A DNA stretch of 64,000 nt, from assembly GCA_038062295.1 (NCBI GenBank), contig JBBTXL010000008.1:1430-65429 (forward strand), read 5' to 3'. This DNA is from Patescibacteria group bacterium (lineage in GTDB: Bacteria > Patescibacteriota > Minisyncoccia > GWC2-36-17 > WO2-46-25). The notes under the pieces were generated by a model. The model had not been told where the DNA came from. It worked only from the letters and a program-made list of their open reading frames with translations, and did no database searches. Positions 1 through 64,000 of this stretch are shown here, one piece after another (position 1 is the stretch's first letter; each line of letters starts with the position of its first letter). The position numbers and the translations under genes were made by a program.

Positions 1-1
1 G

Positions 2-1963
2 GTCAATACGGGCGCACTGACGATCTCGGTTGACCCGGCGTCTCCGACGGGCAATGTTGCAAAAGACTACATTGACCAGGAAATGGCGCGGTTCAAATTT
101 AAGGCATCGGGCGAAGGTGTGAAAGTATCTTCGTTGGCGGTTACCGCCACTACCGTTCCGGCGGCCTGGGGTGTGAACAACGTCAAGCTGTACTTGGATG
201 GCACACAGGTTGGCTCCACGAGCGATGTAAGCTCAGGAACGACCACGACATTCACGTTCGGTAACTCCTTCATTGTTCCTTCCGGCACGACCAAGACCTT
301 GGTTGTGAAGGGTGAAGTGAAGGCGGTCAGTGGTAGCTCGTATGCGGCAGGACACACGATCCAACTCATATTGAGTGCCGGTTCCGCGAACGCTCAGGGA
401 CAGGTTTCCTTGACGTCTATCAGCACGACTGCATCGAGCGGCAATACGCTGACGGTGCAGACAGGTACGTTGACGGCAACGCTGAACTCCGGCTTGAACA
501 ACGCAAGCTCCTCGCTCCCGACAGGTGTGCGGGGTGCAACGGCCGTGAAGATCGGTTCGTTCATTCTGACAGCCGGTTCGGGTGAGGCAGTGTCCGTAAG
601 CCAGATGGTGGTGAAGAACAGCGACGCGATTTACGCGTTGGGTGTTGACTTCCAGAACCTGAAGCTTATGAACGGCGCGAACCAAATCGGTAACCAGATC
701 GGTACGCTCTCAACGACCGCAAGCGCGACCTATACCTTTACGCCGTCCTCATCGATCACCATCAATGCAGGACAGCAGTATGTGGTGGATGTGTTTGCGG
801 ATGTCTTGACAGGCGCATCCAACTACTCGGGCGGCACAGGATACCCTTCAGCAGGTCTTTCCCAGGTTATCTGGGATGACGTGACGGCAACGGGTCTCTC
901 AACAAGCGGCTCCGCAGGGGTTACAACTGACGTTACCGGCCAAACGGTGTATGTTTCCGCGGGTGGTTCCTTGACGGTTGCAGCGGCGTCCGACATGCCG
1001 ATCGCGCAGAACCGCGCGATGGGTGAAACGGGCCAGACACTCGCAACATTCAAGTTCACCACGGGAGCTCCCGAAGCGGTGAACATCACGAAGATCATTG
1101 TGAGCGACACTATGGCGAGTACCGCATCTGCGGCGACCGGTTCCATCACGAACCTCTCGCTGTGGAAAGATGGCATACAAGTTGGCCCGACCGTAGCGTC
1201 TATGACGGCTAGCGGCACGCAGGATGTCATTGCGACATTCAACGGCTTGACGCTGAACTTGACGAGAGACACGGCAACCATTTTGACCCTGAAAGGCAAT
1301 ATCAACGGCTATCCGAACGCAGTGTCGGGCAGTACGCATACCTTCAAGGTGTATGGTCCGGCTGATGTAACGGCAACCGGCGCAACCGGCGGTAGCTCCA
1401 TTACCCCGACCATCGCGTCGGTGGCAGGGAATGCCCAGCGCGTCTTCCGCGCAGAGCTGACGGTGACCAACGCCATGTCCAACATGTCGGGTGGCCAGGG
1501 AACCGACCAGGTGATCGGCAAGTACCGCTTGACCAACACCTCGGCGGGGAACTACTCCATTACAGTGACCGACATTGACCTTGGTTTGACCACATCGATT
1601 GCTAACACCGAATCCGCCACAGCATCTCGGTATGTGACACTAAAGCGTGATTCCGCAAGCGGTACGACCATTGCAAAGAAAGCGTACAAAAATGCGAATT
1701 ACGGTGATATCACCAGCTGGACACCTGTTGGAACATACGACTTCACTGAACTTGCATTTGGTGCAACCACCATTGATGCTGCAGGTGGCACGGGATACGT
1801 AGATATCTATGTGCTTGCCGATACCAATGATGCGGATGCAACAGAGAGCATCTCTACGGCCATCGGTTCTGGCAGCAATGTTATCACATGGGCTGACGGC
1901 ATAACGGGCGGCATTACCACCGTTGACGGTATGCCGGTACCGGGCGCGAACATCACCTACTAA
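2..1963 (+). CDS. Thr/Ser/Gly-rich repetitive secreted surface protein, 5-prime partial (frame open to window edge); C-terminal ~480 aa paralogous to C-terminus of 18566..21523
   Basis: ORF track 83..1963; same frame has no stop codon back to nt 2; internal ~100-aa repeats (e.g. ...ITNLSLWKDGIQVGPT / ...VKLYLDGTQVGST); both paralogs end ...PGA(N/T)ITY; terminator hairpin follows. Confidence 0.8.
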   Translation, partial: VNTGALTISVDPASPTGNVAKDYIDQEMARFKFKASGEGVKVSSLAVTATTVPAAWGVNNVKLYLDGTQVGSTSDVSSGTTTTFTFGNSFIVPSGTTKTLVVKGEVKAVSGSSYAAGHTIQLILSAGSANAQGQVSLTSISTTASSGNTLTVQTGTLTATLNSGLNNASSSLPTGVRGATAVKIGSFILTAGSGEAVSVSQMVVKNSDAIYALGVDFQNLKLMNGANQIGNQIGTLSTTASATYTFTPSSSITINAGQQYVVDVFADVLTGASNYSGGTGYPSAGLSQVIWDDVTATGLSTSGSAGVTTDVTGQTVYVSAGGSLTVAAASDMPIAQNRAMGETGQTLATFKFTTGAPEAVNITKIIVSDTMASTASAATGSITNLSLWKDGIQVGPTVASMTASGTQDVIATFNGLTLNLTRDTATILTLKGNINGYPNAVSGSTHTFKVYGPADVTATGATGGSSITPTIASVAGNAQRVFRAELTVTNAMSNMSGGQGTDQVIGKYRLTNTSAGNYSITVTDIDLGLTTSIANTESATASRYVTLKRDSASGTTIAKKAYKNANYGDITSWTPVGTYDFTELAFGATTIDAAGGTGYVDIYVLADTNDADATESISTAIGSGSNVITWADGITGGITTVDGMPVPGANITY

Positions 1964-2006
1964 GGACTCAACCAGTTTGCTGCTTGTGACAGCGTAACTG
2001 AAGAAC

Positions 2007-2050
2007 CAAAAGCCCCAATGCTTTTAAGCAACGGGGCTTTTGGTTTTGTT
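2007..2050 (+). terminator. rho-independent terminator after surface-protein gene
   Basis: aaaaGCCCCaatgcttttaagcaacGGGGCttttggttttgttt: GC stem plus T-run. Confidence 0.5.
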
Positions 2051-2092
2051 TGTCTCGGAAAGTGGGACAAGCCATCAAGCCCGTAACGAATT

Positions 2093-4519
2093 ATGCATTT
2101 CTCGGACGATCGGATTAAAAATGCAAATAAAGTATCACGGCAACAGGATACGGGCAATTGTTTTTGGCGTTTGGTATGGTATAGTAGCGCAGTGATGATG
2201 CGTGAACATACTTTGGTAGGAATTATCAAATATGGCGTATACGCCGCTTTGTTTTTGCCGCTTGCGGTGCTCCCGTTATTTTTCTTCCCGTTTGCTACCA
2301 CGCGAGCGTTCGGGTTCCAGATTATCGTAGAGGTAGTGTTTGCGCTTTACATACTGCTTGCGGTGCGCAACTCCGTGTATCGCCCGAAAAAGACGCTCGT
2401 GTGGTATGCGCTCGAGGTTTATTTTTTCGTACTTACTGTTTCCACCCTGTTGAGTGTTGACATCTATCATAGTTTTTTCGGGAACTTTGAACGGATGTGG
2501 GGGCTGTTTTCACTACTGCATTTCCTACTATTTTTTGTGGTGCTGGTTGGCATATTCCGCACACGCGAAGAATGGGCGACATTACTGAAAGTCGCGCTCG
2601 CTGGGGGAGCGTTTGCGGTTGCGATCGGGCTGTTCCAGTTTTTTATGGCTCTCTTTTTTGCGGAGGGTGAGATCGCGCGCATTGCGGGGCCGATCGGCAA
2701 CCCCGCATTTTTCGCGGCGTATCTGTTGTTCCCGATGCTGTTTTCACTACTGTTCGTTCCAAGATGGATTTTACGAGGGACTACCGTTGCCGCGGCGGCG
2801 CTTTCGTTCCTTGCGCTGTGCACTGTTTTGTTGACGGCAACGCGCGGGGCGCTCCTCGCCATCGCGAGTGCCGTACTTGCGGGCACCACTCTTGCGCTCG
2901 TGCTGGTGCGCAACAACATCGCGCGCATCGGCGCGGGCATAGTATTGGTTGCGGCCGTTGCCGGCGCCGGCTCGCTGTTTGCATTCGGCTCGCTGTTTGA
3001 AAAGCCGGAGCGCCAGCCGCTCGAAGCGTATTTCCATGTTCCCGATGCAAGCGCCGCGGCACCAGCCGCACGCACGGGATTTCTCCAGCGCCTTGCGGAC
3101 TTTTCGCTTTATGACGCAACGACCCAGACACGTCTCATCACCTGGCGGTCGTCCCTGGATGCGTGGAAAGAATATCCGTTGTTCGGCGCGGGGCCGGAAA
3201 ATTTTATTCTTTCGTTCAACCGGAATTTTGACCCGGCGTTTTATTCCTCCGAACAGTATGAAATATGGTTTGACCGCTCGCACAACCAGTATATAGACAC
3301 GCTAGTTATGACGGGTGCGATCGGGCTCGCGGCGTACTTGTTTCTATTTATCGCGTGTGCACGGGCGGTGTTTTCGCTGTATCGCCAGCGGGCATTGGAT
3401 ATCCGGCATGTGTTCGTGTTTACGCTCTTTTTTGTGGCGTATGCCGCGCAGGATTTTTTCCTATTTGACTCGTTCGCACCGTTTCTGATGTTTTTGGTTG
3501 CTCTCGCATACCTGAATAGTTTTGTTCCCGAAGTGAAGGAAGGCGTTGCGGCGCCCGCGTTTACCCCGTCAAAAATACCAGGCATCGCCTTGCAGTCTGT
3601 TGCCGTAGCACTCGTGCCGGTGTTGTTCCTGTCATATTTCTTTACGTACCGGCCCGCAATGGCGGCGTACGGGCTTTCACAAGCCGAAAGCGGGAAATAC
3701 TCGCTTGATGCGGCGCTCGGCTTATATGATCGGGCGCTTTCCTGGAAAACATACGGGGATTTTGAAGTGAGGAGCCGTCTTGCGCTTGCCGTTGCGCGCG
3801 AAGTACAGGGGAAAAGGGAAGAAGAACTGTCTCCCGAGCGCGCCACGGCGTATCTGGATGCCGGTATTGCCGCGCTCAAGGAAAATATCGACCGCTCGCC
3901 CAAGGAGTATCTTCTGTATCGGTTACAGCTTTCGGATCTGTATAATCTTAAACTTTCGCGCACCGGCTTGGCGTCTCCTGAAATAGAGGATATTGTCCGG
4001 GAGTCTATCGCGCTTGCTCCCGGGCGCATGGAATTTGAATTCGCGCTCGCGCAGACGGAATTCTTGAAAGGAAACTTTACGGAAGCCATTGCTTTACTGG
4101 AACAAGCGTCGGTAAAAAATCCCGAACACCCCATCCCGTACTGGAAGATAGCGCAGAATTACTACTTCGCGTCTCAAGCCGAAAGCGACCCGGAAAAAAA
4201 AGCGGCAGTACGTGCGCAAGGAGTCCCATATTTTGAGAAAGCGTTGTGGCTCGGATATGATGTGCGGAATTACCAGGAGGTGCTGTGGGCGATGGAGTAT
4301 TACAACGACCGTAAAGACTACGAAAAGATCATGTATCTCAACAAGCTAGTATTGTCGCGCAATCCGCCGGACGCGTATTCCTACCATATGAACCTGGCTA
4401 TTGCGTACAAAGAACTTGGTATGAATACGCAGGCACGCGAGCATGCGCACGCAGTGGGGGAGTTGGAACCGTCCCTCCGGGAAGCTGTGGATAATTTTCT
4501 AAAAGAATTATCGCTATGA
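2093..4519 (+). CDS. O-antigen ligase-like (Wzy_C family) polytopic membrane protein with C-terminal TPR-like repeats, paralog 1 of 3 (true start may be the MMREHTLVG Met near 2195)
   Basis: many TM helices; motif RLITWRSSLDAWKEYPLFGAGPENF ... FDRSHNQYIDTL typical of the Wzy_C/O-antigen ligase loop; C-terminal soluble helical repeat region. Confidence 0.75.
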   Translation: MHFSDDRIKNANKVSRQQDTGNCFWRLVWYSSAVMMREHTLVGIIKYGVYAALFLPLAVLPLFFFPFATTRAFGFQIIVEVVFALYILLAVRNSVYRPKKTLVWYALEVYFFVLTVSTLLSVDIYHSFFGNFERMWGLFSLLHFLLFFVVLVGIFRTREEWATLLKVALAGGAFAVAIGLFQFFMALFFAEGEIARIAGPIGNPAFFAAYLLFPMLFSLLFVPRWILRGTTVAAAALSFLALCTVLLTATRGALLAIASAVLAGTTLALVLVRNNIARIGAGIVLVAAVAGAGSLFAFGSLFEKPERQPLEAYFHVPDASAAAPAARTGFLQRLADFSLYDATTQTRLITWRSSLDAWKEYPLFGAGPENFILSFNRNFDPAFYSSEQYEIWFDRSHNQYIDTLVMTGAIGLAAYLFLFIACARAVFSLYRQRALDIRHVFVFTLFFVAYAAQDFFLFDSFAPFLMFLVALAYLNSFVPEVKEGVAAPAFTPSKIPGIALQSVAVALVPVLFLSYFFTYRPAMAAYGLSQAESGKYSLDAALGLYDRALSWKTYGDFEVRSRLALAVAREVQGKREEELSPERATAYLDAGIAALKENIDRSPKEYLLYRLQLSDLYNLKLSRTGLASPEIEDIVRESIALAPGRMEFEFALAQTEFLKGNFTEAIALLEQASVKNPEHPIPYWKIAQNYYFASQAESDPEKKAAVRAQGVPYFEKALWLGYDVRNYQEVLWAMEYYNDRKDYEKIMYLNKLVLSRNPPDAYSYHMNLAIAYKELGMNTQAREHAHAVGELEPSLREAVDNFLKELSL

Positions 4520-6573
4520 TGCAGGGCGATATTATTCGGTCGTCCATGTTCTACCTTACGTGCGCGGCACTCATCACGCCGCTCGTATTTTCGGTATACT
4601 TCTACCCGACGCACGTCGCGCTCCAGACATTTCTCTTTCGCGGCATCGTGGACGTGATGCTCGCGCTGTGGCTTATCGGCATGGCGCGCGACCGGAGTTT
4701 TGTGCCGACGTTTTCATTGCCGGCGCTTGGCGTTGCTGTGTTCGTGTGTGCCGAATACGCGGCTGCCGCATTCGGGACGGGGTTTTCGCGTAGTTTTTTT
4801 TCTGACTACGAACGACACTGGGGACTGCTAACCATTTCGCATTTTGCCATATTCTTTTTCATTCTGGCGTCGGTATTTCGCGACGGGGTGACATGGCGGC
4901 GACTGTTTGCCGTGTCTGTTGGTGCTGGCGTTCTATGCGCTGCGTACGGTTTGTATCAGTTTTTTTTCACTCCCGATATCGGGCGCATTTATGGTACTAT
5001 CGGGAATCCGGCTTTTTTCTCTTCGTATTTGGTACTCAACGGGCTCGTCGCCATTTTTCTGTGTGTGACGGCGGCAAGCAGGAATGAAAAATTTTTGTGG
5101 GGCGCGGCCGCGATTTTTATCGTGGGTATCGCAATGCTTTCAGGGACTCGCGCGGCCTTCCTTGCCGTGTTGGTTGCGGCGGTGTTCGTGTGGGCGGGGT
5201 TTCTGTGGGGTAGTGCCGCATCACGCCGTGCGAAGCTTGTGACCGCCGGTGCGGGCGTGCTTGCGGCGGCTGCGGTCGGCGCGTTGTTCCTGTTCAATAA
5301 TGCGCCCTGGATAACAGGCAACGAGACGCTCGCGCGTCTCACCCATATTTCTGCGGCACAGGTGACGGGACAGACGCGTTTCTATGCGTGGCGCGCGACA
5401 TGGGATGGTTTCAAAGAACATCCGGTGCTTGGCGTCGGGCCCGAATATTTTGATACGGTGTTCAACAAACATTTCTCATCGGATTTTTACGCACTGGAAC
5501 GGTCGGAAACAGAATTTGACCGTGCGCACAATGTGTTCCTGGAGCAGTTGGCAACCGCAGGAGTGGTCGGCGCGGCTGCCTATGCATTCCTATTTCTGGC
5601 ATTTCTCGCGGCGTTGGTACATGCGGTTCGGCAGGGAACCGCGTCGCGTTTCGGCATGGCGGGGCTTTTGGCGGTTGCTGTTGCGTATTTAGTGCAGGGA
5701 ATGTTCAGCTTTGATTCATTTACAAACTTTCTGCCGCTGTTTTTGGTGTTTGCATATGCGGCCATACTGACACAACGTCCGGCGGGTGAGCGTGAAGCGG
5801 GCGCTCCGTCCGGCGGTGCGGTTATCGGGGCGGTATGCGTTGCCGCGGCGCTTTTGGTTTGGTACGGGAGCGTTCAGCCGGCGCGCGCCGACCGCGCATT
5901 ATCGGATCTCAACGCGGTGCGGGATACCCAAATGGAACTTGATGAAACAACGGCGGTGTCCGCGGCGATGGCCGCCCACAGCGCCGCTCTGGCGCATGAC
6001 AGACAGAGCGCTTCGGTGGCGACACCGCTGTTGGAACGGATCACGCGCGAGGCGTATCTGTACTTTGGCAGGAGCGCGCCGGACGACTTTGAGACAAATC
6101 TTCTGCCGTACGCGCTCCGTCAGGCCGCGGAGAATGTCCGCGCGCATCCGGAAGATTATTTCGCTTCCTACGATCTGGCGCTTGCGCATAACATCGCGTA
6201 TTTGGTCGCCGGCACAAACGATGCCGCTCTCGCCGCGACCGTTGCCCGCGCCGAAACGCTTGCTCCCGGCCGCGTGGAGCTGCAGTTTGCGTCCGCGCAG
6301 CGCTCGCTGCTGCAGTTGCGTTTTGACGACGCTATCGCACACGCGCAGAAGGGTATTGTCACCACTGCATGGTTCCCCGATTTTTACCATATCCTATTTT
6401 TAGCGTATAATTTCAAAGGGGATACGGACCGGGCGTTTGCCGCGGCGGAGAATGGCCTGGCGCATGGTATGCACCTTGCCGACCCGCGCGAGCTACTGTG
6501 GATGGCCGACCAATACCAGCGCCGCGGCATACTCGACAAAGCGGAAGCGTTTCGCATACAAGCAGGACAGTAA
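4516..6573 (+). CDS. O-antigen ligase-like (Wzy_C) membrane protein with C-terminal TPR-like domain, paralog 2
   Basis: ATGA overlap with upstream gene; motifs RFYAWRATWDGFKEHPVLGVGPEYF and FDRAHNVFLEQLATAG; polytopic N-terminal half. Confidence 0.75.
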   Translation: MMQGDIIRSSMFYLTCAALITPLVFSVYFYPTHVALQTFLFRGIVDVMLALWLIGMARDRSFVPTFSLPALGVAVFVCAEYAAAAFGTGFSRSFFSDYERHWGLLTISHFAIFFFILASVFRDGVTWRRLFAVSVGAGVLCAAYGLYQFFFTPDIGRIYGTIGNPAFFSSYLVLNGLVAIFLCVTAASRNEKFLWGAAAIFIVGIAMLSGTRAAFLAVLVAAVFVWAGFLWGSAASRRAKLVTAGAGVLAAAAVGALFLFNNAPWITGNETLARLTHISAAQVTGQTRFYAWRATWDGFKEHPVLGVGPEYFDTVFNKHFSSDFYALERSETEFDRAHNVFLEQLATAGVVGAAAYAFLFLAFLAALVHAVRQGTASRFGMAGLLAVAVAYLVQGMFSFDSFTNFLPLFLVFAYAAILTQRPAGEREAGAPSGGAVIGAVCVAAALLVWYGSVQPARADRALSDLNAVRDTQMELDETTAVSAAMAAHSAALAHDRQSASVATPLLERITREAYLYFGRSAPDDFETNLLPYALRQAAENVRAHPEDYFASYDLALAHNIAYLVAGTNDAALAATVARAETLAPGRVELQFASAQRSLLQLRFDDAIAHAQKGIVTTAWFPDFYHILFLAYNFKGDTDRAFAAAENGLAHGMHLADPRELLWMADQYQRRGILDKAEAFRIQAGQ

Positions 6574-6588
6574 TATCGTGAATATACC

Positions 6589-8739
6589 ATGACCAAGGAC
6601 AACGCACTTTCTTTCTATCTTCGGGCGACAAAATTTTTCATTGGGCTTTCGCTGTTTTCTCCGCTCGTATTGTCGGCCCTTTTTTATTTTCCCTACATCG
6701 TTCCCAAAACCATATTTTTTCAGGTTGCCGTCGAGCTGGCGCTGTTGTTGTGGGCGCTCCTGTGCGTGCTGGATGAAAAGTACCGTCCGAAATTCGACCG
6801 CATTGCCGTTGCCGTGAGCGCGTTCTTTGCCATATACGTCATTGCCGCGCTTTTGGGCGCAAACCCGCTACGGAGTTTTTTGGGAACGTACGAGCGGATG
6901 CTGTCGGTGGTGAATCTCGCGCATTTTATCGCACTGTTCTTCATTGCCCGCGCTGTCTTTGGTACGCCGCGGGAGTGGCTCATACTCCTCCGAACGTTTG
7001 TTGCGGTGAGTGTTGTGGTCAGTGTGTACGCGGTGGCACAGAAACTGGGGTGGGGGTCCTTGGTGTACCATGCGGGTATTGACCGGTTAGATTCCACCAT
7101 CGGGAACGCCGCATTCGTGGGGGGGTATCTTATCTTTGCTATTTTTTTTGCAGTGTTCCTCTTGGTGCGGGATGCGCACACGGCGATGCGCACGCTGTAC
7201 GCCGGTTGCATCGTTTTGAACCTCGCCATTCTGTATTTCACCGGTACGCGCGGCGCGGTGCTGGGTATGGCATGCGCGGTCGTGGTTTTGGTTGTGGGAT
7301 ACCTGTTCCGTCCCCGGACCGTCCCCGGTCTTTCCGCGCGGATGCTGGGGTGGGGGATGGGTGTATTATTCCTTGCAGGTGCGGTGGCGCTGGTTATCGG
7401 CGGAGGCGCGGAGAACGGTGCGCTTTCGTATCTCAAGCGATTCACCTCGGTTTCGCTTGCAGATACCACAGTGCAGACCCGTCTCCTTTCCGTGCAAACG
7501 AGCATGGCGGGATTTAAAGAGCGGCCGGTTCTCGGATGGGGGCCGGAAAACTACAATCTCGTGTTTGACAAGTATTATAACCCCAAGCTGTATCCGACGG
7601 AAAACTGGTTTGACCACGCGCATAACATCGTGTTTGACATCGTGACCACCACAGGCGTTGTCGGCGCGGCGGCATACCTATTTCTCATGTTCGTACTGCT
7701 GGCGGCCTGCATACGGCACGCGCGCGCAGGACCGGAATCGTACTGGCTCGGGGTGTTCGCGCTTGGGCTGCTGGCGGCGTACGGCGCCCAGAATTTGTTC
7801 GTGTTCGACAGTCTGGTGACCTACCTGCCGTTCTTTCTGTTTGCGGCGTTTGCCGCGAATGGTTTTCCGCTCGGACGCGATGCGCAGCTTTCCGACCGAC
7901 CGGAACGCGCAAAGCAATTTGCGAACCCCTCGGCGAAAGCCGCGCTCGCCCTGGTGCCGCTCGCCATGCTTCTTATTTATATGGTGAACGTGCGTCCCGC
8001 GGTCGCCGCGTACTACGCGGTTGTCGGGCTGACGACGAATCCCGCGCATGCCGACGACGCGATGAATTATTTTAAAAGATCCCTCGCATGGGGGAATTTC
8101 GGGGCGCACGAGATCCGCGGCAAGCTTGCGACATACGTGAGTGACCTCCTCGATAATACGCAGATGACCGATGAAGCGGCAAAAGGACGTCTTGCAACAT
8201 TTGTCGTCGCGGAAATGGAGAAAAATATCACCGAACAGCCGCTGGACTTCAGGAATTATTTATACTACGCAAGCTTTCTGAACGACTATGCCGAAGCACT
8301 CGCCTCGTACGGTGTTGCGGACCCCCTGGCGCGTGCCGACGAGGTATTGGCGGTAGCGCAGAAGTTAGGGCCGCACAAGCCCATTCTGCATCTTCAGTGG
8401 GCACAGGTGAAGGTTGCGCGGGGCGATGTTGCGGGTGCGGCACAACTCATGGAAGAAGCCGCAGTACTCCGTCCGGACATGGCGGAGTTCCCGTTGCGCG
8501 CTGGAGGTATGTTCCAGCAAGTAGGGGAGCGTGAAAAGGCTATGGCGTTTTTCAAGGATGTCAAAGAGAGGTTTGGCACGCAGTTGACAGCACAGCAGTT
8601 TGTGCAGCTTGCGGTCGGTTTGGCGAACGGCGGGGACAAAGAAGGGGCGATACAGGCCGCAAAAAAAGCGGTGGAGCTGGACCGGAATCTCTCGGCGGGT
8701 TACGAAGAGTTTGTTCGGAAAGTGAAGGAGATGCCATAG
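6589..8739 (+). CDS. O-antigen ligase-like (Wzy_C) membrane protein with C-terminal TPR-like domain, paralog 3
   Basis: motifs RLLSVQTSMAGFKERPVLGWGPENY and FDHAHNIVFDIVTTTG; same architecture as the two upstream genes. Confidence 0.8.
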   Translation: MTKDNALSFYLRATKFFIGLSLFSPLVLSALFYFPYIVPKTIFFQVAVELALLLWALLCVLDEKYRPKFDRIAVAVSAFFAIYVIAALLGANPLRSFLGTYERMLSVVNLAHFIALFFIARAVFGTPREWLILLRTFVAVSVVVSVYAVAQKLGWGSLVYHAGIDRLDSTIGNAAFVGGYLIFAIFFAVFLLVRDAHTAMRTLYAGCIVLNLAILYFTGTRGAVLGMACAVVVLVVGYLFRPRTVPGLSARMLGWGMGVLFLAGAVALVIGGGAENGALSYLKRFTSVSLADTTVQTRLLSVQTSMAGFKERPVLGWGPENYNLVFDKYYNPKLYPTENWFDHAHNIVFDIVTTTGVVGAAAYLFLMFVLLAACIRHARAGPESYWLGVFALGLLAAYGAQNLFVFDSLVTYLPFFLFAAFAANGFPLGRDAQLSDRPERAKQFANPSAKAALALVPLAMLLIYMVNVRPAVAAYYAVVGLTTNPAHADDAMNYFKRSLAWGNFGAHEIRGKLATYVSDLLDNTQMTDEAAKGRLATFVVAEMEKNITEQPLDFRNYLYYASFLNDYAEALASYGVADPLARADEVLAVAQKLGPHKPILHLQWAQVKVARGDVAGAAQLMEEAAVLRPDMAEFPLRAGGMFQQVGEREKAMAFFKDVKERFGTQLTAQQFVQLAVGLANGGDKEGAIQAAKKAVELDRNLSAGYEEFVRKVKEMP

Positions 8740-8750
8740 CCATTCATCCG

Positions 8751-8759
8751 TGGTATAAT
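8751..8759 (+). promoter_or_regulatory. candidate extended -10 promoter element (TGgTATAAT) upstream of 8771/8813 gene
   Basis: cgTGGTATAATat seen directly; no good -35. Confidence 0.3.
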
Positions 8760-8770
8760 ATATTCTCTGC

Positions 8771-9970
8771 ATGGCACTATCACCGGGAGAATCCGAGGTC
8801 ATATATAACACCATGAAACGGCGGCAAATGGTCGTGTGGTTTTTTCTGCTTGGCGTGGTCGGGCTTGGTATTGCCGTCGTCATGTATATTATATATCAGG
8901 TTATTGCGGGCGCCGGGGGAGGGACATCGCCGGGCGCCGGCACCGTTTCATCCCCACTTGCCGCGCCGTTGTCCGCTACCTCACCTCCCGCGGCTTCGCA
9001 GGCCGACGACCGGTATGTGTTGTACGGCGCGTTTTTTCCGGAAGACCAGCGGTATAAGATCTTCAAAGTATATTACCGGCAGTTCATACGGGAAGAAGTT
9101 TTTTCATTTCCATGGAAGAATGCCGCGGTCGCGCCGGGCATGGCGGCATACGGGGAACGCATTGGCATATTTCCGGCGCGGGATCGCGGATACTTTATTC
9201 GTCATGATGGCAGCAGGGAGGATATAAGCGTTTTTGTGCCGCCGGATGAACATGCCGCGCTTTCTCCCGACGGCAGCATGATGTTTTATTTCAAGTATCT
9301 CTCGTCTATCGGCAATCCGGCGCTTGCGATGCGCAGCATGGCGCAGGGAGAGGATGCGTATGTCTGGTCACCCACTGCGGCGGCATCCGCGTTGTGTGAA
9401 TTTGCGGGATGGTCTCCCGATGGCGCGAACGCATATTGCATCGCCCGCGAGGGCGGCACCGCAACCGTGCGCGCGTTTTCGGTCGCCAACCACACTGCAG
9501 CGGTTGTCGCGTCGGCGCGCGATGTCCGGGACGCTCGCTACTATCCGGCGTCCGGTTCTTTTGTCGTTGCGGCGAATGACAGGGTAAGCGTGACGGATAC
9601 GCAAACAAAGGAGGCACAAGAAGTTGTCCGCGCCCCGGAAGGGTTTTCCGTTGTGAATGCATTCCTTGCGCTCGACGGTTCGCGCGTGGTGTATACGGTC
9701 ATGTCATTGGACGGTGTTGCCGGACAGGTGAGAACGGTTTCTTCCGACGGTTTTGACGACCGTGTTCTTACCACCGGACACGGTACACGCGCCGTGTCCG
9801 TGTCTGGAGACGGAAGCATGGTGTTGTTCGAAGAAGATGACCGTACGAATGTGGCGCTGAAACATTATTTCATATCGGATGTTGAAAAGTTCTCGCCCCG
9901 CGAGCTGTACGCCGTTGACGCAACCGCACAGGATGCGCGATTTTTAGGGTGGTTTTCCACCCCGAAATAG
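8771..9970 (+). CDS. membrane-anchored protein with PD40/TolB-like beta-propeller repeats (likely start at Met 8813, MKRRQMVVWFFLLGVVGL)
   Basis: N-terminal TM helix; repeated SPDGS / WSPDGA / LDGSRVVY / SGDGSMVLF motifs typical of PD40 repeats. Confidence 0.6.
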   Translation: MALSPGESEVIYNTMKRRQMVVWFFLLGVVGLGIAVVMYIIYQVIAGAGGGTSPGAGTVSSPLAAPLSATSPPAASQADDRYVLYGAFFPEDQRYKIFKVYYRQFIREEVFSFPWKNAAVAPGMAAYGERIGIFPARDRGYFIRHDGSREDISVFVPPDEHAALSPDGSMMFYFKYLSSIGNPALAMRSMAQGEDAYVWSPTAAASALCEFAGWSPDGANAYCIAREGGTATVRAFSVANHTAAVVASARDVRDARYYPASGSFVVAANDRVSVTDTQTKEAQEVVRAPEGFSVVNAFLALDGSRVVYTVMSLDGVAGQVRTVSSDGFDDRVLTTGHGTRAVSVSGDGSMVLFEEDDRTNVALKHYFISDVEKFSPRELYAVDATAQDARFLGWFSTPK

Positions 9971-10029
9971 TATCCAAGGTGCACACAGGTTGCGGCTTCA
10001 GAATGTTTCACGTATAGTGTGCATACATT

Positions 10030-11880
10030 ATGGGCGGTCTCCCCTCTGAAGAAATAAAGTCCCGGCTTGATATCCACGACGTCATTGCGGGGTATATCCG
10101 CTTGCAAAAGCAGGGCGCGAATTGGCGTGCGCTGTGCCCGTTCCATAACGAGAAAACACCCTCGTTTTATGTGTCCGCCACGCGGCAAATGTGGCATTGT
10201 TTCGGATGCGGGGCCGGGGGCGATATGTTCACGTTCGTGATGAAAATGGAAGGACTTGAGTTTCCCGATGCGTTGCGCCTCCTCGCGAAAAAAGCGGGAG
10301 TTGTTCTGAAAGCGCAGGACCCAAAACTCGCGAGCGAGCGCGCCACGCTCCTTGCAATCTGTGCGCAGGCGGCGCGTTTTTTCCGTACAAATCTTGAGGA
10401 AGGGGAATCGGGCGCGGCGGCGCGCGCATATCTTTTAAGTCGCGGGCTTTCGCGCGCGACCATCGGAGAGTTTGGCTTGGGATATGCTCACGCCGGCTGG
10501 GATTCTTTGTTTCAGTTCCTTGCCATGAAAGGGTACGCGGCGGGCATGGGGGAAAAGGCGGGGCTTATCAACAAGAGCGAAAAGTCCGGCACGGCGAAGT
10601 ATTACGATAAATTCCGCGACCGCATCATGTTTCCCATCGCGGACCACAACGGCGACACCATCGCTTTTACCGGCCGTTATCTCACGCCGCGCGAAGGAGA
10701 AGGGAAGTATGTGAACAGTCCCCAAACGCTTCTGTATAACAAAAGTGCAGTGCTGTACGGCATGGACAAGGTAAAAATGGAAGCGAAAAAGAAGGATGTC
10801 ATCGTGCTCGTGGAAGGGCAAATGGACGTGATCATGGCGTGGCAGGACGGCGTAAAAAATGCGGTTGCGGTGTCGGGTACCGCATTCACGACGCAGCAGC
10901 TGAAACTTATCGCGCGCTACACCAAGAACATCACCATTCTGTTCGACGCCGACCCGGCGGGCGATAGTGCCACACGCAAAAGTATCGCGCTCGCGCATGC
11001 CGGAGGATTTTCAGTTCGCGTGGCGCGCATGCCCGAAAGCAAAGACCCGGCGGATCTTGTCGCCGCCCGGCCAGGGGAACTTGCAGGTGTTGTGGACGGG
11101 GCTGTTTCCGTCATGGACTTCTATTTTCAGATCGCCGCCGAACGGCACGACCCCAAGATGCTCGCGGGCAAAAAGGCCATCGGGGACCTGCTGCTGCCGC
11201 AGATAAAAAAGATCGCGAATAAGATAGAGTCGCATCACTGGCTGGAGCGCCTGTCGGTGATGCTGGGGGTAAAAATGGATTATTTGGAAGAGGAAATGCG
11301 CGTCGTGAAGGACGACGACGAACGCGCGTTTGCCGGAGACGAACAGCAGGGTAACAACAAGGACATACGCGCCGAAAAGACGGCGGTTGATAAGCTTCTG
11401 GAGCATATCATTGCGGTCTGCTCGGCCGTCCCGAACAAAGAGGAGGCGAAAGCGCTTGCCGCCTCTCTCGCACACTATGAGTTTCCCGCCATGATCGTTG
11501 ATGGCACTCCTACGGCTCGTGAATTGGTGAGTCCGGGCATGGCGGAACTGTTTACTTTTTTCTACCGGCATGGTACTATTGACCCGCTTTCAAAGGAAAT
11601 TTCAAAGGACGGGCTTGAGCAGGGTACCGCGGCGCTGCGGGAGATCCTGCTTGCCGCGGAACTTGGTTCGTACGAAAATCCCGCGCATGAGATCATATTC
11701 TGCGCACGGCGCATAGAACAGGAAATGTTGGATGCGGAATTACAAAAGCTCGAAGCGGCGCTGGCGGCCGCGGAGGCCGAGCGCGACCCGGTGCTTTCCG
11801 AACATCTGTTTCAGGAAGTACATGCGTTAAGCGCAAAGAAGATGAAGCTGTTTGCACCTTCACCACAACCGGCGGCATGA
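10030..11880 (+). CDS. dnaG: DNA primase DnaG
   Basis: CHC2 zinc finger [13 protein letters not shown]...[11 protein letters not shown]; Toprim [18 protein letters not shown]; followed by rpoD (MMS operon synteny). Confidence 0.9.
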
Positions 11881-13106
11881 AGAAAAAAGGCAACACCAAG
11901 CAGCTGAAAAAACGCGCACATCATCCGGCGCGTCATTTGGCGCATCCGGCCGCGAAAAAACAGGCTGTCGCGAAAGGAGCCCGCATTGGAGCATCGGAAC
12001 GAGGGAAGAAAAAAAGGGTGCTTTTGTTTGAAAAGCCGGTTGAGGAGCTTTTGGAACGCGGCAAGCTCCGCGGTTTTGTGACGTATTCGGAGATCTTACA
12101 TCTGCTGCCCAACATTGAAAAAGACATTGATGTCCTGGAACGCCTCTACGAGCGCTTAAGCGACGCCAACATCAACCTGGTGGATTCCAAGGACCTTTTG
12201 GAATTGCCGCAGCAGGATGAAGCGGCGCCCCCTCCCGCCAAAAAGAAGAAAAAATCGGAAACGTTCTCCGAAGATACCGCGCACGACTCGGTGCAGATCT
12301 ACTTGCGGGAGATCGGCCGTATCTCGTTATTGACCGGCGATGAAGAAAAAGAGCTCGCCAGAAAAATAGAGCAGGGGAATGAGGAAGCGAAAAAAAAGCT
12401 TACGGAAGCGAATTTGCGTTTGGTGGTCAGCATCGCTAAAAAATATATCGGCCGCAGCCCGCACCTCACGCTTTTGGACCTTATCCAGGAGGGGAACCTT
12501 GGTTTGTTCAAGGCCGTGGAAAAGTTTGATTATAAAAGGGGATACAAGTTTTCCACGTACGCGACGTGGTGGATCCGCCAGGCCATCACCCGGGCGCTTG
12601 CCGACCAGGCGCGCACTATCCGCATTCCCGTGCACATGGTGGAAACTATTTCACGCTTTACCCAGGTGAAGCGGCGGCTCTTGCAGGATTTGGGGCGCGA
12701 GCCGCTTGCCGAAGAAATAGCGGCGGAAATGGGTTTGGAGGTAGAAAAGGTTCGTCATATCATCAAGATCTCGCAGGAAACCATTTCACTTGAAACACCA
12801 CTGGGGGACGACAGCGAGGATTCAACACTCGGCGAATTTATTGAGGATGAAAAAGAGATCATGCCGTCGCAATCTGCCGCGCGCCGTCTTTTGAAAGATC
12901 AGATCCGTGAGATCATGGACGATTTAAACCCCCGCGAGCAAAAGATCCTTGCGATGCGTTTTGGTATTGAAGACGGCATTACGCATACCCTGGAGGAAGT
13001 GGGGAAAGAGTTTGGTGTCACGCGTGAGCGCATCCGCCAAATTGAAGCAAAAGCGCTTGAGAAGATCCGTACCCACCGGAAGATTCACAAGTTGGAAGGG
13101 TATTGA
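11877..13106 (+). CDS. rpoD: RNA polymerase primary sigma factor (sigma-70, RpoD)
   Basis: region 2 [40 protein letters not shown], region 3/4 motifs; 4-nt overlap with dnaG. Confidence 0.92.
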
Positions 13107-13152
13107 TTTTGCGCGCCGGCACCAGTATAGTGTCCGTGTTCTTTTTTTGTAT

Positions 13153-13224
13153 TCCGGGGTAGCGCAGCGGTAGCGCAGGCGACTGTTAATCGCTTGGTCG
13201 TGGGTTCGAATCCCACCCCCGGAG
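13153..13224 (+). tRNA. tRNA-Asn (anticodon GTT); no encoded CCA
   Basis: hand-folded cloverleaf: acceptor TCCGGGG/CCCCGGA, D-stem GCGC/GCGC, anticodon stem GGCGA/TCGCT with loop CTGTTAA, T-arm GTGGG-TTCGAAT-CCCAC. Confidence 0.85.
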
Positions 13225-14811
13225 CAACATAGGATTTTGAGAGTATAAATCGCTCATATCTGTATTAACCAAGCAATTTTTGAGAGGTTCTAACCTTTCG
13301 TACATCGCTTTTACCTCATGAGAGGCCTCTTTGATGAGTATGAGCGGTTTTTCTAGTGAGACATTGAGTATTCTGTCTTTTAGCGTGAGGTTCGAACCCA
13401 GAAACATGAGGATACCTTTTTTCACTTCAAGTGAGTCTGTTGTGTCAAAAGTTTTCTTTGCGGTCCGAGCAAACTCAAAATATTTTTCTGCTTGTTCAAG
13501 CCAATCATCTGCTCGTTGCCCAGTATCATCCATCAACATTTCTACGTGATGTTTTTCTTCTAAAAAAGCTGTTTTATTTTTCGCAAACTCCTCATCTGTT
13601 ATATCTCCACCCGCCCGCATACCAATAAGGTTATCAAGCTTTTTAAGCACCTTATCATACTCTTTTCGCTGACTACTGATTATTTGCGTTCTGCCGTGAG
13701 CTTCAACGACATTATTGCTTTTCAGCACATCCAGCGCCCACTCGCAAAAGTCATTAGGCAACTCAATTTCACCTAGAGTGCGGGAGATCTGTTTTTGCAG
13801 TCCCGTCTCTTCAATCGAGCTTTGTGAGCAGTCCGGATTTCTCCTTTTTGTGCAGTGATAGTAGGTGTAGAAATGCACATTGCCATTCTTTTGTCTTTTC
13901 ACTTTAGATTCAGCTGTTATCAAAGCGCCGCATTCTCCGCACATAATCGGACCACGAAAAGCAAAGTCATATTTCTTGGGTCGTGTTGTTGCCTTATTGC
14001 CAAGCAATACTTGTACCCGGTCAAACTCCTGTCTGGTGATCATCGGGGGATGGCCTCCTGTTTTCCAATTACCGCTTCCTCTTGGATATTCAAAATCACC
14101 ATAGTAGAAAGTATCATTTAAAATTCTATACACCGTACTCCGAGCTATCTTCTTGCCTTGTCTGCTTGTAAGATTCCACTCATCTCGTACAATTTGCCAC
14201 ACCTTATTTACCGTATGCCTACCCGTAAGCATAAGCTCAAACATCTTGCGGACCAAATCAAATCGCTCCGGATCCCTCAATATCTCTTTCTCTCCTTTCT
14301 TTTTCAACGGATTGTGCATATAGCCAAGCGTGGCATAGGTTGGATACCACCCTCTTTCCATTTTTGCTCTCAACCCTCGTTTGGTATCCACGCTCAAATC
14401 ACGGATAAACTGATTCGCCATGCCAAGCTCTACCGCCATCATAATCACATTATCTGCCGGGTAATAGCTTCGCCCGTATGTTTGAATGTGTTGGATTGCC
14501 CCTTGTTGCAACATCCAGCTTATCTGGCCGCCGTCAATTGGGTTACGAGCGAGGCGGTTGAGCTTCCAGCAAATAATCCCTTGAGCTTCACCTTTAAGGA
14601 TTCGCTCAAGCATCTTGTTGAAGATCTCTCTGCCGGGCCCCTTTGCGGACTTTGACTCAGTAAAAGTATCCACCACGTTTAATCCATGCTCTTCCGCCAG
14701 TCGTTTAAGCTCGGTGATTTGAGCATCAATGGATGCCATTTGCCGGTCCTCGCTTTCCGATGATTTCCGAGCATAGATGAAGTATTTGATTTTTGCTTTT
14801 TGTTCGTTCAT
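13186..14811 (-). CDS. large serine recombinase (integrase) of the integrated element; 3-prime end of ORF runs into the tRNA-Asn sequence; likely start MNEQKAK at 14811
   Basis: resolvase-type catalytic N-domain YARKSSESEDRQMASIDAQ; recombinase domain; zinc ribbon CGECGALITAESKVKRQKNGNVHFYTYYHC; C-terminal coiled-coil. Confidence 0.85.
   Translation of the reverse strand: MNEQKAKIKYFIYARKSSESEDRQMASIDAQITELKRLAEEHGLNVVDTFTESKSAKGPGREIFNKMLERILKGEAQGIICWKLNRLARNPIDGGQISWMLQQGAIQHIQTYGRSYYPADNVIMMAVELGMANQFIRDLSVDTKRGLRAKMERGWYPTYATLGYMHNPLKKKGEKEILRDPERFDLVRKMFELMLTGRHTVNKVWQIVRDEWNLTSRQGKKIARSTVYRILNDTFYYGDFEYPRGSGNWKTGGHPPMITRQEFDRVQVLLGNKATTRPKKYDFAFRGPIMCGECGALITAESKVKRQKNGNVHFYTYYHCTKRRNPDCSQSSIEETGLQKQISRTLGEIELPNDFCEWALDVLKSNNVVEAHGRTQIISSQRKEYDKVLKKLDNLIGMRAGGDITDEEFAKNKTAFLEEKHHVEMLMDDTGQRADDWLEQAEKYFEFARTAKKTFDTTDSLEVKKGILMFLGSNLTLKDRILNVSLEKPLILIKEASHEVKAMYERLEPLKNCLVNTDMSDLYSQNPMLLRGWDSNPRPSD
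13208..13223 (+). repeat. direct repeat copy 1 (tRNA-Asn 3-prime end, putative att core)
   Basis: GAATCCCACCCCCGGA, identical to 23601..23616. Confidence 0.6.
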
Positions 14812-14935
14812 ATAATCAAAAAGGGATAACCCCGTTGGACACAATCACCCTTGCGAGTTTTTGTAGGCGGAGTTACCCCTCTTTAAATGCAAAAAATCGC
14901 AAATCCCAGTAATTGTGTCCATGTTTATCATACCA

Positions 14936-15601
14936 CTACTTTTGCTTTACAGCAAACCGACCAAACCGCTTATTCAGCCGTGCGGCCATCATAATAAAAC
15001 CGGTCTCAAACTTCTCATTCAGCCGTATTACTCGTCTGTATTTTCTGGTTGGCTTACCCTTGTAATAATATCGCTTAACCTCTTTCTCTGCTTTTTCTAT
15101 GTCAGGGATTGATACAAACCCCTTGTATTTACCACCCTGCATTTGGGAGGCATAAGTAATTCCTCCACAGTGTCGGCAACCGAACCATTTGCCAATGCTG
15201 TAAATCACTCCAACTCTCCGCCCGCAGTATTGCCCATTTTTAGACAGGGGGCATATAAACCAGTATCGCACACCGCCATAATTGCAAGGAGTCATAGTAA
15301 GTTCAATCTTATAATCCATTTCTTCTTTTTCGCTGTTCCATCTGTCTGTATGAGTATAATATAACCTTGCATACGCTCTCTCATCCGGAGTGCCCCAATT
15401 ATCTCTGCTTACAGCAAACCCGATACTACTTTTATTCTCGCTATAGCCGTAAGTCCAAGTAATGCCACCAGATCGATGACTATAATCCTTGTGCAGATAG
15501 CCATGCTTTTTAAGCCAGAAGATACCTAAGCTGTTATTCTGTTCTGCTACACTTTTAGACATAAGCTTTTTCAATCTGCCGAAATCATTAAAGATGAGCA
15601 T
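14936..15601 (-). CDS. hypothetical Cys-rich (zinc-ribbon-like) protein, element-encoded
   Basis: ORF track; CNYGGVRYWFICP...CGRRVGVIYSIGKWFGCRHCGG cysteine pattern; AT-rich codon usage matching element. Confidence 0.5.
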   Translation of the reverse strand: MLIFNDFGRLKKLMSKSVAEQNNSLGIFWLKKHGYLHKDYSHRSGGITWTYGYSENKSSIGFAVSRDNWGTPDERAYARLYYTHTDRWNSEKEEMDYKIELTMTPCNYGGVRYWFICPLSKNGQYCGRRVGVIYSIGKWFGCRHCGGITYASQMQGGKYKGFVSIPDIEKAEKEVKRYYYKGKPTRKYRRVIRLNEKFETGFIMMAARLNKRFGRFAVKQK

Positions 15602-15787
15602 GGTCTTTAAACTTTAAAACCACCATTTTCATTCCCTCTTTGTTATTACTGTTATCATACTGCTTATCAGTATAAAATCCACCATTTCCCGCCATTTTTA
15701 TACAGATAATGTTTTCCATGTTTTTCCATGATATTTTATCTTGCACAACCCCCTCTTTATCAGGTCAATGAACTAAAGCGTATCGTC

Positions 15788-15888
15788 ATAGTTAACTGTT
15801 ACCTTATAGGAAATCTATCATGTAACATAATAGTACTATCATTAAGTTATTCTATATAGTTAACAATACTATAGATAATTAACTATAG
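15788..15888. promoter_or_regulatory. cluster of three ATAGTTAAC/TTAACTAT sites (two direct, one inverted) in intergenic region inside the element; candidate operator
   Basis: ATAGTTAAC at 15788..15796 and 15856..15864; inverted TTAACTAT at 15879..15886; flanked by palindromic CTATAG. Confidence 0.3.
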
Positions 15889-15890
15889 AG

Positions 15891-16217
15891 TCAGAGTGTT
15901 ATCTCTGGATCAATGCCAAGTCTCTTTCTGAAGTGTTCTTCACTTTGTTTGTAGTATTCCTCCCACACTTTCGTTTCTAACTGTTTCCAAAGCTCTTTAT
16001 CGGGAGCAAAGAAGATGGGGTGGTAACTGCCTCCGCCACCCTTGTACGATGGGGGAGTGAGCCATAATTTATCTCCTTTATAATTTGGATGCTGTGATTC
16101 CTGCACCCGGAAGCCCTTTACAACAAAATCTCCGAAATCAAGGGTGATAATCGCTTTTAATTTCTTCTCCTCGATAACTTTCACTTTCACGGTAATTTCA
16201 TCGATATTCATGGTCAT
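15891..16217 (-). CDS. SpoVG-like protein, element-encoded
   Basis: IDEITVKVKVIEEKKLKAIITLDFGDFVVKGFRVQESQH resembles the SpoVG N-terminal consensus (recalled from memory, not searched). Confidence 0.5.
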   Translation of the reverse strand: MTMNIDEITVKVKVIEEKKLKAIITLDFGDFVVKGFRVQESQHPNYKGDKLWLTPPSYKGGGGSYHPIFFAPDKELWKQLETKVWEEYYKQSEEHFRKRLGIDPEITL

Positions 16218-16269
16218 AGTAATATGGTGTTAGTTTATTAAATAAATGCGGTGGCGGGGCTATGCGAGC

Positions 16270-16497
16270 TTATTTTTGGTTGTCCCCGCGCATATTTGAG
16301 AGATGCCAGAGATGAGCCAAAATGCTTTTCTTGCTGGTTTTCTCATAATCCTCATTTTCGACGAGTTTGGAGAACCAGCGGTGTATCGTTTGTTTGCCAA
16401 ATCCTTCTCCTTTTAGCGCTTCAGCAAAACATGTGTAGGAACTCCAATATGGGTTTCTATCCCCAATGTTTTTGAACCGTCTTTCAAGTGATTTCAT
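16270..16497 (-). CDS. hypothetical small protein (element)
   Basis: ORF track only; same strand as neighbours. Confidence 0.3.
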   Translation of the reverse strand: MKSLERRFKNIGDRNPYWSSYTCFAEALKGEGFGKQTIHRWFSKLVENEDYEKTSKKSILAHLWHLSNMRGDNQK

Positions 16498-16509
16498 ATT
16501 TTTATCATG

Positions 16510-16737
16510 TTAGGTTTTGTTAAGTTTTTTATCCTTAGACGCGTAGTTACTTTTTAAGATTAGCTCTACGAATTCTGCCAACCTGATTCCTTTTACCAAT
16601 GCAGTTTCACGGTCCAATACCACGCCAAAATTCTTTCGGTAGATTTGAATGAAGGCATTGATTTGTTGATCCGTGATTCGCATCTTATTTATCGTGTAGT
16701 ATGTATCCTGCTTTTTAGTTCCCTTCTCGCATTCCAA
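16510..16737 (-). CDS. hypothetical small protein (element)
   Basis: ORF track only; overlaps alternative ORF 16689..16964. Confidence 0.3.
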   Translation of the reverse strand: MECEKGTKKQDTYYTINKMRITDQQINAFIQIYRKNFGVVLDRETALVKGIRLAEFVELILKSNYASKDKKLNKT

Positions 16738-16964
16738 AATCCCTTCGGTTCAACGGAAAGAGCGCCGGACCAGAATTGGCTTACGGCATTAGAAAGCTTT
16801 TCACTTTTCTTAAATACAAACCCGACCCTTGGGTGTTCTTTGGGGTCTCTGTTTATCGCCACAATAGGAAATTCCAGATATTGCAATGCTGAACACAGTG
16901 CTAGATCATAGAATTCTTCATGCTCCTCGCTGGGGAGGTACTTAAAATCATCTTTTTGTTTCAT
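16689..16964 (-). CDS. hypothetical small protein (element); overlaps previous call, only one may be real
   Basis: ORF track only. Confidence 0.25.
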   Translation of the reverse strand: MKQKDDFKYLPSEEHEEFYDLALCSALQYLEFPIVAINRDPKEHPRVGFVFKKSEKLSNAVSQFWSGALSVEPKGFWNARRELKSRIHTTR

Positions 16965-17017
16965 ATCATTTTTTTAGTTATTTTATTAATTGCGACCTTG
17001 ATGATTTTTTTAAAAAA

Positions 17018-17053
17018 TAAAAAAGTCATACTAATTACAGTATGACTTTTCTA
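17018..17053 (-). terminator. bidirectional intrinsic terminator (perfect 12-bp stem AAAAGTCATACT/AGTATGACTTTT) downstream of 17097..18035
   Basis: aaaaaataAAAAGTCATACTaattacAGTATGACTTTTctat; A-run on one side and T-run on the other. Confidence 0.5.
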
Positions 17054-17096
17054 TAAAATTTTGTTTGAATATTAGACTAAACCAGACTAAATCGGA

Positions 17097-18035
17097 CTAC
17101 TCTGGATTGTTTTTTATATGAGCAACCTCCAACTGCTTTAAAAATAGAGGTATTTTTACACCAATTTTTACTAAATCTTCTTTTGATATTTCGCCCCCAT
17201 TGTAAACCACCACAGACTTTCCTCTTTTAGGAAAGAAAGCTTTTAATATTTCGGCCTTAAAGCCAAGTTCATTAAGTATTTTTGTAAAGCTTTTATTCTT
17301 TCTTAGTGTATCAGGGATGTCTTGGTTTCTAATTTTTGTATTTTTTGGTTGCGAACGAACATATTCAAAAAATTCAAAGTTAATTCCTACAGCGTGTGGT
17401 TTTCCTATAAGGTATTCGTTAACCAGTATTTTTCGATCTTTAACTGAAATAACGAATTTTGATGGTTCTTGTTTTGTTTGTATTTCTTGAGCAGTTGATG
17501 GGTTAATTTTGAGCTTTTTATCAATCAAATCCTGCACTCGGCGCAATCCATCTAACGAACTTACTTTTAGAAAAACATAACTTTTCAACTCTTCTTTTGA
17601 TGGCAAATAATCGGGTAATTCATTTTCATCAAAAGCTGTAACGCTTGAAGGAAATACAACTCTTGTTCTCTGATACTCTTTTATTTGGTAGAGTAATTCT
17701 GCGTTTGTAACTTTGACACTGTCTACTCTATTCAGCACACCGCTTATATCGTCTGAATATACCTGCTCATTTTCAAACTTTTGTAAAGATATTTTGACCA
17801 CTTCTGTCAATCTATTAACGGGCTGAAGCTGTAAGAAATCAAGAGTAATCTTAATAACTTTTTGAGCAATTTTAAGATTTTCTTGAGTGAGTTTTTCCCA
17901 ATCAAAAATATCCGTATGTAAACTGGAGGGTTTTATCTTTTTCTCTCCATCTCTTTTGAAACCGTCCTCATAACGGCGAAACAGTTTATCAAACTTCGAC
18001 TGGACTATTTCTATGCGAAACAATTTATTACTCAT
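17097..18035 (-). CDS. hypothetical protein (element); start taken at MSNKLF with ATGAGTAA overlap of upstream stop
   Basis: ORF track 17097..18158; internal Met 42 forms overlapping stop/start with 18028..18261 ORF. Confidence 0.5.
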   Translation of the reverse strand: MSNKLFRIEIVQSKFDKLFRRYEDGFKRDGEKKIKPSSLHTDIFDWEKLTQENLKIAQKVIKITLDFLQLQPVNRLTEVVKISLQKFENEQVYSDDISGVLNRVDSVKVTNAELLYQIKEYQRTRVVFPSSVTAFDENELPDYLPSKEELKSYVFLKVSSLDGLRRVQDLIDKKLKINPSTAQEIQTKQEPSKFVISVKDRKILVNEYLIGKPHAVGINFEFFEYVRSQPKNTKIRNQDIPDTLRKNKSFTKILNELGFKAEILKAFFPKRGKSVVVYNGGEISKEDLVKIGVKIPLFLKQLEVAHIKNNPE

Positions 18036-18261
18036 ATTCCCATGTGCCACCTCTATTTTGTATTTTAATAGCACCCCATTCTTCCAGCTTCTCAAGTATT
18101 GCCGCCTTATCTGTGGCTGATGGAGAACTACCAGTGGTGTCAAAAAAACCAAAATCAACCCAATATAAAATTGGGTTGCCTTTTTTGGTATACAGCGACC
18201 TTTCCTTGATTTGTCTTAAAACATACCAGACATTCTGATTAAATTTTTCTTCTGGGGTCAT
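18028..18261 (-). CDS. hypothetical small protein (element)
   Basis: ORF track; translational coupling with downstream gene. Confidence 0.4.
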   Translation of the reverse strand: MTPEEKFNQNVWYVLRQIKERSLYTKKGNPILYWVDFGFFDTTGSSPSATDKAAILEKLEEWGAIKIQNRGGTWEYE

Positions 18262-18438
18262 AGTAATTTATGTTAATTTCATTGTAATTTACCTATATTC
18301 TACCATTTTTCAGCTATTTTTTCAACCTACTAAAACGTTGTGTATTTTTTGCAAATTTTAGTGGTTTATGGTATTTTATAAGCAATAATTAAGCATCGCC
18401 TAACCCTCGTGGTTTTACTACAAGGTATGGCAACAAAC

Positions 18439-18481
18439 ACGGTTCAGGTCATTAAGCTCCTAGTCAGAGCACCTGAACCGT
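18439..18481. promoter_or_regulatory. perfect 11-bp inverted repeat ACGGTTCAGGT...ACCTGAACCGT with 21-nt spacer in divergent intergenic region of the element
   Basis: seen directly; lies between the leftward operon and the rightward 18566 gene. Confidence 0.3.
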
Positions 18482-18565
18482 CATATCCGAAAGGGTATGG
18501 GTGTCGCAAGACATCGCTGGCTGGGAGCTTTGTGTCTATATTCCCACTAGCTTAGAATAATTACT

Positions 18566-21523
18566 ATGAAAATGAGAACACGATTTAGCAGGATAGCTAC
18601 TTTGACGGCATTAACCATTCTTTTGGCTGTGCCTGTTTTTGTTTTCACAGTACCATATTCATATGCGGCACAAAACATTGTTGATGGAGACTTGGTGACC
18701 GTTTCTCCTAATCCAGATATCTATATTGTCAAAATTATAGGTGTCAAAAAGTTTAAAAGGCTCATCCTCAATCCCGATATTTTCGATTCCTATGGGCATC
18801 TCAAATGGAGCAATGTAAAAATGATTGATCAGGCAACCCTTGATTTGTATAAATCTTCTGAACTTGTCATTGAAATCAATGCTGATGGGAGCATTGCCGA
18901 CCCCAAGGTATACAGAGTGGTTTCTTCGGCAAATAGCGATGTTGGCGAACGAAGCTGGTTGAATTTAACAGCTTCTGAATTTGAAGCCGCGGGGTATGAT
19001 TGGGATTCGCTTTATCATGTTAATCATAGAGAAGCATTACCTAGTTTTTACCCAACGAAAAATCCTCTCACATATCAGGATGTTTTAAAAATTAAACAAG
19101 CACCATCTCCATCTGTTCAGGTTGCATTCTCTATCGCGCTAGTTGCTCCGAATAAGATTCTGGCGGGATACGCTACTAATATTGTTATAAAAGGATTTGG
19201 TTTTAAGCAGGGCGCCAGAGTGGACTTTGGATCAGGAGCGACACAAGTACCCTACGGAGTTACGAACTCTGAGCAGATTACCGCACTTATTCCCGCAGGG
19301 ATGCCGCCGCTTACTTATAACCTTTCAATTACGAATCCTGACGGGCAGGTAGCAATTTTAAATGATGCATTAACCTTGCAAGCCTCAACCTCTCAAATTA
19401 TGAATGGTCTGACAACAAGTCAAGTATATGACCTTGTTAGTCCTTCTGTTGTGCAAATAACTAACAATTGTGATAGCTCTCTTGGTAGCGGTTTTGTTTT
19501 TGAAAATGGTGGATACATCTTAACCAATGAACACGTTGTACATGGATGCAGTGCTGTTGGAGTAAAGCTGAAAAGTGGTGTAAATCTTGTGGGAACCGTA
19601 CGTGGGACAGATGCGCTAAATGACGTAGCGGTAGTTAAAATCGACCAAAGTATTCCAACCTTGATTTTAGGTGATTCAAACCTATTTATTGATTCAACTG
19701 TATTTGTTGCCGGACATCCATCTGGTCTTACAAATGTAGTTGTTAATAGGGGTGTTATTAATTCTAGCGGACAACCATGTTTAACCTTTCCTTTGTCCTG
19801 TTCTGGCACTTGGAGTTATCTGACAACGCTTAAATTAGCAGAACATGGTAGTAGTGGAGGGGTTTTGGTGAATGATAAAGGAGAGATTGTTGGATTGCAT
19901 AGAGCAGGAACTGACTCTGTTTCTTTTGCAATACCGATAAATTTCATAAAAGGCATAATACCAACTTTAAAATCTGGAGTATCCACATACACCCCAACTC
20001 CCACACCCTCTCCAGTGCCTACATCCTCTCCAACTCCTGCAACAGTCGTCGCGTTGACTGTCACCAAAAATAGCGGTATGGCTGACGCGACCTCTTCATT
20101 GCCAACGGGCGTGAAGGGAGCGACAAACGTCAAGATCGGTTCATTCGTCTTGACTGCGGGTGCGGGCGAAGCGACATTAGTTAGCCAGATAGTCGTGAAG
20201 AACAGCGCAACCGCAGGATTGGCGTTGGGACATGACTTCCAGAACTTGACTTTGAAGAACGGTACCACCGTTATCGGTTCCCCAATCGGTTCATTGTCAA
20301 CAACGGCAAGCGCGACCTACACCCTTACGCCGTCCTCATCGATAACCATCAATGCGGGACAGCAGTATGTGGTTGACGTGTACGCGGACATCTTAACAGG
20401 ATCTGCAAATGCAGGTGTAGCGGCATATGTTGCAGTGGTATGGGACGATGTGACGGCAGTTGGGAATTCAACAAGCGCCACAGCAGGAGTGGCAACTGAT
20501 GTTATCGGACAAACAGTGTACATCTCAAATGGTGGTTCATTGGTAATCGCAGCGGCTTCAGATATGCCTGTTGCGCAGAACCGCTCAATGGGTCAGACTG
20601 GCCAAACCTTGGTGACATTCAAATTCACTACGGGCGCAAGTGAAGCAGTCAATGTTAGTAAAATCATTGTTACTAACACATTATCAGGTATCGCGATAGC
20701 GGCAACTGGCACTATCACGAACCTCGGATTGTTTAAACCTGACGGGACGCAGGTGGGTACCTACATTTATTATATGACAACGAATAGTGGTCAAGATGCT
20801 CTAGCGACATTCAATGGCCTTACCTTGAATCTTCCGAGAGACACGGCAACGGTCTTGACCTTGAAAGGTGATGTGAACGGCTACCCGAACGGAGTTTCAG
20901 GTAGTGCTCACACTTTCAAGATTGCTACTGTAGCTGATGTTACTGCAACCGGCGCAACCGGCGGAACAACGATTATGGCAAGCGGTCCTTCTATTACAGG
21001 AAACGCGCAGACTGTGTATCGTTCAGAGTTGACTGTAGCAAACGCTATGTCCAACTCCTCGGGTGGTCAGGGTACCGATCAGGTCATAGGTAAATACAGA
21101 TTTACCAATACTTCGGCCGGCAACTACACCATCGCGGTATCTGATATTAATCTTGGATTGACAGGTTCAATTATTAACACTAACGTATCGCGGTACGTTA
21201 CCTTGAAACGGGATTCCGTCAGCGGCGCGACTGTTGCCAAGAAAGTGTTTAAAAACACAAACCTCACAGATATAACAAGTTGGGATCTTTCAGGAACTGA
21301 TAGCAATGAAGTTGCATTCATTCCGTTCACGATTGATTCAGCGGGTGGTACTGGTTACGTTGATTTCTACATATTAGCAGACACTAATGACGCGGCATCA
21401 ACTAGAACCATTTCAACAACCCTTGGAGGTGGCAGTAATGTCATTACATGGGGAGATGGTGTCACAACAGGCATTACTTCGTTGGATAACAAGCCCATCC
21501 CAGGAGCGACCATTACCTACTAA
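18566..21523 (+). CDS. secreted trypsin-like (S1/HtrA-type) serine protease fused to Thr/Ser-rich repetitive surface domain; C-terminal ~480 aa paralogous to the gene at 2..1963
   Basis: signal peptide; protease triad context NEHVVHGC, LNDVAVVKID, EHGSSGGVLVNDKGEIVGLH; C-terminal region SLPTGVKGATNVKIGSFVLTAG...SSSITINAGQQYVVDV...GATITY matches first gene. Confidence 0.85.
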   Translation: MKMRTRFSRIATLTALTILLAVPVFVFTVPYSYAAQNIVDGDLVTVSPNPDIYIVKIIGVKKFKRLILNPDIFDSYGHLKWSNVKMIDQATLDLYKSSELVIEINADGSIADPKVYRVVSSANSDVGERSWLNLTASEFEAAGYDWDSLYHVNHREALPSFYPTKNPLTYQDVLKIKQAPSPSVQVAFSIALVAPNKILAGYATNIVIKGFGFKQGARVDFGSGATQVPYGVTNSEQITALIPAGMPPLTYNLSITNPDGQVAILNDALTLQASTSQIMNGLTTSQVYDLVSPSVVQITNNCDSSLGSGFVFENGGYILTNEHVVHGCSAVGVKLKSGVNLVGTVRGTDALNDVAVVKIDQSIPTLILGDSNLFIDSTVFVAGHPSGLTNVVVNRGVINSSGQPCLTFPLSCSGTWSYLTTLKLAEHGSSGGVLVNDKGEIVGLHRAGTDSVSFAIPINFIKGIIPTLKSGVSTYTPTPTPSPVPTSSPTPATVVALTVTKNSGMADATSSLPTGVKGATNVKIGSFVLTAGAGEATLVSQIVVKNSATAGLALGHDFQNLTLKNGTTVIGSPIGSLSTTASATYTLTPSSSITINAGQQYVVDVYADILTGSANAGVAAYVAVVWDDVTAVGNSTSATAGVATDVIGQTVYISNGGSLVIAAASDMPVAQNRSMGQTGQTLVTFKFTTGASEAVNVSKIIVTNTLSGIAIAATGTITNLGLFKPDGTQVGTYIYYMTTNSGQDALATFNGLTLNLPRDTATVLTLKGDVNGYPNGVSGSAHTFKIATVADVTATGATGGTTIMASGPSITGNAQTVYRSELTVANAMSNSSGGQGTDQVIGKYRFTNTSAGNYTIAVSDINLGLTGSIINTNVSRYVTLKRDSVSGATVAKKVFKNTNLTDITSWDLSGTDSNEVAFIPFTIDSAGGTGYVDFYILADTNDAASTRTISTTLGGGSNVITWGDGVTTGITSLDNKPIPGATITY

Positions 21524-21526
21524 ACC

Positions 21527-21778
21527 ATGAAAAAACTTATCGCCTCTACCGCATTTCTATTTTTATTCATAGCTCTGTTTTATTTTTCCAACCCGGCAGA
21601 AGCAGCCACAAGAACTAGAGGGTACTACAAACCAAGTACTGGTACTTATGTACAGCCGTATTACCGTTCCTCTTCGAACAGCTCAAGATGGGATAACTAT
21701 TCAACGCGAGGCAATTACAATCCCTACACGGGTAAAAAGGGTTATATCAGTCCTTACAAGAGTTATCGGTTTAGATAA
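21527..21778 (+). CDS. small secreted Tyr-rich protein (element)
   Basis: signal peptide MKKLIASTAFLFLFIALFYFSNPAEA then YYKPSTGTYVQPYYRSSS...NPYTGKKGYISPYKSY. Confidence 0.5.
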   Translation: MKKLIASTAFLFLFIALFYFSNPAEAATRTRGYYKPSTGTYVQPYYRSSSNSSRWDNYSTRGNYNPYTGKKGYISPYKSYRFR

Positions 21779-21780
21779 TT

Positions 21781-22131
21781 ATGATCAACAAACTCAACAA
21801 AGTTTTAATCTTATCATGGGCATTGCTTTTTTTAGCGATGCCTATTTTTGTCTCAGCCCATCGTTCCGGTTGTCATCGTTGGCACTCTTGCCCATCTGAT
21901 ACTGGTTCGTATGTCTGTGGTGATTTAGGGCATCCTTGCACGTACCCAACCTATCCCAAGTCTGGTGGTGTTATTTTGCCAGAGAGTGTTGCAACTTTAC
22001 CACAACAACCTCACAAGAAAACCAGTGAAACAGCAAGACAAAAACGGATCACCGTATTGAAAAAGCAGATTTCGGATTTGAGGTTAAAACTTCAGCAATT
22101 AGAGAGCCAACTCAAAGCGCTTGAACAATAA
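21781..22131 (+). CDS. small secreted Cys/His-rich protein with C-terminal coiled coil (element)
   Basis: signal peptide; HRSGCHRWHSCPSDTGSYVCGDLGHPC; C-terminal heptad-like KKQISDLRLKLQQLESQLKALEQ. Confidence 0.5.
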   Translation: MINKLNKVLILSWALLFLAMPIFVSAHRSGCHRWHSCPSDTGSYVCGDLGHPCTYPTYPKSGGVILPESVATLPQQPHKKTSETARQKRITVLKKQISDLRLKLQQLESQLKALEQ

Positions 22132-22212
22132 ATTAAATTGATGTAACAGATGAGTTCACCCGAGTCAAGATATTACGAGACTTTTAGCGGAGTTAGTTTT
22201 TAATCCAATAAT

Positions 22213-22386
22213 ATGGAAATAATAGGTTTAGGTCTAGTCATATTGGGACTTATTTGGACAGTAATCAGTTTTATTATCAAGGTTTTTGTCTATGCTGTTT
22301 ATTTTTTGCCATTTATTGGGTATAAGATATTAGATTTTTTAAGTTTATGGCCACACATTTGGCCACTTAACGGAGTTAGTTTTTAA
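22213..22386 (+). CDS. 57-aa small membrane protein (not in ORF track, below length cutoff)
   Basis: hand translation MEIIGLGLVILGLIWTVISFIIKVFVYAVYFLPFIGYKILDFLSLWPHIWPLNGVSF; ends inside a duplicated ~35-nt motif. Confidence 0.3.
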   Translation: MEIIGLGLVILGLIWTVISFIIKVFVYAVYFLPFIGYKILDFLSLWPHIWPLNGVSF

Positions 22387-22395
22387 CTTAATTAT

Positions 22396-22716
22396 ATGGG
22401 AAAATTTAAATTATCATTACCCATTACAATTTTATTAGCGAGTATTGTTTTAGGCGGCTTCTACTATGCGAGCGAAGCAAACAAACAAAAGTCTACTGAA
22501 AGACAACAGCGAGACGAACAGGTGGTCACCGAAAAAAACCTTTTCGACTTAAAATGGTGTTTAGCGACTGCAGAGGGTGATAGGAAGGATTTTCTAAGAT
22601 TAAACGGTCCTGATGGGCATATTGATGGCCGATATACTAATAATACAACTCTCATACAACAGGCTGAAAGACAAAAAAAGGAAGATGAGCAAAGGTGTTA
22701 TCAGTTATACAAATAA
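22396..22716 (+). CDS. small secreted protein (element)
   Basis: signal peptide MGKFKLSLPITILLASIVLGGFYYASEA; preceded by the duplicated ~35-nt motif. Confidence 0.45.
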   Translation: MGKFKLSLPITILLASIVLGGFYYASEANKQKSTERQQRDEQVVTEKNLFDLKWCLATAEGDRKDFLRLNGPDGHIDGRYTNNTTLIQQAERQKKEDEQRCYQLYK

Positions 22717-22852
22717 TTTATTTCAAAACCAAAAATGCAACCAGGACCTTGGATAGATGCAAACATCTTCGATCCTGATAGCAACGAATTTATTGATGAG
22801 GGGCTGGATGAAGATGATGCTGTTGAATTTGCTGATGAGCTATAAATAGTGA

Positions 22853-23305
22853 GTGGCAGGGTGGGGTAAAAAGGCGTATAGTGAAGTTATGCAAAATGGG
22901 TTAAAAGATAAATGGGTTGAATTTCGTGAGCAACTTGATGCTTTGGGCTACTTGATAGGGGCTGTATTGGTTGTAGGCGCAATTATTTGGGGTATCTATA
23001 GCTTGTTCGGCTGGGGTGAACGAGAAGGTGTAGTGAAGTTTGACGATTGCAGGCAAATGGTAACTCTGAAACCAGATACTTTCCAAAAATACTTCAAATC
23101 CTTTACTTGTATGTATAGGAGAACCGAAAGTGGGAGGATAATGTCGGGTGAGTGTGTCCATATTGATACTGCGGGTACACTGTTTTCAAGCAGTAATGAA
23201 TGTGATACCGCTTATATCTATGAGAAAGAGCAGGAGGGGAGTTGCACGGACCCCAAATATCCATATCTGGGTTACGATGATATGTGTCACACCAACCTGC
23301 AATGA
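22853..23305 (+). CDS. membrane-anchored Cys-rich hypothetical protein (element)
   Basis: ORF track; TM helix LGYLIGAVLVVGAIIWGIYSLFGW; six Cys in C-terminal half. Confidence 0.45.
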   Translation: MAGWGKKAYSEVMQNGLKDKWVEFREQLDALGYLIGAVLVVGAIIWGIYSLFGWGEREGVVKFDDCRQMVTLKPDTFQKYFKSFTCMYRRTESGRIMSGECVHIDTAGTLFSSSNECDTAYIYEKEQEGSCTDPKYPYLGYDDMCHTNLQ

Positions 23306-23501
23306 TACTTTTGAAACAATGAGTAGTTTGATGGGGGTCAGAAGCTCATCGCAAATGAAGGATATTTGAAATGAAACTCACTTTTGCCTTGTAGGAGAAC
23401 AGTTCTAACTTCATCCAGTGCGCGGAGCATCGAAATAAAAAATGTCCCTTTATGGGGTATTTTTTATTTCTGATATTTTAGGAAGTGGGATTCGAAGGGT
23501 A

Positions 23502-23535
23502 TTTCAAAAACAGAAACTGCTTTCTGTTTTTGAAA
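23502..23535. repeat. perfect 15-bp inverted repeat TTTCAAAAACAGAAA-ctgc-TTTCTGTTTTTGAAA ~70 nt inside the right direct repeat
   Basis: seen directly. Confidence 0.4.
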
Positions 23536-23600
23536 ACCCGGGCTCTGGAGGAGTATATTTTTCTTGTGCATATATGCACGAAAAATATGCGGGGGAAGAG

Positions 23601-23616
23601 GAATCCCACCCCCGGA
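23601..23616 (+). repeat. direct repeat copy 2 (putative attR core)
   Basis: GAATCCCACCCCCGGA identical to tRNA-Asn 3-prime end. Confidence 0.6.
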
Positions 23617-23725
23617 ACGCTTGACAAATAGCACAGAAATGTGCTTTATTTGTTTTAGAAAGTTTTCCGAAAAAGAAAACTGCATTCACAACTAAATAGG
23701 GAAGCGAGGAAAGGAGGGATGAAAA

Positions 23726-24307
23726 GTGAACGCTCTGGTCTTGGCTGGCAGTATACTTGGCATCTTAACGTACATTCCGCTGTGGAAGGGGATTAGGTCG
23801 GGTGAGGTGAACCAAAATCTATTCACCTGGATTCTGTGGGTGGCGGTGGACTTCGTTATCGCCGCGTCAGTCATTACGCAGGGCGGGAACTTTTTACTCC
23901 CGGTTGCCTATACGGTGGGGAGCGCGATAACGGCGTTTTTTATCTTCGCGTCGGAGAGCAGGGCTTCTTGGACATGGATTGAGACGGTGGTTGCGCTGCT
24001 TGTTGTAGCAAGTATGGGTGTGTGGGTTTACTCTGGCAGTAAGCTCGCCACCATCGCGAGCACCACGGCAATGATTATCGCGGGAATACCACAGCTTGTT
24101 GATGCGTGGAAGAAGCCCCGGGAAATGCCGATGCCGGTGTTCGTGAGCTACTTTATTGCCAATAGTCTCTCTGCGGCTGGCGGTAAAAACTGGTCCATTG
24201 AAGAGAGGTTTTTCCCGGTAGCATTGGCTTTTTACTGTGTGGCAATAATTTTCTGTTCGGCTCGCCGATTTTGGTTGAAAAGCGCGGTCGACGGGGTGGT
24301 GCATTAA
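23726..24307 (+). CDS. polytopic membrane protein, function unknown
   Basis: ORF track; ~6 predicted TM helices; GC content host-like. Confidence 0.55.
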   Translation: MNALVLAGSILGILTYIPLWKGIRSGEVNQNLFTWILWVAVDFVIAASVITQGGNFLLPVAYTVGSAITAFFIFASESRASWTWIETVVALLVVASMGVWVYSGSKLATIASTTAMIIAGIPQLVDAWKKPREMPMPVFVSYFIANSLSAAGGKNWSIEERFFPVALAFYCVAIIFCSARRFWLKSAVDGVVH

Positions 24308-24456
24308 GTAGTTGGGGATGGGAGAGTAAAACCGACCCGCCCCCCCCCAAAACACTCCGCCCCAATCGCCAAAGAACCCTTATGGTGCTTGGAGGCTAAA
24401 AATTCACGACCTGCATGGGAAAGTCACTGACTGTTTTCTTGATGTGATTTATATTC

Positions 24457-24786
24457 GTGCAGTTAGATCAGGATAGCTTTTTTAACAATCGAATATTGAC
24501 CAAAGAGGAGGATGACATGAACAAGAAGGTTATTGAAATGAACATTAACGATTTTGTCACTGTACGTCTCAGTTCGGAAGGCGTCAGGACCTACGAGGAT
24601 TATTTTAGCACACTGGCAAAGCGGTTGGGACGTCGAAAGGAAGATATTTATATCAAACTTGATCGGCGCCGCGGCGGGCGGGTGGAATTTCCGCTATGGA
24701 GACTGATGGAGATATTTGGTCCGAAGATTTATCATGGTGGACCAATCTTTTTCCTCAACAGCACCGTACGAATCGTTCAAAAGTGA
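24457..24786 (+). CDS. hypothetical protein (probable start at Met 24517, MNKKVIEMN)
   Basis: ORF track; low-GC region. Confidence 0.35.
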   Translation: MQLDQDSFFNNRILTKEEDDMNKKVIEMNINDFVTVRLSSEGVRTYEDYFSTLAKRLGRRKEDIYIKLDRRRGGRVEFPLWRLMEIFGPKIYHGGPIFFLNSTVRIVQK

Positions 24787-25635
24787 CCCTGGAAAAGTCC
24801 CGCGCCTAAACAGCCGGGGCTTTCTTTTATCAGGTAAGTTCCCCATCGTCCCATAAGGCGTGCCGATTTTCTTAGCCAACTCCATGCAGCTATGGTAATA
24901 TTTTTGTATGAATAAAAGGAGAGTGTTATACTCCGTTCTCGCAATAGTATTCGGGGCATGTATTGTTGCATACGGAGGGATTGATGATAGCCCCGGAGGT
25001 CAGCTACTCGGACTCCTGGTAGTTATCATCGGTATTGTAGGCGTGATAAAAAGCAAGAAGAAAATCCTCCTCTGATTTCTTTCCGGAAGATTTTAGTATC
25101 GTTGGTATTTTGATGCGGTGGAACATGAATATCATTCAGAATTACCATCACGCAACCGCATTGCCCTCAAAAAACCGGAAGCATATTTGAAACAATAACA
25201 TTCTTGACATCATAATTCGTACAGGGGCGGGGAAAACGGTGGTTTTCTTTTCCGGCGGTATCTGGTACACTCAAGGCATCATTAACTTATAGAACACACA
25301 TCTATGGCAAAAAGACGCACGGGGATAGATAAACATAAAAAATCGCATTCCCACAAAACCAAGAAGCGGTTGGAAATAAAGAGACTGATGCTCGAAGCCA
25401 AGGCACGCAGAAGAAAGCGTACATAGATACTCCTACGCTGTTCTATGGTATCATGACGGTAGATTCGTACCATTGGCTATCGTATGCGCATACTATCAAG
25501 ACAGTTTTTGACAAGAGCGTTACCATGTGTTGTGCTTTTGTTGTTTTTTGTGTTCGCGGTAGGGCTTTCCTACGCCGAGGAAAATAAGGATCCGGGCAGT
25601 TAACCCCCACTTCTCAAGCACGAGGTGTTTTTATC

Positions 25636-26748
25636 ATGCGCGATTTGTGCGCGATTCTTGCGCGATTCCCAGGAGAGCGCTATACTGGGAATATGTTCGA
25701 ACCGAAATACAATCTTACCAACTCGATCGTCCAGGCGCTTACCTCCATCGCCGAATCAAAAGCGGTCATCGAGCGCGCAAAGATCCTGCCGCAACAGGAG
25801 GTGCGGCTTCGGCGCCAGGCGTTGGTGAGGATGACGCACAGCTCGACGGCGATCGAGGGCAACCGGCTGAACGCCGGGGAAGTGGAGGCGCTTATGGCGC
25901 ACAAAAAAGTGGATGCTCCCGAACGGGAGATTCATGAGGTCAAAAATTATCTCGCGGCGCTGCGTTTTATAGAGAAATGCGTCGTAGCCGGCCGGCCAAT
26001 CAATGAAAAAGCGTTGTTGCGTATCCACGCGCTGGTAACGGCCCACACGCTTCCCAAAGAACAGAGCGGGAGATACAGAAAGGGGCTGGTGTATGTCGTG
26101 AAGCGGCGTGTTGGTTTTCCGAACGAGGTGGTATACACCGCCCCGGATGCGAGAAAAGTCCCACAGCTGTGCAGGAACATGTTGGTGTGGCTGAAAGAAA
26201 GCGCGGGACACAATATTAATCCGGTCATTGTCGCCGGCATTGTGCACCAGGAACTGGCTGCGATCCACCCCTTTACCGATGGAAACGGAAGGACGGCGCG
26301 TGCGTTCGCGACCCTGGCTCTGTACCAGCGCGGATACGATTTTCGGCGCTTGTTCGCATTGGAAGATCACTATAACCGTGATCGTCCCGCGTATTATGCG
26401 GCGATTAACATCGGAAAAAATTACGAAACAAGAATGGTCGATTTCACGCCGTGGCTCGAGTATTTTGTGGATGGTTTTCAGGAAGAGATTGATAACGTCA
26501 GGAGGCAGGTGATATCCCTTTCCCAAAAGAAGTTGAGCAACCGGGTTGATACCAGGGTGTTTCTACAGAAAGAACAGATCGAGATATTGGAGCTTCTTGA
26601 CCGGGTTGGGAGAGTAACCGCACAGGATATTATGGGCGTTCTCAAGTGTCCCAAAAGAACCGCCCAGCTCCATCTTCAGAAATTGAAAAAACTCGGGTTG
26701 CTCGGACAGGTGGGAAAAGGGCGCGCCTCTGCATATGTGATGAAGTAA
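25636..26748 (+). CDS. Fic/DOC family protein with C-terminal winged-helix domain
   Basis: canonical Fic motif HPFTDGNGRTARAF; C-terminal wHTH-like LLDRVGRVTAQDIMGVL...KLGLLGQVGKGRASAYV. Confidence 0.8.
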   Translation: MRDLCAILARFPGERYTGNMFEPKYNLTNSIVQALTSIAESKAVIERAKILPQQEVRLRRQALVRMTHSSTAIEGNRLNAGEVEALMAHKKVDAPEREIHEVKNYLAALRFIEKCVVAGRPINEKALLRIHALVTAHTLPKEQSGRYRKGLVYVVKRRVGFPNEVVYTAPDARKVPQLCRNMLVWLKESAGHNINPVIVAGIVHQELAAIHPFTDGNGRTARAFATLALYQRGYDFRRLFALEDHYNRDRPAYYAAINIGKNYETRMVDFTPWLEYFVDGFQEEIDNVRRQVISLSQKKLSNRVDTRVFLQKEQIEILELLDRVGRVTAQDIMGVLKCPKRTAQLHLQKLKKLGLLGQVGKGRASAYVMK

Positions 26749-26794
26749 AATGCTTCCTTGCGGTCATGAACAAAACATAGGATAATAAAAGCAT

Positions 26795-27262
26795 ATGGCG
26801 ACCTATACAAAACAAGATATTCTCCGGTTTTTGAAAGAACAGAGCTTTATGACGCTTGCGACGGTTTCGCCCGACGGCGCGCCGCATGTCGTGGTGCTTT
26901 TGTACGCGGTTGACGACGATCTTTCGATATACTTTATGACACACGAGGATTCCCGCAAGGCGGCAAATTTGAGCGCCAGCAACACGGTCAGTCTGGTCGT
27001 GTGGGAGCATAAAAAGATGTCAGTGCAGATCGAGGGAACGGCCGAGGCCATCACGGACGAACAAAAGAAAGATGCGGTACTCGGAGCGCTGGCTGAAGCC
27101 GGAGCGAAACGTGAAGATTTTTGGCCGCCCATCTTTCGGATCAGGGGGGGAGCGTACGCCGTGTTCCGGATCAAGCCGAATCGGATACGTTGCCTGGACC
27201 TGGCGGGCGACCACATGAACGAATACCATACCCCCTTTACCGACCTTGATATTTCCGTATGA
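26795..27262 (+). CDS. pyridoxamine 5-prime-phosphate oxidase-like FMN-binding protein
   Basis: split-barrel pattern LRFLKEQSFMTLATVSPDGAPHVVVLLYAVDDDLSIYFMTHEDSRKAANL. Confidence 0.65.
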   Translation: MATYTKQDILRFLKEQSFMTLATVSPDGAPHVVVLLYAVDDDLSIYFMTHEDSRKAANLSASNTVSLVVWEHKKMSVQIEGTAEAITDEQKKDAVLGALAEAGAKREDFWPPIFRIRGGAYAVFRIKPNRIRCLDLAGDHMNEYHTPFTDLDISV

Positions 27263-27663
27263 GCGGAGCGCACAAGCTGAAGATGTTGGTGGTTGAGGAC
27301 GACCCATTCCTCATAAAGTTCTACAAGGCGAAGCTTGAGAAGAGAAATTTTGTCGTTTTTTGCTCTCCCGACGGAGGGCGCGCTTTGAGTGTAGCACAGG
27401 AAGAAAAGCCGGATCTGGTGTTGCTTGACATCGGCTTGCCGGGGAAAAGCGGATTTGACGTGTTAAAAGAACTCAAAGCACATGCGGAAACAAGAGAGAT
27501 TCCCGTCTTCCTGGTGACGAAATCCGCAGAAGAACGAGACCGAAAAAAAGGCGAAGAGCTCGGGGCGGAGGAGTATATTGTGAAGATGGAAGCAAGCTTT
27601 AACGACATGATGCAAAGAATAACGGAATACTTTGAAACATCTCCCGCAAAAAAGCAAGATTAA
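27259..27663 (+). CDS. stand-alone response regulator receiver (CheY-like REC) domain protein
   Basis: KMLVVEDDPFL...PDLVLLDIGLPGKSGFDVLKELK; phospho-acceptor Asp context LLDIGLP; ATGA overlap with upstream gene. Confidence 0.8.
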   Translation: MSGAHKLKMLVVEDDPFLIKFYKAKLEKRNFVVFCSPDGGRALSVAQEEKPDLVLLDIGLPGKSGFDVLKELKAHAETREIPVFLVTKSAEERDRKKGEELGAEEYIVKMEASFNDMMQRITEYFETSPAKKQD

Positions 27664-27724
27664 TACTGTTCCTTTTTCTTCTCAGCCGTAGTATACTGAA
27701 GTTGTCTGCTTAGATAAGGTATCC

Positions 27725-28420
27725 ATGGAAGAAGCTTTATTTACCGTCCTGAAAATCGTTAACTTTATCCTCACTGCTGTTGTGGTCGTGTGGGGGTGGC
27801 GTATGTTTCCGGATATGCGGCTGCGGATGCAGTTTGGCCTGATGTTTTTGTTCTTTTTCCTTTCCACCATACTCTTTGGCGAAGAAGGAGGACGGAACGA
27901 ATGGACTCGTCATACACTTTTTTATGCCGGAGAAATCTTCTTTTATCTGTTTCTGGTAAATCTTATTAAGCGGTACTACCGTGAAGATAAACCTCTGGGG
28001 TCGGGGTTTGTGACGACCACCGGAACATATGCCGCCGCAGCGGGAGGGCCGGCGCTGGTATCGGGCAGCGACGGCATTTCCTGGGTCACGGGCATGTATG
28101 AGTTTCTGACCGAACAGGGATTGCAGCACCTGCTCACGCTTCCGCTCATCATTATCATCATTTACAGCATTGATGTCCGATGGACGAACATGTCCAAAAC
28201 CCTGCGCGGCGTGGTGAACCCGTTTGTTATTGCCGTCATTGGCCTGGTGGCTGCCCATGTTTTTGAATTCATCATTGAAAGCCAGGGGTTCCTGCCGATC
28301 CTGGACGGCGAACCGGTCGAATATATTGAATTTGGGTGCTATTACTTCGGACTTATCTTTTTTGCCGCCGGTATGTACCGGCTAAAGCGGTTTATCTCGG
28401 TGCAGCAAATCGCCGCTTGA
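27725..28420 (+). CDS. hypothetical polytopic membrane protein
   Basis: ORF track; several TM helices. Confidence 0.5.
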   Translation: MEEALFTVLKIVNFILTAVVVVWGWRMFPDMRLRMQFGLMFLFFFLSTILFGEEGGRNEWTRHTLFYAGEIFFYLFLVNLIKRYYREDKPLGSGFVTTTGTYAAAAGGPALVSGSDGISWVTGMYEFLTEQGLQHLLTLPLIIIIIYSIDVRWTNMSKTLRGVVNPFVIAVIGLVAAHVFEFIIESQGFLPILDGEPVEYIEFGCYYFGLIFFAAGMYRLKRFISVQQIAA

Positions 28421-28450
28421 CAGGGCGGTTCGGCGCATATCGGTTCTTAC

Positions 28451-31156
28451 ATGGGAAATCAGTGGTATGCAAAAACCTCGCAGGAGGTTTTTGACGCATT
28501 ACAAACGAACGAACACGGGCTGATGAAAGAAGAGGCGGCGCGCCGCCTCGCGGAGCACGGCCCCAATAAACTGCCGGAAGCAAAAGCAGACGGGCATTTC
28601 GTCGTGTTCCTGCGGCAGTTCCAAAGCCCGCTCATCTATGTGCTGCTCGCGGCCGCTGCAGTGGTGTTTGCTATGGGGGAAGTTGCGGACGGCTCCATCA
28701 TTCTCGCCGTACTGGTGTTCAATGCGCTCGTTGGCGTGCTACAGGAAGGAAAAGCGCAAAGCACGCTGCGCGCGCTGAAAACAATGGTGGCGACGACGGC
28801 AACGGTTGTGCGCGACGGGGAAGAATGCATCATCCCCGATACCGAAGCGGTGCTCGGCGATATATTGGTCTTGCAGGAGGGTGAAAAGATTCCGGCGGAT
28901 GCACGCGTTATTGTTTCCCAAAATCTGAAAGTTGACGAAGCGGTGCTGACGGGGGAGTCCAAGCCGGTGCATAAAATGAACGGAGTGCTTGAGCCGGCGG
29001 ATCTGTCGCCGGCGGAGCAGCACAACATTGTGTTCAAGGGAACACATATCGTGGCCGGCAACGGCAGGGCGATCGTGGTTGCAGTGGGCGTGGAAACGCA
29101 TGTCGGAACCATATCGCAGGCGCTCGCGACGATCGATACGGAAATTCCCTTAAAAGGCGATATTCGCTTTTTGTCCCGCGCGGTCATTTCCGTCGTGGCG
29201 GTCTTTGGCGTTTCGCTTTTTATGGTCGGCATTGCGCTCGGAAAAACAGCGCGGGAGATGTTCACCACCATCGTGTCGCTTTCGGTATCCGTCATTCCCG
29301 AAGGGCTGCCTATCGTGCTGACGCTGATATTAGCAGGTGGGGTGTGGCGGATGAGCAAGCGCAATGCGCTCGTGAAAAAATTGCAGGCGGTAGAGGCGCT
29401 TGGGCAGGCGCGCGTCATTGCGGTAGACAAAACCGGAACTATCACCAAGAACGAAATGACCGTGCGTGAGGCGTATGTGGACGGAAAGACGTTTGCCGTG
29501 AGCGGTGTCGGGTATGAACCGGACGGCGAGGTGACGTTGGATGGGGGAGTGGTGGACCCACCCAATCATCCGGAGCTGTTGGTTGCCGGCAAGATTGCCG
29601 CGTTCTGTGCCGGTGCGCGTGTGGTGTTTCAAGAAGACACCCGGCGCTGGCGTGTCGCGGGCGACCCGACGGAAGCGGCGCTGTTGGTATTTTCCCGGAA
29701 GCTGGGGTACCACAAGGACGATCTGGAACGGGAGTCGCCGCTGGTTGGCGAGATCCCGTTTGACTACCGGCTGAAATATCACGCGACGGTTCATGCGGGC
29801 GACGCTGAACAGATGTGTGCGGTGGTGGGCGCGCCCGAAGTCATCCTGGGTCTTTCCGAGAACGTGTGGCGTGGCGGAAAAATAGACCCGTTGTCTGCGG
29901 AAGAAAAGCGGGAGCTGGAGTCGGTGTTTATCCGTATGTCCGAGGGCGGACTGCGGGTTGTGGCGCTGGCGGAGCGCCGGTTTGCGCCGCGCGTTTCCGC
30001 CGAAGGCGCGCAGCTTCCCCCCGAGCCGTTCGGGAGCGGGGAAGTGGTGTCGCTTGCCTTCGTCGGGTTTCTGGGTATACAGGATGCGTTAAGGCCGGAA
30101 GTCAAGGATGCGTTAGAGCGCGCCGTTTCCGCCGGCATGCGGGTGGTGATGATCACGGGCGACCACACCGTGACGGCGCATGCCATCGCCAAAGAGGCGG
30201 GTATCTGGCGTGAGGGTGATACCATCCTGACCGGGAGCCACATTGACGCGCTGTCCGACGTGCAACTCGAAACGTTGCTGGCGCACACATCGGTGTTCGC
30301 GCGTGTTACTCCCGAACACAAGCTCCGTATCATCCGGGCGTTCAAAGCGCGCAAGGAGATCATCGCGATGACGGGCGACGGAGTGAACGACGCGCCGTCC
30401 TTGGTGGCCGCCGACCTCGGCGTTGCCATGGGGGGCATCGGCACGGAAGTTGCGAAAGAAGCGGCGGATATTGTTTTACTGGACGACAACTTTGGCAGTA
30501 TTGTATCGGCGGTGGAGGAAGGGCGAAGCATTTATAAGACCATCAAAAAGGTTATTTTGTATCTTTTTTCCACGAGCGTCGGCGAGGTACTTGCCATCAC
30601 CGGCGCGTTGTTGTTGGGTTATCCGTTGCCGCTGTTAGCCGCGCAGATCATCTGGCTCAATTTTGTAACCGACGGATTTTTGGACGTGGCGCTTGCGATG
30701 GAACCGAAGGAAAAAGGGCTGCTGTCGGGGTCGTTCGTCAGGCCGAAACGCTTTATGGTGGACGCGCTGATGGCGCGGCGCATCGTGCTCATGGCGCTGC
30801 CCATGATGGTCGGTACGCTGTTGTTATTCCAGAATTTTATTGCCGACGACATGACGAAAGCATGGACCATCGCGCTCACGACGCTTGCCGTGTTTCAATG
30901 GTTCAATGCCTGGAACTGCCGCTCGGAGCGCGAGTCGCTGTTTGCCGTGAGCCCGTTCACGAACCCGTATCTCATCGGCGCGACGGCGGTCGTTATCGTG
31001 CTGCAGCTGCTTGCGGTGTACCATCCCGCGTTTCAGGCATTCTTGCACACGACGCCACTTTCGCTCGCGGAGTGGCTCGTTATCATCCCCGTCGCGTTCT
31101 CCATTGTTATCGTGGAAGAGGTAAGAAAGTTCTTTTTCCGCAGGACGGCGGCATAG
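28451..31156 (+). CDS. cation-transporting P-type ATPase (type II, Ca2+/Mg2+-like)
   Basis: DKTGTITKNEM phosphorylation motif; MITGDHTVTAHAIA; TGDGVNDAPSLVAADLGVAMG hinge. Confidence 0.9.
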   Translation: MGNQWYAKTSQEVFDALQTNEHGLMKEEAARRLAEHGPNKLPEAKADGHFVVFLRQFQSPLIYVLLAAAAVVFAMGEVADGSIILAVLVFNALVGVLQEGKAQSTLRALKTMVATTATVVRDGEECIIPDTEAVLGDILVLQEGEKIPADARVIVSQNLKVDEAVLTGESKPVHKMNGVLEPADLSPAEQHNIVFKGTHIVAGNGRAIVVAVGVETHVGTISQALATIDTEIPLKGDIRFLSRAVISVVAVFGVSLFMVGIALGKTAREMFTTIVSLSVSVIPEGLPIVLTLILAGGVWRMSKRNALVKKLQAVEALGQARVIAVDKTGTITKNEMTVREAYVDGKTFAVSGVGYEPDGEVTLDGGVVDPPNHPELLVAGKIAAFCAGARVVFQEDTRRWRVAGDPTEAALLVFSRKLGYHKDDLERESPLVGEIPFDYRLKYHATVHAGDAEQMCAVVGAPEVILGLSENVWRGGKIDPLSAEEKRELESVFIRMSEGGLRVVALAERRFAPRVSAEGAQLPPEPFGSGEVVSLAFVGFLGIQDALRPEVKDALERAVSAGMRVVMITGDHTVTAHAIAKEAGIWREGDTILTGSHIDALSDVQLETLLAHTSVFARVTPEHKLRIIRAFKARKEIIAMTGDGVNDAPSLVAADLGVAMGGIGTEVAKEAADIVLLDDNFGSIVSAVEEGRSIYKTIKKVILYLFSTSVGEVLAITGALLLGYPLPLLAAQIIWLNFVTDGFLDVALAMEPKEKGLLSGSFVRPKRFMVDALMARRIVLMALPMMVGTLLLFQNFIADDMTKAWTIALTTLAVFQWFNAWNCRSERESLFAVSPFTNPYLIGATAVVIVLQLLAVYHPAFQAFLHTTPLSLAEWLVIIPVAFSIVIVEEVRKFFFRRTAA

Positions 31157-31508
31157 CAGTGCACCTTTCCCACAGAATCTTGACGGAACAAAAAAAGTAT
31201 GATACTATTGCAATGCTGAAAACGGCATTGTTTTCTTTAACAGACGAATACAAACTAAGGAAAGGGGGTGTGTCGTGCGCACTAAGAGAGGAGAAGGACA
31301 AAATAAATTCCTGCCGCCGTTTGATAGAAAAAAGGCGGAAAAGCTTCATAGTATTCTTATACAGCTGATTGGATCCCCCTATTCTTTCAGGCGCGTAATA
31401 AGTGCGCTGGAAGATATACTGCACAGGCCTTCCTGTATCAGAAAATGTGACGTTGTTTTACAAAAAGAGATTTTCGATGCGATAGAAAAACTTTAAACGG
31501 AGGTGTCC

Positions 31509-31697
31509 ATGGAAAAAATCGCGCACGATGTTCGGGAGGACGGCGACCGCTACGAACGACTCACCTGCCACTCGCCGCAGTGCGGTGAGGCGGCCGTTGT
31601 CCGCCAGCCCCACATGGGGGAGGGGCAGTGGGAAAGGGCTCGGCAAGACTTTCTCACAGAACACCCTGTAGCATTGGTGGTAGTGGGGTGTGAATAA
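31509..31697 (+). CDS. small hypothetical protein with 4 Cys (Zn-ribbon-like), good RBS and terminator
   Basis: GGAGGTG 5 nt before ATG; CHSPQCGE...VVVGCE; terminator hairpin immediately downstream. Confidence 0.4.
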   Translation: MEKIAHDVREDGDRYERLTCHSPQCGEAAVVRQPHMGEGQWERARQDFLTEHPVALVVVGCE

Positions 31698-31707
31698 TAA
31701 ACGCCCC

Positions 31708-31736
31708 AAAGCCCGACGAAATCAGTCGGGCTTTTT
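31708..31736 (+). terminator. rho-independent terminator
   Basis: aaaGCCCGACgaaatcaGTCGGGCttttt. Confidence 0.55.
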
Positions 31737-31788
31737 CATTTGACATATTGCCTAGAGATGCCATAGTTGGGGTGAAAGGAGGTGCGCC

Positions 31789-32343
31789 GTGGAAGAACCA
31801 CAGACGCAGGAAATGCCGGAAATACGGGAAACACGAGAAGAAAAGGTCCTTCATAATGCGGTAGTGGTCCTTTTATTCCGCGCCGGGAAAATTCTCCTGG
31901 CACTCAAGACCAAAAAGATCGGAGCCGGTTTTTTGAACGGCTACGGCGGCGGCATTGAGGAGTTGGAAACGCCCCGTCAGACAGCAGTACGGGAACTTGC
32001 GGAGGAGGTTGGTCTCGACGTTGCATCAGAACACTTGATGAAAGTCGGCGACCTATATTTTCTCAACACCATGTTGAACGGTGAAACGTTTGAGTGCCGC
32101 GTACGTATCTATTGCTCATGGAAATGGGCAGGGGAGCCGCGTGAGACCGAAACCATGAAACAACCGACTTGGTTCCCGATGCGGGAAATGCCGTACGAGC
32201 GGATGATGCCTGCCGACCGTATTTGGTTTCCCATTGTTCTTTCGGGAAAAAAAGTAAGGGGGAAGTTCCCTTACGGCCCGTTCCAGCAAGAGCTGATTGG
32301 AGATTATGTCATCGAGGAAGTAGAATCGTTCCTCGAAGACTAA
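31789..32343 (+). CDS. NUDIX hydrolase (GTG start, RBS AAAGGAGG)
   Basis: Nudix box GGGIEELETPRQTAVRELAEEVGL. Confidence 0.8.
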   Translation: MEEPQTQEMPEIRETREEKVLHNAVVVLLFRAGKILLALKTKKIGAGFLNGYGGGIEELETPRQTAVRELAEEVGLDVASEHLMKVGDLYFLNTMLNGETFECRVRIYCSWKWAGEPRETETMKQPTWFPMREMPYERMMPADRIWFPIVLSGKKVRGKFPYGPFQQELIGDYVIEEVESFLED

Positions 32344-32412
32344 CGTCCCGATGTTGTATCGGGGCGTTTTTTTTGTTGTGACGCGGTTGATTTCGTCATA
32401 TAATACAGTGAG

Positions 32413-33573
32413 ATGAGCAGATCAGCTGTCATAAAGATTCTATTAGTCGTTGTCGTGCTTGGTGCGGTCTATGTTGCCGCAACGAGCGAACCGCGCGTGA
32501 GCCGGTCGCTGCCTGCGGCCGTTGCGCCGGTAACGGACGGCATTAACGCTGTGAAAGAACCGGAAGCGAAAGTCCCTCCCGTATCCGTCGTTGCCGACCA
32601 TTTGGAAATTCCCTGGAGCATGGTGTTTCTGCCCGGTGGCAGCATGTTGTTTACCGAGCGTGCGGGCGCGGTGCGCCTTATTCCGGTTGGGGGGACGCTT
32701 ATGGAAGAACCTGTGGCGCGCATTGCGGGGGTGAAGCACATCGGCGAAGGAGGATTGTTGGGCATCGCGTTGCATCCGAACTTTGCGGAGAATAACTTCG
32801 TCTATTTGTATTACACGTATAGTGATTCCGGCAACAACACGCTCAATCGCGTGTCACGCTTCACCTTTGGGTACGGCGCGTTCTCCAGCGAGCGCATTGT
32901 GGTAGATGCTATTCCCGGAGCGTCGAACCACAACGGCGGGCGGCTCGCGTTCGGTCCCGACGGTTTTTTGTATATTACGACGGGAGACGCACAGGAACCG
33001 TCGCAAGCGCAAAACACCCAGTCGCTTGCGGGAAAAATTCTGCGGGTGACCGATGAGGGGAAAGCGGCGCCGGGGAACACGTTTGAAAACAGGGTGTATT
33101 CGTACGGGCATCGCAATCCGCAGGGGCTTGCGTGGGACGCAGAGGGGCAGTTGTGGGCAACGGAGCATGGCCGCTCGGGCGTATTGTCGGGGTATGATGA
33201 GCTGAACAAAATAGAACGGGGGAGAAATTACGGATGGCCGGTCATCCAGGGCAACGAAACGGCGGAAGGCATGGAACGGCCGGTGCTGCACTCGGGCGCG
33301 ACCAAGACCTGGGCGCCCGGGGGCATGGCGTTTGCGGACAATGCGCTCTATTTTGCGGGCTTGCGGGGTACCGCGCTGTATGAAGTGCGCGTTTCCGGCG
33401 CGTCGGTGATGTTCTCGGAATATTTTAAAAATGAGTTCGGCCGGCTGCGGGATGCAGTGTGGGGGCCCGACGGATTTTTGTACATCGCAACCAGCAATCG
33501 CGACGGCAGGGGAGAACCCATATCGGAAGACGACCGGATACTAAAAATAGATATCAAACAGCTTGGGAAGTAG
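32413..33573 (+). CDS. PQQ-dependent sugar dehydrogenase (soluble glucose/sorbosone dehydrogenase family), secreted or membrane-anchored
   Basis: GLLGIALHPNF, NHNGGRLAFGPDGFLYITTGD, YSYGHRNPQGLAWDAEGQLWATEHG motifs. Confidence 0.8.
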   Translation: MSRSAVIKILLVVVVLGAVYVAATSEPRVSRSLPAAVAPVTDGINAVKEPEAKVPPVSVVADHLEIPWSMVFLPGGSMLFTERAGAVRLIPVGGTLMEEPVARIAGVKHIGEGGLLGIALHPNFAENNFVYLYYTYSDSGNNTLNRVSRFTFGYGAFSSERIVVDAIPGASNHNGGRLAFGPDGFLYITTGDAQEPSQAQNTQSLAGKILRVTDEGKAAPGNTFENRVYSYGHRNPQGLAWDAEGQLWATEHGRSGVLSGYDELNKIERGRNYGWPVIQGNETAEGMERPVLHSGATKTWAPGGMAFADNALYFAGLRGTALYEVRVSGASVMFSEYFKNEFGRLRDAVWGPDGFLYIATSNRDGRGEPISEDDRILKIDIKQLGK

Positions 33574-33576
33574 CGT

Positions 33577-34623
33577 ATGCGCGGGTTTCTTTCTATTTTT
33601 TTGGTCGCATCCGTTACGGTGATTCTCACCTTCGCTCTCGGCGCCGCATTCCATATGCGGGTACCGGTTTCCATGTCTGTGCCGGAACAGCAGGAAGTGG
33701 AGGCATTATCCGAACCAACGCACCCACTGCAAATTGCCGCACTGCGCGCGGGTATATACCCGGGAAGCAACATTACGGTTGAGCGGACGCTTGAAAAGGG
33801 GAGCAACTATTCTCGGCAGGTCGTTTCGTATCAGTCGGATGGACTGAAAATATACGCACTTCTAACGGTGCCGAACGGTATCGCGCCTGAAGGCGGCTGG
33901 CCGGTTATTATTTTCAACCACGGTTACATTCCGCCCAAACAGTACAAAACAACGGAGCGCTATGTCGCGTATGTGGATGGGTTTGCAAAAGCCGGCTATA
34001 TCGTATTGAAGCCCGACTACCGCGGCCACGGCGACTCGGAAGGGGAGCCGGAGGGGGCGTACTATTCCCCGGCGTATACGGTGGATGTGCTGAACGCCGT
34101 CGCATCCATGAAGAAATTCCCGGGAGCAAACCCGGAAAAGCTTGGCATGTGGGGGCATTCCATGGGTGGCCACATCACGTTGCGGGTCATGGTTGTTTCC
34201 AGAGATGTAAAAGCAGGAGTGATATGGGGAGGGGTGGTCGGTTCGTACCAAGACATGATGGAGCGCTGGCACCGCCGCACGCCGTGGCAGCCGTCGGAGC
34301 GCGAGAGCAACTTAGCGCGCCGCCCGACGCGAGCGGAACTGATAGAAACCTTCGGCGACTTTGAAAGCAATCCTGACTTTTGGAAATCCATTTCGCCGAT
34401 AGACCATGTTGTGGATATTTCAGGGCCTGTAGCGTTGCACCACGGCCTTGCGGATGAATCGGTGCCGTGGGAGTTCTCGCAGATCTTACGCGATGCGCTT
34501 ACAGCGGCGGGCAAAACGGTGCAATATTACACCTACACGGGCGCCGACCACAATCTTTCGGGCGCCGCGTTCGCGCCTGCCATGCGCCGCTCGGTTGAAT
34601 TTTTTGACAAGTATGTAAAGTAA
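33577..34623 (+). CDS. alpha/beta hydrolase (prolyl oligopeptidase S9 / dienelactone hydrolase-like), secreted
   Basis: nucleophile elbow WGHSMGGH; C-terminal HGLADESVPW (His/Asp region). Confidence 0.8.
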   Translation: MRGFLSIFLVASVTVILTFALGAAFHMRVPVSMSVPEQQEVEALSEPTHPLQIAALRAGIYPGSNITVERTLEKGSNYSRQVVSYQSDGLKIYALLTVPNGIAPEGGWPVIIFNHGYIPPKQYKTTERYVAYVDGFAKAGYIVLKPDYRGHGDSEGEPEGAYYSPAYTVDVLNAVASMKKFPGANPEKLGMWGHSMGGHITLRVMVVSRDVKAGVIWGGVVGSYQDMMERWHRRTPWQPSERESNLARRPTRAELIETFGDFESNPDFWKSISPIDHVVDISGPVALHHGLADESVPWEFSQILRDALTAAGKTVQYYTYTGADHNLSGAAFAPAMRRSVEFFDKYVK

Positions 34624-34654
34624 AACACCCGCCAAGTTTTCTGAACGGGTGTTT

Positions 34655-34882
34655 TTATTCTATGCGAGTGCTCTTTCTTTTCGCGTTCACGCGCCGCGCA
34701 TATTCAGGTGGCAATGGGGATATGCGGTTTCCGATAATAACATGATCTATAATATTCCCGCACGAAGGACACCGCCAGTAGTACTTTATTTTTTCACCCG
34801 ATTCGTTCGCTGTCTCGTTGTCGTGGTAGAGCATGATGCTCTTGCATCGAGTGCAGTCCATACCATTCGGAGTTGTTCCCAT
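34655..34882 (-). CDS. small zinc-ribbon protein, divergent from sigma factor gene
   Basis: CTRCKS...CPSCGN four-Cys pattern. Confidence 0.5.
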   Translation of the reverse strand: MGTTPNGMDCTRCKSIMLYHDNETANESGEKIKYYWRCPSCGNIIDHVIIGNRISPLPPEYARRVNAKRKSTRIE

Positions 34883-35095
34883 AGGCGCCTCCCCAGGTTG
34901 TTAAATATCCGATTTTTATTCTTGTTTTGTATCATATCTCTTACGTTTCGTCAATAATCATGGTATAATCATGGTGGTAACATTTCTCTTGAGTGCTGCA
35001 TTGTAAAGAGTACCACAAGGTCGCAGTATCCATTTTAAATTAAGCAGGAGGAGGGGTGTAATATATCAAAATACAGCACCCCTCCTCCCCCAGTA

Positions 35096-35692
35096 ATGTT
35101 TGTGCGCGCATCACAGATACCGAAAGACCTTGCCGAACAAAGCGATGAAAAGTTGCTTGCGGCGTCACGCGAAACGCCGGCGGTTTTCTCGGTATTGGTG
35201 AGCCGGTATCAGGAGGCGTTTTTGCGCAAGGGAAGGAGTATCCTCGCGAGGCAGGAAGACGCGGAAGATGCCGTGCAAGAGTCGTTCGTGAAGATCTACA
35301 TCAACGCTCATACCTTTACGCCGCGGGAAGGGGCATCGTTCAAATCATGGGCGTATCGCATTCTTTTAAATGAATGCTTCGCACGGTACCGGCGTATGAA
35401 AACAGAGCGGGAGTTTGCAAGCGGGGTTGACCAGGAGATGCTGGCGTTTCTCCCCGATGAGCGCATGGTGCGCGAACGCACGCAGGCGCTTGACGCCGAC
35501 TATGTACTCTCGCTGTTATCGCGGATCCCGGAGGTGTTCCGGCAGGTGCTGACACTGCATTTTTTAAAAGACAAGTCACAGCGGGATATTGCCCGGGAAC
35601 TCGGTATTTCCGAAGGCGCCGTACGCACGCGGGTGCACCGCGCAAAAGAAGCGCTCCAAAAAGAGCGCGAACGATTGGAATGTATCACATAA
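35096..35692 (+). CDS. ECF-type sigma-70 family RNA polymerase sigma factor
   Basis: region 2-like EDAVQESFVKIY; region 4 HTH RDIARELGISEGAVRTRVHRAKEALQ. Confidence 0.75.
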   Translation: MFVRASQIPKDLAEQSDEKLLAASRETPAVFSVLVSRYQEAFLRKGRSILARQEDAEDAVQESFVKIYINAHTFTPREGASFKSWAYRILLNECFARYRRMKTEREFASGVDQEMLAFLPDERMVRERTQALDADYVLSLLSRIPEVFRQVLTLHFLKDKSQRDIARELGISEGAVRTRVHRAKEALQKERERLECIT

Positions 35693-35696
35693 TATT

Positions 35697-36047
35697 ATGA
35701 CTGAAGAACAATTGCATCGCATCATCATGCGAAGGGTGTATGCTGTATTTTTTCTGCGGGAGCTTGCTTCGTCGTTGTGGGTGAAAGCGGCGGCGCTCGC
35801 GGTGTTGGTTGCCGCAAGCGCACTCGTAGTGTCGGTTGCTGACGTCTTCGCCAATATGCCGGGCGTGAACGAGCCGGCTGCGCTCTACGGCTTTTTCACC
35901 TACGCGTTTTTACAAACCGAGTACGCCGTGCAGGCGCTGGCGCTTGGTATTGCGGTGCTTACCGCCTTCATCGGCAGGGAAGTGGCGGTGCGTGCGGTAC
36001 GGCAGAGCCGGCATATTCCACTCGCGTTTGCCCGCATGCGGCATTAA
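35697..36047 (+). CDS. small membrane protein downstream of ECF sigma (candidate anti-sigma factor)
   Basis: starts 5 nt after sigma stop; MTEEQLHRIIMRRVYAVFFLRELASSLWVKAAALAVLVAASALV TM segments. Confidence 0.45.
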   Translation: MTEEQLHRIIMRRVYAVFFLRELASSLWVKAAALAVLVAASALVVSVADVFANMPGVNEPAALYGFFTYAFLQTEYAVQALALGIAVLTAFIGREVAVRAVRQSRHIPLAFARMRH

Positions 36048-36145
36048 TCTTTTTCAAAGACAGAAAAAAGCCCATCCCGATGATTTTTCGGAATGGGCTT
36101 TTTAGGGTTTTTTTCGTGACGGTTGGCGTTGTGTCAAGACGGGCG

Positions 36146-37183
36146 TCACGGTTTTTTGACAGAAGGAGGAGGTAATCCCGGCATATGTTCAACCAGCGTT
36201 TCCCATATCTCCTTAGTCCCCAATTTGTTGCATGCGGACGTGTATAGCTGGGAAATCCTGCTCTCTGTGACCCCGAGCACTTTCCCGGTTTCTTTCATGG
36301 TGCGCGGCGGACCGGAAAAACCACAGTATAGGTCAAGAACCCGCCGTTCGCTCGGTGAGAGCTTGGGGTGGGTGCGAAGCCGGTGTACTGCCGCTTCGAA
36401 TTCGACGTTCGCCATGTCATCGAAGGCGGTAGTAGTATCAGTAGGAATGAAGCGATACAGGTTCTCTCCCTCTCCGCTTTCCATCTCTTGAAGTTCGTCA
36501 AGAGAAACAGCGGGTTTCCGGATTCTCACAATGGCAAGTACTTCGTAGACCTTGTCAACCGGCATATCGATGCAGGCGGCAATATCCTCAATGGCGGGCT
36601 CTGTTTCGCGTTCGGTCCACAGCAGGCGTTGCGCGCGTTCTATTTTTGCCAATGCTTCGAGGACACTGCGCGGCAACGGCGAGGAACTGCGGATAACGTC
36701 CAGTATGGTGCCCCGAATGCGATACTCCAGATAGGTGGTGAGTGCGGTACCCCGTTCTTTGTCAAAACGGCGCACCGTCTCATTTGCTTCCAGAAAACAC
36801 TCCTGGAGAACATCATTATGGTCAATGGCGGGGTCAAGGATCGCGCGCTGGAGCGTTCGCCTATTGCCTCCGAACACCATCTTTTTCACTAACTGCAGGT
36901 GAGCATCCGTCAATAACCATCCATTGCCGGAAGCGCCGGGTTCGGGCGGCAGTATCTCATGAGAGTTAGTGATTCCGATCAGGTCTTCCACCTCTTGTAT
37001 CGTTTTTAATGCATCATCTTTTTTGCATACGGTACGGAGCTCCCGAAGCAAGTCCTCCCGGGTCCTGCCAGAAAGGTCCGCGACGGTTAAAACGCCGATA
37101 CCCCACAAACGCATGAGGGAGGTATCGGAAAGCCCCAGTGTTTCAATGCTGGCATGCATCTCAACGGCATCTCCTTGTTCCAT
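36146..37183 (-). CDS. sigma-70 family sigma factor (group 3 / FliA-SigF-like) with N-terminal helix-hairpin-helix domain resembling RNAP alpha-CTD
   Basis: regions 2-4 (RRVLDLYCGFSGPPRTMKETGKVLGVTESRISQLYTSACNKL); N-terminal LGLSDTSLMRLWGIGVLTVADL...EDLL. Confidence 0.75.
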   Translation of the reverse strand: MEQGDAVEMHASIETLGLSDTSLMRLWGIGVLTVADLSGRTREDLLRELRTVCKKDDALKTIQEVEDLIGITNSHEILPPEPGASGNGWLLTDAHLQLVKKMVFGGNRRTLQRAILDPAIDHNDVLQECFLEANETVRRFDKERGTALTTYLEYRIRGTILDVIRSSSPLPRSVLEALAKIERAQRLLWTERETEPAIEDIAACIDMPVDKVYEVLAIVRIRKPAVSLDELQEMESGEGENLYRFIPTDTTTAFDDMANVEFEAAVHRLRTHPKLSPSERRVLDLYCGFSGPPRTMKETGKVLGVTESRISQLYTSACNKLGTKEIWETLVEHMPGLPPPSVKKP

Positions 37184-37297
37184 GCGTTCCTCCTTTCAGA
37201 AGGGTATGAACTTGTTAAAGGCCGGTATCCCGCATTGACTTTCATGCGGTAATACTGTAGTACACCATTTAGAAGCTCTTTACAAGAGGGAAAGGGG

Positions 37298-38188
37298 GTG
37301 TGTGTTATGGTGCGCGGAGCGCAGAAAGAAAAGGATGGTATCGGCAAGGATGGGCCGTATTGCCAGATCGCGAAGAATCGCATATCCGCGAAACATTGCG
37401 GAAAGATCCAGGGGCAGGAAGGTTGTTTCGGTTGTGCGGCGCCGACCCGGCGGTGCGAAAGTTGTGAGGAACACATGGTTGAAATTCCCGAGGTCGGCAT
37501 GTGTACGCAGTGTTGCAAGCGGGAACTCGCGCAAGAGGAGCGCGAGGAAAAGAAGCGGAAAGAACCGCTGGAGGACCCCTGCAAGCTCTGCATGAAACGG
37601 CCGCGCCGTTTCAAGCGGTCCAGGCTGTGTCTGCGGTGCCATCATGAACGGTATGCCGCAGGAGATTTCTCCATGTCGTTGCCGGCGGACGTTCGGAAAA
37701 AGCCGTTCCCTCAAAAACGCGGCAGAAAGAAGCGGGAATTTGACCTTGTAACAGCCATCGCAGAAGCTGAACAGGGCATTCTCTCGGGCGGCATTACTAC
37801 GGTTACCCAGTTGTACCGGCGCCTGCGTCAACCAAAAGACAAAAAATACTGGGAGTTGGTGTTGCGGAAGTTTCAGAAAAAGGGACTCGCACAAGAACCC
37901 AAAAGTCGGGGCGGGCGGTGGAAGCTCCTTGTTCCGGAACAGTTTCAGAAACAAAAGAAGAAGCGGGGGAACCGGGTTCCCATGCCGTCCACGACAGTGG
38001 CGTTGACATCGAGACTTCTCTGGATGACGCGGAATTTTTTTGAAAGCGGCGGTGCGCCAGTAGCGATACTCCAAGAGGCGGTTCGCGAGCTCAAAAAGTT
38101 CCGGCACATGAAAAAAGTGCTCGCTCGCCAAATGCGCGAGTGGGACAAGAAGGGATTTCTCACGGATAAAAAGCAAAAAGGAGTATGA
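37298..38188 (+). CDS. hypothetical Cys-rich (multiple CxxC) and Lys/Arg-rich protein
   Basis: CGKIQGQEGCFGC, CESCEEH, CTQCC, CKLCMKRP...CLRCHH; RBS GGAAAGGGGGTG; chosen over antisense ORF 37280..38176. Confidence 0.45.
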   Translation: MCVMVRGAQKEKDGIGKDGPYCQIAKNRISAKHCGKIQGQEGCFGCAAPTRRCESCEEHMVEIPEVGMCTQCCKRELAQEEREEKKRKEPLEDPCKLCMKRPRRFKRSRLCLRCHHERYAAGDFSMSLPADVRKKPFPQKRGRKKREFDLVTAIAEAEQGILSGGITTVTQLYRRLRQPKDKKYWELVLRKFQKKGLAQEPKSRGGRWKLLVPEQFQKQKKKRGNRVPMPSTTVALTSRLLWMTRNFFESGGAPVAILQEAVRELKKFRHMKKVLARQMREWDKKGFLTDKKQKGV

Positions 38189-38195
38189 TCAATGA

Positions 38196-39125
38196 TCATA
38201 CTCCTTTTTTCGTCGGCATTTCGCCGTCGAGGATTTGTTGTGCCTTGCGTAGGGTCTTGATGAACAGCCCGACCTGATTGAGGAGCCGTTCCTTATCCTT
38301 TGACTCCCGGAGCGAGGAGAAGTCAAAGTTCGAAATTTTTGTATGAGTCTGCGCAAGAAAAGCCGCCATATGTCTTGTGTTTTTCACACCGTTGTTCGCG
38401 GAGTGCCGCTCTCTGCCGTTGCTTTTGGGGTGCATAAGTTGCTGTGCGCGCCCTTTGATCTCGGAGGGTGTGAGCTTCAATTCCATTGCGCGATGAGCCA
38501 TCGGTATCTGGTGTTCCCGGGGAAGTTTTAATATCTCCGTGGCCTTCCAGAGGTCGAGCGACTTGTTGTTCATGAACGGATGCAGTTCGTCAGGAAGTTT
38601 CAATAAACGGATCCTGCCAACAACAAAAGAAACGCTCTTGCCGACACTGTCAGCAACCTTTTGGTTATTGTTTTTATTTCGCGACAGCATCCGATCTAAG
38701 GCATGTGCTTCTTCCATGATGGTCAGACTCTCGCTCTGCAGGTTTTCAATGAGCGCGAGATCCTCCGCCTGTTCGTCGGTTACGTTGTCAATAAGGGAAG
38801 GTATCCGCGCTAATCCGAGCGTTTTAAATGACCGCCATCGTCGCTCGCCGAATATCAGCTCATACTCACCGGGTTCTTCGAGGAGTTCGCGAACGCTGAT
38901 GGGTTGCCGAAGTCCGTGTGCTTTGATGGACGCCGCCAGCTCTTCCATCCGTTGCTGGTTAAAATAGGTGCGCGGCTGGAAGCGGTTCGGCCGTATCCTG
39001 TTCACCGGAAGCTGGACAATTTGTTCCTTTTTCAGTGCCATATCCCCCTCCTTGGGTGTGTTATGCGGTTGGTAATGTGCAACAGTGAATTCTGTCACGG
39101 TACTATGCGCACATGCGCGTGTCAA
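38196..39125 (-). CDS. ParB-like nuclease / partition-family DNA-binding protein (no parA nearby)
   Basis: ParB N-domain VNRIRPNRFQPRTYFNQQRMEELAASIKAHGLRQPISVREL...LIFGERRWRS; RBS AAGGAGGGGG. Confidence 0.75.
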   Translation of the reverse strand: MTRACAHSTVTEFTVAHYQPHNTPKEGDMALKKEQIVQLPVNRIRPNRFQPRTYFNQQRMEELAASIKAHGLRQPISVRELLEEPGEYELIFGERRWRSFKTLGLARIPSLIDNVTDEQAEDLALIENLQSESLTIMEEAHALDRMLSRNKNNNQKVADSVGKSVSFVVGRIRLLKLPDELHPFMNNKSLDLWKATEILKLPREHQIPMAHRAMELKLTPSEIKGRAQQLMHPKSNGRERHSANNGVKNTRHMAAFLAQTHTKISNFDFSSLRESKDKERLLNQVGLFIKTLRKAQQILDGEMPTKKGV

Positions 39126-39606
39126 TTATGACAACAGAAAACCGGAGGGGAATGTTTCCCTCCGGTTTGGCCCGCATCGCGTTGGGCGCGGGGGTTATGT
39201 CCATAAGCTTTCAAGTTCCCGGTGGTGTTCCCATAACACCTCCTTTGCCCGGTGGGTGAATAAAAGTGCAATAGCCGCAAGCGTACACCGCGTTGCGCGT
39301 TGTGTCAAGATGTGGCATGAAAGTTGCGGAAAAGCTGTTTCTATTGTTGTGGATAAGATGGGGGAGAAAACGGGTTGACGCGCCGCGCGCATGATGACAC
39401 AATGGGGGCGGATAATTTATATACGGTAACTCTCTCGTCGGGAAAACCGAGATGACACCTCGGAATGACACCACACACAACTTGTGCGCATGCGTGCCTT
39501 TCCCGTGATGGGTGATTATCAAGCCCCTTTTTGGCGTGTGCCGGGAAGGGGATTATTATTTTTTGTAACCATAATCATTAATCTTTATTCGGTAATCTAA
39601 AACAGT

Positions 39607-40905
39607 ATGAAAAAAGTTCTCTTATCTCTCGGTGCGGTGGCGATGGTGCTGGTTGCGCTCCCCATGTTCTCCGCATTCGAGGCGCATGTTATTAACGTAA
39701 CGGCAAAGATAGAAAATGCTTTGTCGGTTCCGGTGAGCGAAATAGATTTCGGCACCGTGTTCCCGCAGGAAAAGCTGGACAAGCAGTTCGACGTTTCCCT
39801 TTCCCAATCGTTCAAGGATGAGGATAGAGTGGACGACGTGGAATATTACATTCGGCAGAAGCCCAAGTGCTGGGACGGCAACGAAACAACGCCGACCTTC
39901 GGGCGTGTGACGGAAGACGCACAGGGGAACTTTGTATGCGTGGATGAAGGGTTCACCATGCTCCCCATTTTATGCCCGTATCTTTCAAAGCATGAATTGA
40001 CGACCGACGGTACGCAACAGGAAAACGACACGGGTATCAACGCGTTCCACGGCCTACCTGGCAGTTGGACGCTCGCAACCACGCTCGCCACACAGGTAAC
40101 AGGGCGGCTTGCAAAGTCCGTGCAGGACTTTACGGACACCTGGAATGTAGATCTGCGCGTGCCATGCTTTGGTGGCCACTGTGCGCAAGACTGGGATGAT
40201 TTCGTACAGAACTCAAACCCAGCAGACTTAGAAATTGACCCGTCCGCATACATCCAGCCACAGGAAAACGAGCATAAATTGTTCGGCTGTGATCTGTGGG
40301 TAGAGGTGTATCGCATCAGTCTTGCAGGCGGCCCGCCCATCGGGTGCGAGGACGAGCTGGATTTGATGCTCGTGCTTGACCGCTCGGGGAGTATTGGGGA
40401 TACGAATATGGGCGTATTGCAAACTGCCGCAAAAGCATTTGTGGACGCACTAGGACTTGGTACGCCGGGTCCGCACGCGGGCATGGTGAGTTTTGCAAGC
40501 GGCGCCTCGCTGGATGTGCATCTGACGGATGATGCTGTGGCGGTAAAAGCAGCGATCGATTTGTTGGTTTCTTCCGGCCTTACGGCGCTTGGCGACGGCA
40601 TCAATACCGCAAAGACAGAGCTAGACAACCCCGGCGACGGCCACGATCGTCTGGATGCGGGTTCTCCCGACTACATGGTTATTATCACCGACGGCGCGCC
40701 CAACACAGGTGCGGATTCCGCAACCGCAGCGGCTGCGGCAAAAGCGGCCGGTATCACTATCTATGTGGTAGGGGTAGGCACGACGGGTGGCACGGAAACA
40801 TTCTTACGCGATACTATCGCAACCTCGCCCGCACACTACTTCAGCATCGCAAATTACGATGATCTGCAGGCGCTCCTAAGCGGATTGGTAAACTGTCCCG
40901 CATAA
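39607..40905 (+). CDS. secreted protein: conserved post-signal-peptide domain (FEAHVINVTAKIEN...) fused to C-terminal vWA/MIDAS domain; cluster member 1
   Basis: signal peptide MKKVLLSLGAVAMVLVALPMFSA; conserved Cys framework; vWA motifs DLMLVLDRSGSIG, GLTALGDGI, VIITDGAPN. Confidence 0.85.
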   Translation: MKKVLLSLGAVAMVLVALPMFSAFEAHVINVTAKIENALSVPVSEIDFGTVFPQEKLDKQFDVSLSQSFKDEDRVDDVEYYIRQKPKCWDGNETTPTFGRVTEDAQGNFVCVDEGFTMLPILCPYLSKHELTTDGTQQENDTGINAFHGLPGSWTLATTLATQVTGRLAKSVQDFTDTWNVDLRVPCFGGHCAQDWDDFVQNSNPADLEIDPSAYIQPQENEHKLFGCDLWVEVYRISLAGGPPIGCEDELDLMLVLDRSGSIGDTNMGVLQTAAKAFVDALGLGTPGPHAGMVSFASGASLDVHLTDDAVAVKAAIDLLVSSGLTALGDGINTAKTELDNPGDGHDRLDAGSPDYMVIITDGAPNTGADSATAAAAAKAAGITIYVVGVGTTGGTETFLRDTIATSPAHYFSIANYDDLQALLSGLVNCPA

Positions 40906-40908
40906 CGG

Positions 40909-42255
40909 ATGAAAAGAACATTCACCACAATTCTTTCGCTGGGCGCCATGCTCGTCATGGTGCCCATGCTTGCCGCCTACGAGGCGCATGTGTTGAATGT
41001 TATCGCGCAAATTGAGAATGGGGGAGACATCATCGTCACGCCGGGCGACCCGGTGGATTTCGGCACGGTGTTCCCCCAGGAGAAACTGGACAAACAGTTT
41101 GAGATCGCACTCTCGCAGACGTTCATCAACGATCCACAATACGACCTCTTGGAATATTCCGTCACGCAGGAACCCAAATGCTGGAACGGCAACGAGCAAG
41201 CTCCCGTGTTCGGGGAAGCGCAAATCGTGAACAACCAGTTCGTCTGTATTGACCAGGGTTTTACCTTCCTTCCTATTCTGTGTCCGTATCTCTCAAAACA
41301 TGAGCTCACGGGCGACGCGACGGGCGATACGGAGCCGGGCGAAACCCCGGGCGACCCCGTGGATGAAAACGACGGGCCGGGCATCCTCGCGTTTCATGGC
41401 GTGATAGATGTGAATGCTTGGAGCCCGCTCGTTGCTTCCTCCACCATGGAAGTCGGTGCGCTTAAAAAAACAGCCGAAGACCTTGCCGATACCTGGAATA
41501 TTGATCTCAAAGTACCGTGTTTCACGGGCCACTGCGCGCAGGACTGGGAGGACTATGTCAAAGGCATCAACCCGCAGGCAAATCCGGACGACTACATCCA
41601 GCCCCTGGAAAACGAGCACAAGCTGTTTGGCTGTAACATCCGCATCTCGGTGACCGGTAAGCCCTCTACGGTTGGTTGTCAGGGTAAGGTTGACCTCATG
41701 CTCGTACTTGACCGCTCGGGGAGTATTGACTTCACGGAGCTTGGACAACTCAAAACTGCGGCAAATGCTTTTGTGGATGCGCTTGCGCCGTCTGCAAGTA
41801 GTGTACATATTGGCCAATCAAGCTTTGCAACAACCGGCTCGCTTGATTTGCATCTTACCGACAACGCAACATCAACACATGCGGCAATTAACGCACTTAT
41901 TGCGGTCGGGCAGACCAACCTGAAATCCGGTATAGACTTTGCAAAAACGGAACTGAACAACCCCGGCGACGGGCATGACCGCACGGATGGTGACTCGCCC
42001 GACAAGATGGTTATCATCACCGACGGTGCGCCGAACAGACCGATTCCGGCAATTACCGCAGACGATGTAGCAGCAGCATCAGCAGATGCTGCGCGCGCTG
42101 CTGGTATTGAAATTTTTGCACTTGGCGTTGGGGTTTCTGCATCAACTGAAACATTTTTGAAAACCGAAATTGCCGATGATGCCGCGCATTACTATTCCGT
42201 GCTGAACTACGCGGATCTGCAAGCCGCGCTGGAACTGCTTGCCGAATGTGACTGA
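40909..42255 (+). CDS. secreted protein, same N-domain plus vWA domain; cluster member 2
   Basis: AAYEAHVLNVIAQIEN...; DLMLVLDRSGSID, VIITDGAPN; 3-nt spacing from upstream gene. Confidence 0.85.
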   Translation: MKRTFTTILSLGAMLVMVPMLAAYEAHVLNVIAQIENGGDIIVTPGDPVDFGTVFPQEKLDKQFEIALSQTFINDPQYDLLEYSVTQEPKCWNGNEQAPVFGEAQIVNNQFVCIDQGFTFLPILCPYLSKHELTGDATGDTEPGETPGDPVDENDGPGILAFHGVIDVNAWSPLVASSTMEVGALKKTAEDLADTWNIDLKVPCFTGHCAQDWEDYVKGINPQANPDDYIQPLENEHKLFGCNIRISVTGKPSTVGCQGKVDLMLVLDRSGSIDFTELGQLKTAANAFVDALAPSASSVHIGQSSFATTGSLDLHLTDNATSTHAAINALIAVGQTNLKSGIDFAKTELNNPGDGHDRTDGDSPDKMVIITDGAPNRPIPAITADDVAAASADAARAAGIEIFALGVGVSASTETFLKTEIADDAAHYYSVLNYADLQAALELLAECD

Positions 42256-42417
42256 TTGCACACACTCCCATCTTTTGGCGCAAGCGAAAAGATGGGAGTG
42301 GCCACAATCCACCCTTCGCCTCTTTCGGGGCCGCTCGACGCCTAAAGAAGTGAGGGGATGATACGCAATGGCCAGGTCGATCATCCTTAATTAGCATTAA
42401 ACAAAGATTATACGCAT

Positions 42418-43332
42418 ATGAAAAAAGTTTTACTTTCACTGGGAGCTGTTGCCTTCGTATTGGTCGCGCTCCCGATGTTCTCGGCATTTGAGGCGCATGT
42501 TATCAACGTGGTCGCAAAGATCGAGAATGCGCTTTCGGTGGATACGCGACCGATCAACTTCGGCACGGTATTCCCGCAGGAAGAACTTGAACGGCCGTTG
42601 GCGGTTCAACTTTCGCAGTCGTTTGTGGATGAGGAAAATGCCGATGATGTTCGGTACATTATTCGCCAGAAGCCGAAGTGCGGTGTAACAACCGACAATG
42701 GAACTGTATTGGTCGGCCCAACCTGGACCGGTCACGTTGTACCAACACTGGATGACCCGCAAACCACAGATGTTGATGAAAGCAAGGGTGGCACAGCTTA
42801 CACGATTGACTGTGAAAAGGATAAGCCTGCTAACTTGGAGGAAGCAACCTATGGCTTACTGCCGATGCTTTGTCAGTATATCTCGAAGCACCCGGTAGCG
42901 GCTTGCGCTGATGGGTTGGATAATGATAACGATCAGGCAATCGACGGACAGGATGTGGATTGTGCAGGCGCGACAGATGACAACGAAGGATTGCCAGGGT
43001 CTCAACCAGAAGGCGATGATGGAAGTCTGAATTCGTTCCATCAGCCGTTTTCGGTGAGTAATTCGACGGTGCAATGGAATGATGTTCATGGTCTTCTTGC
43101 AAAGTCGCTGAGCGACCGTGCAGATCTGTGGACGATTGACCTTGCGGTGCCATGCTTTGGCGGATACTGCGCACAGGATTGGGCAGACTTTGTGCACGGC
43201 ATCAATCCGGATGCAGACCCGAATGCATACACCCAGTCAATTGACAACGAACACAAGATTTTCGGTTGCAATCTCTGGATTGAAGTGACCGAAGTGAGTC
43301 GTGTTGATACAAACCCGACTGACAACCAATAG
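42418..43332 (+). CDS. secreted protein, same N-domain only (no vWA) with acidic insertion; cluster member 3
   Basis: MKKVLLSLGAVAFVLVALPMFSAFEAHVINVVAKIEN; conserved Cys framework ...VPCFGGYCAQDW...HKIFGCNLWIEV. Confidence 0.8.
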   Translation: MKKVLLSLGAVAFVLVALPMFSAFEAHVINVVAKIENALSVDTRPINFGTVFPQEELERPLAVQLSQSFVDEENADDVRYIIRQKPKCGVTTDNGTVLVGPTWTGHVVPTLDDPQTTDVDESKGGTAYTIDCEKDKPANLEEATYGLLPMLCQYISKHPVAACADGLDNDNDQAIDGQDVDCAGATDDNEGLPGSQPEGDDGSLNSFHQPFSVSNSTVQWNDVHGLLAKSLSDRADLWTIDLAVPCFGGYCAQDWADFVHGINPDADPNAYTQSIDNEHKIFGCNLWIEVTEVSRVDTNPTDNQ

Positions 43333-43420
43333 TTTGAGCTAATCTCTGAATCTCTCCGGCGGTTGCTTGTGACAACGGCCGGAGGATTGAGTGATTATTA
43401 ATTCATAAGAGGGAAAACTT

Positions 43421-43909
43421 ATGGAAAACCAATTGTACGAAGTTCAGCAAGAAACCGCTCCGCAAACGCCCGAAAAAAAGGGCTGGTGGGGAGCGCTCAA
43501 AGTGTGGGAAAAGATAGTCACCATCGTGCTTGCGCTTGTGGTGCTGTTTGCGTTTTATATCGCGCTTGACGCGAATAAATACCAAGCGACGGTGCATGTG
43601 ATAGAAGGCGAGGGGAAAGTGGGTATCAACCCCACCACCGAGCGCCTGGACTTTGGCGACCTTTCGCGTGGGACTTCCGCCGTGCGCCGCGTAACGGTGA
43701 CAAACGGCACGGCAATGCCGATGTATGTGATGGTGTGGAAAACGGGCAAAGTAAGCGAGCTGATGGACGAGAATAAAAATTACTTCACGCTCGCGCCGGG
43801 GAACGAGGAACGCCTTGAATTCACCATTTACATGCCTGCGTCGGCACAGATCGGTGCGACGCTGGATGGCCGTGTGTATTTGCTAAAAATCCCTACGTTC
43901 GGACTGTAA
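43421..43909 (+). CDS. small membrane-anchored member of the same family (N-terminal cytoplasmic tail plus TM, then ...ATVHVIEGEG... domain); cluster member 4
   Basis: LDFGDLSRGTSAVRRVTVTNGT parallels IDFGTVFPQEKLDKQFDVSLSQ of the larger members. Confidence 0.65.
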   Translation: MENQLYEVQQETAPQTPEKKGWWGALKVWEKIVTIVLALVVLFAFYIALDANKYQATVHVIEGEGKVGINPTTERLDFGDLSRGTSAVRRVTVTNGTAMPMYVMVWKTGKVSELMDENKNYFTLAPGNEERLEFTIYMPASAQIGATLDGRVYLLKIPTFGL

Positions 43910-43920
43910 CGCCCAACGCT

Positions 43921-44469
43921 ATGCTTCCCAACCCGCTTATCATTCCTTCGGGACCGCCGCAACGGAGCGCACCGGAACTGCAACAGGCGTCGGAGCGGGA
44001 ACCCGCGCCGGAGGGAAAGAAAAAAAGACCCTTCTGGAGAAAGGCGGTGAATGTCGTTGCATATATAGTCATTATCGGGGGTATTACATTCGGCTTGCCC
44101 AAAGCGCTTGCGTGGGCGCTGGATACGCCCTACCCCATGGCGACCATCACCTCGGGCTCCATGTGGCCTGCGCTCAAAGAGGGCGATTTGGTGTTCATAC
44201 AAGGCATCAAAAGCAAAAGCGACATGAGTATCGGCGATGTGGTGGTGTATCGCAACAAGGAGAATGGCACATTCGTCATTCACCGTGTGGTCGCGATGGG
44301 CGAGAAAACATTTACCACCAAGGGCGACGCCAACTTCTCGAAAGACGACCCGGTGCGGTATGAGGACGCGGTGGGCAAGGCCTACGAACTGGGGGGGTAC
44401 TACGCCCGCATTCCGTACTTGGGCATTATTACCGTGTATGCCAGCAAGCAACTAAACCATCAGCCATGA
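43921..44469 (+). CDS. SipW/Sec11-type (archaeal/ER-type) signal peptidase I
   Basis: N-terminal TM; SGSMWP (Ser box), VIHRVV (His box), TKGDAN (GDNN-like box); ~180 aa with no bacterial LepB Lys box. Confidence 0.75.
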   Translation: MLPNPLIIPSGPPQRSAPELQQASEREPAPEGKKKRPFWRKAVNVVAYIVIIGGITFGLPKALAWALDTPYPMATITSGSMWPALKEGDLVFIQGIKSKSDMSIGDVVVYRNKENGTFVIHRVVAMGEKTFTTKGDANFSKDDPVRYEDAVGKAYELGGYYARIPYLGIITVYASKQLNHQP

Positions 44470-45479
44470 AATTGTTTCCCGTCATTGTTTTTTTCGCACT
44501 TGCGTTCGCGCTCGTGAACTCCGGAATATTTCTTGGAGCGTTTGAAGCGCATGTGCTGAACGTGACGGCCGTGATAGACGACAACCCGCCGCTGTGCGAT
44601 GCGCGCTCGCTGGGGTATTGGAAGAACCACGAGGGATGTTTTAAGGGGAAAGGGGAGAGTATCTGGACGGACGAGATACACCAGGTAACTACGGAATTTG
44701 CGGGGATATTTTACGATATTACGGGAGAGCAAATTTGCAAGGCGGTGTGGATCTCTTCTTGCCCGTCGGGCAACGACCCGGATGCGCGAAGATGCAAGGC
44801 GCGTGCGATGGCGCTTGCCGTGGAGTTGAACCTTGTGTCGGGGCGTTTGCAATTGGACGCTCTGCTTGCGGGAGCGGACGACGGTTCCTCGGCCTTTGAC
44901 CATCTGGGGCTGACGGGGGCCTCCACCATCCGGCAGGCGATGATGATGATAGAAATTATCATCGGCACGCCGTCCTCCACGAGCCAACAGCTCAAAGACG
45001 CGGCGTATGTCGCCGAGCGCATATACACGTTCTATGAGTCGGAAAATCCGGATGCGCCGCGCTGTGTGTATGTCCCGCCGCCGCCCAAAGACGATTGCGA
45101 CAAAGACGGGCATCATAGCGGGAACGATTTTGGGACCGGCACGGAGCAGTTTCTTATCACTACCGGCGGCAGCCACGACGACGGGAAAGAATGCGATGAT
45201 GATACAAAAAACGATGACGACAACCATCACGACTGGTGGGACTTGCTGTCATATCCGGGTGACAATGATTTCAACAGCCAGGACAACCATGAAACCGGCG
45301 ACACAGACAGGGGAGAGCGCGGCGAGCGCGGTTCACACGACAACAACGGGACAACAACGGATGTATTCAATGCCACAACAACCGCCGATGTGTTGAACGG
45401 AACTTCAACGATAGATACCCTTGGTGGTACCGGTGACGATGACGGCCGCAAAGAACGCGGAGACAGGGAAGACCGCTGA
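44466..45479 (+). CDS. secreted protein with the same post-signal motif (FEAHVLNVTAVID) and a long Asp/His/Gly-rich acidic C-terminal tail; cluster member 5
   Basis: ATGA overlap with sipW-like gene; signal peptide; C-terminal DDGKECDDDTKNDDDNHHDWW...GDDDGRKERGDREDR. Confidence 0.7.
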   Translation: MKLFPVIVFFALAFALVNSGIFLGAFEAHVLNVTAVIDDNPPLCDARSLGYWKNHEGCFKGKGESIWTDEIHQVTTEFAGIFYDITGEQICKAVWISSCPSGNDPDARRCKARAMALAVELNLVSGRLQLDALLAGADDGSSAFDHLGLTGASTIRQAMMMIEIIIGTPSSTSQQLKDAAYVAERIYTFYESENPDAPRCVYVPPPPKDDCDKDGHHSGNDFGTGTEQFLITTGGSHDDGKECDDDTKNDDDNHHDWWDLLSYPGDNDFNSQDNHETGDTDRGERGERGSHDNNGTTTDVFNATTTADVLNGTSTIDTLGGTGDDDGRKERGDREDR

Positions 45480-45491
45480 CGTTAGCGCACG

Positions 45492-46472
45492 CTAGATATG
45501 CTTTTGCTGCTCCATTTCGCGGAGCAGTTTTTGCATTGCATCCATCTGGTCGGGGTCGTGGATGGAAATTGCGCACGCGGACGGGTTGAGTTTTTTCAGT
45601 ATGGTGAGTCTCTTTTTTTGTTCTTTGGGTACCAGGAGATCGCTCTTACTCAAGAAAAGGTATTCTTTTTTTTGAAGGAGCTTTGGGTGATATGCGCCAA
45701 GCTCCGTGCGGATGGTTTTGTAATCGCGCGCGGGGTTGTCCGACTCTGCCGATACGAAGTGAAACAGGGTTTTGGTGCGTTCAATATGCCGCAGAAATTT
45801 TACGCCCAAACCTTTGCCCACCGATGCGCCTTCAATAATGCCCGGAATGTCGGCGAGCACCAGGTCGCCATGTACGCCTAAATTCGGTTCCAGCGTGGTG
45901 AAAGGGTAGTTGGCTACCTTGCTTCTGGCTTTGGTGAGCTCGTTGAGCATGCTCGATTTGCCGGCGTTGGGGAGGCCGATAAGTCCGATGTCGGCGATGA
46001 GTTTGAGTTCCAGGCGCAGGGTGAAGCGCTCGCCTTCCCGCCCGCGTTCACATTGTTTGGGTGAGGTGTTGATGGACGAACGGAACAAAAAATTTCCTTT
46101 TCCGCCGCCGCCGCCCCGCGCCATGGGGATGCGCTCGCCGATGGCGGTAATTTCCGCACGGTCGCTGGTGGTGAGACTATGGATAACGGTGCCAACGGGA
46201 ATTTTGATAATAAGGTCTGCGCCGTCGGTGCCGTCGTTGCACTGGATGCGGCCGTGCTTGCCGTTCTCGGCTTTCAGAACTTTTTTAAACCGGAACTGCG
46301 AAAGGGCGGACAGGTTGGAAATACCTTCCATGTACACACTGCCGCCTTTGCCGCCGGTGCCGCCGGTGGGGCCGAGTGCCAGCAGGTTCTTTTGAAACGA
46401 TACTTTGCCGTCTCCGCCGTTGCCCGCGATTATTTCTATAGTGACATCGTCTATTAACATGGAGCGGAGCAT
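45492..46472 (-). CDS. obg: GTPase Obg
   Basis: Gly-rich Obg fold GNGGDGKVSF...GGTGGKGGSV; G1 GLIGLPNAGKSS; G2 FTTLEPNLGV. Confidence 0.9.
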   Translation of the reverse strand: MLRSMLIDDVTIEIIAGNGGDGKVSFQKNLLALGPTGGTGGKGGSVYMEGISNLSALSQFRFKKVLKAENGKHGRIQCNDGTDGADLIIKIPVGTVIHSLTTSDRAEITAIGERIPMARGGGGGKGNFLFRSSINTSPKQCERGREGERFTLRLELKLIADIGLIGLPNAGKSSMLNELTKARSKVANYPFTTLEPNLGVHGDLVLADIPGIIEGASVGKGLGVKFLRHIERTKTLFHFVSAESDNPARDYKTIRTELGAYHPKLLQKKEYLFLSKSDLLVPKEQKKRLTILKKLNPSACAISIHDPDQMDAMQKLLREMEQQKHI

Positions 46473-46552
46473 ACCGCATATTGCGAAAAAAAGAAAGATG
46501 TGGTATTTTGAAGCTATTGGTATGGCACAAACTTTCTAACAGGAGGTGTGTC

Positions 46553-46753
46553 ATGGGGCAGGTTCATGATAAGAAGAAAAGCGGCAGCACACAGGGAGGC
46601 GGAGGGTCTGTTCCTGCCGCAAACCCCGAGGTTACTGCCAAGGGGAAAAAGCTCAAGGAGGATGTGAATAATCTCCTTGACGAGATTGATGATGTTCTTG
46701 AAGAGAACGCCGAAGAGTTCGTCAAGAACTATATTCAGAAAGGGGGAGAATGA
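46553..46753 (+). CDS. pup: prokaryotic ubiquitin-like protein Pup (GGE C-terminus); longer ORF from 46481 probably not used
   Basis: C-terminal LLDEIDDVLEENAEEFVKNYIQKGGE matches Pup consensus; N-terminal Gly/Ser-rich disordered region; RBS AGGAGG 6 nt upstream. Confidence 0.7.
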   Translation: MGQVHDKKKSGSTQGGGGSVPAANPEVTAKGKKLKEDVNNLLDEIDDVLEENAEEFVKNYIQKGGE

Positions 46754-46946
46754 ACTTTATTTGCACACTGTGAAAGGCGGTACCAATTCTATTTCGGTAT
46801 CCGCCTTTTCTTTTTGTTTTGGGGGGTCTTGACTTTTATTTTCAGTGTGCTATACTGCCTCAGTAAGTAGGGGTGTTCCATCTTTCGTATTTTCGTAAGA
46901 GAAAACAGGTCGTCCTACTGGTTATTTATTTAACGTTATAGTTTGT

Positions 46947-47249
46947 ATGGCAAAAAGATTGTTTGTGGGCGGTATCTCATGGGGTACTACCCAGGACGTC
47001 CTGAAGGATACATTCTCGCAGGCGGGCACCGTGGTATCGGCGACGATCATCACGGACAAGATCTCGGGTCGCTCCAAAGGTTTCGGATTCGTTGAAATGT
47101 CAACGGATGAGGAAGCCGATGCAGCGGTTGCGATGCTCAACGGCAAAGAAATTGACGGGCGCGCCATTGTGGTGAATGAAGCCCGGCCGATGGAAAGCCG
47201 TCCGCCGCGCAGAGATTTCGGTGGCGGTGACCGCCGTCCGAGATACTAA
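46947..47249 (+). CDS. RRM-type RNA-binding protein with Gly/Arg-rich tail
   Basis: RNP-2 LFVGGISW and RNP-1 KGFGFVEM. Confidence 0.85.
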   Translation: MAKRLFVGGISWGTTQDVLKDTFSQAGTVVSATIITDKISGRSKGFGFVEMSTDEEADAAVAMLNGKEIDGRAIVVNEARPMESRPPRRDFGGGDRRPRY

Positions 47250-47312
47250 TCTCGCATTCAGGAAAACCAGCCGCGTTCGCGCGGCTGGTTTTAGTTTTGG
47301 TATACTACCCCT

Positions 47313-47540
47313 ATGAGAATTACAGTGAAAGCCAAGCCCAATGCGCGCGCGGAATCTGTCGTGAAAAAAGACGGTATGTTTCATGTCGCCGTGAAGGCGC
47401 CGGCAACGGAAGGGAAGGCGAACATCGCTGTTGCCCGCGCGCTCGCGAACTATTTTGATATTGCGCCTTCGCGCATCCGCCTTATTTCTGGCGCGCGGAG
47501 GAAGGTGAAGGTGTTTGAGTTATCCACAGCCCCCCTTTGA
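47313..47540 (+). CDS. DUF167/YggU-family protein
   Basis: ITVKAKPNARAESV...VAVKAPATEGKANIAVARALANYF. Confidence 0.65.
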   Translation: MRITVKAKPNARAESVVKKDGMFHVAVKAPATEGKANIAVARALANYFDIAPSRIRLISGARRKVKVFELSTAPL

Positions 47541-47584
47541 CAAAAAACCGCCGGGGGAGTACACTCAAAAAACGTTCAAATTTT

Positions 47585-47860
47585 CTTGCTCTTTTTATAA
47601 GTTTATAAAGATGGGTCTTGGTGCTAGCGAAGTACGATTCTCCTAATCGGGAAAAGTCTCCTCAGTTCTTGCAGAGCTGTGACCATTCCCTTGGGGTAAC
47701 TCAAGGAAACGTGTTGTCAGTTCTCACAGAATTGATGTACCTAATGTGTCTTCGGACACTTTAGGGAAAGCGAAACCAAAGCCCTGTTAAAGAAGTCCGG
47801 GTTAGACGAAATCGATAATATCGATTAGTCTACCCGGCTTTTTTACTTTTATACACATAT
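47585..47860 (+). ncRNA. candidate structured RNA / long leader ending in strong terminator (unidentified)
   Basis: 340-nt non-coding gap; GTGTC-TTCG-GACAC tetraloop hairpin at 47746..47759; long terminator hairpin with internal ATCGAT palindrome. Confidence 0.2.
47796..47845 (+). terminator. rho-independent terminator
   Basis: GTCCGGGTtAGAC-loop-GTCTACCCGGC followed by TTTTTT. Confidence 0.55.
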
Positions 47861-47881
47861 GGAACATGCTACGATACATCC

Positions 47882-48298
47882 ATGTGGATTCTCTATGCAT
47901 TATTATCGGCGGTGTTTGCGGCGGGAGTTGCCGTACTGGGCAAGATCGGTTTGAGCCATGTTGACTCAACGCTTGCAACCACGGTGCGCGCCGTCGTGAT
48001 GGCGGTGTTTCTCGTTATCGTATCTATTGCGCTGGGGAAAAGCGGATTGCTTTCGTCTATTAACAGTAAGGCGTTCGCGTTTATCGTCGCATCGGGCATT
48101 GCCGGCGCGCTCTCATGGCTGTTCTACTTTTTTGCGCTTGCGCATGGCCCCGCGTCGGCTGTTGCCGCGCTGGATAGATTGAGTGTGGTGTTCGTGCTCG
48201 TGCTTGCCATTCTCTTTTTAGGCGAGCAGTTGACGTTGAAAACGGGCGCGGGTGCGCTTTTGATAACCATCGGCGCCATACTCATGGCGTTTCGATAA
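47882..48298 (+). CDS. EamA-like (DMT superfamily) small 4-TM transporter
   Basis: four TM helices; GEQLTLKTGAGALLITIGAILMAF typical EamA C-terminus. Confidence 0.7.
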   Translation: MWILYALLSAVFAAGVAVLGKIGLSHVDSTLATTVRAVVMAVFLVIVSIALGKSGLLSSINSKAFAFIVASGIAGALSWLFYFFALAHGPASAVAALDRLSVVFVLVLAILFLGEQLTLKTGAGALLITIGAILMAFR

Positions 48299-48888
48299 TG
48301 AAGCGTCCTTCACCTTCGTTTTTTGCCCGACCGACACTTTTGGTCGCGCGCGGTTTGCTGGGGAAATATCTCGTGGTAAAACACGGCCGCCGTGCTGTGG
48401 CAGGAAAAATAGTGGAAACGGAAGCGTATATCGGGGAGGATGACCTGGCCTGTCACGCCTCACGCGGGAGAACCCATCGGACAGAAACGTTGTATGCCGC
48501 GCCGGGCACCGTGTATGTGTATCTTATTTATGGGATGTATTGCTGTCTGAACTTTGTGACGGAGAAAAAGGATTTTCCCGCCGCCGTACTTATCCGCGCC
48601 GTGGAGCCCTTCGACGTTACTCAGGGTAAACCCTTCGGTGATAGTCAGGGCATGCCGCCCCTCACGAATGGTCCCGGTAAATTATGCAAAGCGTTCGGCA
48701 TTGGCCGAAGTATGAACGGGGAGAGTATTTCAGGAACCAAGCTTTGGATAGAAGATAGGGGAGTGCGCATTGCGCGCAAGGATATCATTGCCGCGCCCCG
48801 CATCGGGGTTGACTACGCCGGCCATTCCCGGCACCACCCCTGGCGGTTTTACGTAAGGGGAAGTAGCTTCGTTTCCCGCAATCGCTAA
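48298..48888 (+). CDS. mpg: DNA-3-methyladenine glycosylase (Mpg/AAG family)
   Basis: VETEAYIGEDDLACHASRGRTHRTETLYAAPGTVYVYLIYGMYCCLNFVTE...AVLIRAVEP. Confidence 0.8.
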   Translation: MKRPSPSFFARPTLLVARGLLGKYLVVKHGRRAVAGKIVETEAYIGEDDLACHASRGRTHRTETLYAAPGTVYVYLIYGMYCCLNFVTEKKDFPAAVLIRAVEPFDVTQGKPFGDSQGMPPLTNGPGKLCKAFGIGRSMNGESISGTKLWIEDRGVRIARKDIIAAPRIGVDYAGHSRHHPWRFYVRGSSFVSRNR

Positions 48889-48959
48889 CAATAAAATCCC
48901 GTTTTTCAAATTGTACATGAAAAACCCTATAGTGCATTTCGTATACGATTTATGGTAGT

Positions 48960-49526
48960 ATGTCTGATATGCGTGGGAAACGGTTGGGGCCGATGGCACA
49001 AAAAATATTACTGCTTTTGGAGGCGGGGGTTGTTTTGGGTTTGACGAGCAGACCAGACCAGTATTTTCGCGTACTCAAGCAAACAAGCGCGGCGTGGCGC
49101 ATCATCAACAAAGAAAGTCTTCACCGGGGGATTAAGCGTCTTCATCACTCCCAATTGGTTATTTGTGAGAGAAAGGGCGACGGGACGGTGCTTCTCTCGA
49201 TCAGCAACCTTGGGACAAAGAAGACGCTTCAATATCATGTGCGTGACATGAAACTCCCAAGAGTTGTCCGGTGGGATGGCTCATGGCGTATCGTGATTTT
49301 TGATATTCCGGAGAAGCTTAAGCAGGGGAGAAGGGCGTTTTCCGAAAAACTGCGAGAACTCGGTTTTTATGCGCTTCAGAAGAGTGTTTTTGTTTTTCCG
49401 TATCCTTGCAAGAAAGAGATGGACATTCTTGTTGAGTATTTTGAATTGCAGCCGTATGTTAGGCTCATTGAGGCACAGAAAATAGACAATGCATCATATT
49501 TGAAACGGCATTTCAAGATCACCTAA
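48960..49526 (+). CDS. PaaX-family-like transcriptional regulator (wHTH plus PaaX_C domain)
   Basis: WDGSWRIVIFDIPEKLKQGRRAFSEKLRELGFYALQKSVFVFP matches PaaX C-domain pattern. Confidence 0.5.
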   Translation: MSDMRGKRLGPMAQKILLLLEAGVVLGLTSRPDQYFRVLKQTSAAWRIINKESLHRGIKRLHHSQLVICERKGDGTVLLSISNLGTKKTLQYHVRDMKLPRVVRWDGSWRIVIFDIPEKLKQGRRAFSEKLRELGFYALQKSVFVFPYPCKKEMDILVEYFELQPYVRLIEAQKIDNASYLKRHFKIT

Positions 49527-49607
49527 TTGTATATGAATTACACTATAGTGTAGTTCGTGTACAATTGGTGGTGCGGGAGAATTGCGAAAAATCCTCTAAA
49601 ATGAAGA

Positions 49608-49645
49608 ACCTCTCTGTATTGCAGAGAGGTCTTTGTGTTTTTATC
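49608..49645 (+). terminator. rho-independent terminator after PaaX-like gene
   Basis: ACCTCTCTG-tattg-CAGAGAGGT then TCTTTGTGTTTTTAT. Confidence 0.5.
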
Positions 49646-49721
49646 GGATGCCCTGTAGCCGATCGAGGTTGCGGCGTATCATTTCGATATCCACCACGCC
49701 GGGTGGGCTGTGTTCCATTTC

Positions 49722-49865
49722 TTACAGGATTCTGGCGCGTTCCCGCTCCCGCGCGCGGCGAGTGAGCTGTTCGGCTTTTGTATCAAGCCATTTCAGCCAT
49801 TTTTCGGGGAAAGTGAAGATGCAAACAACAAGTCCTACGATTTCCACCAACGTTAAAAGATCCAT
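49722..49865 (-). CDS. 47-aa small membrane protein (hand-found, below ORF-track cutoff)
   Basis: strong RBS AAAGGAGGTAACC-ATG; MDLLTLVEIVGLVVCIFTFPEKWLKWLDTKAEQLTRRAREREERARIL. Confidence 0.3.
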   Translation of the reverse strand: MDLLTLVEIVGLVVCIFTFPEKWLKWLDTKAEQLTRRARERERARIL

Positions 49866-49955
49866 GGTTACCTCCTTTGGCGGCGTTTCGGTATACCAAG
49901 AGCGTACCGTGGTTTTGCTGTTTTATCAAGAATTTATTTGTGATACACTGGATGC

Positions 49956-51107
49956 ATGTTAAAGCTCATCCATACGGCGGACGTGCATATCGGCGTGAAA
50001 TTCGGGGCGTTCGGGAAGCGCGCCGAGGAACAGCGCAAAGCGCTCCGCGATGCTCTCGCAAAGATAGCCGACCGTGCCGTGTCGGAGCGGGCGCAACTGC
50101 TGCTGATCGCGGGCGACCTGTTTGACTCAAATTTTCCTTCATACGACTCCGTCGGGTTTGTGAAAACGCAATTTAAAAAGCTCAATGACGCGGGAGTGTA
50201 TGTTGCCATTGTGCCCGGCACGCATGACTGTTTGAGCGGCGACTCCATTTACAAGCGCGAGCATTTCGCGGCGCAGTTTCCACGCGTGCATGTATTCGAT
50301 GATCCGGCGATAACAACAAAAGAATTTCCGGATATTGATACGACGGTATACGCAAAAGCGAACGTATCCAACAAGTCTTCCGAGAGCCCCGTGGCATTCC
50401 TTGCGAGCGCGGTGAAAAGCGCAGCAACAAAGTATACAGTGGCGATGGCGCATGGGTCGGTGCAGATAGAAGGGAAGTCCGCGCGCGACGATATGCCGAT
50501 AGAACCAAAGGATATTGAGCGCTCGGGCGTTCAGTACCTGGCGCTTGGGCACTGGCACGGGTGCCAGGATTTTTCCGCCAAGGGCGTTGTGGCATGGTAC
50601 TCCGGTTCTCCCGAAGTTACCTATCAGGAAGGGAAGGGCGGTATCGGACAGGGGTATGCGTTGTCGGTGGAAATTACGGAGGACGGCGGCGCACAGGTGA
50701 CGCCGCTGAAAATATCGCAAAAAGAAGTCGCAGAGATCCGTCTGGATATGCAGGTGACAGAAACCATGGAGCAGGCATATTTCGAACTGGAGCAGCGCGC
50801 CAGCCCAAACCGCATCGCCGTCGTGACGTTCGCCGGTGTAGCGCCCGCAGGCGTTTTTATAGACCCCGAAAAAATAGAGCGCGACTTTGCCGACGCGTTT
50901 TTCAGCATTACGGTCAGCGACGAAACGGTGTCGGCGGAGGAAGAGATCACCGAGCTCAACTACCCCGAGGAGCTGGTGATCGGCCAGTTCGTACGCATCA
51001 TGCAACAGCGCATCACAAACGCGAAAGACCCTGCGGAACGCCAACGGATGACCGAGGCGCTTCACCTGGGCGTTGCGGAACTGGAAGGGAAAAATATTCT
51101 GGGGTAA
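49956..51107 (+). CDS. sbcD: DNA repair exonuclease SbcD/Mre11 (calcineurin-like phosphoesterase)
   Basis: LIHTADVHIG; LLLIAGDLFD; GHWHG. Confidence 0.85.
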   Translation: MLKLIHTADVHIGVKFGAFGKRAEEQRKALRDALAKIADRAVSERAQLLLIAGDLFDSNFPSYDSVGFVKTQFKKLNDAGVYVAIVPGTHDCLSGDSIYKREHFAAQFPRVHVFDDPAITTKEFPDIDTTVYAKANVSNKSSESPVAFLASAVKSAATKYTVAMAHGSVQIEGKSARDDMPIEPKDIERSGVQYLALGHWHGCQDFSAKGVVAWYSGSPEVTYQEGKGGIGQGYALSVEITEDGGAQVTPLKISQKEVAEIRLDMQVTETMEQAYFELEQRASPNRIAVVTFAGVAPAGVFIDPEKIERDFADAFFSITVSDETVSAEEEITELNYPEELVIGQFVRIMQQRITNAKDPAERQRMTEALHLGVAELEGKNILG

Positions 51108-51112
51108 AGAGC

Positions 51113-53191
51113 ATGTTCATTACTTCTATTTCACTCCATAATTTTAAAAAATTCGCGTCATTTTCCGCGAAGTTCACGGGTGATTTCACCGTGGTGAAGG
51201 GACCGAACGAGCAGGGGAAATCAACGCTGCTTTTCGCGTTGTTGGCCGGGTTGTTCTACGACCCCAAAAAAAGCAATAAGGATATTCTGGCGCTCAAATC
51301 GTGGCAGTCGGACCGGATGTACGATATTACGCTCGAGTTCGAGCATAACGGCGAACAGTACGCGCTCGTAAAGAATTTTGAGACAAAAGAGGGTTCGCTG
51401 GAAAACCTGACGACCAAAGAACGGTGGATGACGCATGGCGATGTGGCCAAGCAGTTGTTTGCGCTGGGCGCGCTTCGTTCGCTGGCGTTATTCGAGCGTA
51501 CGGCGTGCGTGCGGCATGATGCGTTGGCGGGTGTTGCGGAGGGAAAAAAGGAAATATCGCGGACGCTCGAAGAGCTGATGACCGCATCGGGCGAGCATGT
51601 GAGCGCGGACAAAGTGATCGCGACGATCGACAACGAACTGACCGCGCTGCAAAAAGGCATGCGGGGAACCGCAAAAACACCCGGTCTTCTCGTACAACTC
51701 GAAACGGAGATCGCGGAACTCGCCGCCAAGCGCCAGGCCATTGAGGAAGAGCTTTCGCGCGCCTCGGCTGCCGCGGCGCACTATGCCGAGCGCGACCGGG
51801 TGCATGGGGCCGTTGCGGCAAAATGTGCCGCCGTACGCGGTCAGCACGAACGCAATGCCGTATATTTCAAAACAACCGAAGAACTGAAACAGCTGACGAC
51901 GCAGTTTGATACGCTGAATGCCGATGTGCTTGTCGTCCAGGATGTTGCCGCAAAAAAAGAGTATATCACGCGCGAATTGGAGCATCTGCGCATCCTGCCC
52001 TCGGTGGACATGAACGCTCTGTATGCGCTCCGCGAACAGCTGGCCGTCAGAAAAGAAAAGCTCGCATACGCGACGGCGGAAAAAAAGGAAATGAGCACGG
52101 GGCATCGCATGCGGCTCGCGCATATCAAACCGGTGCACGCGGCGGTTTCCCTGGTGCTGTTGGGAGCGGGGCTTCTGGGATTTTTTGACCCGCGATTGTT
52201 TATCTTTCTGGGTTTGTTTGTTATTGCCGCGTCGTACAGTTTCATTCTGCGCAAAGGCATTACGGTGCATACTCGCGCCGCGGTGGATACGGATGCGGAG
52301 CGCCTGGAGCACGAGATCGCGGTCATGGAGAAACAGCTGGCGCAGACGTTTGCCGTATACGGCGTTACGAACGAAAAGGAGCTGTTGGAAAAGGTGAAAA
52401 AGTATAACGCGCTCGGGCAGGAGCACGCAAAACTGGAGAGCAAGGAGGAGGGAATCCTGCGCGGAAAAACGCTCGCGGCGCTCATTCAGGAAAAGAACGA
52501 GTGCGCGCGCCGCGTTGCTGTTGCGGAGTCAACAATTTCTGCCGAGGAGCGCGTGCATCCCCCCGCTCCTGGAGACCAGCGGATGCTGGAAGTTTCTCTG
52601 CGGGCGCTTGAACAGGAGGCGGCGCAGGGTGAAAAAGAGCTGCGCGATGCCGGTGCCGCCCTTGCGGCGCGCGCCAGCCGCGAGGATTTTGCGCGGTGCG
52701 AGGAGGCACTCGAGATGAAACGCCGGAGCAAGGAAAACGCCGAACGCAAGCTCGCGACGCTCATGGAGCTCAAAGATGCGCTTGCGGAGGCGCAGAAAAA
52801 GACCATTGCGGCGTCCCGTGCGCAGATAGAGTCGTACCTGGAAAAATATCTTGCCGCCGTGACCGACGGACGCTACCGGCGGGTGCGGGTGAACGATGAC
52901 CTGTCGTTCGTGGTGTGGTCCGATGAAAAAAACGACATGATCGTGCCCGAGGACCACTTGTCCCGCGGCACCATCGACCAGTTTTATCTGATCGCACGGC
53001 TCGCCGTGTTGTCACTGCTCAACAAGGGTACAAAGTCGCTGTTGCCGTTGGACGACCCGTTTCATGCGTTCGATGCCGTTCGCAGGGAACGGGCGCGCAG
53101 GATCCTCACGGATGCGACAAGCGCGTTCCAGGTTATTTTATTCACCCACTCGTCCGATTACGACACATGGGGTAATGTTATTGAAATATGA
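51113..53191 (+). CDS. sbcC: SbcC/Rad50-like ATPase (short form); start set at MFITSISLHNFKK, 5 nt after sbcD stop
   Basis: Walker A GPNEQGKST; long coiled-coil; C-terminal LLPLDDPFHAFD Walker B/D-loop; ORF-track N-terminal extension 50561.. is antisense/overlap artefact. Confidence 0.8.
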   Translation: MFITSISLHNFKKFASFSAKFTGDFTVVKGPNEQGKSTLLFALLAGLFYDPKKSNKDILALKSWQSDRMYDITLEFEHNGEQYALVKNFETKEGSLENLTTKERWMTHGDVAKQLFALGALRSLALFERTACVRHDALAGVAEGKKEISRTLEELMTASGEHVSADKVIATIDNELTALQKGMRGTAKTPGLLVQLETEIAELAAKRQAIEEELSRASAAAAHYAERDRVHGAVAAKCAAVRGQHERNAVYFKTTEELKQLTTQFDTLNADVLVVQDVAAKKEYITRELEHLRILPSVDMNALYALREQLAVRKEKLAYATAEKKEMSTGHRMRLAHIKPVHAAVSLVLLGAGLLGFFDPRLFIFLGLFVIAASYSFILRKGITVHTRAAVDTDAERLEHEIAVMEKQLAQTFAVYGVTNEKELLEKVKKYNALGQEHAKLESKEEGILRGKTLAALIQEKNECARRVAVAESTISAEERVHPPAPGDQRMLEVSLRALEQEAAQGEKELRDAGAALAARASREDFARCEEALEMKRRSKENAERKLATLMELKDALAEAQKKTIAASRAQIESYLEKYLAAVTDGRYRRVRVNDDLSFVVWSDEKNDMIVPEDHLSRGTIDQFYLIARLAVLSLLNKGTKSLLPLDDPFHAFDAVRRERARRILTDATSAFQVILFTHSSDYDTWGNVIEI

Positions 53192-53583
53192 AGCGCGCAG
53201 CAGGCCGCATTGCGGCGGTGTGGGGGAATATCCGTGACTCGTATGATTTTCTGTTCGACGGATATATTCTTTCCATGATCGGCGCGACCGGTGCACTTCA
53301 CCTTGGGCTGTGGTACTACCTTAACACGAACGCGGGTCCTCCCGAAGCGTTCATTCCATTGCACTTTACCTATGCGTTCGGCGTTGACCTGATCGGCCGC
53401 GCCGCAGAAATGTATTATGTCGCATATTGGGCGATCGCATTCTCCATCGTGAACATTCTGTGCGCCCGATTCGCATACCGGTACGATATTCTGGCGGCAT
53501 ACTTTCTTGCTTCCGCTCTGCCGCTCGTTCATGGTATAATGCTTTTTGAAAGCATATTGGTTATGAATGCAGGCGTCGTATAA
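53188..53583 (+). CDS. hypothetical small membrane protein
   Basis: ORF track; TM helices; overlaps sbcC stop (ATGA). Confidence 0.45.
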   Translation: MKRAAGRIAAVWGNIRDSYDFLFDGYILSMIGATGALHLGLWYYLNTNAGPPEAFIPLHFTYAFGVDLIGRAAEMYYVAYWAIAFSIVNILCARFAYRYDILAAYFLASALPLVHGIMLFESILVMNAGVV

Positions 53584-55862
53584 TGCCACAGTCTCTCAAT
53601 ACTATTCTCTTTGCTCTTATTTTTATGGTGTGTGTCGGGCTGGTTGCCGGATACTTTTTTGTCACGCGCACTGGGGAACAGCCACCCGGACAGACGACGC
53701 AGCAACAGCCCCCGGCGTCGCTCACGGAAGCGCTTGCCAAAAGTGGCCTGAAAAAATTTGCGAGCGTGGATGAGGTCAAGGCGTTTCTGAAAGAACACAA
53801 CCAGGACATCCAGTATGGTTTTGGTGGTGAACGGCAGGCGCTGGGGATGGGAGCGGTCAAGCAGGATGTTTCTGCCGGCGCGCCTCTTTCGAGCGCGGGG
53901 ATCGGTTCGGCTCCCACAGCGCGCCCCGAAAGCGGCGGGGGAGGTAGCGACGATTTTTCACGCACCAACATCCAAGTGGAAGGCGTGGATGAAGCCGATA
54001 TTGTAAAAACCGACGGGAAATATGCTTACGCGATCTCCGGCGTCTCCGTGTTCATCATTGACGCGTATCCCGCGGAGCAGGCCAACATCGTCGGGCGCAT
54101 TGAACTGCCGTCGCCCGCGACCAATCTTTATATTAACGGCGACCGGCTTGCGGTGTACGGCTATGACCAGCAGTTTGTCATCCAGGAGGAACGCATGATG
54201 CTGTATCCGGAGATCTGGCCGCGGCCGTATAACCAATTCACGTTTTTCAAGGTGTACGATATTTCCGACAAAGCAAACCCGCGCCAGGTACGCGACATGA
54301 GCTTTGAAGGATATTTCAACGACTCGCGCATGGTGGGAGACTTTGTATATTTCATCACCACGAAGCAGCAGTACGGGTATGACGATACGGTGGTGCCGTT
54401 GCCGGTGATAATGCAAAACGGCGCGCCGCTCCCATTTGCAAAAGATGTGTACTATTTTGACATGCCGTACCGTTCGCAGAGCTTCGTGACAGTTGCTGCC
54501 ATCAACACGCAGGACAAGGACGCACCCATCACAAGCGAAGTGTACCTGATGGATGCCGGGCAGAACGTGTATATGTCCGAGAGTAATCTGTATATCGTAT
54601 CCACGCGGTATGTGGACGAATATCAGCTGGCGATGGATGTGACCAAAGAGGTGGTAACGCCGCGGCTTGGCGCGAAAGAGCGGGATACGATCGCAAAGAT
54701 ACAAGCAACCGATGTTGCCGTACTCACGCAATGGGAGAAAGAGCAGAAGATCATGAACGTGTTCCAGCGTTTCGTGATAGGGCTTACGGAATCCGAACGG
54801 ATGACGCTTGAAAAAGAAACGGAAAATAAGCTCAAAGAGCGTTACGCGGCCATCGCCAAAGAGCTTGAAAAGACGGTCATTCATAGGATCGCCGTGAGTA
54901 ACGGCATACTTTCACATACGGCGGTGGGTGAAGTGCCCGGCCATGTGCTCAATCAGTTTTCCATGGACGAGCACGATGGATATTTCCGTATTGCCACCAC
55001 CAAGAGCCGCAACTGGGCGCCCTACATTGAAGAGTCGCAGCGCGAACCGTACAGTAATCTATATGTGCTTGATGGCTCATTGAAGGTAGTTGGAAAACTG
55101 GAAGAACTTGCGCCCGGCGAACGCATTTATTCGGCACGGTTCATGCAGGCGCGCGCGTACCTGGTGACGTTCCAGCAGACCGATCCGCTGTTTGTTATTG
55201 ACGTGAGCGATCCGGCTGCGCCTAAGGTATTAGGCGAACTCAAAATTCCCGGGTTTTCAAACTATTTGCACCCGTACGACGACACGACGCTTATCGGCAT
55301 CGGCAGGGATACGGAAGCGCGTCCCGACGGGGGAGTCATCACCAAGGGGCTAAAGATCTCGCTGTTTGACGTGGCGAATGTTGCGCAGCCGTCCGAGGTG
55401 GCAAGCTACAAAACAGGCGGGCAGTGGAGCAGCTCCTTGGCGGAGTATGACCACAAGGCATTCTTGTTTTCCAAAGATAAAAATTTGCTGGTTATTCCCG
55501 CAACGCTTGCCGAGGAAAACAACAACAACCCGTTCATCGGTGCGCTGGTGTTTGATATCGGCAAAACTTCACTCGCGCTCAAAGGGAGGGTGGCACACCC
55601 GCAAAAGCAGACCGACGGATACTCATACGAAGAGGCCATCACGCGCAGTTTCTATATTGAAAATGGGCTGTACACGCTTTCCAATGCGATGCTTGGCATC
55701 AATAATCTTGCCGACCTCACGCTCATAAAAAATATCTCCTTCCCGCAACAAGTACAGACCGGCAGTAGCGGGGGCGGGTCTGTGCCGCCAGGCAAGCCCA
55801 TCCCGCTCATGATGCCCGGGGTCACCGAACCCTCATTTGAGCCATCCCTCCTGATGGAGTAG
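53583..55862 (+). CDS. membrane-anchored/secreted large beta-propeller-domain protein
   Basis: N-terminal TM; Gln/Pro linker; long beta-rich domain; C-terminal Ser/Gly/Pro tail. Confidence 0.65.
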   Translation: MPQSLNTILFALIFMVCVGLVAGYFFVTRTGEQPPGQTTQQQPPASLTEALAKSGLKKFASVDEVKAFLKEHNQDIQYGFGGERQALGMGAVKQDVSAGAPLSSAGIGSAPTARPESGGGGSDDFSRTNIQVEGVDEADIVKTDGKYAYAISGVSVFIIDAYPAEQANIVGRIELPSPATNLYINGDRLAVYGYDQQFVIQEERMMLYPEIWPRPYNQFTFFKVYDISDKANPRQVRDMSFEGYFNDSRMVGDFVYFITTKQQYGYDDTVVPLPVIMQNGAPLPFAKDVYYFDMPYRSQSFVTVAAINTQDKDAPITSEVYLMDAGQNVYMSESNLYIVSTRYVDEYQLAMDVTKEVVTPRLGAKERDTIAKIQATDVAVLTQWEKEQKIMNVFQRFVIGLTESERMTLEKETENKLKERYAAIAKELEKTVIHRIAVSNGILSHTAVGEVPGHVLNQFSMDEHDGYFRIATTKSRNWAPYIEESQREPYSNLYVLDGSLKVVGKLEELAPGERIYSARFMQARAYLVTFQQTDPLFVIDVSDPAAPKVLGELKIPGFSNYLHPYDDTTLIGIGRDTEARPDGGVITKGLKISLFDVANVAQPSEVASYKTGGQWSSSLAEYDHKAFLFSKDKNLLVIPATLAEENNNNPFIGALVFDIGKTSLALKGRVAHPQKQTDGYSYEEAITRSFYIENGLYTLSNAMLGINNLADLTLIKNISFPQQVQTGSSGGGSVPPGKPIPLMMPGVTEPSFEPSLLME

Positions 55863-55866
55863 GGTA

Positions 55867-55895
55867 TTGACATCATTGCCGCTCGCCTATACTAT
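55867..55895 (+). promoter_or_regulatory. candidate sigma-70 promoter of groESL (TTGACA-N17-TACTAT)
   Basis: ggTATTGACAtcattgccgctcgcctaTACTATgg. Confidence 0.4.
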
Positions 55896-55898
55896 GGA

Positions 55899-55925
55899 TT
55901 AGCACTCGTAGCGTTACAGTGCTAA
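55899..55925 (+). promoter_or_regulatory. CIRCE element (HrcA operator) upstream of groES
   Basis: TTAGCACTC-gtagcgtta-CAGTGCTAA vs consensus TTAGCACTC-N9-GAGTGCTAA. Confidence 0.75.
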
Positions 55926-55959
55926 TTTTAATTTTATAAATCATTAACTTTTTATTAGT

Positions 55960-57899
<1,940 letters not shown>

Positions 57900-57922
57900 G
57901 AGCACCAAAAACTTTTTTAAAC

Positions 57923-57955
57923 AAAACCCTTTCCGTCGGAGGGTTTTGTTTTTTA
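57923..57955 (+). terminator. rho-independent terminator after groEL
   Basis: AAAACCCTTTCCGtcGGAGGGTTTTGTTTTTT. Confidence 0.6.
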
Positions 57956-57959
57956 TGAT

Positions 57960-58901
57960 ATGATGCAAGTAATGCGGCAAAATGTTTCGTTACGAAATTT
58001 AAATACATATGGCGTCGGCGGGAGTGCGGCATACTTTACCGAAGCGCGGACAGGAGATGAAATGCGTTTGGCGGTTATGTTTGCGCGGGAAAAAGGGCTG
58101 CGGTATTTCATACTTGGCGGGGGAACGAACACGCTAGTTTCAGATGAAGGATTTTCCGGCGTTGTCATCCGCGCGATGCCCGGCGCCATAGCGGTGGAGG
58201 GGAATATGCTCGTGTCTGACGCCGGCGTTCCAATGGGTGTGCTGGTGCAAAAAGCAAAAACACTCTCGCTTACGGGGCTCGAGTGGGCAGCGGGATTGCC
58301 GGGGACGCTGGGCGGCGCCGTTTTTGGCAATGCCGGTTCGTGTGGCAAAGAAACCAAGGATGTTGTTGCCGAAGTGCGCGTGTATGACCCCGAACGCGGC
58401 GTGTTTTTAACCATCCCCCGGGACGCGTGTGCGTTTGCGTACCGCTCGAGCATGTTCAAATCGAACGGGAGCATTATTGTCGGCGCCACGCTTGCGCTTA
58501 CCCCCGGTAATCCCGAGGAGATCGCTGTGCGCATGCAGGAAAATATGCGTTTCCGCGCGTCGCATCAACCGCTTTCCGGCCGCTCCGAAGGATGTGTGTT
58601 CAAGAATGTGGAACTTGCGCACTCGCCCGAGGGCAGGGAATTGGTTTCGCGTGACGAGTGCTGTGGGCAGTTTCGCGATGCGGCATTTCTCCCCGCGGGT
58701 TTTTTGATAGACCGCGCCGGTTTGAAAGGTTGTGCCGTTGGCGGCGCACAGGTGAGCGAACGGCACGCGAATTTTGTGGTGAACGGCGGCGCAACGGCGC
58801 GTGACATTAGGGAATTGATCACCCATGTCAAAAGAACAGTAGAGGATACATACGGCGTTGCGCTTGTGGAAGAGATCCGCATGCTCCGGAACTATGAATA
58901 G
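57960..58901 (+). CDS. murB: UDP-N-acetylenolpyruvoylglucosamine reductase MurB
   Basis: FAD-binding LNTYGVGGSAAYF...ILGGGTNTLVSDEGF; C-terminal catalytic region. Confidence 0.85.
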   Translation: MMQVMRQNVSLRNLNTYGVGGSAAYFTEARTGDEMRLAVMFAREKGLRYFILGGGTNTLVSDEGFSGVVIRAMPGAIAVEGNMLVSDAGVPMGVLVQKAKTLSLTGLEWAAGLPGTLGGAVFGNAGSCGKETKDVVAEVRVYDPERGVFLTIPRDACAFAYRSSMFKSNGSIIVGATLALTPGNPEEIAVRMQENMRFRASHQPLSGRSEGCVFKNVELAHSPEGRELVSRDECCGQFRDAAFLPAGFLIDRAGLKGCAVGGAQVSERHANFVVNGGATARDIRELITHVKRTVEDTYGVALVEEIRMLRNYE

Positions 58902-59131
58902 TATTACAAAAGATTATGAATGTATTACAGATGAGTTATCCACAGTTATTTTCATTGCACATTGGTGTATACTATAGGTAGATCGTTGCAGTTAAAATAA
59001 ATAGGAGGTCGCCTATTTATCATAAATAAAAATACCTTCGTTTTGTCGGACTCCTAAGCTGGCAAAACAGATACTTATGGCAAAGAAAAAGAAGGCGGCA
59101 AAAAAGAAGAAGAGATAGTTTTTTCTTCTTA

Positions 59132-59165
59132 CATGATCCCTCGGAAACGAGGGGTCATGTTTTTT
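59132..59165 (+). terminator. strong intrinsic terminator (12-bp stem, GAAA loop, T6) immediately after a 13-codon poly-Lys mini-ORF
   Basis: CATGATCCCTCG-GAAA-CGAGGGGTCATG-TTTTTT. Confidence 0.6.
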
Positions 59166-59220
59166 ATCCCACTGTACAATATCGTTTTTTTACGATATAT
59201 TGGAGATAACTTCTCTCCCC

Positions 59221-59640
59221 ATGAAAATAGACATCAAAACGACACACATAGACCTCACTCCCGCACTGACCGAGTTTATTGAGGAAAAGATAGGGTCCCT
59301 TGATAAGTTCATGCCGCGACATTTTGCTCCGCCGGCCGGCGGACACGGCAGCGGGCAGGAAACGATACAGGCGTTTGTGGAGATCGCCCGTACGACGACG
59401 CATCATCGTCATGGCGGGGTGTTTCGTGCCGAGGTGAACATGAAAGTCGGTGGCCGCGTTATTCGCGCTGCGCAAGAGGGCCAGGACATACGCGCGGCGA
59501 TCGACGGCGTGCGCGAGGAGTTAAAGCTGGAGCTGCAGAAAGAGAAAGGCATTTCGGAGTCAAAATTTCGCAAGGGAGCGCGTGCGCTCAAACGGCTGAC
59601 CTCCATTTCTCCCATGGCGTGGTTTCGCAAAGAAAAGTAA
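59221..59640 (+). CDS. hpf: ribosome hibernation promoting factor (HPF/RaiA, short form)
   Basis: MKIDIKTTHIDLTPALTEFIEEKIGSLDKF. Confidence 0.85.
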   Translation: MKIDIKTTHIDLTPALTEFIEEKIGSLDKFMPRHFAPPAGGHGSGQETIQAFVEIARTTTHHRHGGVFRAEVNMKVGGRVIRAAQEGQDIRAAIDGVREELKLELQKEKGISESKFRKGARALKRLTSISPMAWFRKEK

Positions 59641-59649
59641 AAGAGTTCT

Positions 59650-62292
<2,643 letters not shown>

Positions 62293-62329
62293 CATCTCGC
62301 AATCCTGAGCTTGTCGAAGGGTAAACGCT

Positions 62330-62965
62330 GTGGGCTTTTGGAGACAGAAGGGCACAAAAATTAACTGCACAAAAGTGAAAATGAATTCTCAAAAGTTTAT
62401 AAATTTATTTGCAATAATCATCGCGCTTGGTCTTATCGGATTTTCTTTTTACTTCTCTAAAGAGAAAAATTACTCCATTGCCCCTGAAAGTGCTTTGGCC
62501 TCCCGTTTTAATGAATTCAGCCAGAAAGGGAATTCAACTTGTTCAGGAGTTTTTAAAGACTCCATAATGGGAATGACCAATGGAGACCACATTAAGGGAT
62601 CATGTTGCTCTCCGATGAGTATGCATAGATATGAGGAACAGGTGGAGGGTTTAAAAAAGTATGCGGATATACCCGAAATACCCCCCGATCCGTACGATGT
62701 CGATGCGGCTCTCGCAAAAGAATTGCTTGCGTATTATGATTTCCAGTTAGCTCCCGAGGAACAGGCGGCATATGACTATGCTATGAAGCATTCTCACGAA
62801 AATGGTCCGTGTTGTTGTAAGTGTTGGCGCTGGTATGTGTATGGCGGTTTGGCAAAGAAACTGATCAACGAACGGGGATTTGCTGGAGAACAAATTATAG
62901 ATGTATGGAATCTTTCCGACGGCTGTGGTGGCGAAGGAGAACATGTGCAAGAGCACCACATGTAA
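62330..62965 (+). CDS. hypothetical membrane-anchored Cys-rich protein (probable start Met 62381, MNSQKF)
   Basis: ORF track; TM LFAIIIALGLIGFSFYF; lower GC than upstream genes. Confidence 0.45.
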   Translation: MGFWRQKGTKINCTKVKMNSQKFINLFAIIIALGLIGFSFYFSKEKNYSIAPESALASRFNEFSQKGNSTCSGVFKDSIMGMTNGDHIKGSCCSPMSMHRYEEQVEGLKKYADIPEIPPDPYDVDAALAKELLAYYDFQLAPEEQAAYDYAMKHSHENGPCCCKCWRWYVYGGLAKKLINERGFAGEQIIDVWNLSDGCGGEGEHVQEHHM

Positions 62966-63092
62966 TTTTTTCAAAATGTTTAGACTTACTGATTTCCCAT
63001 CCGCATCGCCTATCAAGAAGTGTCATGGTAAATAATATAACAGAGGAAGTGAAGAGAAAAGGATTGCAGATTATTTCTCTTGAGTAGAGTAT

Positions 63093-63305
63093 ATGGAAAA
63101 TAAAATCAAACTCGGAAAATATCAACATTTCAAAGGTCACGACGTAAAAGTATTTGGCGTGGCAAAGCACAGCGAAGACCCGGAGCAGGAATTCGTCGTG
63201 TATGAGCATGACGGGCAACTATGGGTACGGCCGTTCGCGATGTTTTTAGAGGATGTGGAAGTAAACGGACAAAAGGTTCCGCGATTCAAATATGTCGGAG
63301 AGTAA
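63093..63305 (+). CDS. DUF1653-like small protein
   Basis: YQHFKGHDVKVFGVAKHSEDPEQEFVVYEHDGQLWVRPFAMF pattern recalled for DUF1653. Confidence 0.55.
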   Translation: MENKIKLGKYQHFKGHDVKVFGVAKHSEDPEQEFVVYEHDGQLWVRPFAMFLEDVEVNGQKVPRFKYVGE

Positions 63306-63729
63306 CAAAACAATCAAATTTTACGAAAAAGAGTATTACCTGCTGTCTAATTTTTCGGCGCATAAGGTGGTTTTCAAAGACAGAGAGTACATGACCGCGG
63401 AACACGCGTACCAGGCGGCGAAATTTGAGGACGAGCATCTCAAGGAAAAAATAAAGAATGCGCCCAGTGCCCGTCTCGCAAAGCATTACGGGCAGACAAA
63501 AACAGGAAGGAAAGGGCATCGCGACAAAGCAGCAACAATGAAAGAAATCTTGCGCGCAAAGCTTTTCCAACACGATGATGTGAAAGAAATGCTTGTAAAG
63601 TCAGGGAATGTTATTCTGGAAGAAAACAGCCCAACCGACTCCTTTTGGGGCACGGGCGAAGATGGTACCGGTGAAAATATGATGGGGAAGCTGTGGATGG
63701 AATTGCGGGAAGAAATGAGAAATAAATAA
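63292..63729 (+). CDS. NADAR (YbiA-like, DUF1768) domain protein
   Basis: FYEKEYYLLSNFSAHKVVFKDREYMTAEHAYQAAKF ... SFWGTGEDGTGENMMGKLWMELRE. Confidence 0.7.
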   Translation: MSESNKTIKFYEKEYYLLSNFSAHKVVFKDREYMTAEHAYQAAKFEDEHLKEKIKNAPSARLAKHYGQTKTGRKGHRDKAATMKEILRAKLFQHDDVKEMLVKSGNVILEENSPTDSFWGTGEDGTGENMMGKLWMELREEMRNK

Positions 63730-63730
63730 T

Positions 63731-64000
63731 ATGCCTGCGCAAAAGATCAGTTTAGAGAATGCAAAACAAAACAAGCTATTTTATTTCGTCGCCAATGTGG
63801 TGGTGTACCGCGAAAGTGACGGCAGATGTCTTATCCTCAAGCGCGACGAGCGGGAGAAAGTGCACCCGGGGCGGTATGGCGTGCCGGGCGGGAAACTGGA
63901 GTGGGAGCAGTTTGATATTGCGCATCCCACTCGCGTGAACGGCGATGTACTGGATTTTGAAGATGCGGTAGAGGATTTATTGGTGCGGGAAGCAAGGGAA
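63731..64000 (+). CDS. NUDIX hydrolase, 3-prime partial (runs off window)
   Basis: Nudix box start GGKLEWEQ...EDLLVREARE; 2-nt gap after NADAR gene. Confidence 0.6.
   Translation, partial: MPAQKISLENAKQNKLFYFVANVVVYRESDGRCLILKRDEREKVHPGRYGVPGGKLEWEQFDIAHPTRVNGDVLDFEDAVEDLLVREARE

What the first reader, a model, noticed from the sequence alone, without database searches (positions are those of the whole stretch)
39664..44570. Conserved motif FEAHV(I/L)NV(T/I)A(K/Q/V)I(E/D)N immediately after the signal peptide in five proteins
The motif occurs in four proteins directly after the signal peptide: SAFEAHVINVTAKIEN (39607 gene), AAYEAHVLNVIAQIEN (40909), SAFEAHVINVVAKIEN (42418) and GAFEAHVLNVTAVIDD (44466). 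The membrane-anchored 43421 gene has a weaker version, ANKYQATVHVIEGEG. The alternating hydrophobic pattern suggests an N-terminal beta-strand. It could be the recognition and cleavage site of the cluster's dedicated signal peptidase, or a donor strand for subunit polymerisation.
Basis: seen in the sequence. Interest (0 to 1): 0.6.

Follow-up and report, generated by a model that had tools for sequence, protein, structure and literature searches.

The report
Cleave-and-dock tag on Patescibacteria surface proteins
Four secreted proteins in one operon of an uncultured ultra-small (Patescibacteria) bacterium carry the same 13-15-residue tag right after their signal peptide; the tag is a portable module that always travels with a dedicated archaeal-type signal peptidase and a membrane-anchored Ig-like protein, and it most likely lets adhesin-like proteins be cut and then joined on the cell surface, in the manner of the Bacillus TasA/TapA/SipW biofilm fibre system.

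Summary
A[FY]EAHV[IL]NV.A.I[ED] occurs exactly four times in the six-frame translation, each time directly after a signal peptide (g1 39607, g2 40909, g3 42418, g6 44466). The g4 "weak copy" is a separate motif conserved in its own family (LDANKYxAxVxVIEG). The tag is not merely the first strand of a common domain. Across 75 Patescibacteria loci it precedes at least 9 unrelated mature architectures, and about 12 paralogs of the g1-g3 domain lack it. Gene order is nearly fixed: 1-4 tagged "N-domain" proteins (often with VWA), then g4 (TM anchor plus PapD/ASH-like Ig domain), then g5 (Ser-His, archaeal-type signal peptidase), then one tagged variable adhesin-like protein. The cleavage box [LM]-F-[AS]-A-F-E resembles the LepB-refractory TasA site TWA|AFND. 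AlphaFold leaves the tag unpaired in g3 but builds the g4 counterpart as an integral β-strand. Best reading (about 0.55): a peptidase-coupled tag whose freed N-terminal strand docks into Ig-like domains by strand complementation. No TasA homology, no TIGR04088 match and no literature hit were found. Strand insertion and the cleavage site remain untested. I class it as a new variant of a known kind.

The parts
39607..40905 (+). g1: tagged protein, 432 aa. Signal peptide (39607-39672), tag AFEAHVINVTAKIEN (39673-39717), cysteine-rich 'N-domain' with an Ig-like core, and a C-terminal VWA domain (40360-40875, MIDAS DRSGS).
40909..42255 (+). g2: paralog of g1, 448 aa. Signal peptide, tag AYEAHVLNVIAQIEN (40975-41019), N-domain, VWA domain (41692-42225).
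42418..43332 (+). g3: tagged N-domain-only protein, 304 aa. Tag AFEAHVINVVAKIEN (42484-42528). Carries an acidic double-disulfide repeat insert (residues 160-185). In the AF2 model (pLDDT 83.8) the tag is an unpaired coil and the core is a PapD/ASH/MSP-like sandwich.
43421..43909 (+). g4: membrane-anchored Ig-like protein, 162 aa. TM helix residues 28-50 (43502-43570), family-specific motif LDANKYQATVHVIEG (43565-43609), then a PapD/ASH-like β-sandwich. The residue before the motif is V/M/T/A/S across the family, so it is probably a signal anchor that is not cleaved.
43921..44469 (+). g5: archaeal/ER-type signal peptidase I, 182 aa. SGSMWP (44152-44169, Ser nucleophile), IHRV (44278-44289, His general base), KGDAN (44320-44334). 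Starts 11 nt after g4 and overlaps g6 by 4 nt.
44466..45479 (+). g6: tagged variable protein, 337 aa. Signal peptide, tag AFEAHVLNVTAVIDD (44538-44582), then an unrelated Cys-rich domain (C..RSLGYWKNHEGC...) and an acidic low-complexity tail. It shares only the signal peptide and tag with g1-g3.
45506..45528 (+). Terminator-like hairpin just after the g6 stop codon; probable operon end. The cluster is flanked by ParB (38196-39125, minus strand) and Obg (45492-46472, minus strand).
   Evidence: consensus match only

Best explanation
The motif is a portable 'cleave-and-dock' tag. It comprises the end of a Sec signal peptide (P-[LM]-F-[AS]-A) plus the first roughly 12-15 residues of the mature protein (FEAHV[IV]NVTAxIE).

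Proposed steps:
1. Shown: tagged proteins are encoded beside a dedicated Ser-His (archaeal/ER-type) signal peptidase (g5) and a membrane-anchored PapD/ASH-like Ig protein (g4).
2. Inferred: after Sec export, g5 cuts within F-[AS]-A-F, either before the invariant Ala as in TasA (TWA|AFND) or after it. This site has aromatic residues around the scissile bond, a feature reported to hinder the housekeeping LepB-type peptidase.
3. Inferred: the freed β-prone N-terminal peptide then inserts as an extra strand (donor-strand complementation or β-augmentation) into an Ig-like domain of a partner. The partner would be the N-domain of g1-g3-type subunits and/or g4.
4. Inferred: this joins VWA-, LTD-, SdrD/SpaA- and CBM-bearing adhesin-like cargo into a membrane-tethered fibre or complex.

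g4 carries a related, uncleavable version of the strand built into its own sandwich. It would act as the TapA-like anchor, nucleator or chaperone.
For: Modularity:
- 198 tag carriers were found in 75 loci plus the window. 155 have the N-domain; 43 fall into 8 other unrelated classes and none of these has an N-domain or g4-like domain.
- In the non-N carriers, conservation stops at +12.
- About 12 N-domain paralogs lack FEAHVINV and have an ordinary VSA| signal peptide (L080).

Synteny:
- g4 plus g5 follow the N-carriers in 51 of 52 loci with enough sequence.
- A strict-motif variable carrier follows g5 in 38 of 51 loci, and most of the remainder have relaxed tags.
- The pattern was confirmed starting from g4 homologs, without using the motif: a tagged variable protein follows g5 in all four loci examined, and tagged N-domain genes lie upstream in two of the three distinct contexts.

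Peptidase:
- g5 scores 95 bits against TIGR02228 (cut-off 51.85).
- SGSMWP, IHRV and GDAN are conserved in 57 family members.
- One locus also has a P-type LepB 3 kb away, so g5 is an extra enzyme there.

Cleavage box:
- Position -1 is A in 194 and G in 4 of 198 carriers; -3 is F in 127; -5 is P in 119; +1 is F or Y.
- The pattern parallels TasA TWA|AFND, where aromatic P2 and P2' residues block LepB (PMC10269814).

Conservation:
- The tag shows 0.88 mean pairwise identity against 0.46 for the rest of the N-domain.
- Conservation is at the protein level, since synonymous sites differ.

Structure:
- In the g3 model the tag is an unpaired coil (pLDDT 63-81) outside a confident core.
- In the g4 model the counterpart KYQATVHVIE is a β-strand (residues 52-61, pLDDT above 90) within the sandwich.
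- Both cores hit MSP/ASH/PapD-like folds, including chaperone-usher chaperones.

Precedent:
- TasA, TapA and SipW use N-terminal donor strands. TapA has an Ig fold, and tapA overlaps sipW (PMC10151520).
- The sipW-bsaA-bsaB-bsaC operon includes a VWA protein (PMC11580942).
- AbpA also uses a donor strand (PMC9245690).
Against: - There is no direct evidence of strand insertion.
- The best fold matches (MSP, ASH, PapD-like) are complete Ig-like folds, not known strand acceptors.
- The g4 fold looks complete on its own.
- The invariant polar residues (E, H, N, E) are unusual for a purely hydrophobic donor strand and may point to another role, such as metal binding, catalysis or modification.
- The cleavage site is inferred from residue statistics only.
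- The locus sets were seeded partly with the motif itself, which inflates apparent invariance.
- Whether most of these genomes also have a LepB is unknown; only one example was seen.
Confidence: 0.55

Rival explanations
1. Recognition-only signal. The motif is just the extended specificity determinant that routes these precursors to the cluster's ER-type peptidase g5, the Patescibacteria counterpart of the 'SipW-dependent-type signal peptide'. It has no later role in assembly.
For: The motif abuts the predicted cut site, with an invariant small residue at -1. It is strictly co-located with g5. It resembles the LepB-refractory TasA site. g4, whose equivalent position has V/M/T, would simply escape cleavage.
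Against: Signal peptidases read roughly P3-P2'(P4'). Here near-invariance extends to +9 (A in 198 of 198), +11 (I in 190 of 198) and +12. The motif does not match the TIGR04088 model although TasA does. In TasA the same post-cleavage residues are also the donor strand, so the two roles are not exclusive.
Confidence: 0.2
2. Modification or lock site. The conserved polar residues mark a post-translational event. This could be N-glycosylation at the N-V-T sequon, as on the AbpA donor strand, or an intermolecular Asn-Lys isopeptide 'exchange-and-lock', as in C. perfringens BsaA. That event, rather than non-covalent strand docking, would be the main reason for the conservation.
For: N at +6 and T/S at +8 form N-x-T/S in 193 of 198 carriers. 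The AbpA donor strand is N-glycosylated. BsaA locks its donor strand through N35-K74 catalysed by E56. The N-domain has invariant Lys, Glu and Asp residues.
Against: g2 (NVI) and g3 (NVV) in this very window lack the sequon. No STT3/AglB/PglB-type WWDxG protein was found in about 1 Mb of loci plus the window. Relaxed tags replace N with D, G or S. No structural model places a Lys or Glu next to the Asn.
Confidence: 0.1
3. Ordinary first β-strand of a shared domain. The motif is conserved only because g1-g3 are paralogs.
For: g1-g3 are paralogs (54-57% identity). In g4 the equivalent segment is modelled as an integral strand of the Ig sandwich.
Against: g6 and 42 other carriers in 8 classes have no N-domain or g4-like domain anywhere. 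About 12 N-domain proteins lack the FEAHVINV part. The motif is unpaired in the g3 model. It is far more conserved than the domain itself.
Confidence: 0.03

Closest known systems
Bacillus subtilis tapA-sipW-tasA (and B. cereus sipW-calY) biofilm fibre system
   Same: A dedicated ER/archaeal-type Ser-His signal peptidase is encoded between its substrates. Substrates share a conserved stretch spanning the cleavage site (TWA|AFND in TasA against [LM]F[AS]-A-F-E here). In TasA and TapA the freed N-terminal residues are the donor strand. TapA is an Ig-fold accessory protein that associates with the membrane, and its gene abuts sipW, as g4 abuts g5.
   Different: The N-domain and g4 are not TasA/camelysin homologs: no PF12389 or NF046066 hit, Foldseek E about 1 to 8aur, and a PapD/ASH/MSP-like rather than jelly-roll core. 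The tag fails TIGR04088. The tag is attached to many unrelated cargo domains. g4 keeps a TM anchor. The host is a Patescibacterium.
Clostridium perfringens sipW-bsaA-bsaB-bsaC
   Same: A SipW-type peptidase sits with fibre subunits and a VWA-domain protein in one operon. An N-terminal disordered segment with a conserved Asn inserts into the next subunit (PMC11580942).
   Different: BsaA and BsaB are TasA-like. The covalent N-E-K lock is shown there and is only speculative here. In the Patescibacteria system the VWA domain is fused to the tagged N-domain subunit itself.
NCBIfam TIGR04088 'SipW-dependent-type signal peptide' class
   Same: The concept is the same: a variant signal peptide plus early mature motif that co-occurs with an archaeal-type signal peptidase.
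   Different: The model does not recognise the tag even at E<=10, while the TasA control scores 38 bits. The conserved part here is longer and has a different sequence.
Archaeal TasA-like filaments (AbpA/AbpB bundling pili, CanA/CanX cannulae)
   Different: The fold similarity is weaker than to PapD/ASH domains. No dedicated peptidase lies in the archaeal loci, and there is no shared sequence motif.
Chaperone-usher pili (PapD/FimC chaperones, Nte donor strands)
   Different: There is no usher, no outer membrane and no two-domain periplasmic chaperone. g4 is a single-domain TM-anchored protein. No sequence-level membership was found.

Membership tests
SipW-dependent-type signal peptide (NCBIfam TIGR04088 cognate_SipW) | Match to the 34-position HMM at or above 19 bits | tested here: not met
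   The g1 and g6 N-termini gave no hit at E<=10. The B. subtilis TasA positive control scored 38 bits.
SipW-dependent-type signal peptide (NCBIfam TIGR04088 cognate_SipW) | Genomic co-occurrence with an archaeal/ER-type signal peptidase I | tested here: met
   g5 lies in the same operon. The pairing holds in 51 of 52 evaluable loci and in 4 of 4 loci reached independently through g4.
SipW-dependent-type signal peptide (NCBIfam TIGR04088 cognate_SipW) | Actual cleavage by the cognate peptidase at the motif | not testable with these tools
   Only residue statistics are available (-1 is A/G in 198 of 198 carriers). This needs N-terminal sequencing or MS with and without g5.
TasA/camelysin (Pfam PF12389 Peptidase_M73; NCBIfam NF046066) | Sequence match to the family models | tested here: not met
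   No hit for g1-g4 or g6 at E<=1. None of 85 N-domain family members hits it at E<=0.1. A PDB profile search found nothing.
TasA/camelysin (Pfam PF12389 Peptidase_M73; NCBIfam NF046066) | TasA-like jelly-roll fold | tested here: not met
TasA/camelysin (Pfam PF12389 Peptidase_M73; NCBIfam NF046066) | N-terminal donor strand inserted into the neighbouring subunit | not testable with these tools
   Only monomer prediction was available. The tag is unpaired in the g3 model.
Archaeal/ER-type signal peptidase I (TIGR02228 sigpep_I_arch), for g5 | HMM score at or above the cut-off of 51.85 bits | tested here: met
   95 bits, E 4e-27.
Archaeal/ER-type signal peptidase I (TIGR02228 sigpep_I_arch), for g5 | Ser-His (not Ser-Lys) catalytic residues in boxes B and D | tested here: met
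   SGSMWP and IHRV are conserved in 57 family members. By contrast, the LepB found in L072 has IKRV and GDNRLRSSDSR.
SipW proper (NCBIfam NF046067 equivalog), for g5 | Equivalog score at or above 190 bits | tested here: not met
   54.7 bits. g5 is SipW-like in type but not an ortholog.
Chaperone-usher pilus system | Usher protein and two-domain periplasmic PapD-family chaperone | tested here: not met
   No usher or PapD_N/PapD_C Pfam hit in g1-g6. g4 is a single Ig domain with a TM anchor. The only link is fold-level similarity.
Sortase-dependent Gram-positive pili | C-terminal LPxTG sorting signal and a sortase gene | tested here: not met
   No LPxTG in g1-g6. No sortase domain in the cluster.
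von Willebrand factor A domain (PF00092), C-termini of g1 and g2 | Pfam match above the gathering score, and a MIDAS DxSxS motif | tested here: met
   85.5 and 66 bits against a cut-off of 23.8. DRSGS is present in both.

The most novel reading that the evidence does not exclude
The operon may build a previously undescribed surface fibre of Parcubacteria-type Patescibacteria, assembled by donor-strand exchange that is gated by a dedicated signal peptidase and that has built-in polarity.

- Tip or initiator: the single variable, donor-only tagged protein (g6, or LTD/SdrD/CBM proteins in other genomes).
- Shaft: the tagged N-domain paralogs (donor plus acceptor, some with VWA heads).
- Base: g4, with its uncleavable pseudo-tag and TM helix, would terminate and anchor the fibre.
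- In some genomes tag-less N-domain paralogs would serve as acceptor-only end caps.
- The invariant Asn, Glu and His might add a covalent (isopeptide) or metal lock.

Such a structure could be the host-attachment organelle of these episymbionts. The tag and acceptor pair could also be a natural, portable peptide-docking module.
Probability: 0.3. Interest if true: 0.85.

Novelty: new variant of a known kind. Interest (0 to 1): 0.62.

Why it matters
Patescibacteria (CPR) make up a large share of bacterial diversity and are thought to live attached to host cells. Apart from type IV pili, their attachment machinery is essentially unknown. This operon is widespread: more than 1,100 N-domain proteins at 90% clustering, about 300 g4 homologs and 373 tag-bearing 50% clusters. 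Judging by the record titles, it occurs in lineages including Ryan-, Wildermuth-, Giovannoni-, Doudna-, Uhr-, Azam- and Vogelbacteria. It combines VWA, LTD, SdrD/SpaA and CBM adhesin modules with a private signal peptidase.

If the tag works as proposed, three things follow:
- The TasA/SipW principle (a dedicated ER-type peptidase that unmasks a docking strand) extends to a non-TasA fold and to a new phylum.
- A simple sequence handle (AFEAHVINVTA) becomes available to enumerate the displayed surface proteome of these organisms from metagenomes.
- A concrete, testable peptide-domain pair is defined, together with a tryptic reporter peptide, (A)FEAHVINVTAK, for existing metaproteomes.

Tried and rejected
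- TIGR04088 membership: rejected, with a working positive control.
- Recent duplication or gene conversion as the cause of identity: rejected, because synonymous sites differ.
- Motif as part of the N-domain: rejected by a motif-less HMM and by the absence of the N-domain in 43 carriers.
- Homology of g4 to the N-domain by hhalign: weak and inconclusive (E 0.008, probability 5%), so I do not claim it.
- N-glycosylation machinery: no STT3/PglB/AglB-type WWDxG protein in about 1 Mb. The three Wzy_C proteins at 2-9 kb are 30 kb away and of a different type.
- Sortase/LPxTG: absent.
- Promoter and terminator scan: counts were not above shuffled expectation, and only the hairpin after g6 is worth noting.
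- Rfam and tRNA scans: nothing in the cluster.
- Literature: the string 'FEAHV' and combinations of CPR, Parcubacteria, SipW and TasA returned no paper describing this system.
- g6 domain: no Pfam, NCBIfam or PDB relative.

Full report
**1. The observation**

The region 39.6-45.5 kb holds six co-directional genes:

| Gene | Coordinates | Length |
|---|---|---|
| g1 | 39607-40905 | 432 aa |
| g2 | 40909-42255 | 448 aa |
| g3 | 42418-43332 | 304 aa |
| g4 | 43421-43909 | 162 aa |
| g5 | 43921-44469 | 182 aa |
| g6 | 44466-45479 | 337 aa |

A six-frame scan finds [FY]EAHV[IL]NV exactly four times in 64 kb, in g1, g2, g3 and g6, each directly after an N-terminal hydrophobic segment (coordinates checked). 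g1-g3 are paralogs (54-57% identity), but g6 aligns with them only over the signal peptide and motif. The motif codons differ at synonymous positions among the four genes, so the identity is maintained at the protein level and not by recent gene conversion.

The "weaker version" in g4 (LDANKYQATVHVIEG) is real, but it is a different motif that is strongly conserved in its own family: [VTAMS]-LDANKY-x-A-x-V-x-V-I-E-G-E-G. It aligns to the tag only weakly, though collinearly (hhalign E 0.008, probability 5%).

**2. What the genes are**

- g1 and g2 end in VWA domains (85.5 and 66 bits) with a DRSGS MIDAS motif.
- The roughly 250-residue region after the tag in g1-g3 (the "N-domain") matches no Pfam or NCBIfam model, and none of 85 family members matches one either.
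- g5 is an archaeal/ER-type signal peptidase I. It scores 95 bits against TIGR02228 (cut-off 51.85) but only 54.7 bits against the SipW equivalog (cut-off 190). The Ser box SGSMWP, the His box IHRV and GDAN are conserved in 57 relatives.
- g4 has a TM helix and weak ASH and choice-of-anchor-D signals. Fifty of 100 family members hit ASH weakly.
- g6 has no known domain.
- The flanks are housekeeping genes on the opposite strand: ParB at 38196-39125 and Obg at 45492-46472. A terminator-like hairpin follows g6.
- The window is 100% identical to hypothetical proteins AAB581_00620, 00625 and 00635 of a Patescibacteria MAG.

**3. Comparative evidence**

Their C-terminal fusions include VWA, SpaA_2, PA14, LTD, an ice-binding-like domain (PF11999) and a long unannotated C-terminal region. 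All 120 best hits carry (F/L)(A/S)AFEAHV(I/V)NVTAxIENAL at residue about 24. The g6 family (49 proteins) keeps the same tag in front of a completely different domain.
- *Carriers.* A scan of GTDB species genomes gave 75 loci whose record titles name Patescibacteria lineages or, in a few cases, only 'bacterium' or 'Gammaproteobacteria'. In these plus the window I found 198 tag carriers. Of these, 155 have the N-domain. The other 43 fall into 8 unrelated classes: g6-type 19, a related C..RS.G[FY]WKNH type 9, a CHB_HEX/SdrD/LTD type 7, and others. Their Pfam content is LTD, SdrD_B, SpaA, CBM_4_9, CHB_HEX_C_1 and DUF4215, which are adhesin-like modules. None of the 43 contains an N-domain or a g4-like domain anywhere.
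- *N-domain without the tag.* An N-domain HMM built without the motif finds 180 ORFs. Of these, 152 have the strict tag, about 5 have a relaxed tag, and about 12 have no FEAHVINV at all. The tag-less ones have an ordinary signal peptide followed by xHVxIDxNLSV (a further example is L080 6743-7879). So both the tag and the N-domain occur without each other.
- *Extent of the module.* In the non-N carriers conservation ends at +12, which defines the module as A-FEAHV(I/V)NVTAxI(E).
- *Rarity.* A 30-column motif profile searched against 1.84 billion representatives found 373 hits at E<=0.001, and all of the best 150 are N-terminal.

**4. Synteny**

The order is [1-4 tagged N-domain genes], then g4, then g5, then [one tagged variable gene].

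- Of 52 loci with at least 2.5 kb downstream of the last N-carrier, 51 have g4 and g5.
- Of 51 loci with room after g5, 38 have a strict-tag non-N carrier immediately downstream. Most of the other 13 have relaxed tags (FEVHVVDV, FESHIVNV, AEAHVVSV, FEARMIGV, YEAHVIGV).
- Some loci were seeded with the motif. As a check I started from g4 homologs found without it: all four loci examined (three distinct contexts) have the peptidase next to g4, disrupted in one assembly of the same context, and a tagged variable protein after it, and two of the three contexts have tagged N-domain genes upstream.
- One locus (L072) also encodes a classical Ser-Lys LepB (IKRV, GDNRLRSSDSR) 3 kb away, so g5 is an additional, cluster-specific enzyme at least there.

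**5. The cleavage box**

Relative to F(0), the residue frequencies among 198 carriers are as follows:

| Position | Residues |
|---|---|
| -1 | A 194, G 4 |
| -2 | A 104, S 74 |
| -3 | F 127, L 35, M 14 |
| -5 | P 119 |

This is a normal c-region with a helix breaker. Two registers are possible.
- A|FEAH, where P1 is always small.
- [AS]|AFEAH, which copies the experimentally known TasA site TWA|AFND (aromatic P2, Ala P1', aromatic P2').

For TasA, aromatic residues at P2 and P2' make the site refractory to LepB, and this is the rationale given for a dedicated ER-type SipW (PMC10269814). In g4 the corresponding residue is V, M, T, A or S (or K in the hhalign register), and the h-region is longer with no Pro. 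g4 is therefore most likely an uncleaved signal anchor. This is an inference.

**6. Structure**

- *g3.* AF2 on an 85-sequence alignment gives pLDDT 83.8 and pTM 0.76. Residues 23-38 (the tag) have no DSSP strand and lower confidence (63-81), while the core is above 90.
- *g4.* AF2 on 100 sequences gives pLDDT 87.1. It shows a TM helix at residues 28-50 followed directly by β-strand 52-61 (KYQATVHVIE, pLDDT above 90) that belongs to the sandwich.

The accessory protein therefore has the tag-like segment built in as a strand, whereas the tag of a carrier is left free in the monomer. This is what one expects if the tag pairs in trans, but it is not proof.

**7. Mechanism**

Shown:
- a portable N-terminal tag;
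- strict linkage to a Ser-His signal peptidase and to a TM-anchored PapD/ASH-like protein with a related, probably uncleavable segment;
- adhesin-like cargo;
- conservation of the tag (0.88 pairwise identity) well above that of the adjoining domain (0.46) (with the ascertainment caveat).

Inferred:
- g5 cleaves at the F-[AS]-A-F box.
- The new N-terminus docks as a β-strand into an Ig-like acceptor (N-domain and/or g4).
- Near-invariance is explained by one peptide having to fit a peptidase and several partner proteins.

The gene counts per locus are several donor-plus-acceptor subunits, one donor-only variable protein, one anchored g4, and sometimes an acceptor-only N-domain paralog. These fit a polar fibre with tip, shaft and base. 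A simpler model, in which every tagged protein is hung on g4 as a receptor, is equally allowed.

Precedents:
- TasA and TapA donor strands, with TapA as an Ig-fold strand-donating 'chaperone' whose gene overlaps sipW.
- The sipW-bsaA-bsaB-bsaC(VWA) operon with an Asn-Lys lock on the donor strand.
- AbpA, whose donor strand is glycosylated at N-x-S/T.

The tag contains N-V-T in 193 of 198 carriers, but g2 and g3 here lack it, and no oligosaccharyltransferase signature was found in about 1 Mb.

**8. Comparison with known systems and novelty**

Functionally the closest analogues are the SipW-dependent systems (TasA/TapA, CalY, BsaA-C). Membership fails at each sequence or fold test:
- The tag is not TIGR04088 (with positive control).
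- The N-domain is not TasA/camelysin.
- g5 is of the archaeal type but is not the SipW equivalog.
- There is no usher and no sortase.

No paper in the searchable library mentions the motif or such a system in CPR. I therefore class it as a new variant of a known kind: the same logic, with a different tag, fold and phylum, and with far more cargo modularity.

**9. Limits**

- There are no experimental N-termini.
- The locus sets were partly seeded by the motif.
- Taxon labels of several TPA MAGs ('Saccharibacteria', 'Gammaproteobacteria') are submitter labels that I could not verify.
- Only one LepB co-occurrence was seen.

Noticed in passing
window 2093-8739 (+): Three tandem large membrane proteins (808, 685 and 716 aa), each with a Wzy_C / O-antigen-ligase-like domain, two of them with C-terminal TPR repeats. 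They may be surface glycan or O-glycosylation enzymes. They lie 30 kb from the cluster and no link to it was shown.
   Followed up: no
window 13153-24000: tRNA-Asn (13153-13225) abuts a large serine recombinase gene (13186-14844, minus strand). This is followed by a low-GC stretch (0.36-0.41 against about 0.54 elsewhere). It looks like an integrated mobile element at the tRNA.
   Followed up: no
window 18397-18515 (+): A full-length LOOT RNA (Rfam RF03000, 73.6 bits) lies inside the low-GC island, immediately upstream of a 985-aa protein with a trypsin-like peptidase domain (18566-21523).
   Followed up: no
tag positions +6 to +8 (e.g. window 39691-39699; 44556-44564): The tag contains an N-x-T/S sequon (N-V-T) in 193 of 198 carriers, including g1 and g6, but g2 (NVI) and g3 (NVV) lack it. 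No STT3-type enzyme was seen nearby.
   Followed up: partly
L002 8957-10063; L022 16507-17610; L024 10355-12310; L080 6743-7879 and others: About 12 paralogs of the N-domain lack the FEAHVINV tag and have an ordinary signal peptide (...VSA|xHVxIDxNLSV...). They sit downstream of the CHB_HEX/SdrD/LTD-type variable carrier. They could be acceptor-only subunits. None is present in this window.
   Followed up: partly
window 44583-44640 (g6 residues 40-58) and the g6/C2 families: Directly after the tag, g6-type and 'C2'-type carriers share a Cys-flanked motif, C-x(2-5)-[AR]S-x-G-[YF]-W-[KR]-N-H-[ED]. It has several more invariant cysteines and no known relative.
   Followed up: partly
window 42895-42972 (g3 residues 160-185): g3 carries an insert matching the NCBIfam 'acidic double-disulfide repeat' (24 bits, below the cut-off of 41). 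It is absent from nearly all homologs and has low confidence in the model.
   Followed up: no
window 35096-37183: An ECF-type sigma factor (35096-35692) is followed by a small membrane-protein ORF (35589-36047, possibly an anti-sigma factor). A divergent sigma-70-like gene (36146-37183, minus strand) lies 2.5-4.5 kb upstream of the cluster. No regulatory link was tested.
   Followed up: no
L030 12846-13214; L045 2994-3374: In two loci a small ORF of about 125 aa is inserted between g5 and the variable carrier. From memory it resembles the four-helix-bundle '23S rRNA intervening sequence' protein family. Not checked against a library.
   Followed up: no
variable carriers in L001-L075 (e.g. L002 6210-8960, L066 13451-15511): The tagged proteins encoded after the peptidase usually have a long (40-125 aa), basic cytoplasmic extension before the hydrophobic segment. 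The N-domain carriers instead have a short MKK n-region: the median motif start is 49-96 against 24. g6 of this window is an exception with a short n-region.
   Followed up: no

Follow-up and report, generated by a model that had tools for sequence, protein, structure and literature searches.

The window, as we call the whole stretch of 64,000 nucleotides that was analysed, carries a short intact gene for a prokaryotic ubiquitin-like protein (Pup), situated alone between the divergently transcribed housekeeping gene obg and a downstream gene for an RNA-binding protein of the RRM type (Table 1). The pup coding sequence consists of 66 codons and a TGA stop, and its product (MGQVHDKKKSGSTQGGGGSVPAANPEVTAKGKKLKEDVNNLLDEIDDVLEENAEEFVKNYIQKGGE) has the tail FVKNYIQKGGE. 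Translation almost certainly starts at the ATG at 46553: an AGGAGG motif lies 6 nt upstream, and the public gene call gives the same product of 66 aa. The frame is open over 46481-46753 (+), counted from the first in-frame TTG, which would give a protein of 90 aa; we rejected this start at 46481 because it is the ATG that agrees with the ribosome-binding site, with the public gene call and with the HMM match over the full length. Two overlapping minus-strand ORFs (46285-46554 and 46564-46725) were likewise discarded as unsupported, the Pup match being in the plus-strand frame, where tblastn places pup at 46553-46750.

All sequence criteria place the product securely in the Pup family. It matches PF05639 (Pfam Pup) over profile positions 5-69 of 69 with 76.9 bits (E=2.4e-21; cut-off 27 bits), which is far above chance level, and TIGR03687 (NCBIfam) with 61.8 bits (cut-off 41.45 bits). 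According to Iyer et al. 2008 (PMC2588565), family members are some 50-90 residues long with G-[EQ] at the C-terminus, as a rule GGQ or GGE; the present protein has 66 residues and a GGE end, and among 124 homologues this end was counted 98 times and GGQ 26 times. Residues 41-66 are identical at 22 of 26 positions to the Pup chains of Mycobacterium tuberculosis in the structures with Mpa (3M9D, 7PX9), PafA (4BJR) and Dop (7OXY). In an AlphaFold2 single-sequence model (pTM 0.42), residues 1-24 are without secondary structure and of lower confidence, and residues 25-62 form a single helix; the product is thus predicted to be disordered with one helix and no globular ubiquitin fold, as expected of Pup. 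It deviates from the consensus at two of 25 highly conserved columns and at five of 42 moderately conserved ones, against a homologue mean of 4.5 for the latter. To judge from the sequence, then, there is no sign of decay: substitution at conserved positions is not elevated and the frame is free of frameshifts. An earlier sequence-only reading of this DNA had described a 66-aa product with the Pup signature and a GGE C-terminus, flanked by obg and an RRM protein, and had proposed a profile search with PF05639 as a check. The sequence and both profiles agree with its description of the product, the search gave the significant score quoted above, and the flanking genes are those that Pfam recognizes (GTP1_OBG, MMR_HSR1 and RRM_1). 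The identification as Pup is not new, since the NCBI annotation already names the product 'ubiquitin-like protein Pup'.

Table 1. Features of the pup region in the window, and lone pup genes on other contigs (positions with an L number are those of the locus named)
Feature	Position	Strand	Remarks
obg (GTPase ObgE)	45492..46472	-	GTP1_OBG 143 bits, MMR_HSR1 80 bits; divergent from pup; housekeeping gene
Candidate sigma-70-like promoter, TTAACA-17-CATATT	46454..46482	+	Divergent obg/pup junction, upstream of pup; consensus scan 9/12; pattern match only
Shine-Dalgarno AGGAGG	46541..46546	+	6 nt 5' of ATG; read from sequence
pup	46553..46753	+	Intact; 66 codons and TGA
Intrinsic-terminator-like hairpin GAAAGGCGGUACC...GGUAUCCGCCUUUU with CUUUUUGUUUU tract	46772..46820	+	19 nt past pup stop codon; GC-rich, then T tract
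Promoter-like TTGACT-16-TATACT of RRM gene	46829-46856	+	10/12 matches and upstream TG; strong promoter-like site
RRM-type RNA-binding protein gene	46947..47249	+	RRM_1 78.6 bits; downstream of pup
Lone pup	L116:9902-10135		Cellular metagenome contig, Nitrospiraceae-like Pup; near relA/spoT and H+-PPase
Lone pup	L125:9956-10186		Cellular metagenome contig, Nitrospiraceae-like Pup; near relA/spoT
Viral-contig pup	L091:9938-10135		IMG/VR
Phage pup	L092:9989-10195		Portal protein and ribonucleotide reductase on contig
Phage pup	L093:9962-10141		IMGVR_UViG_3300025886_001308; T4-like, Gp23 capsid; pup between uvsY and uvsW
Phage pup	L094:9803-10102		DNA polymerase/primase, helicase and exonuclease genes on contig
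Phage pup	L095:9881-10105		DNA polymerase/primase, helicase and exonuclease genes on contig

The gene has expression signals of its own. The terminator-like hairpin downstream folds with -20.2 kcal/mol (z = -3.2), a value reached by 0 of 200 shuffles; a simple terminator scan had missed it because its loop is beyond the limit of that scan. The candidate sigma-70-like site upstream is weak. From the predicted ribosome-binding site, this hairpin and the weak promoter-like site we conclude that pup forms a monocistronic unit of its own, with obg on one side and the RRM gene on the other. Its GC content at third codon positions (0.54) is somewhat under that of its neighbours (0.59-0.69).

The contig belongs to Paceibacteria-like Patescibacteria. 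The best 80 genome matches and the best 120 protein matches of the adjacent Obg are Patescibacteria or Paceibacterota wherever a phylum is named, the groups including Harrisonbacteria, Colwellbacteria and Yanofskybacteria, with identities of 54-69%. Evidently, an Obg with such low identities belongs to an isolated lineage without a sampled close relative, and the gene order of the obg region is not conserved with its relatives because even the nearest Obg is only about 66-69% identical. The same contig is present at NCBI as CAYICE010000003.1 in the metagenome-assembled genome GCA_964361915.1 ('Patescibacteria group bacterium', Hainich groundwater), and the obg-pup-RRM block is found again in two independent ENA assemblies from Hainich well H51 (0.1-um filter fraction). 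Across these three assemblies pup and both intergenic regions are identical in DNA; since, in addition, the flanking genes are Patescibacteria-like, chimeric assembly and mis-binning were rejected. The window is not a verbatim copy of CAYICE010000003.1: the two differ by 4 single bases in 20.2 kb (window 36553-56753, compared with L001), none of them in pup or its intergenic regions, and window positions 1-14519 differ from L009 by 3 single bases in 14.5 kb.

Several other features of this stretch deserve mention in their own right. An island of low GC content (36-48% versus ca. 55% elsewhere) extends over 13150-26000 and starts at a gene for tRNA-Asn (13153-13225). Encoded on it are a large serine recombinase (13186-14844, minus strand), a Fic protein (25636-26748) and, immediately downstream of a LOOT RNA (18397-18515), a Trypsin_2 protein of 985 aa (18566-21523); the island looks like an integrated mobile element. 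Between 2093 and 8739 lie three tandem paralogues of 808, 685 and 716 aa, each with a Wzy_C/O-antigen-ligase domain and two of them also with C-terminal TPR repeats. An operon-like run at 39607-45479 encodes a tandem pair of VWA-domain proteins, two proteins that match nothing in Pfam (304 and 162 aa), a signal peptidase of the S26/S24 type (SipW-like) and a low-complexity protein of 337 aa, and may be a secreted-fibre or pilin-processing module. Upstream of the window, the contig encodes a ClpB/ClpC-type double-AAA+ chaperone of 877 aa (L009:1-2415), the sole unfoldase-like gene seen on it.

The enzymes with which Pup normally works were sought in several ways. Among 46 scanned ORFs of the window, which include all plausible large genes, Pfam recognized no Pup_ligase, Proteasome or Mpa-type ATPase domain. 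The tblastn and HMM searches and the Pfam-marked public gene calls extend over 82 kb, from 29.6 to 111.3 kb on the contig of 118.9 kb, and in this range no PafA/Dop, 20S proteasome or Mpa was found. Six-frame tblastn with Mpa, Dop, PrcB, PrcA and PafA of a canonical Nitrospirota locus matched pup alone. In six-frame profile-HMM searches the best PafA/Dop value was E = 2.4, on which we also rejected a divergent PafA among the Pfam-less ORFs; PrcA gave nothing, PrcB a single chance match (E = 0.83), and the Mpa profile matched the Clp protein only as a generic AAA+ ATPase (E = 0.0014). PF00227, the profile of the 20S subunits, had no match in the 82 kb. Within this range, therefore, pup is neither adjacent to a PafA/Dop homologue nor linked to 20S subunits and a Mpa/ARC ATPase. 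The sequence-only reading had noted that no ligase or depupylase gene is visible in the window, that pup lies outside the dop-pup-prcBA-pafA context and that the lineage is not actinobacterial: Pfam and the two six-frame searches agree with the first point, the 82 kb free of enzyme genes with the second, and the matches of Obg with the third.

Such isolation goes against the description of pup as a gene found invariably beside a PafA homologue (Iyer et al. 2008, PMC2588565). We surveyed the neighbourhoods of pup in 80 metagenome loci and 16 viral loci, many of which are canonical. In the ordinary cellular contigs L116, L125, L007/L008 and L146, however, pup occurs without PafA/Dop, proteasome or Mpa genes within 10 kb on either side, and the rule of 2008 is therefore not general. 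Adjacency to PafA/Dop is a contextual and not a sequence-defining feature, and it fails for other genuine pup genes as well; because pup is unlinked in ordinary cellular contigs too, its absence from a neighbourhood is weak evidence of absence from a genome. Full-length lone Pup genes with a GGE or GGQ end were also present on IMG/VR contigs that are clearly those of phages (Table 1). When 2.9 million viral contigs were scanned for motifs, no relative of PafA/Dop came up; the scan used two exact motifs from a 16-sequence PafA/Dop alignment, which divergent enzymes could escape. Presumably the phages bearing Pup rely on the ligase of their host, and in view of these finds it is a realistic alternative that the lone Pup of the window, too, is served by the ligase of a host. 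Our literature search found neither a published description of a phage-encoded Pup nor any work linking Pup or pupylation with Patescibacteria. The sole 'phage' match in GenBank, MT835496.1 (L187, 40624-46716; 'Bacteriophage sp.', unverified, from human faeces), was rejected as a phage Pup: it carries a high-GC ORF for an actinobacterial-type ARC-Dop fusion, then pup, then pafA, and probably is host DNA or a misclassified contig.

As to the origin of the gene, the closest homologues of its product are of the Nitrospirota type, at no more than 75% identity. In the best 120 of 3095 homologues every organism-named one except the query is from Nitrospirota, Manganitrophaceae or NC10, and the C-terminal half is almost invariant. 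The best match (72% identity) is encoded inside a canonical mpa-dop-pup-prcB-prcA-pafA locus (L004, GCA_041643055.1), the PafA of which groups with Nitrospirota PafA at 74-77% identity; a search for a Patescibacteria PafA returned Nitrospirota proteins alone, at identities of at least 74%. Over the last 26 codons, the gene differs from that of its closest homologue by 11 synonymous changes and 1 conservative replacement. The best 80 obg loci of Patescibacteria contain neither pup nor its enzyme genes within 10 kb on either side; in L040, the sole related locus that shares the divergent arrangement, a gap of 158 bp that contains no pup separates obg from the RRM gene. Taken together, the Nitrospirota-type homologues, the canonical donor-like locus and the related obg loci without pup make it likely that the gene was acquired horizontally from a Nitrospirota-like donor, by insertion at the obg/RRM junction. 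In the Hainich aquifer Patescibacteria and Nitrospirota are consistently found together (PMC8672522), and interphylum transfers into Patescibacteria are documented (PMC12455944). The databases compared include metagenomes of the same aquifer, and even so no donor-like sequence was found above 75% identity at the protein level (ca. 15 billion proteins) or above 82% at the DNA level (100 loci compared); the transfer is therefore probably not recent. Selection on pup after the transfer is inseparable from that in the donor lineage, since the insertion is not shared by any relative and the recipient lineage is without close relatives.

Our preferred reading, to which we would give roughly two chances in five, is that of a functional Nitrospirota-type Pup, horizontally acquired, with its ligase encoded elsewhere in the genome. 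An isolated Paceibacteria-like lineage would have gained pup by horizontal transfer, and the gene would have entered the space between the divergently oriented obg and RRM genes as a monocistronic unit complete in itself. Its product would be a mostly disordered tag of 66 aa whose helix-forming C-terminal segment and GGE end are what a PafA-type ligase needs, and such a ligase would attach the terminal glutamate of Pup to lysines of substrate proteins; with the GGE end, no prior deamidation by Dop should be needed. The genome would encode the ligase elsewhere, and perhaps also Dop, Mpa and the 20S proteasome, as presumably happens where pup is unlinked in other organisms. Several points weigh against enzymes elsewhere. 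PafA/Dop, proteasome and Mpa genes are missing from 82 kb, the adjacency rule of 2008 speaks against a distant ligase, our literature search gave nothing on pupylation in Patescibacteria, and a five-gene pupylation system would be costly for a genome of probably about 1 Mb. Moreover, transfer of a whole operon would leave pup inside that operon, and a lone, self-contained pup fits the acquisition of a single gene better.

A reading that we consider unlikely, although it fares best among the alternatives, is that of a true orphan in a genome without PafA: the ultra-small, probably host-dependent cell would make a Pup that works on the pupylation enzymes of a partner from the Nitrospirota or Actinobacteria. 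Either the PafA of this partner would conjugate it, or it would be a competitor for PafA, Dop or Mpa of the partner. The lone GGE or GGQ Pups of the viral contigs L092-L095, which presumably act in this same manner, and the viral scan without a PafA/Dop relative agree with it, as do the single-gene, self-contained nature of pup in a streamlined genome, the full conservation of the enzyme-binding segment and the presence of both phyla at the site. However, the Pup lacks a signal peptide, and a way of delivery is not apparent; phage genes are expressed in the host cytoplasm, and those of an epibiont are not. Most Hainich Patescibacteria, furthermore, appeared to be free-living (PMC8672522), and it is the 0.1-um filter fraction that yielded the contigs; nor does the viral scan, with its two exact motifs, speak for PafA enzymes of divergent sequence. 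That a ligation-ready Pup taps or jams the pupylation/proteasome system of such a partner from a genome without PafA, paralleling the phage Pups, is rather improbable.

It is also doubtful that pup is a passenger, a single gene picked up horizontally that has no present use and is intact since there was too little time for decay. Its absence from the best 80 related obg loci, the lack of partner enzymes within 82 kb, the precedents for interphylum transfer cited above and its GC3 of 0.54 next to neighbours at 0.59-0.69 would all suit such a gene. Against it, the transfer is unlikely to be recent, given that no donor exceeds 75% protein or 82% DNA identity, and despite this divergence the gene has no frameshift, has kept its ribosome-binding site and terminator and shows no elevated substitution at conserved positions, in a streamlined genome of the kind that sheds useless DNA fast. 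Very improbable, finally, is a non-conjugative role in which the Pup helix binds an endogenous partner as regulator or adaptor, e.g. a ClpB/ClpC-like AAA+ unfoldase, without ligation to lysine: a double-AAA+ protein of this type is encoded on the same contig and Pup becomes folded when it is bound to a coiled-coil AAA+ protein such as Mpa (3M9D), but nothing specific speaks for it, the Mpa profile gives the Clp protein a generic match only, and the strictly kept GGE end and PafA/Dop-binding residues are a requirement of ligation beyond mere binding.

By the current view, pupylation belongs to Actinobacteria and Nitrospirota and has reached other groups through sporadic transfers; pup normally lies beside its ligase gene. 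The present gene is a genuine Pup in an unusual lineage and an unusual genomic context. If the enzymes are encoded elsewhere in the genome, the pupylation pathway reaches into the streamlined candidate phyla radiation; should they merely lie on another contig, the case would be an ordinary footnote to horizontal transfer. If the genome is without PafA, on the other hand, a tag gene would be useful without a ligase of its own, a reading that the lone Pups of phages make concrete. A lone Pup of this kind would be the bacterial counterpart of the ubiquitin or ubiquitin mimics encoded by viruses and pathogens, and Pup mimicry would be a recurrent strategy among parasites of pupylating hosts.

Among known systems, UBact, reportedly described by Lehmann et al. 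in 2017, is said to be a small tag in Pup-like proteasome loci of Gram-negative phyla and to occur also in some Parcubacteria candidate phyla. It is a sequence family distinct from Pup and is found inside enzyme loci. The protein of the window gave no match to it: a scan of NCBIfam at E <= 1, in which the UBact model was presumably included, returned only TIGR03687 and a spurious 12-bit match to gltX. With the unlinked cellular pup genes (L116, L125, L007/L008 and L146) the present gene shares the lack of PafA/Dop, proteasome and Mpa genes within 10 kb on either side; these come, however, from larger genomes outside the Patescibacteria and from clades where these enzymes are frequent and presumably encoded elsewhere, and their contexts are unrelated to obg and RRM. 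The lone Pups of phages (L091-L095) resemble it in being single genes with a GGE or GGQ end in a carrier apparently without PafA/Dop, but they are expressed inside the host cell and are more divergent (47-68% identity). The nearest likeness is to the Nitrospirota-type Pup of L004, which also has 66 aa, the GGE end and the motif ANPEV..KGKK.KED, with 72% identity overall and 25 of 26 identical residues at the C-terminus; the first 20 residues of the present protein (MGQVHDKKKSGSTQGGGGSV) are unique to it, and its gene is a lone one, flanked by obg and the RRM gene and not by dop and prcB. Pup of M. tuberculosis (Rv2111c; 3M9D, 4BJR, 7OXY, 7PX9) belongs to the same family and is likewise disordered with a helix-forming C-terminal half, which for the protein of the window is a prediction of the model. 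Its gene is part of a dop-pup-prcBA locus, whereas the present one lies outside any such locus, and its GGQ end needs deamidation by Dop, whereas the GGE end of the present protein could be ligated directly. The segment bound by Mpa, PafA and Dop is common to both with the 22 identities in 26 residues given above. Of the two possibilities that the sequence-only reading had offered, enzymes encoded elsewhere or a different use, either may hold; a disordered protein that is no more than Pup-like is not favoured, this segment being essentially canonical.
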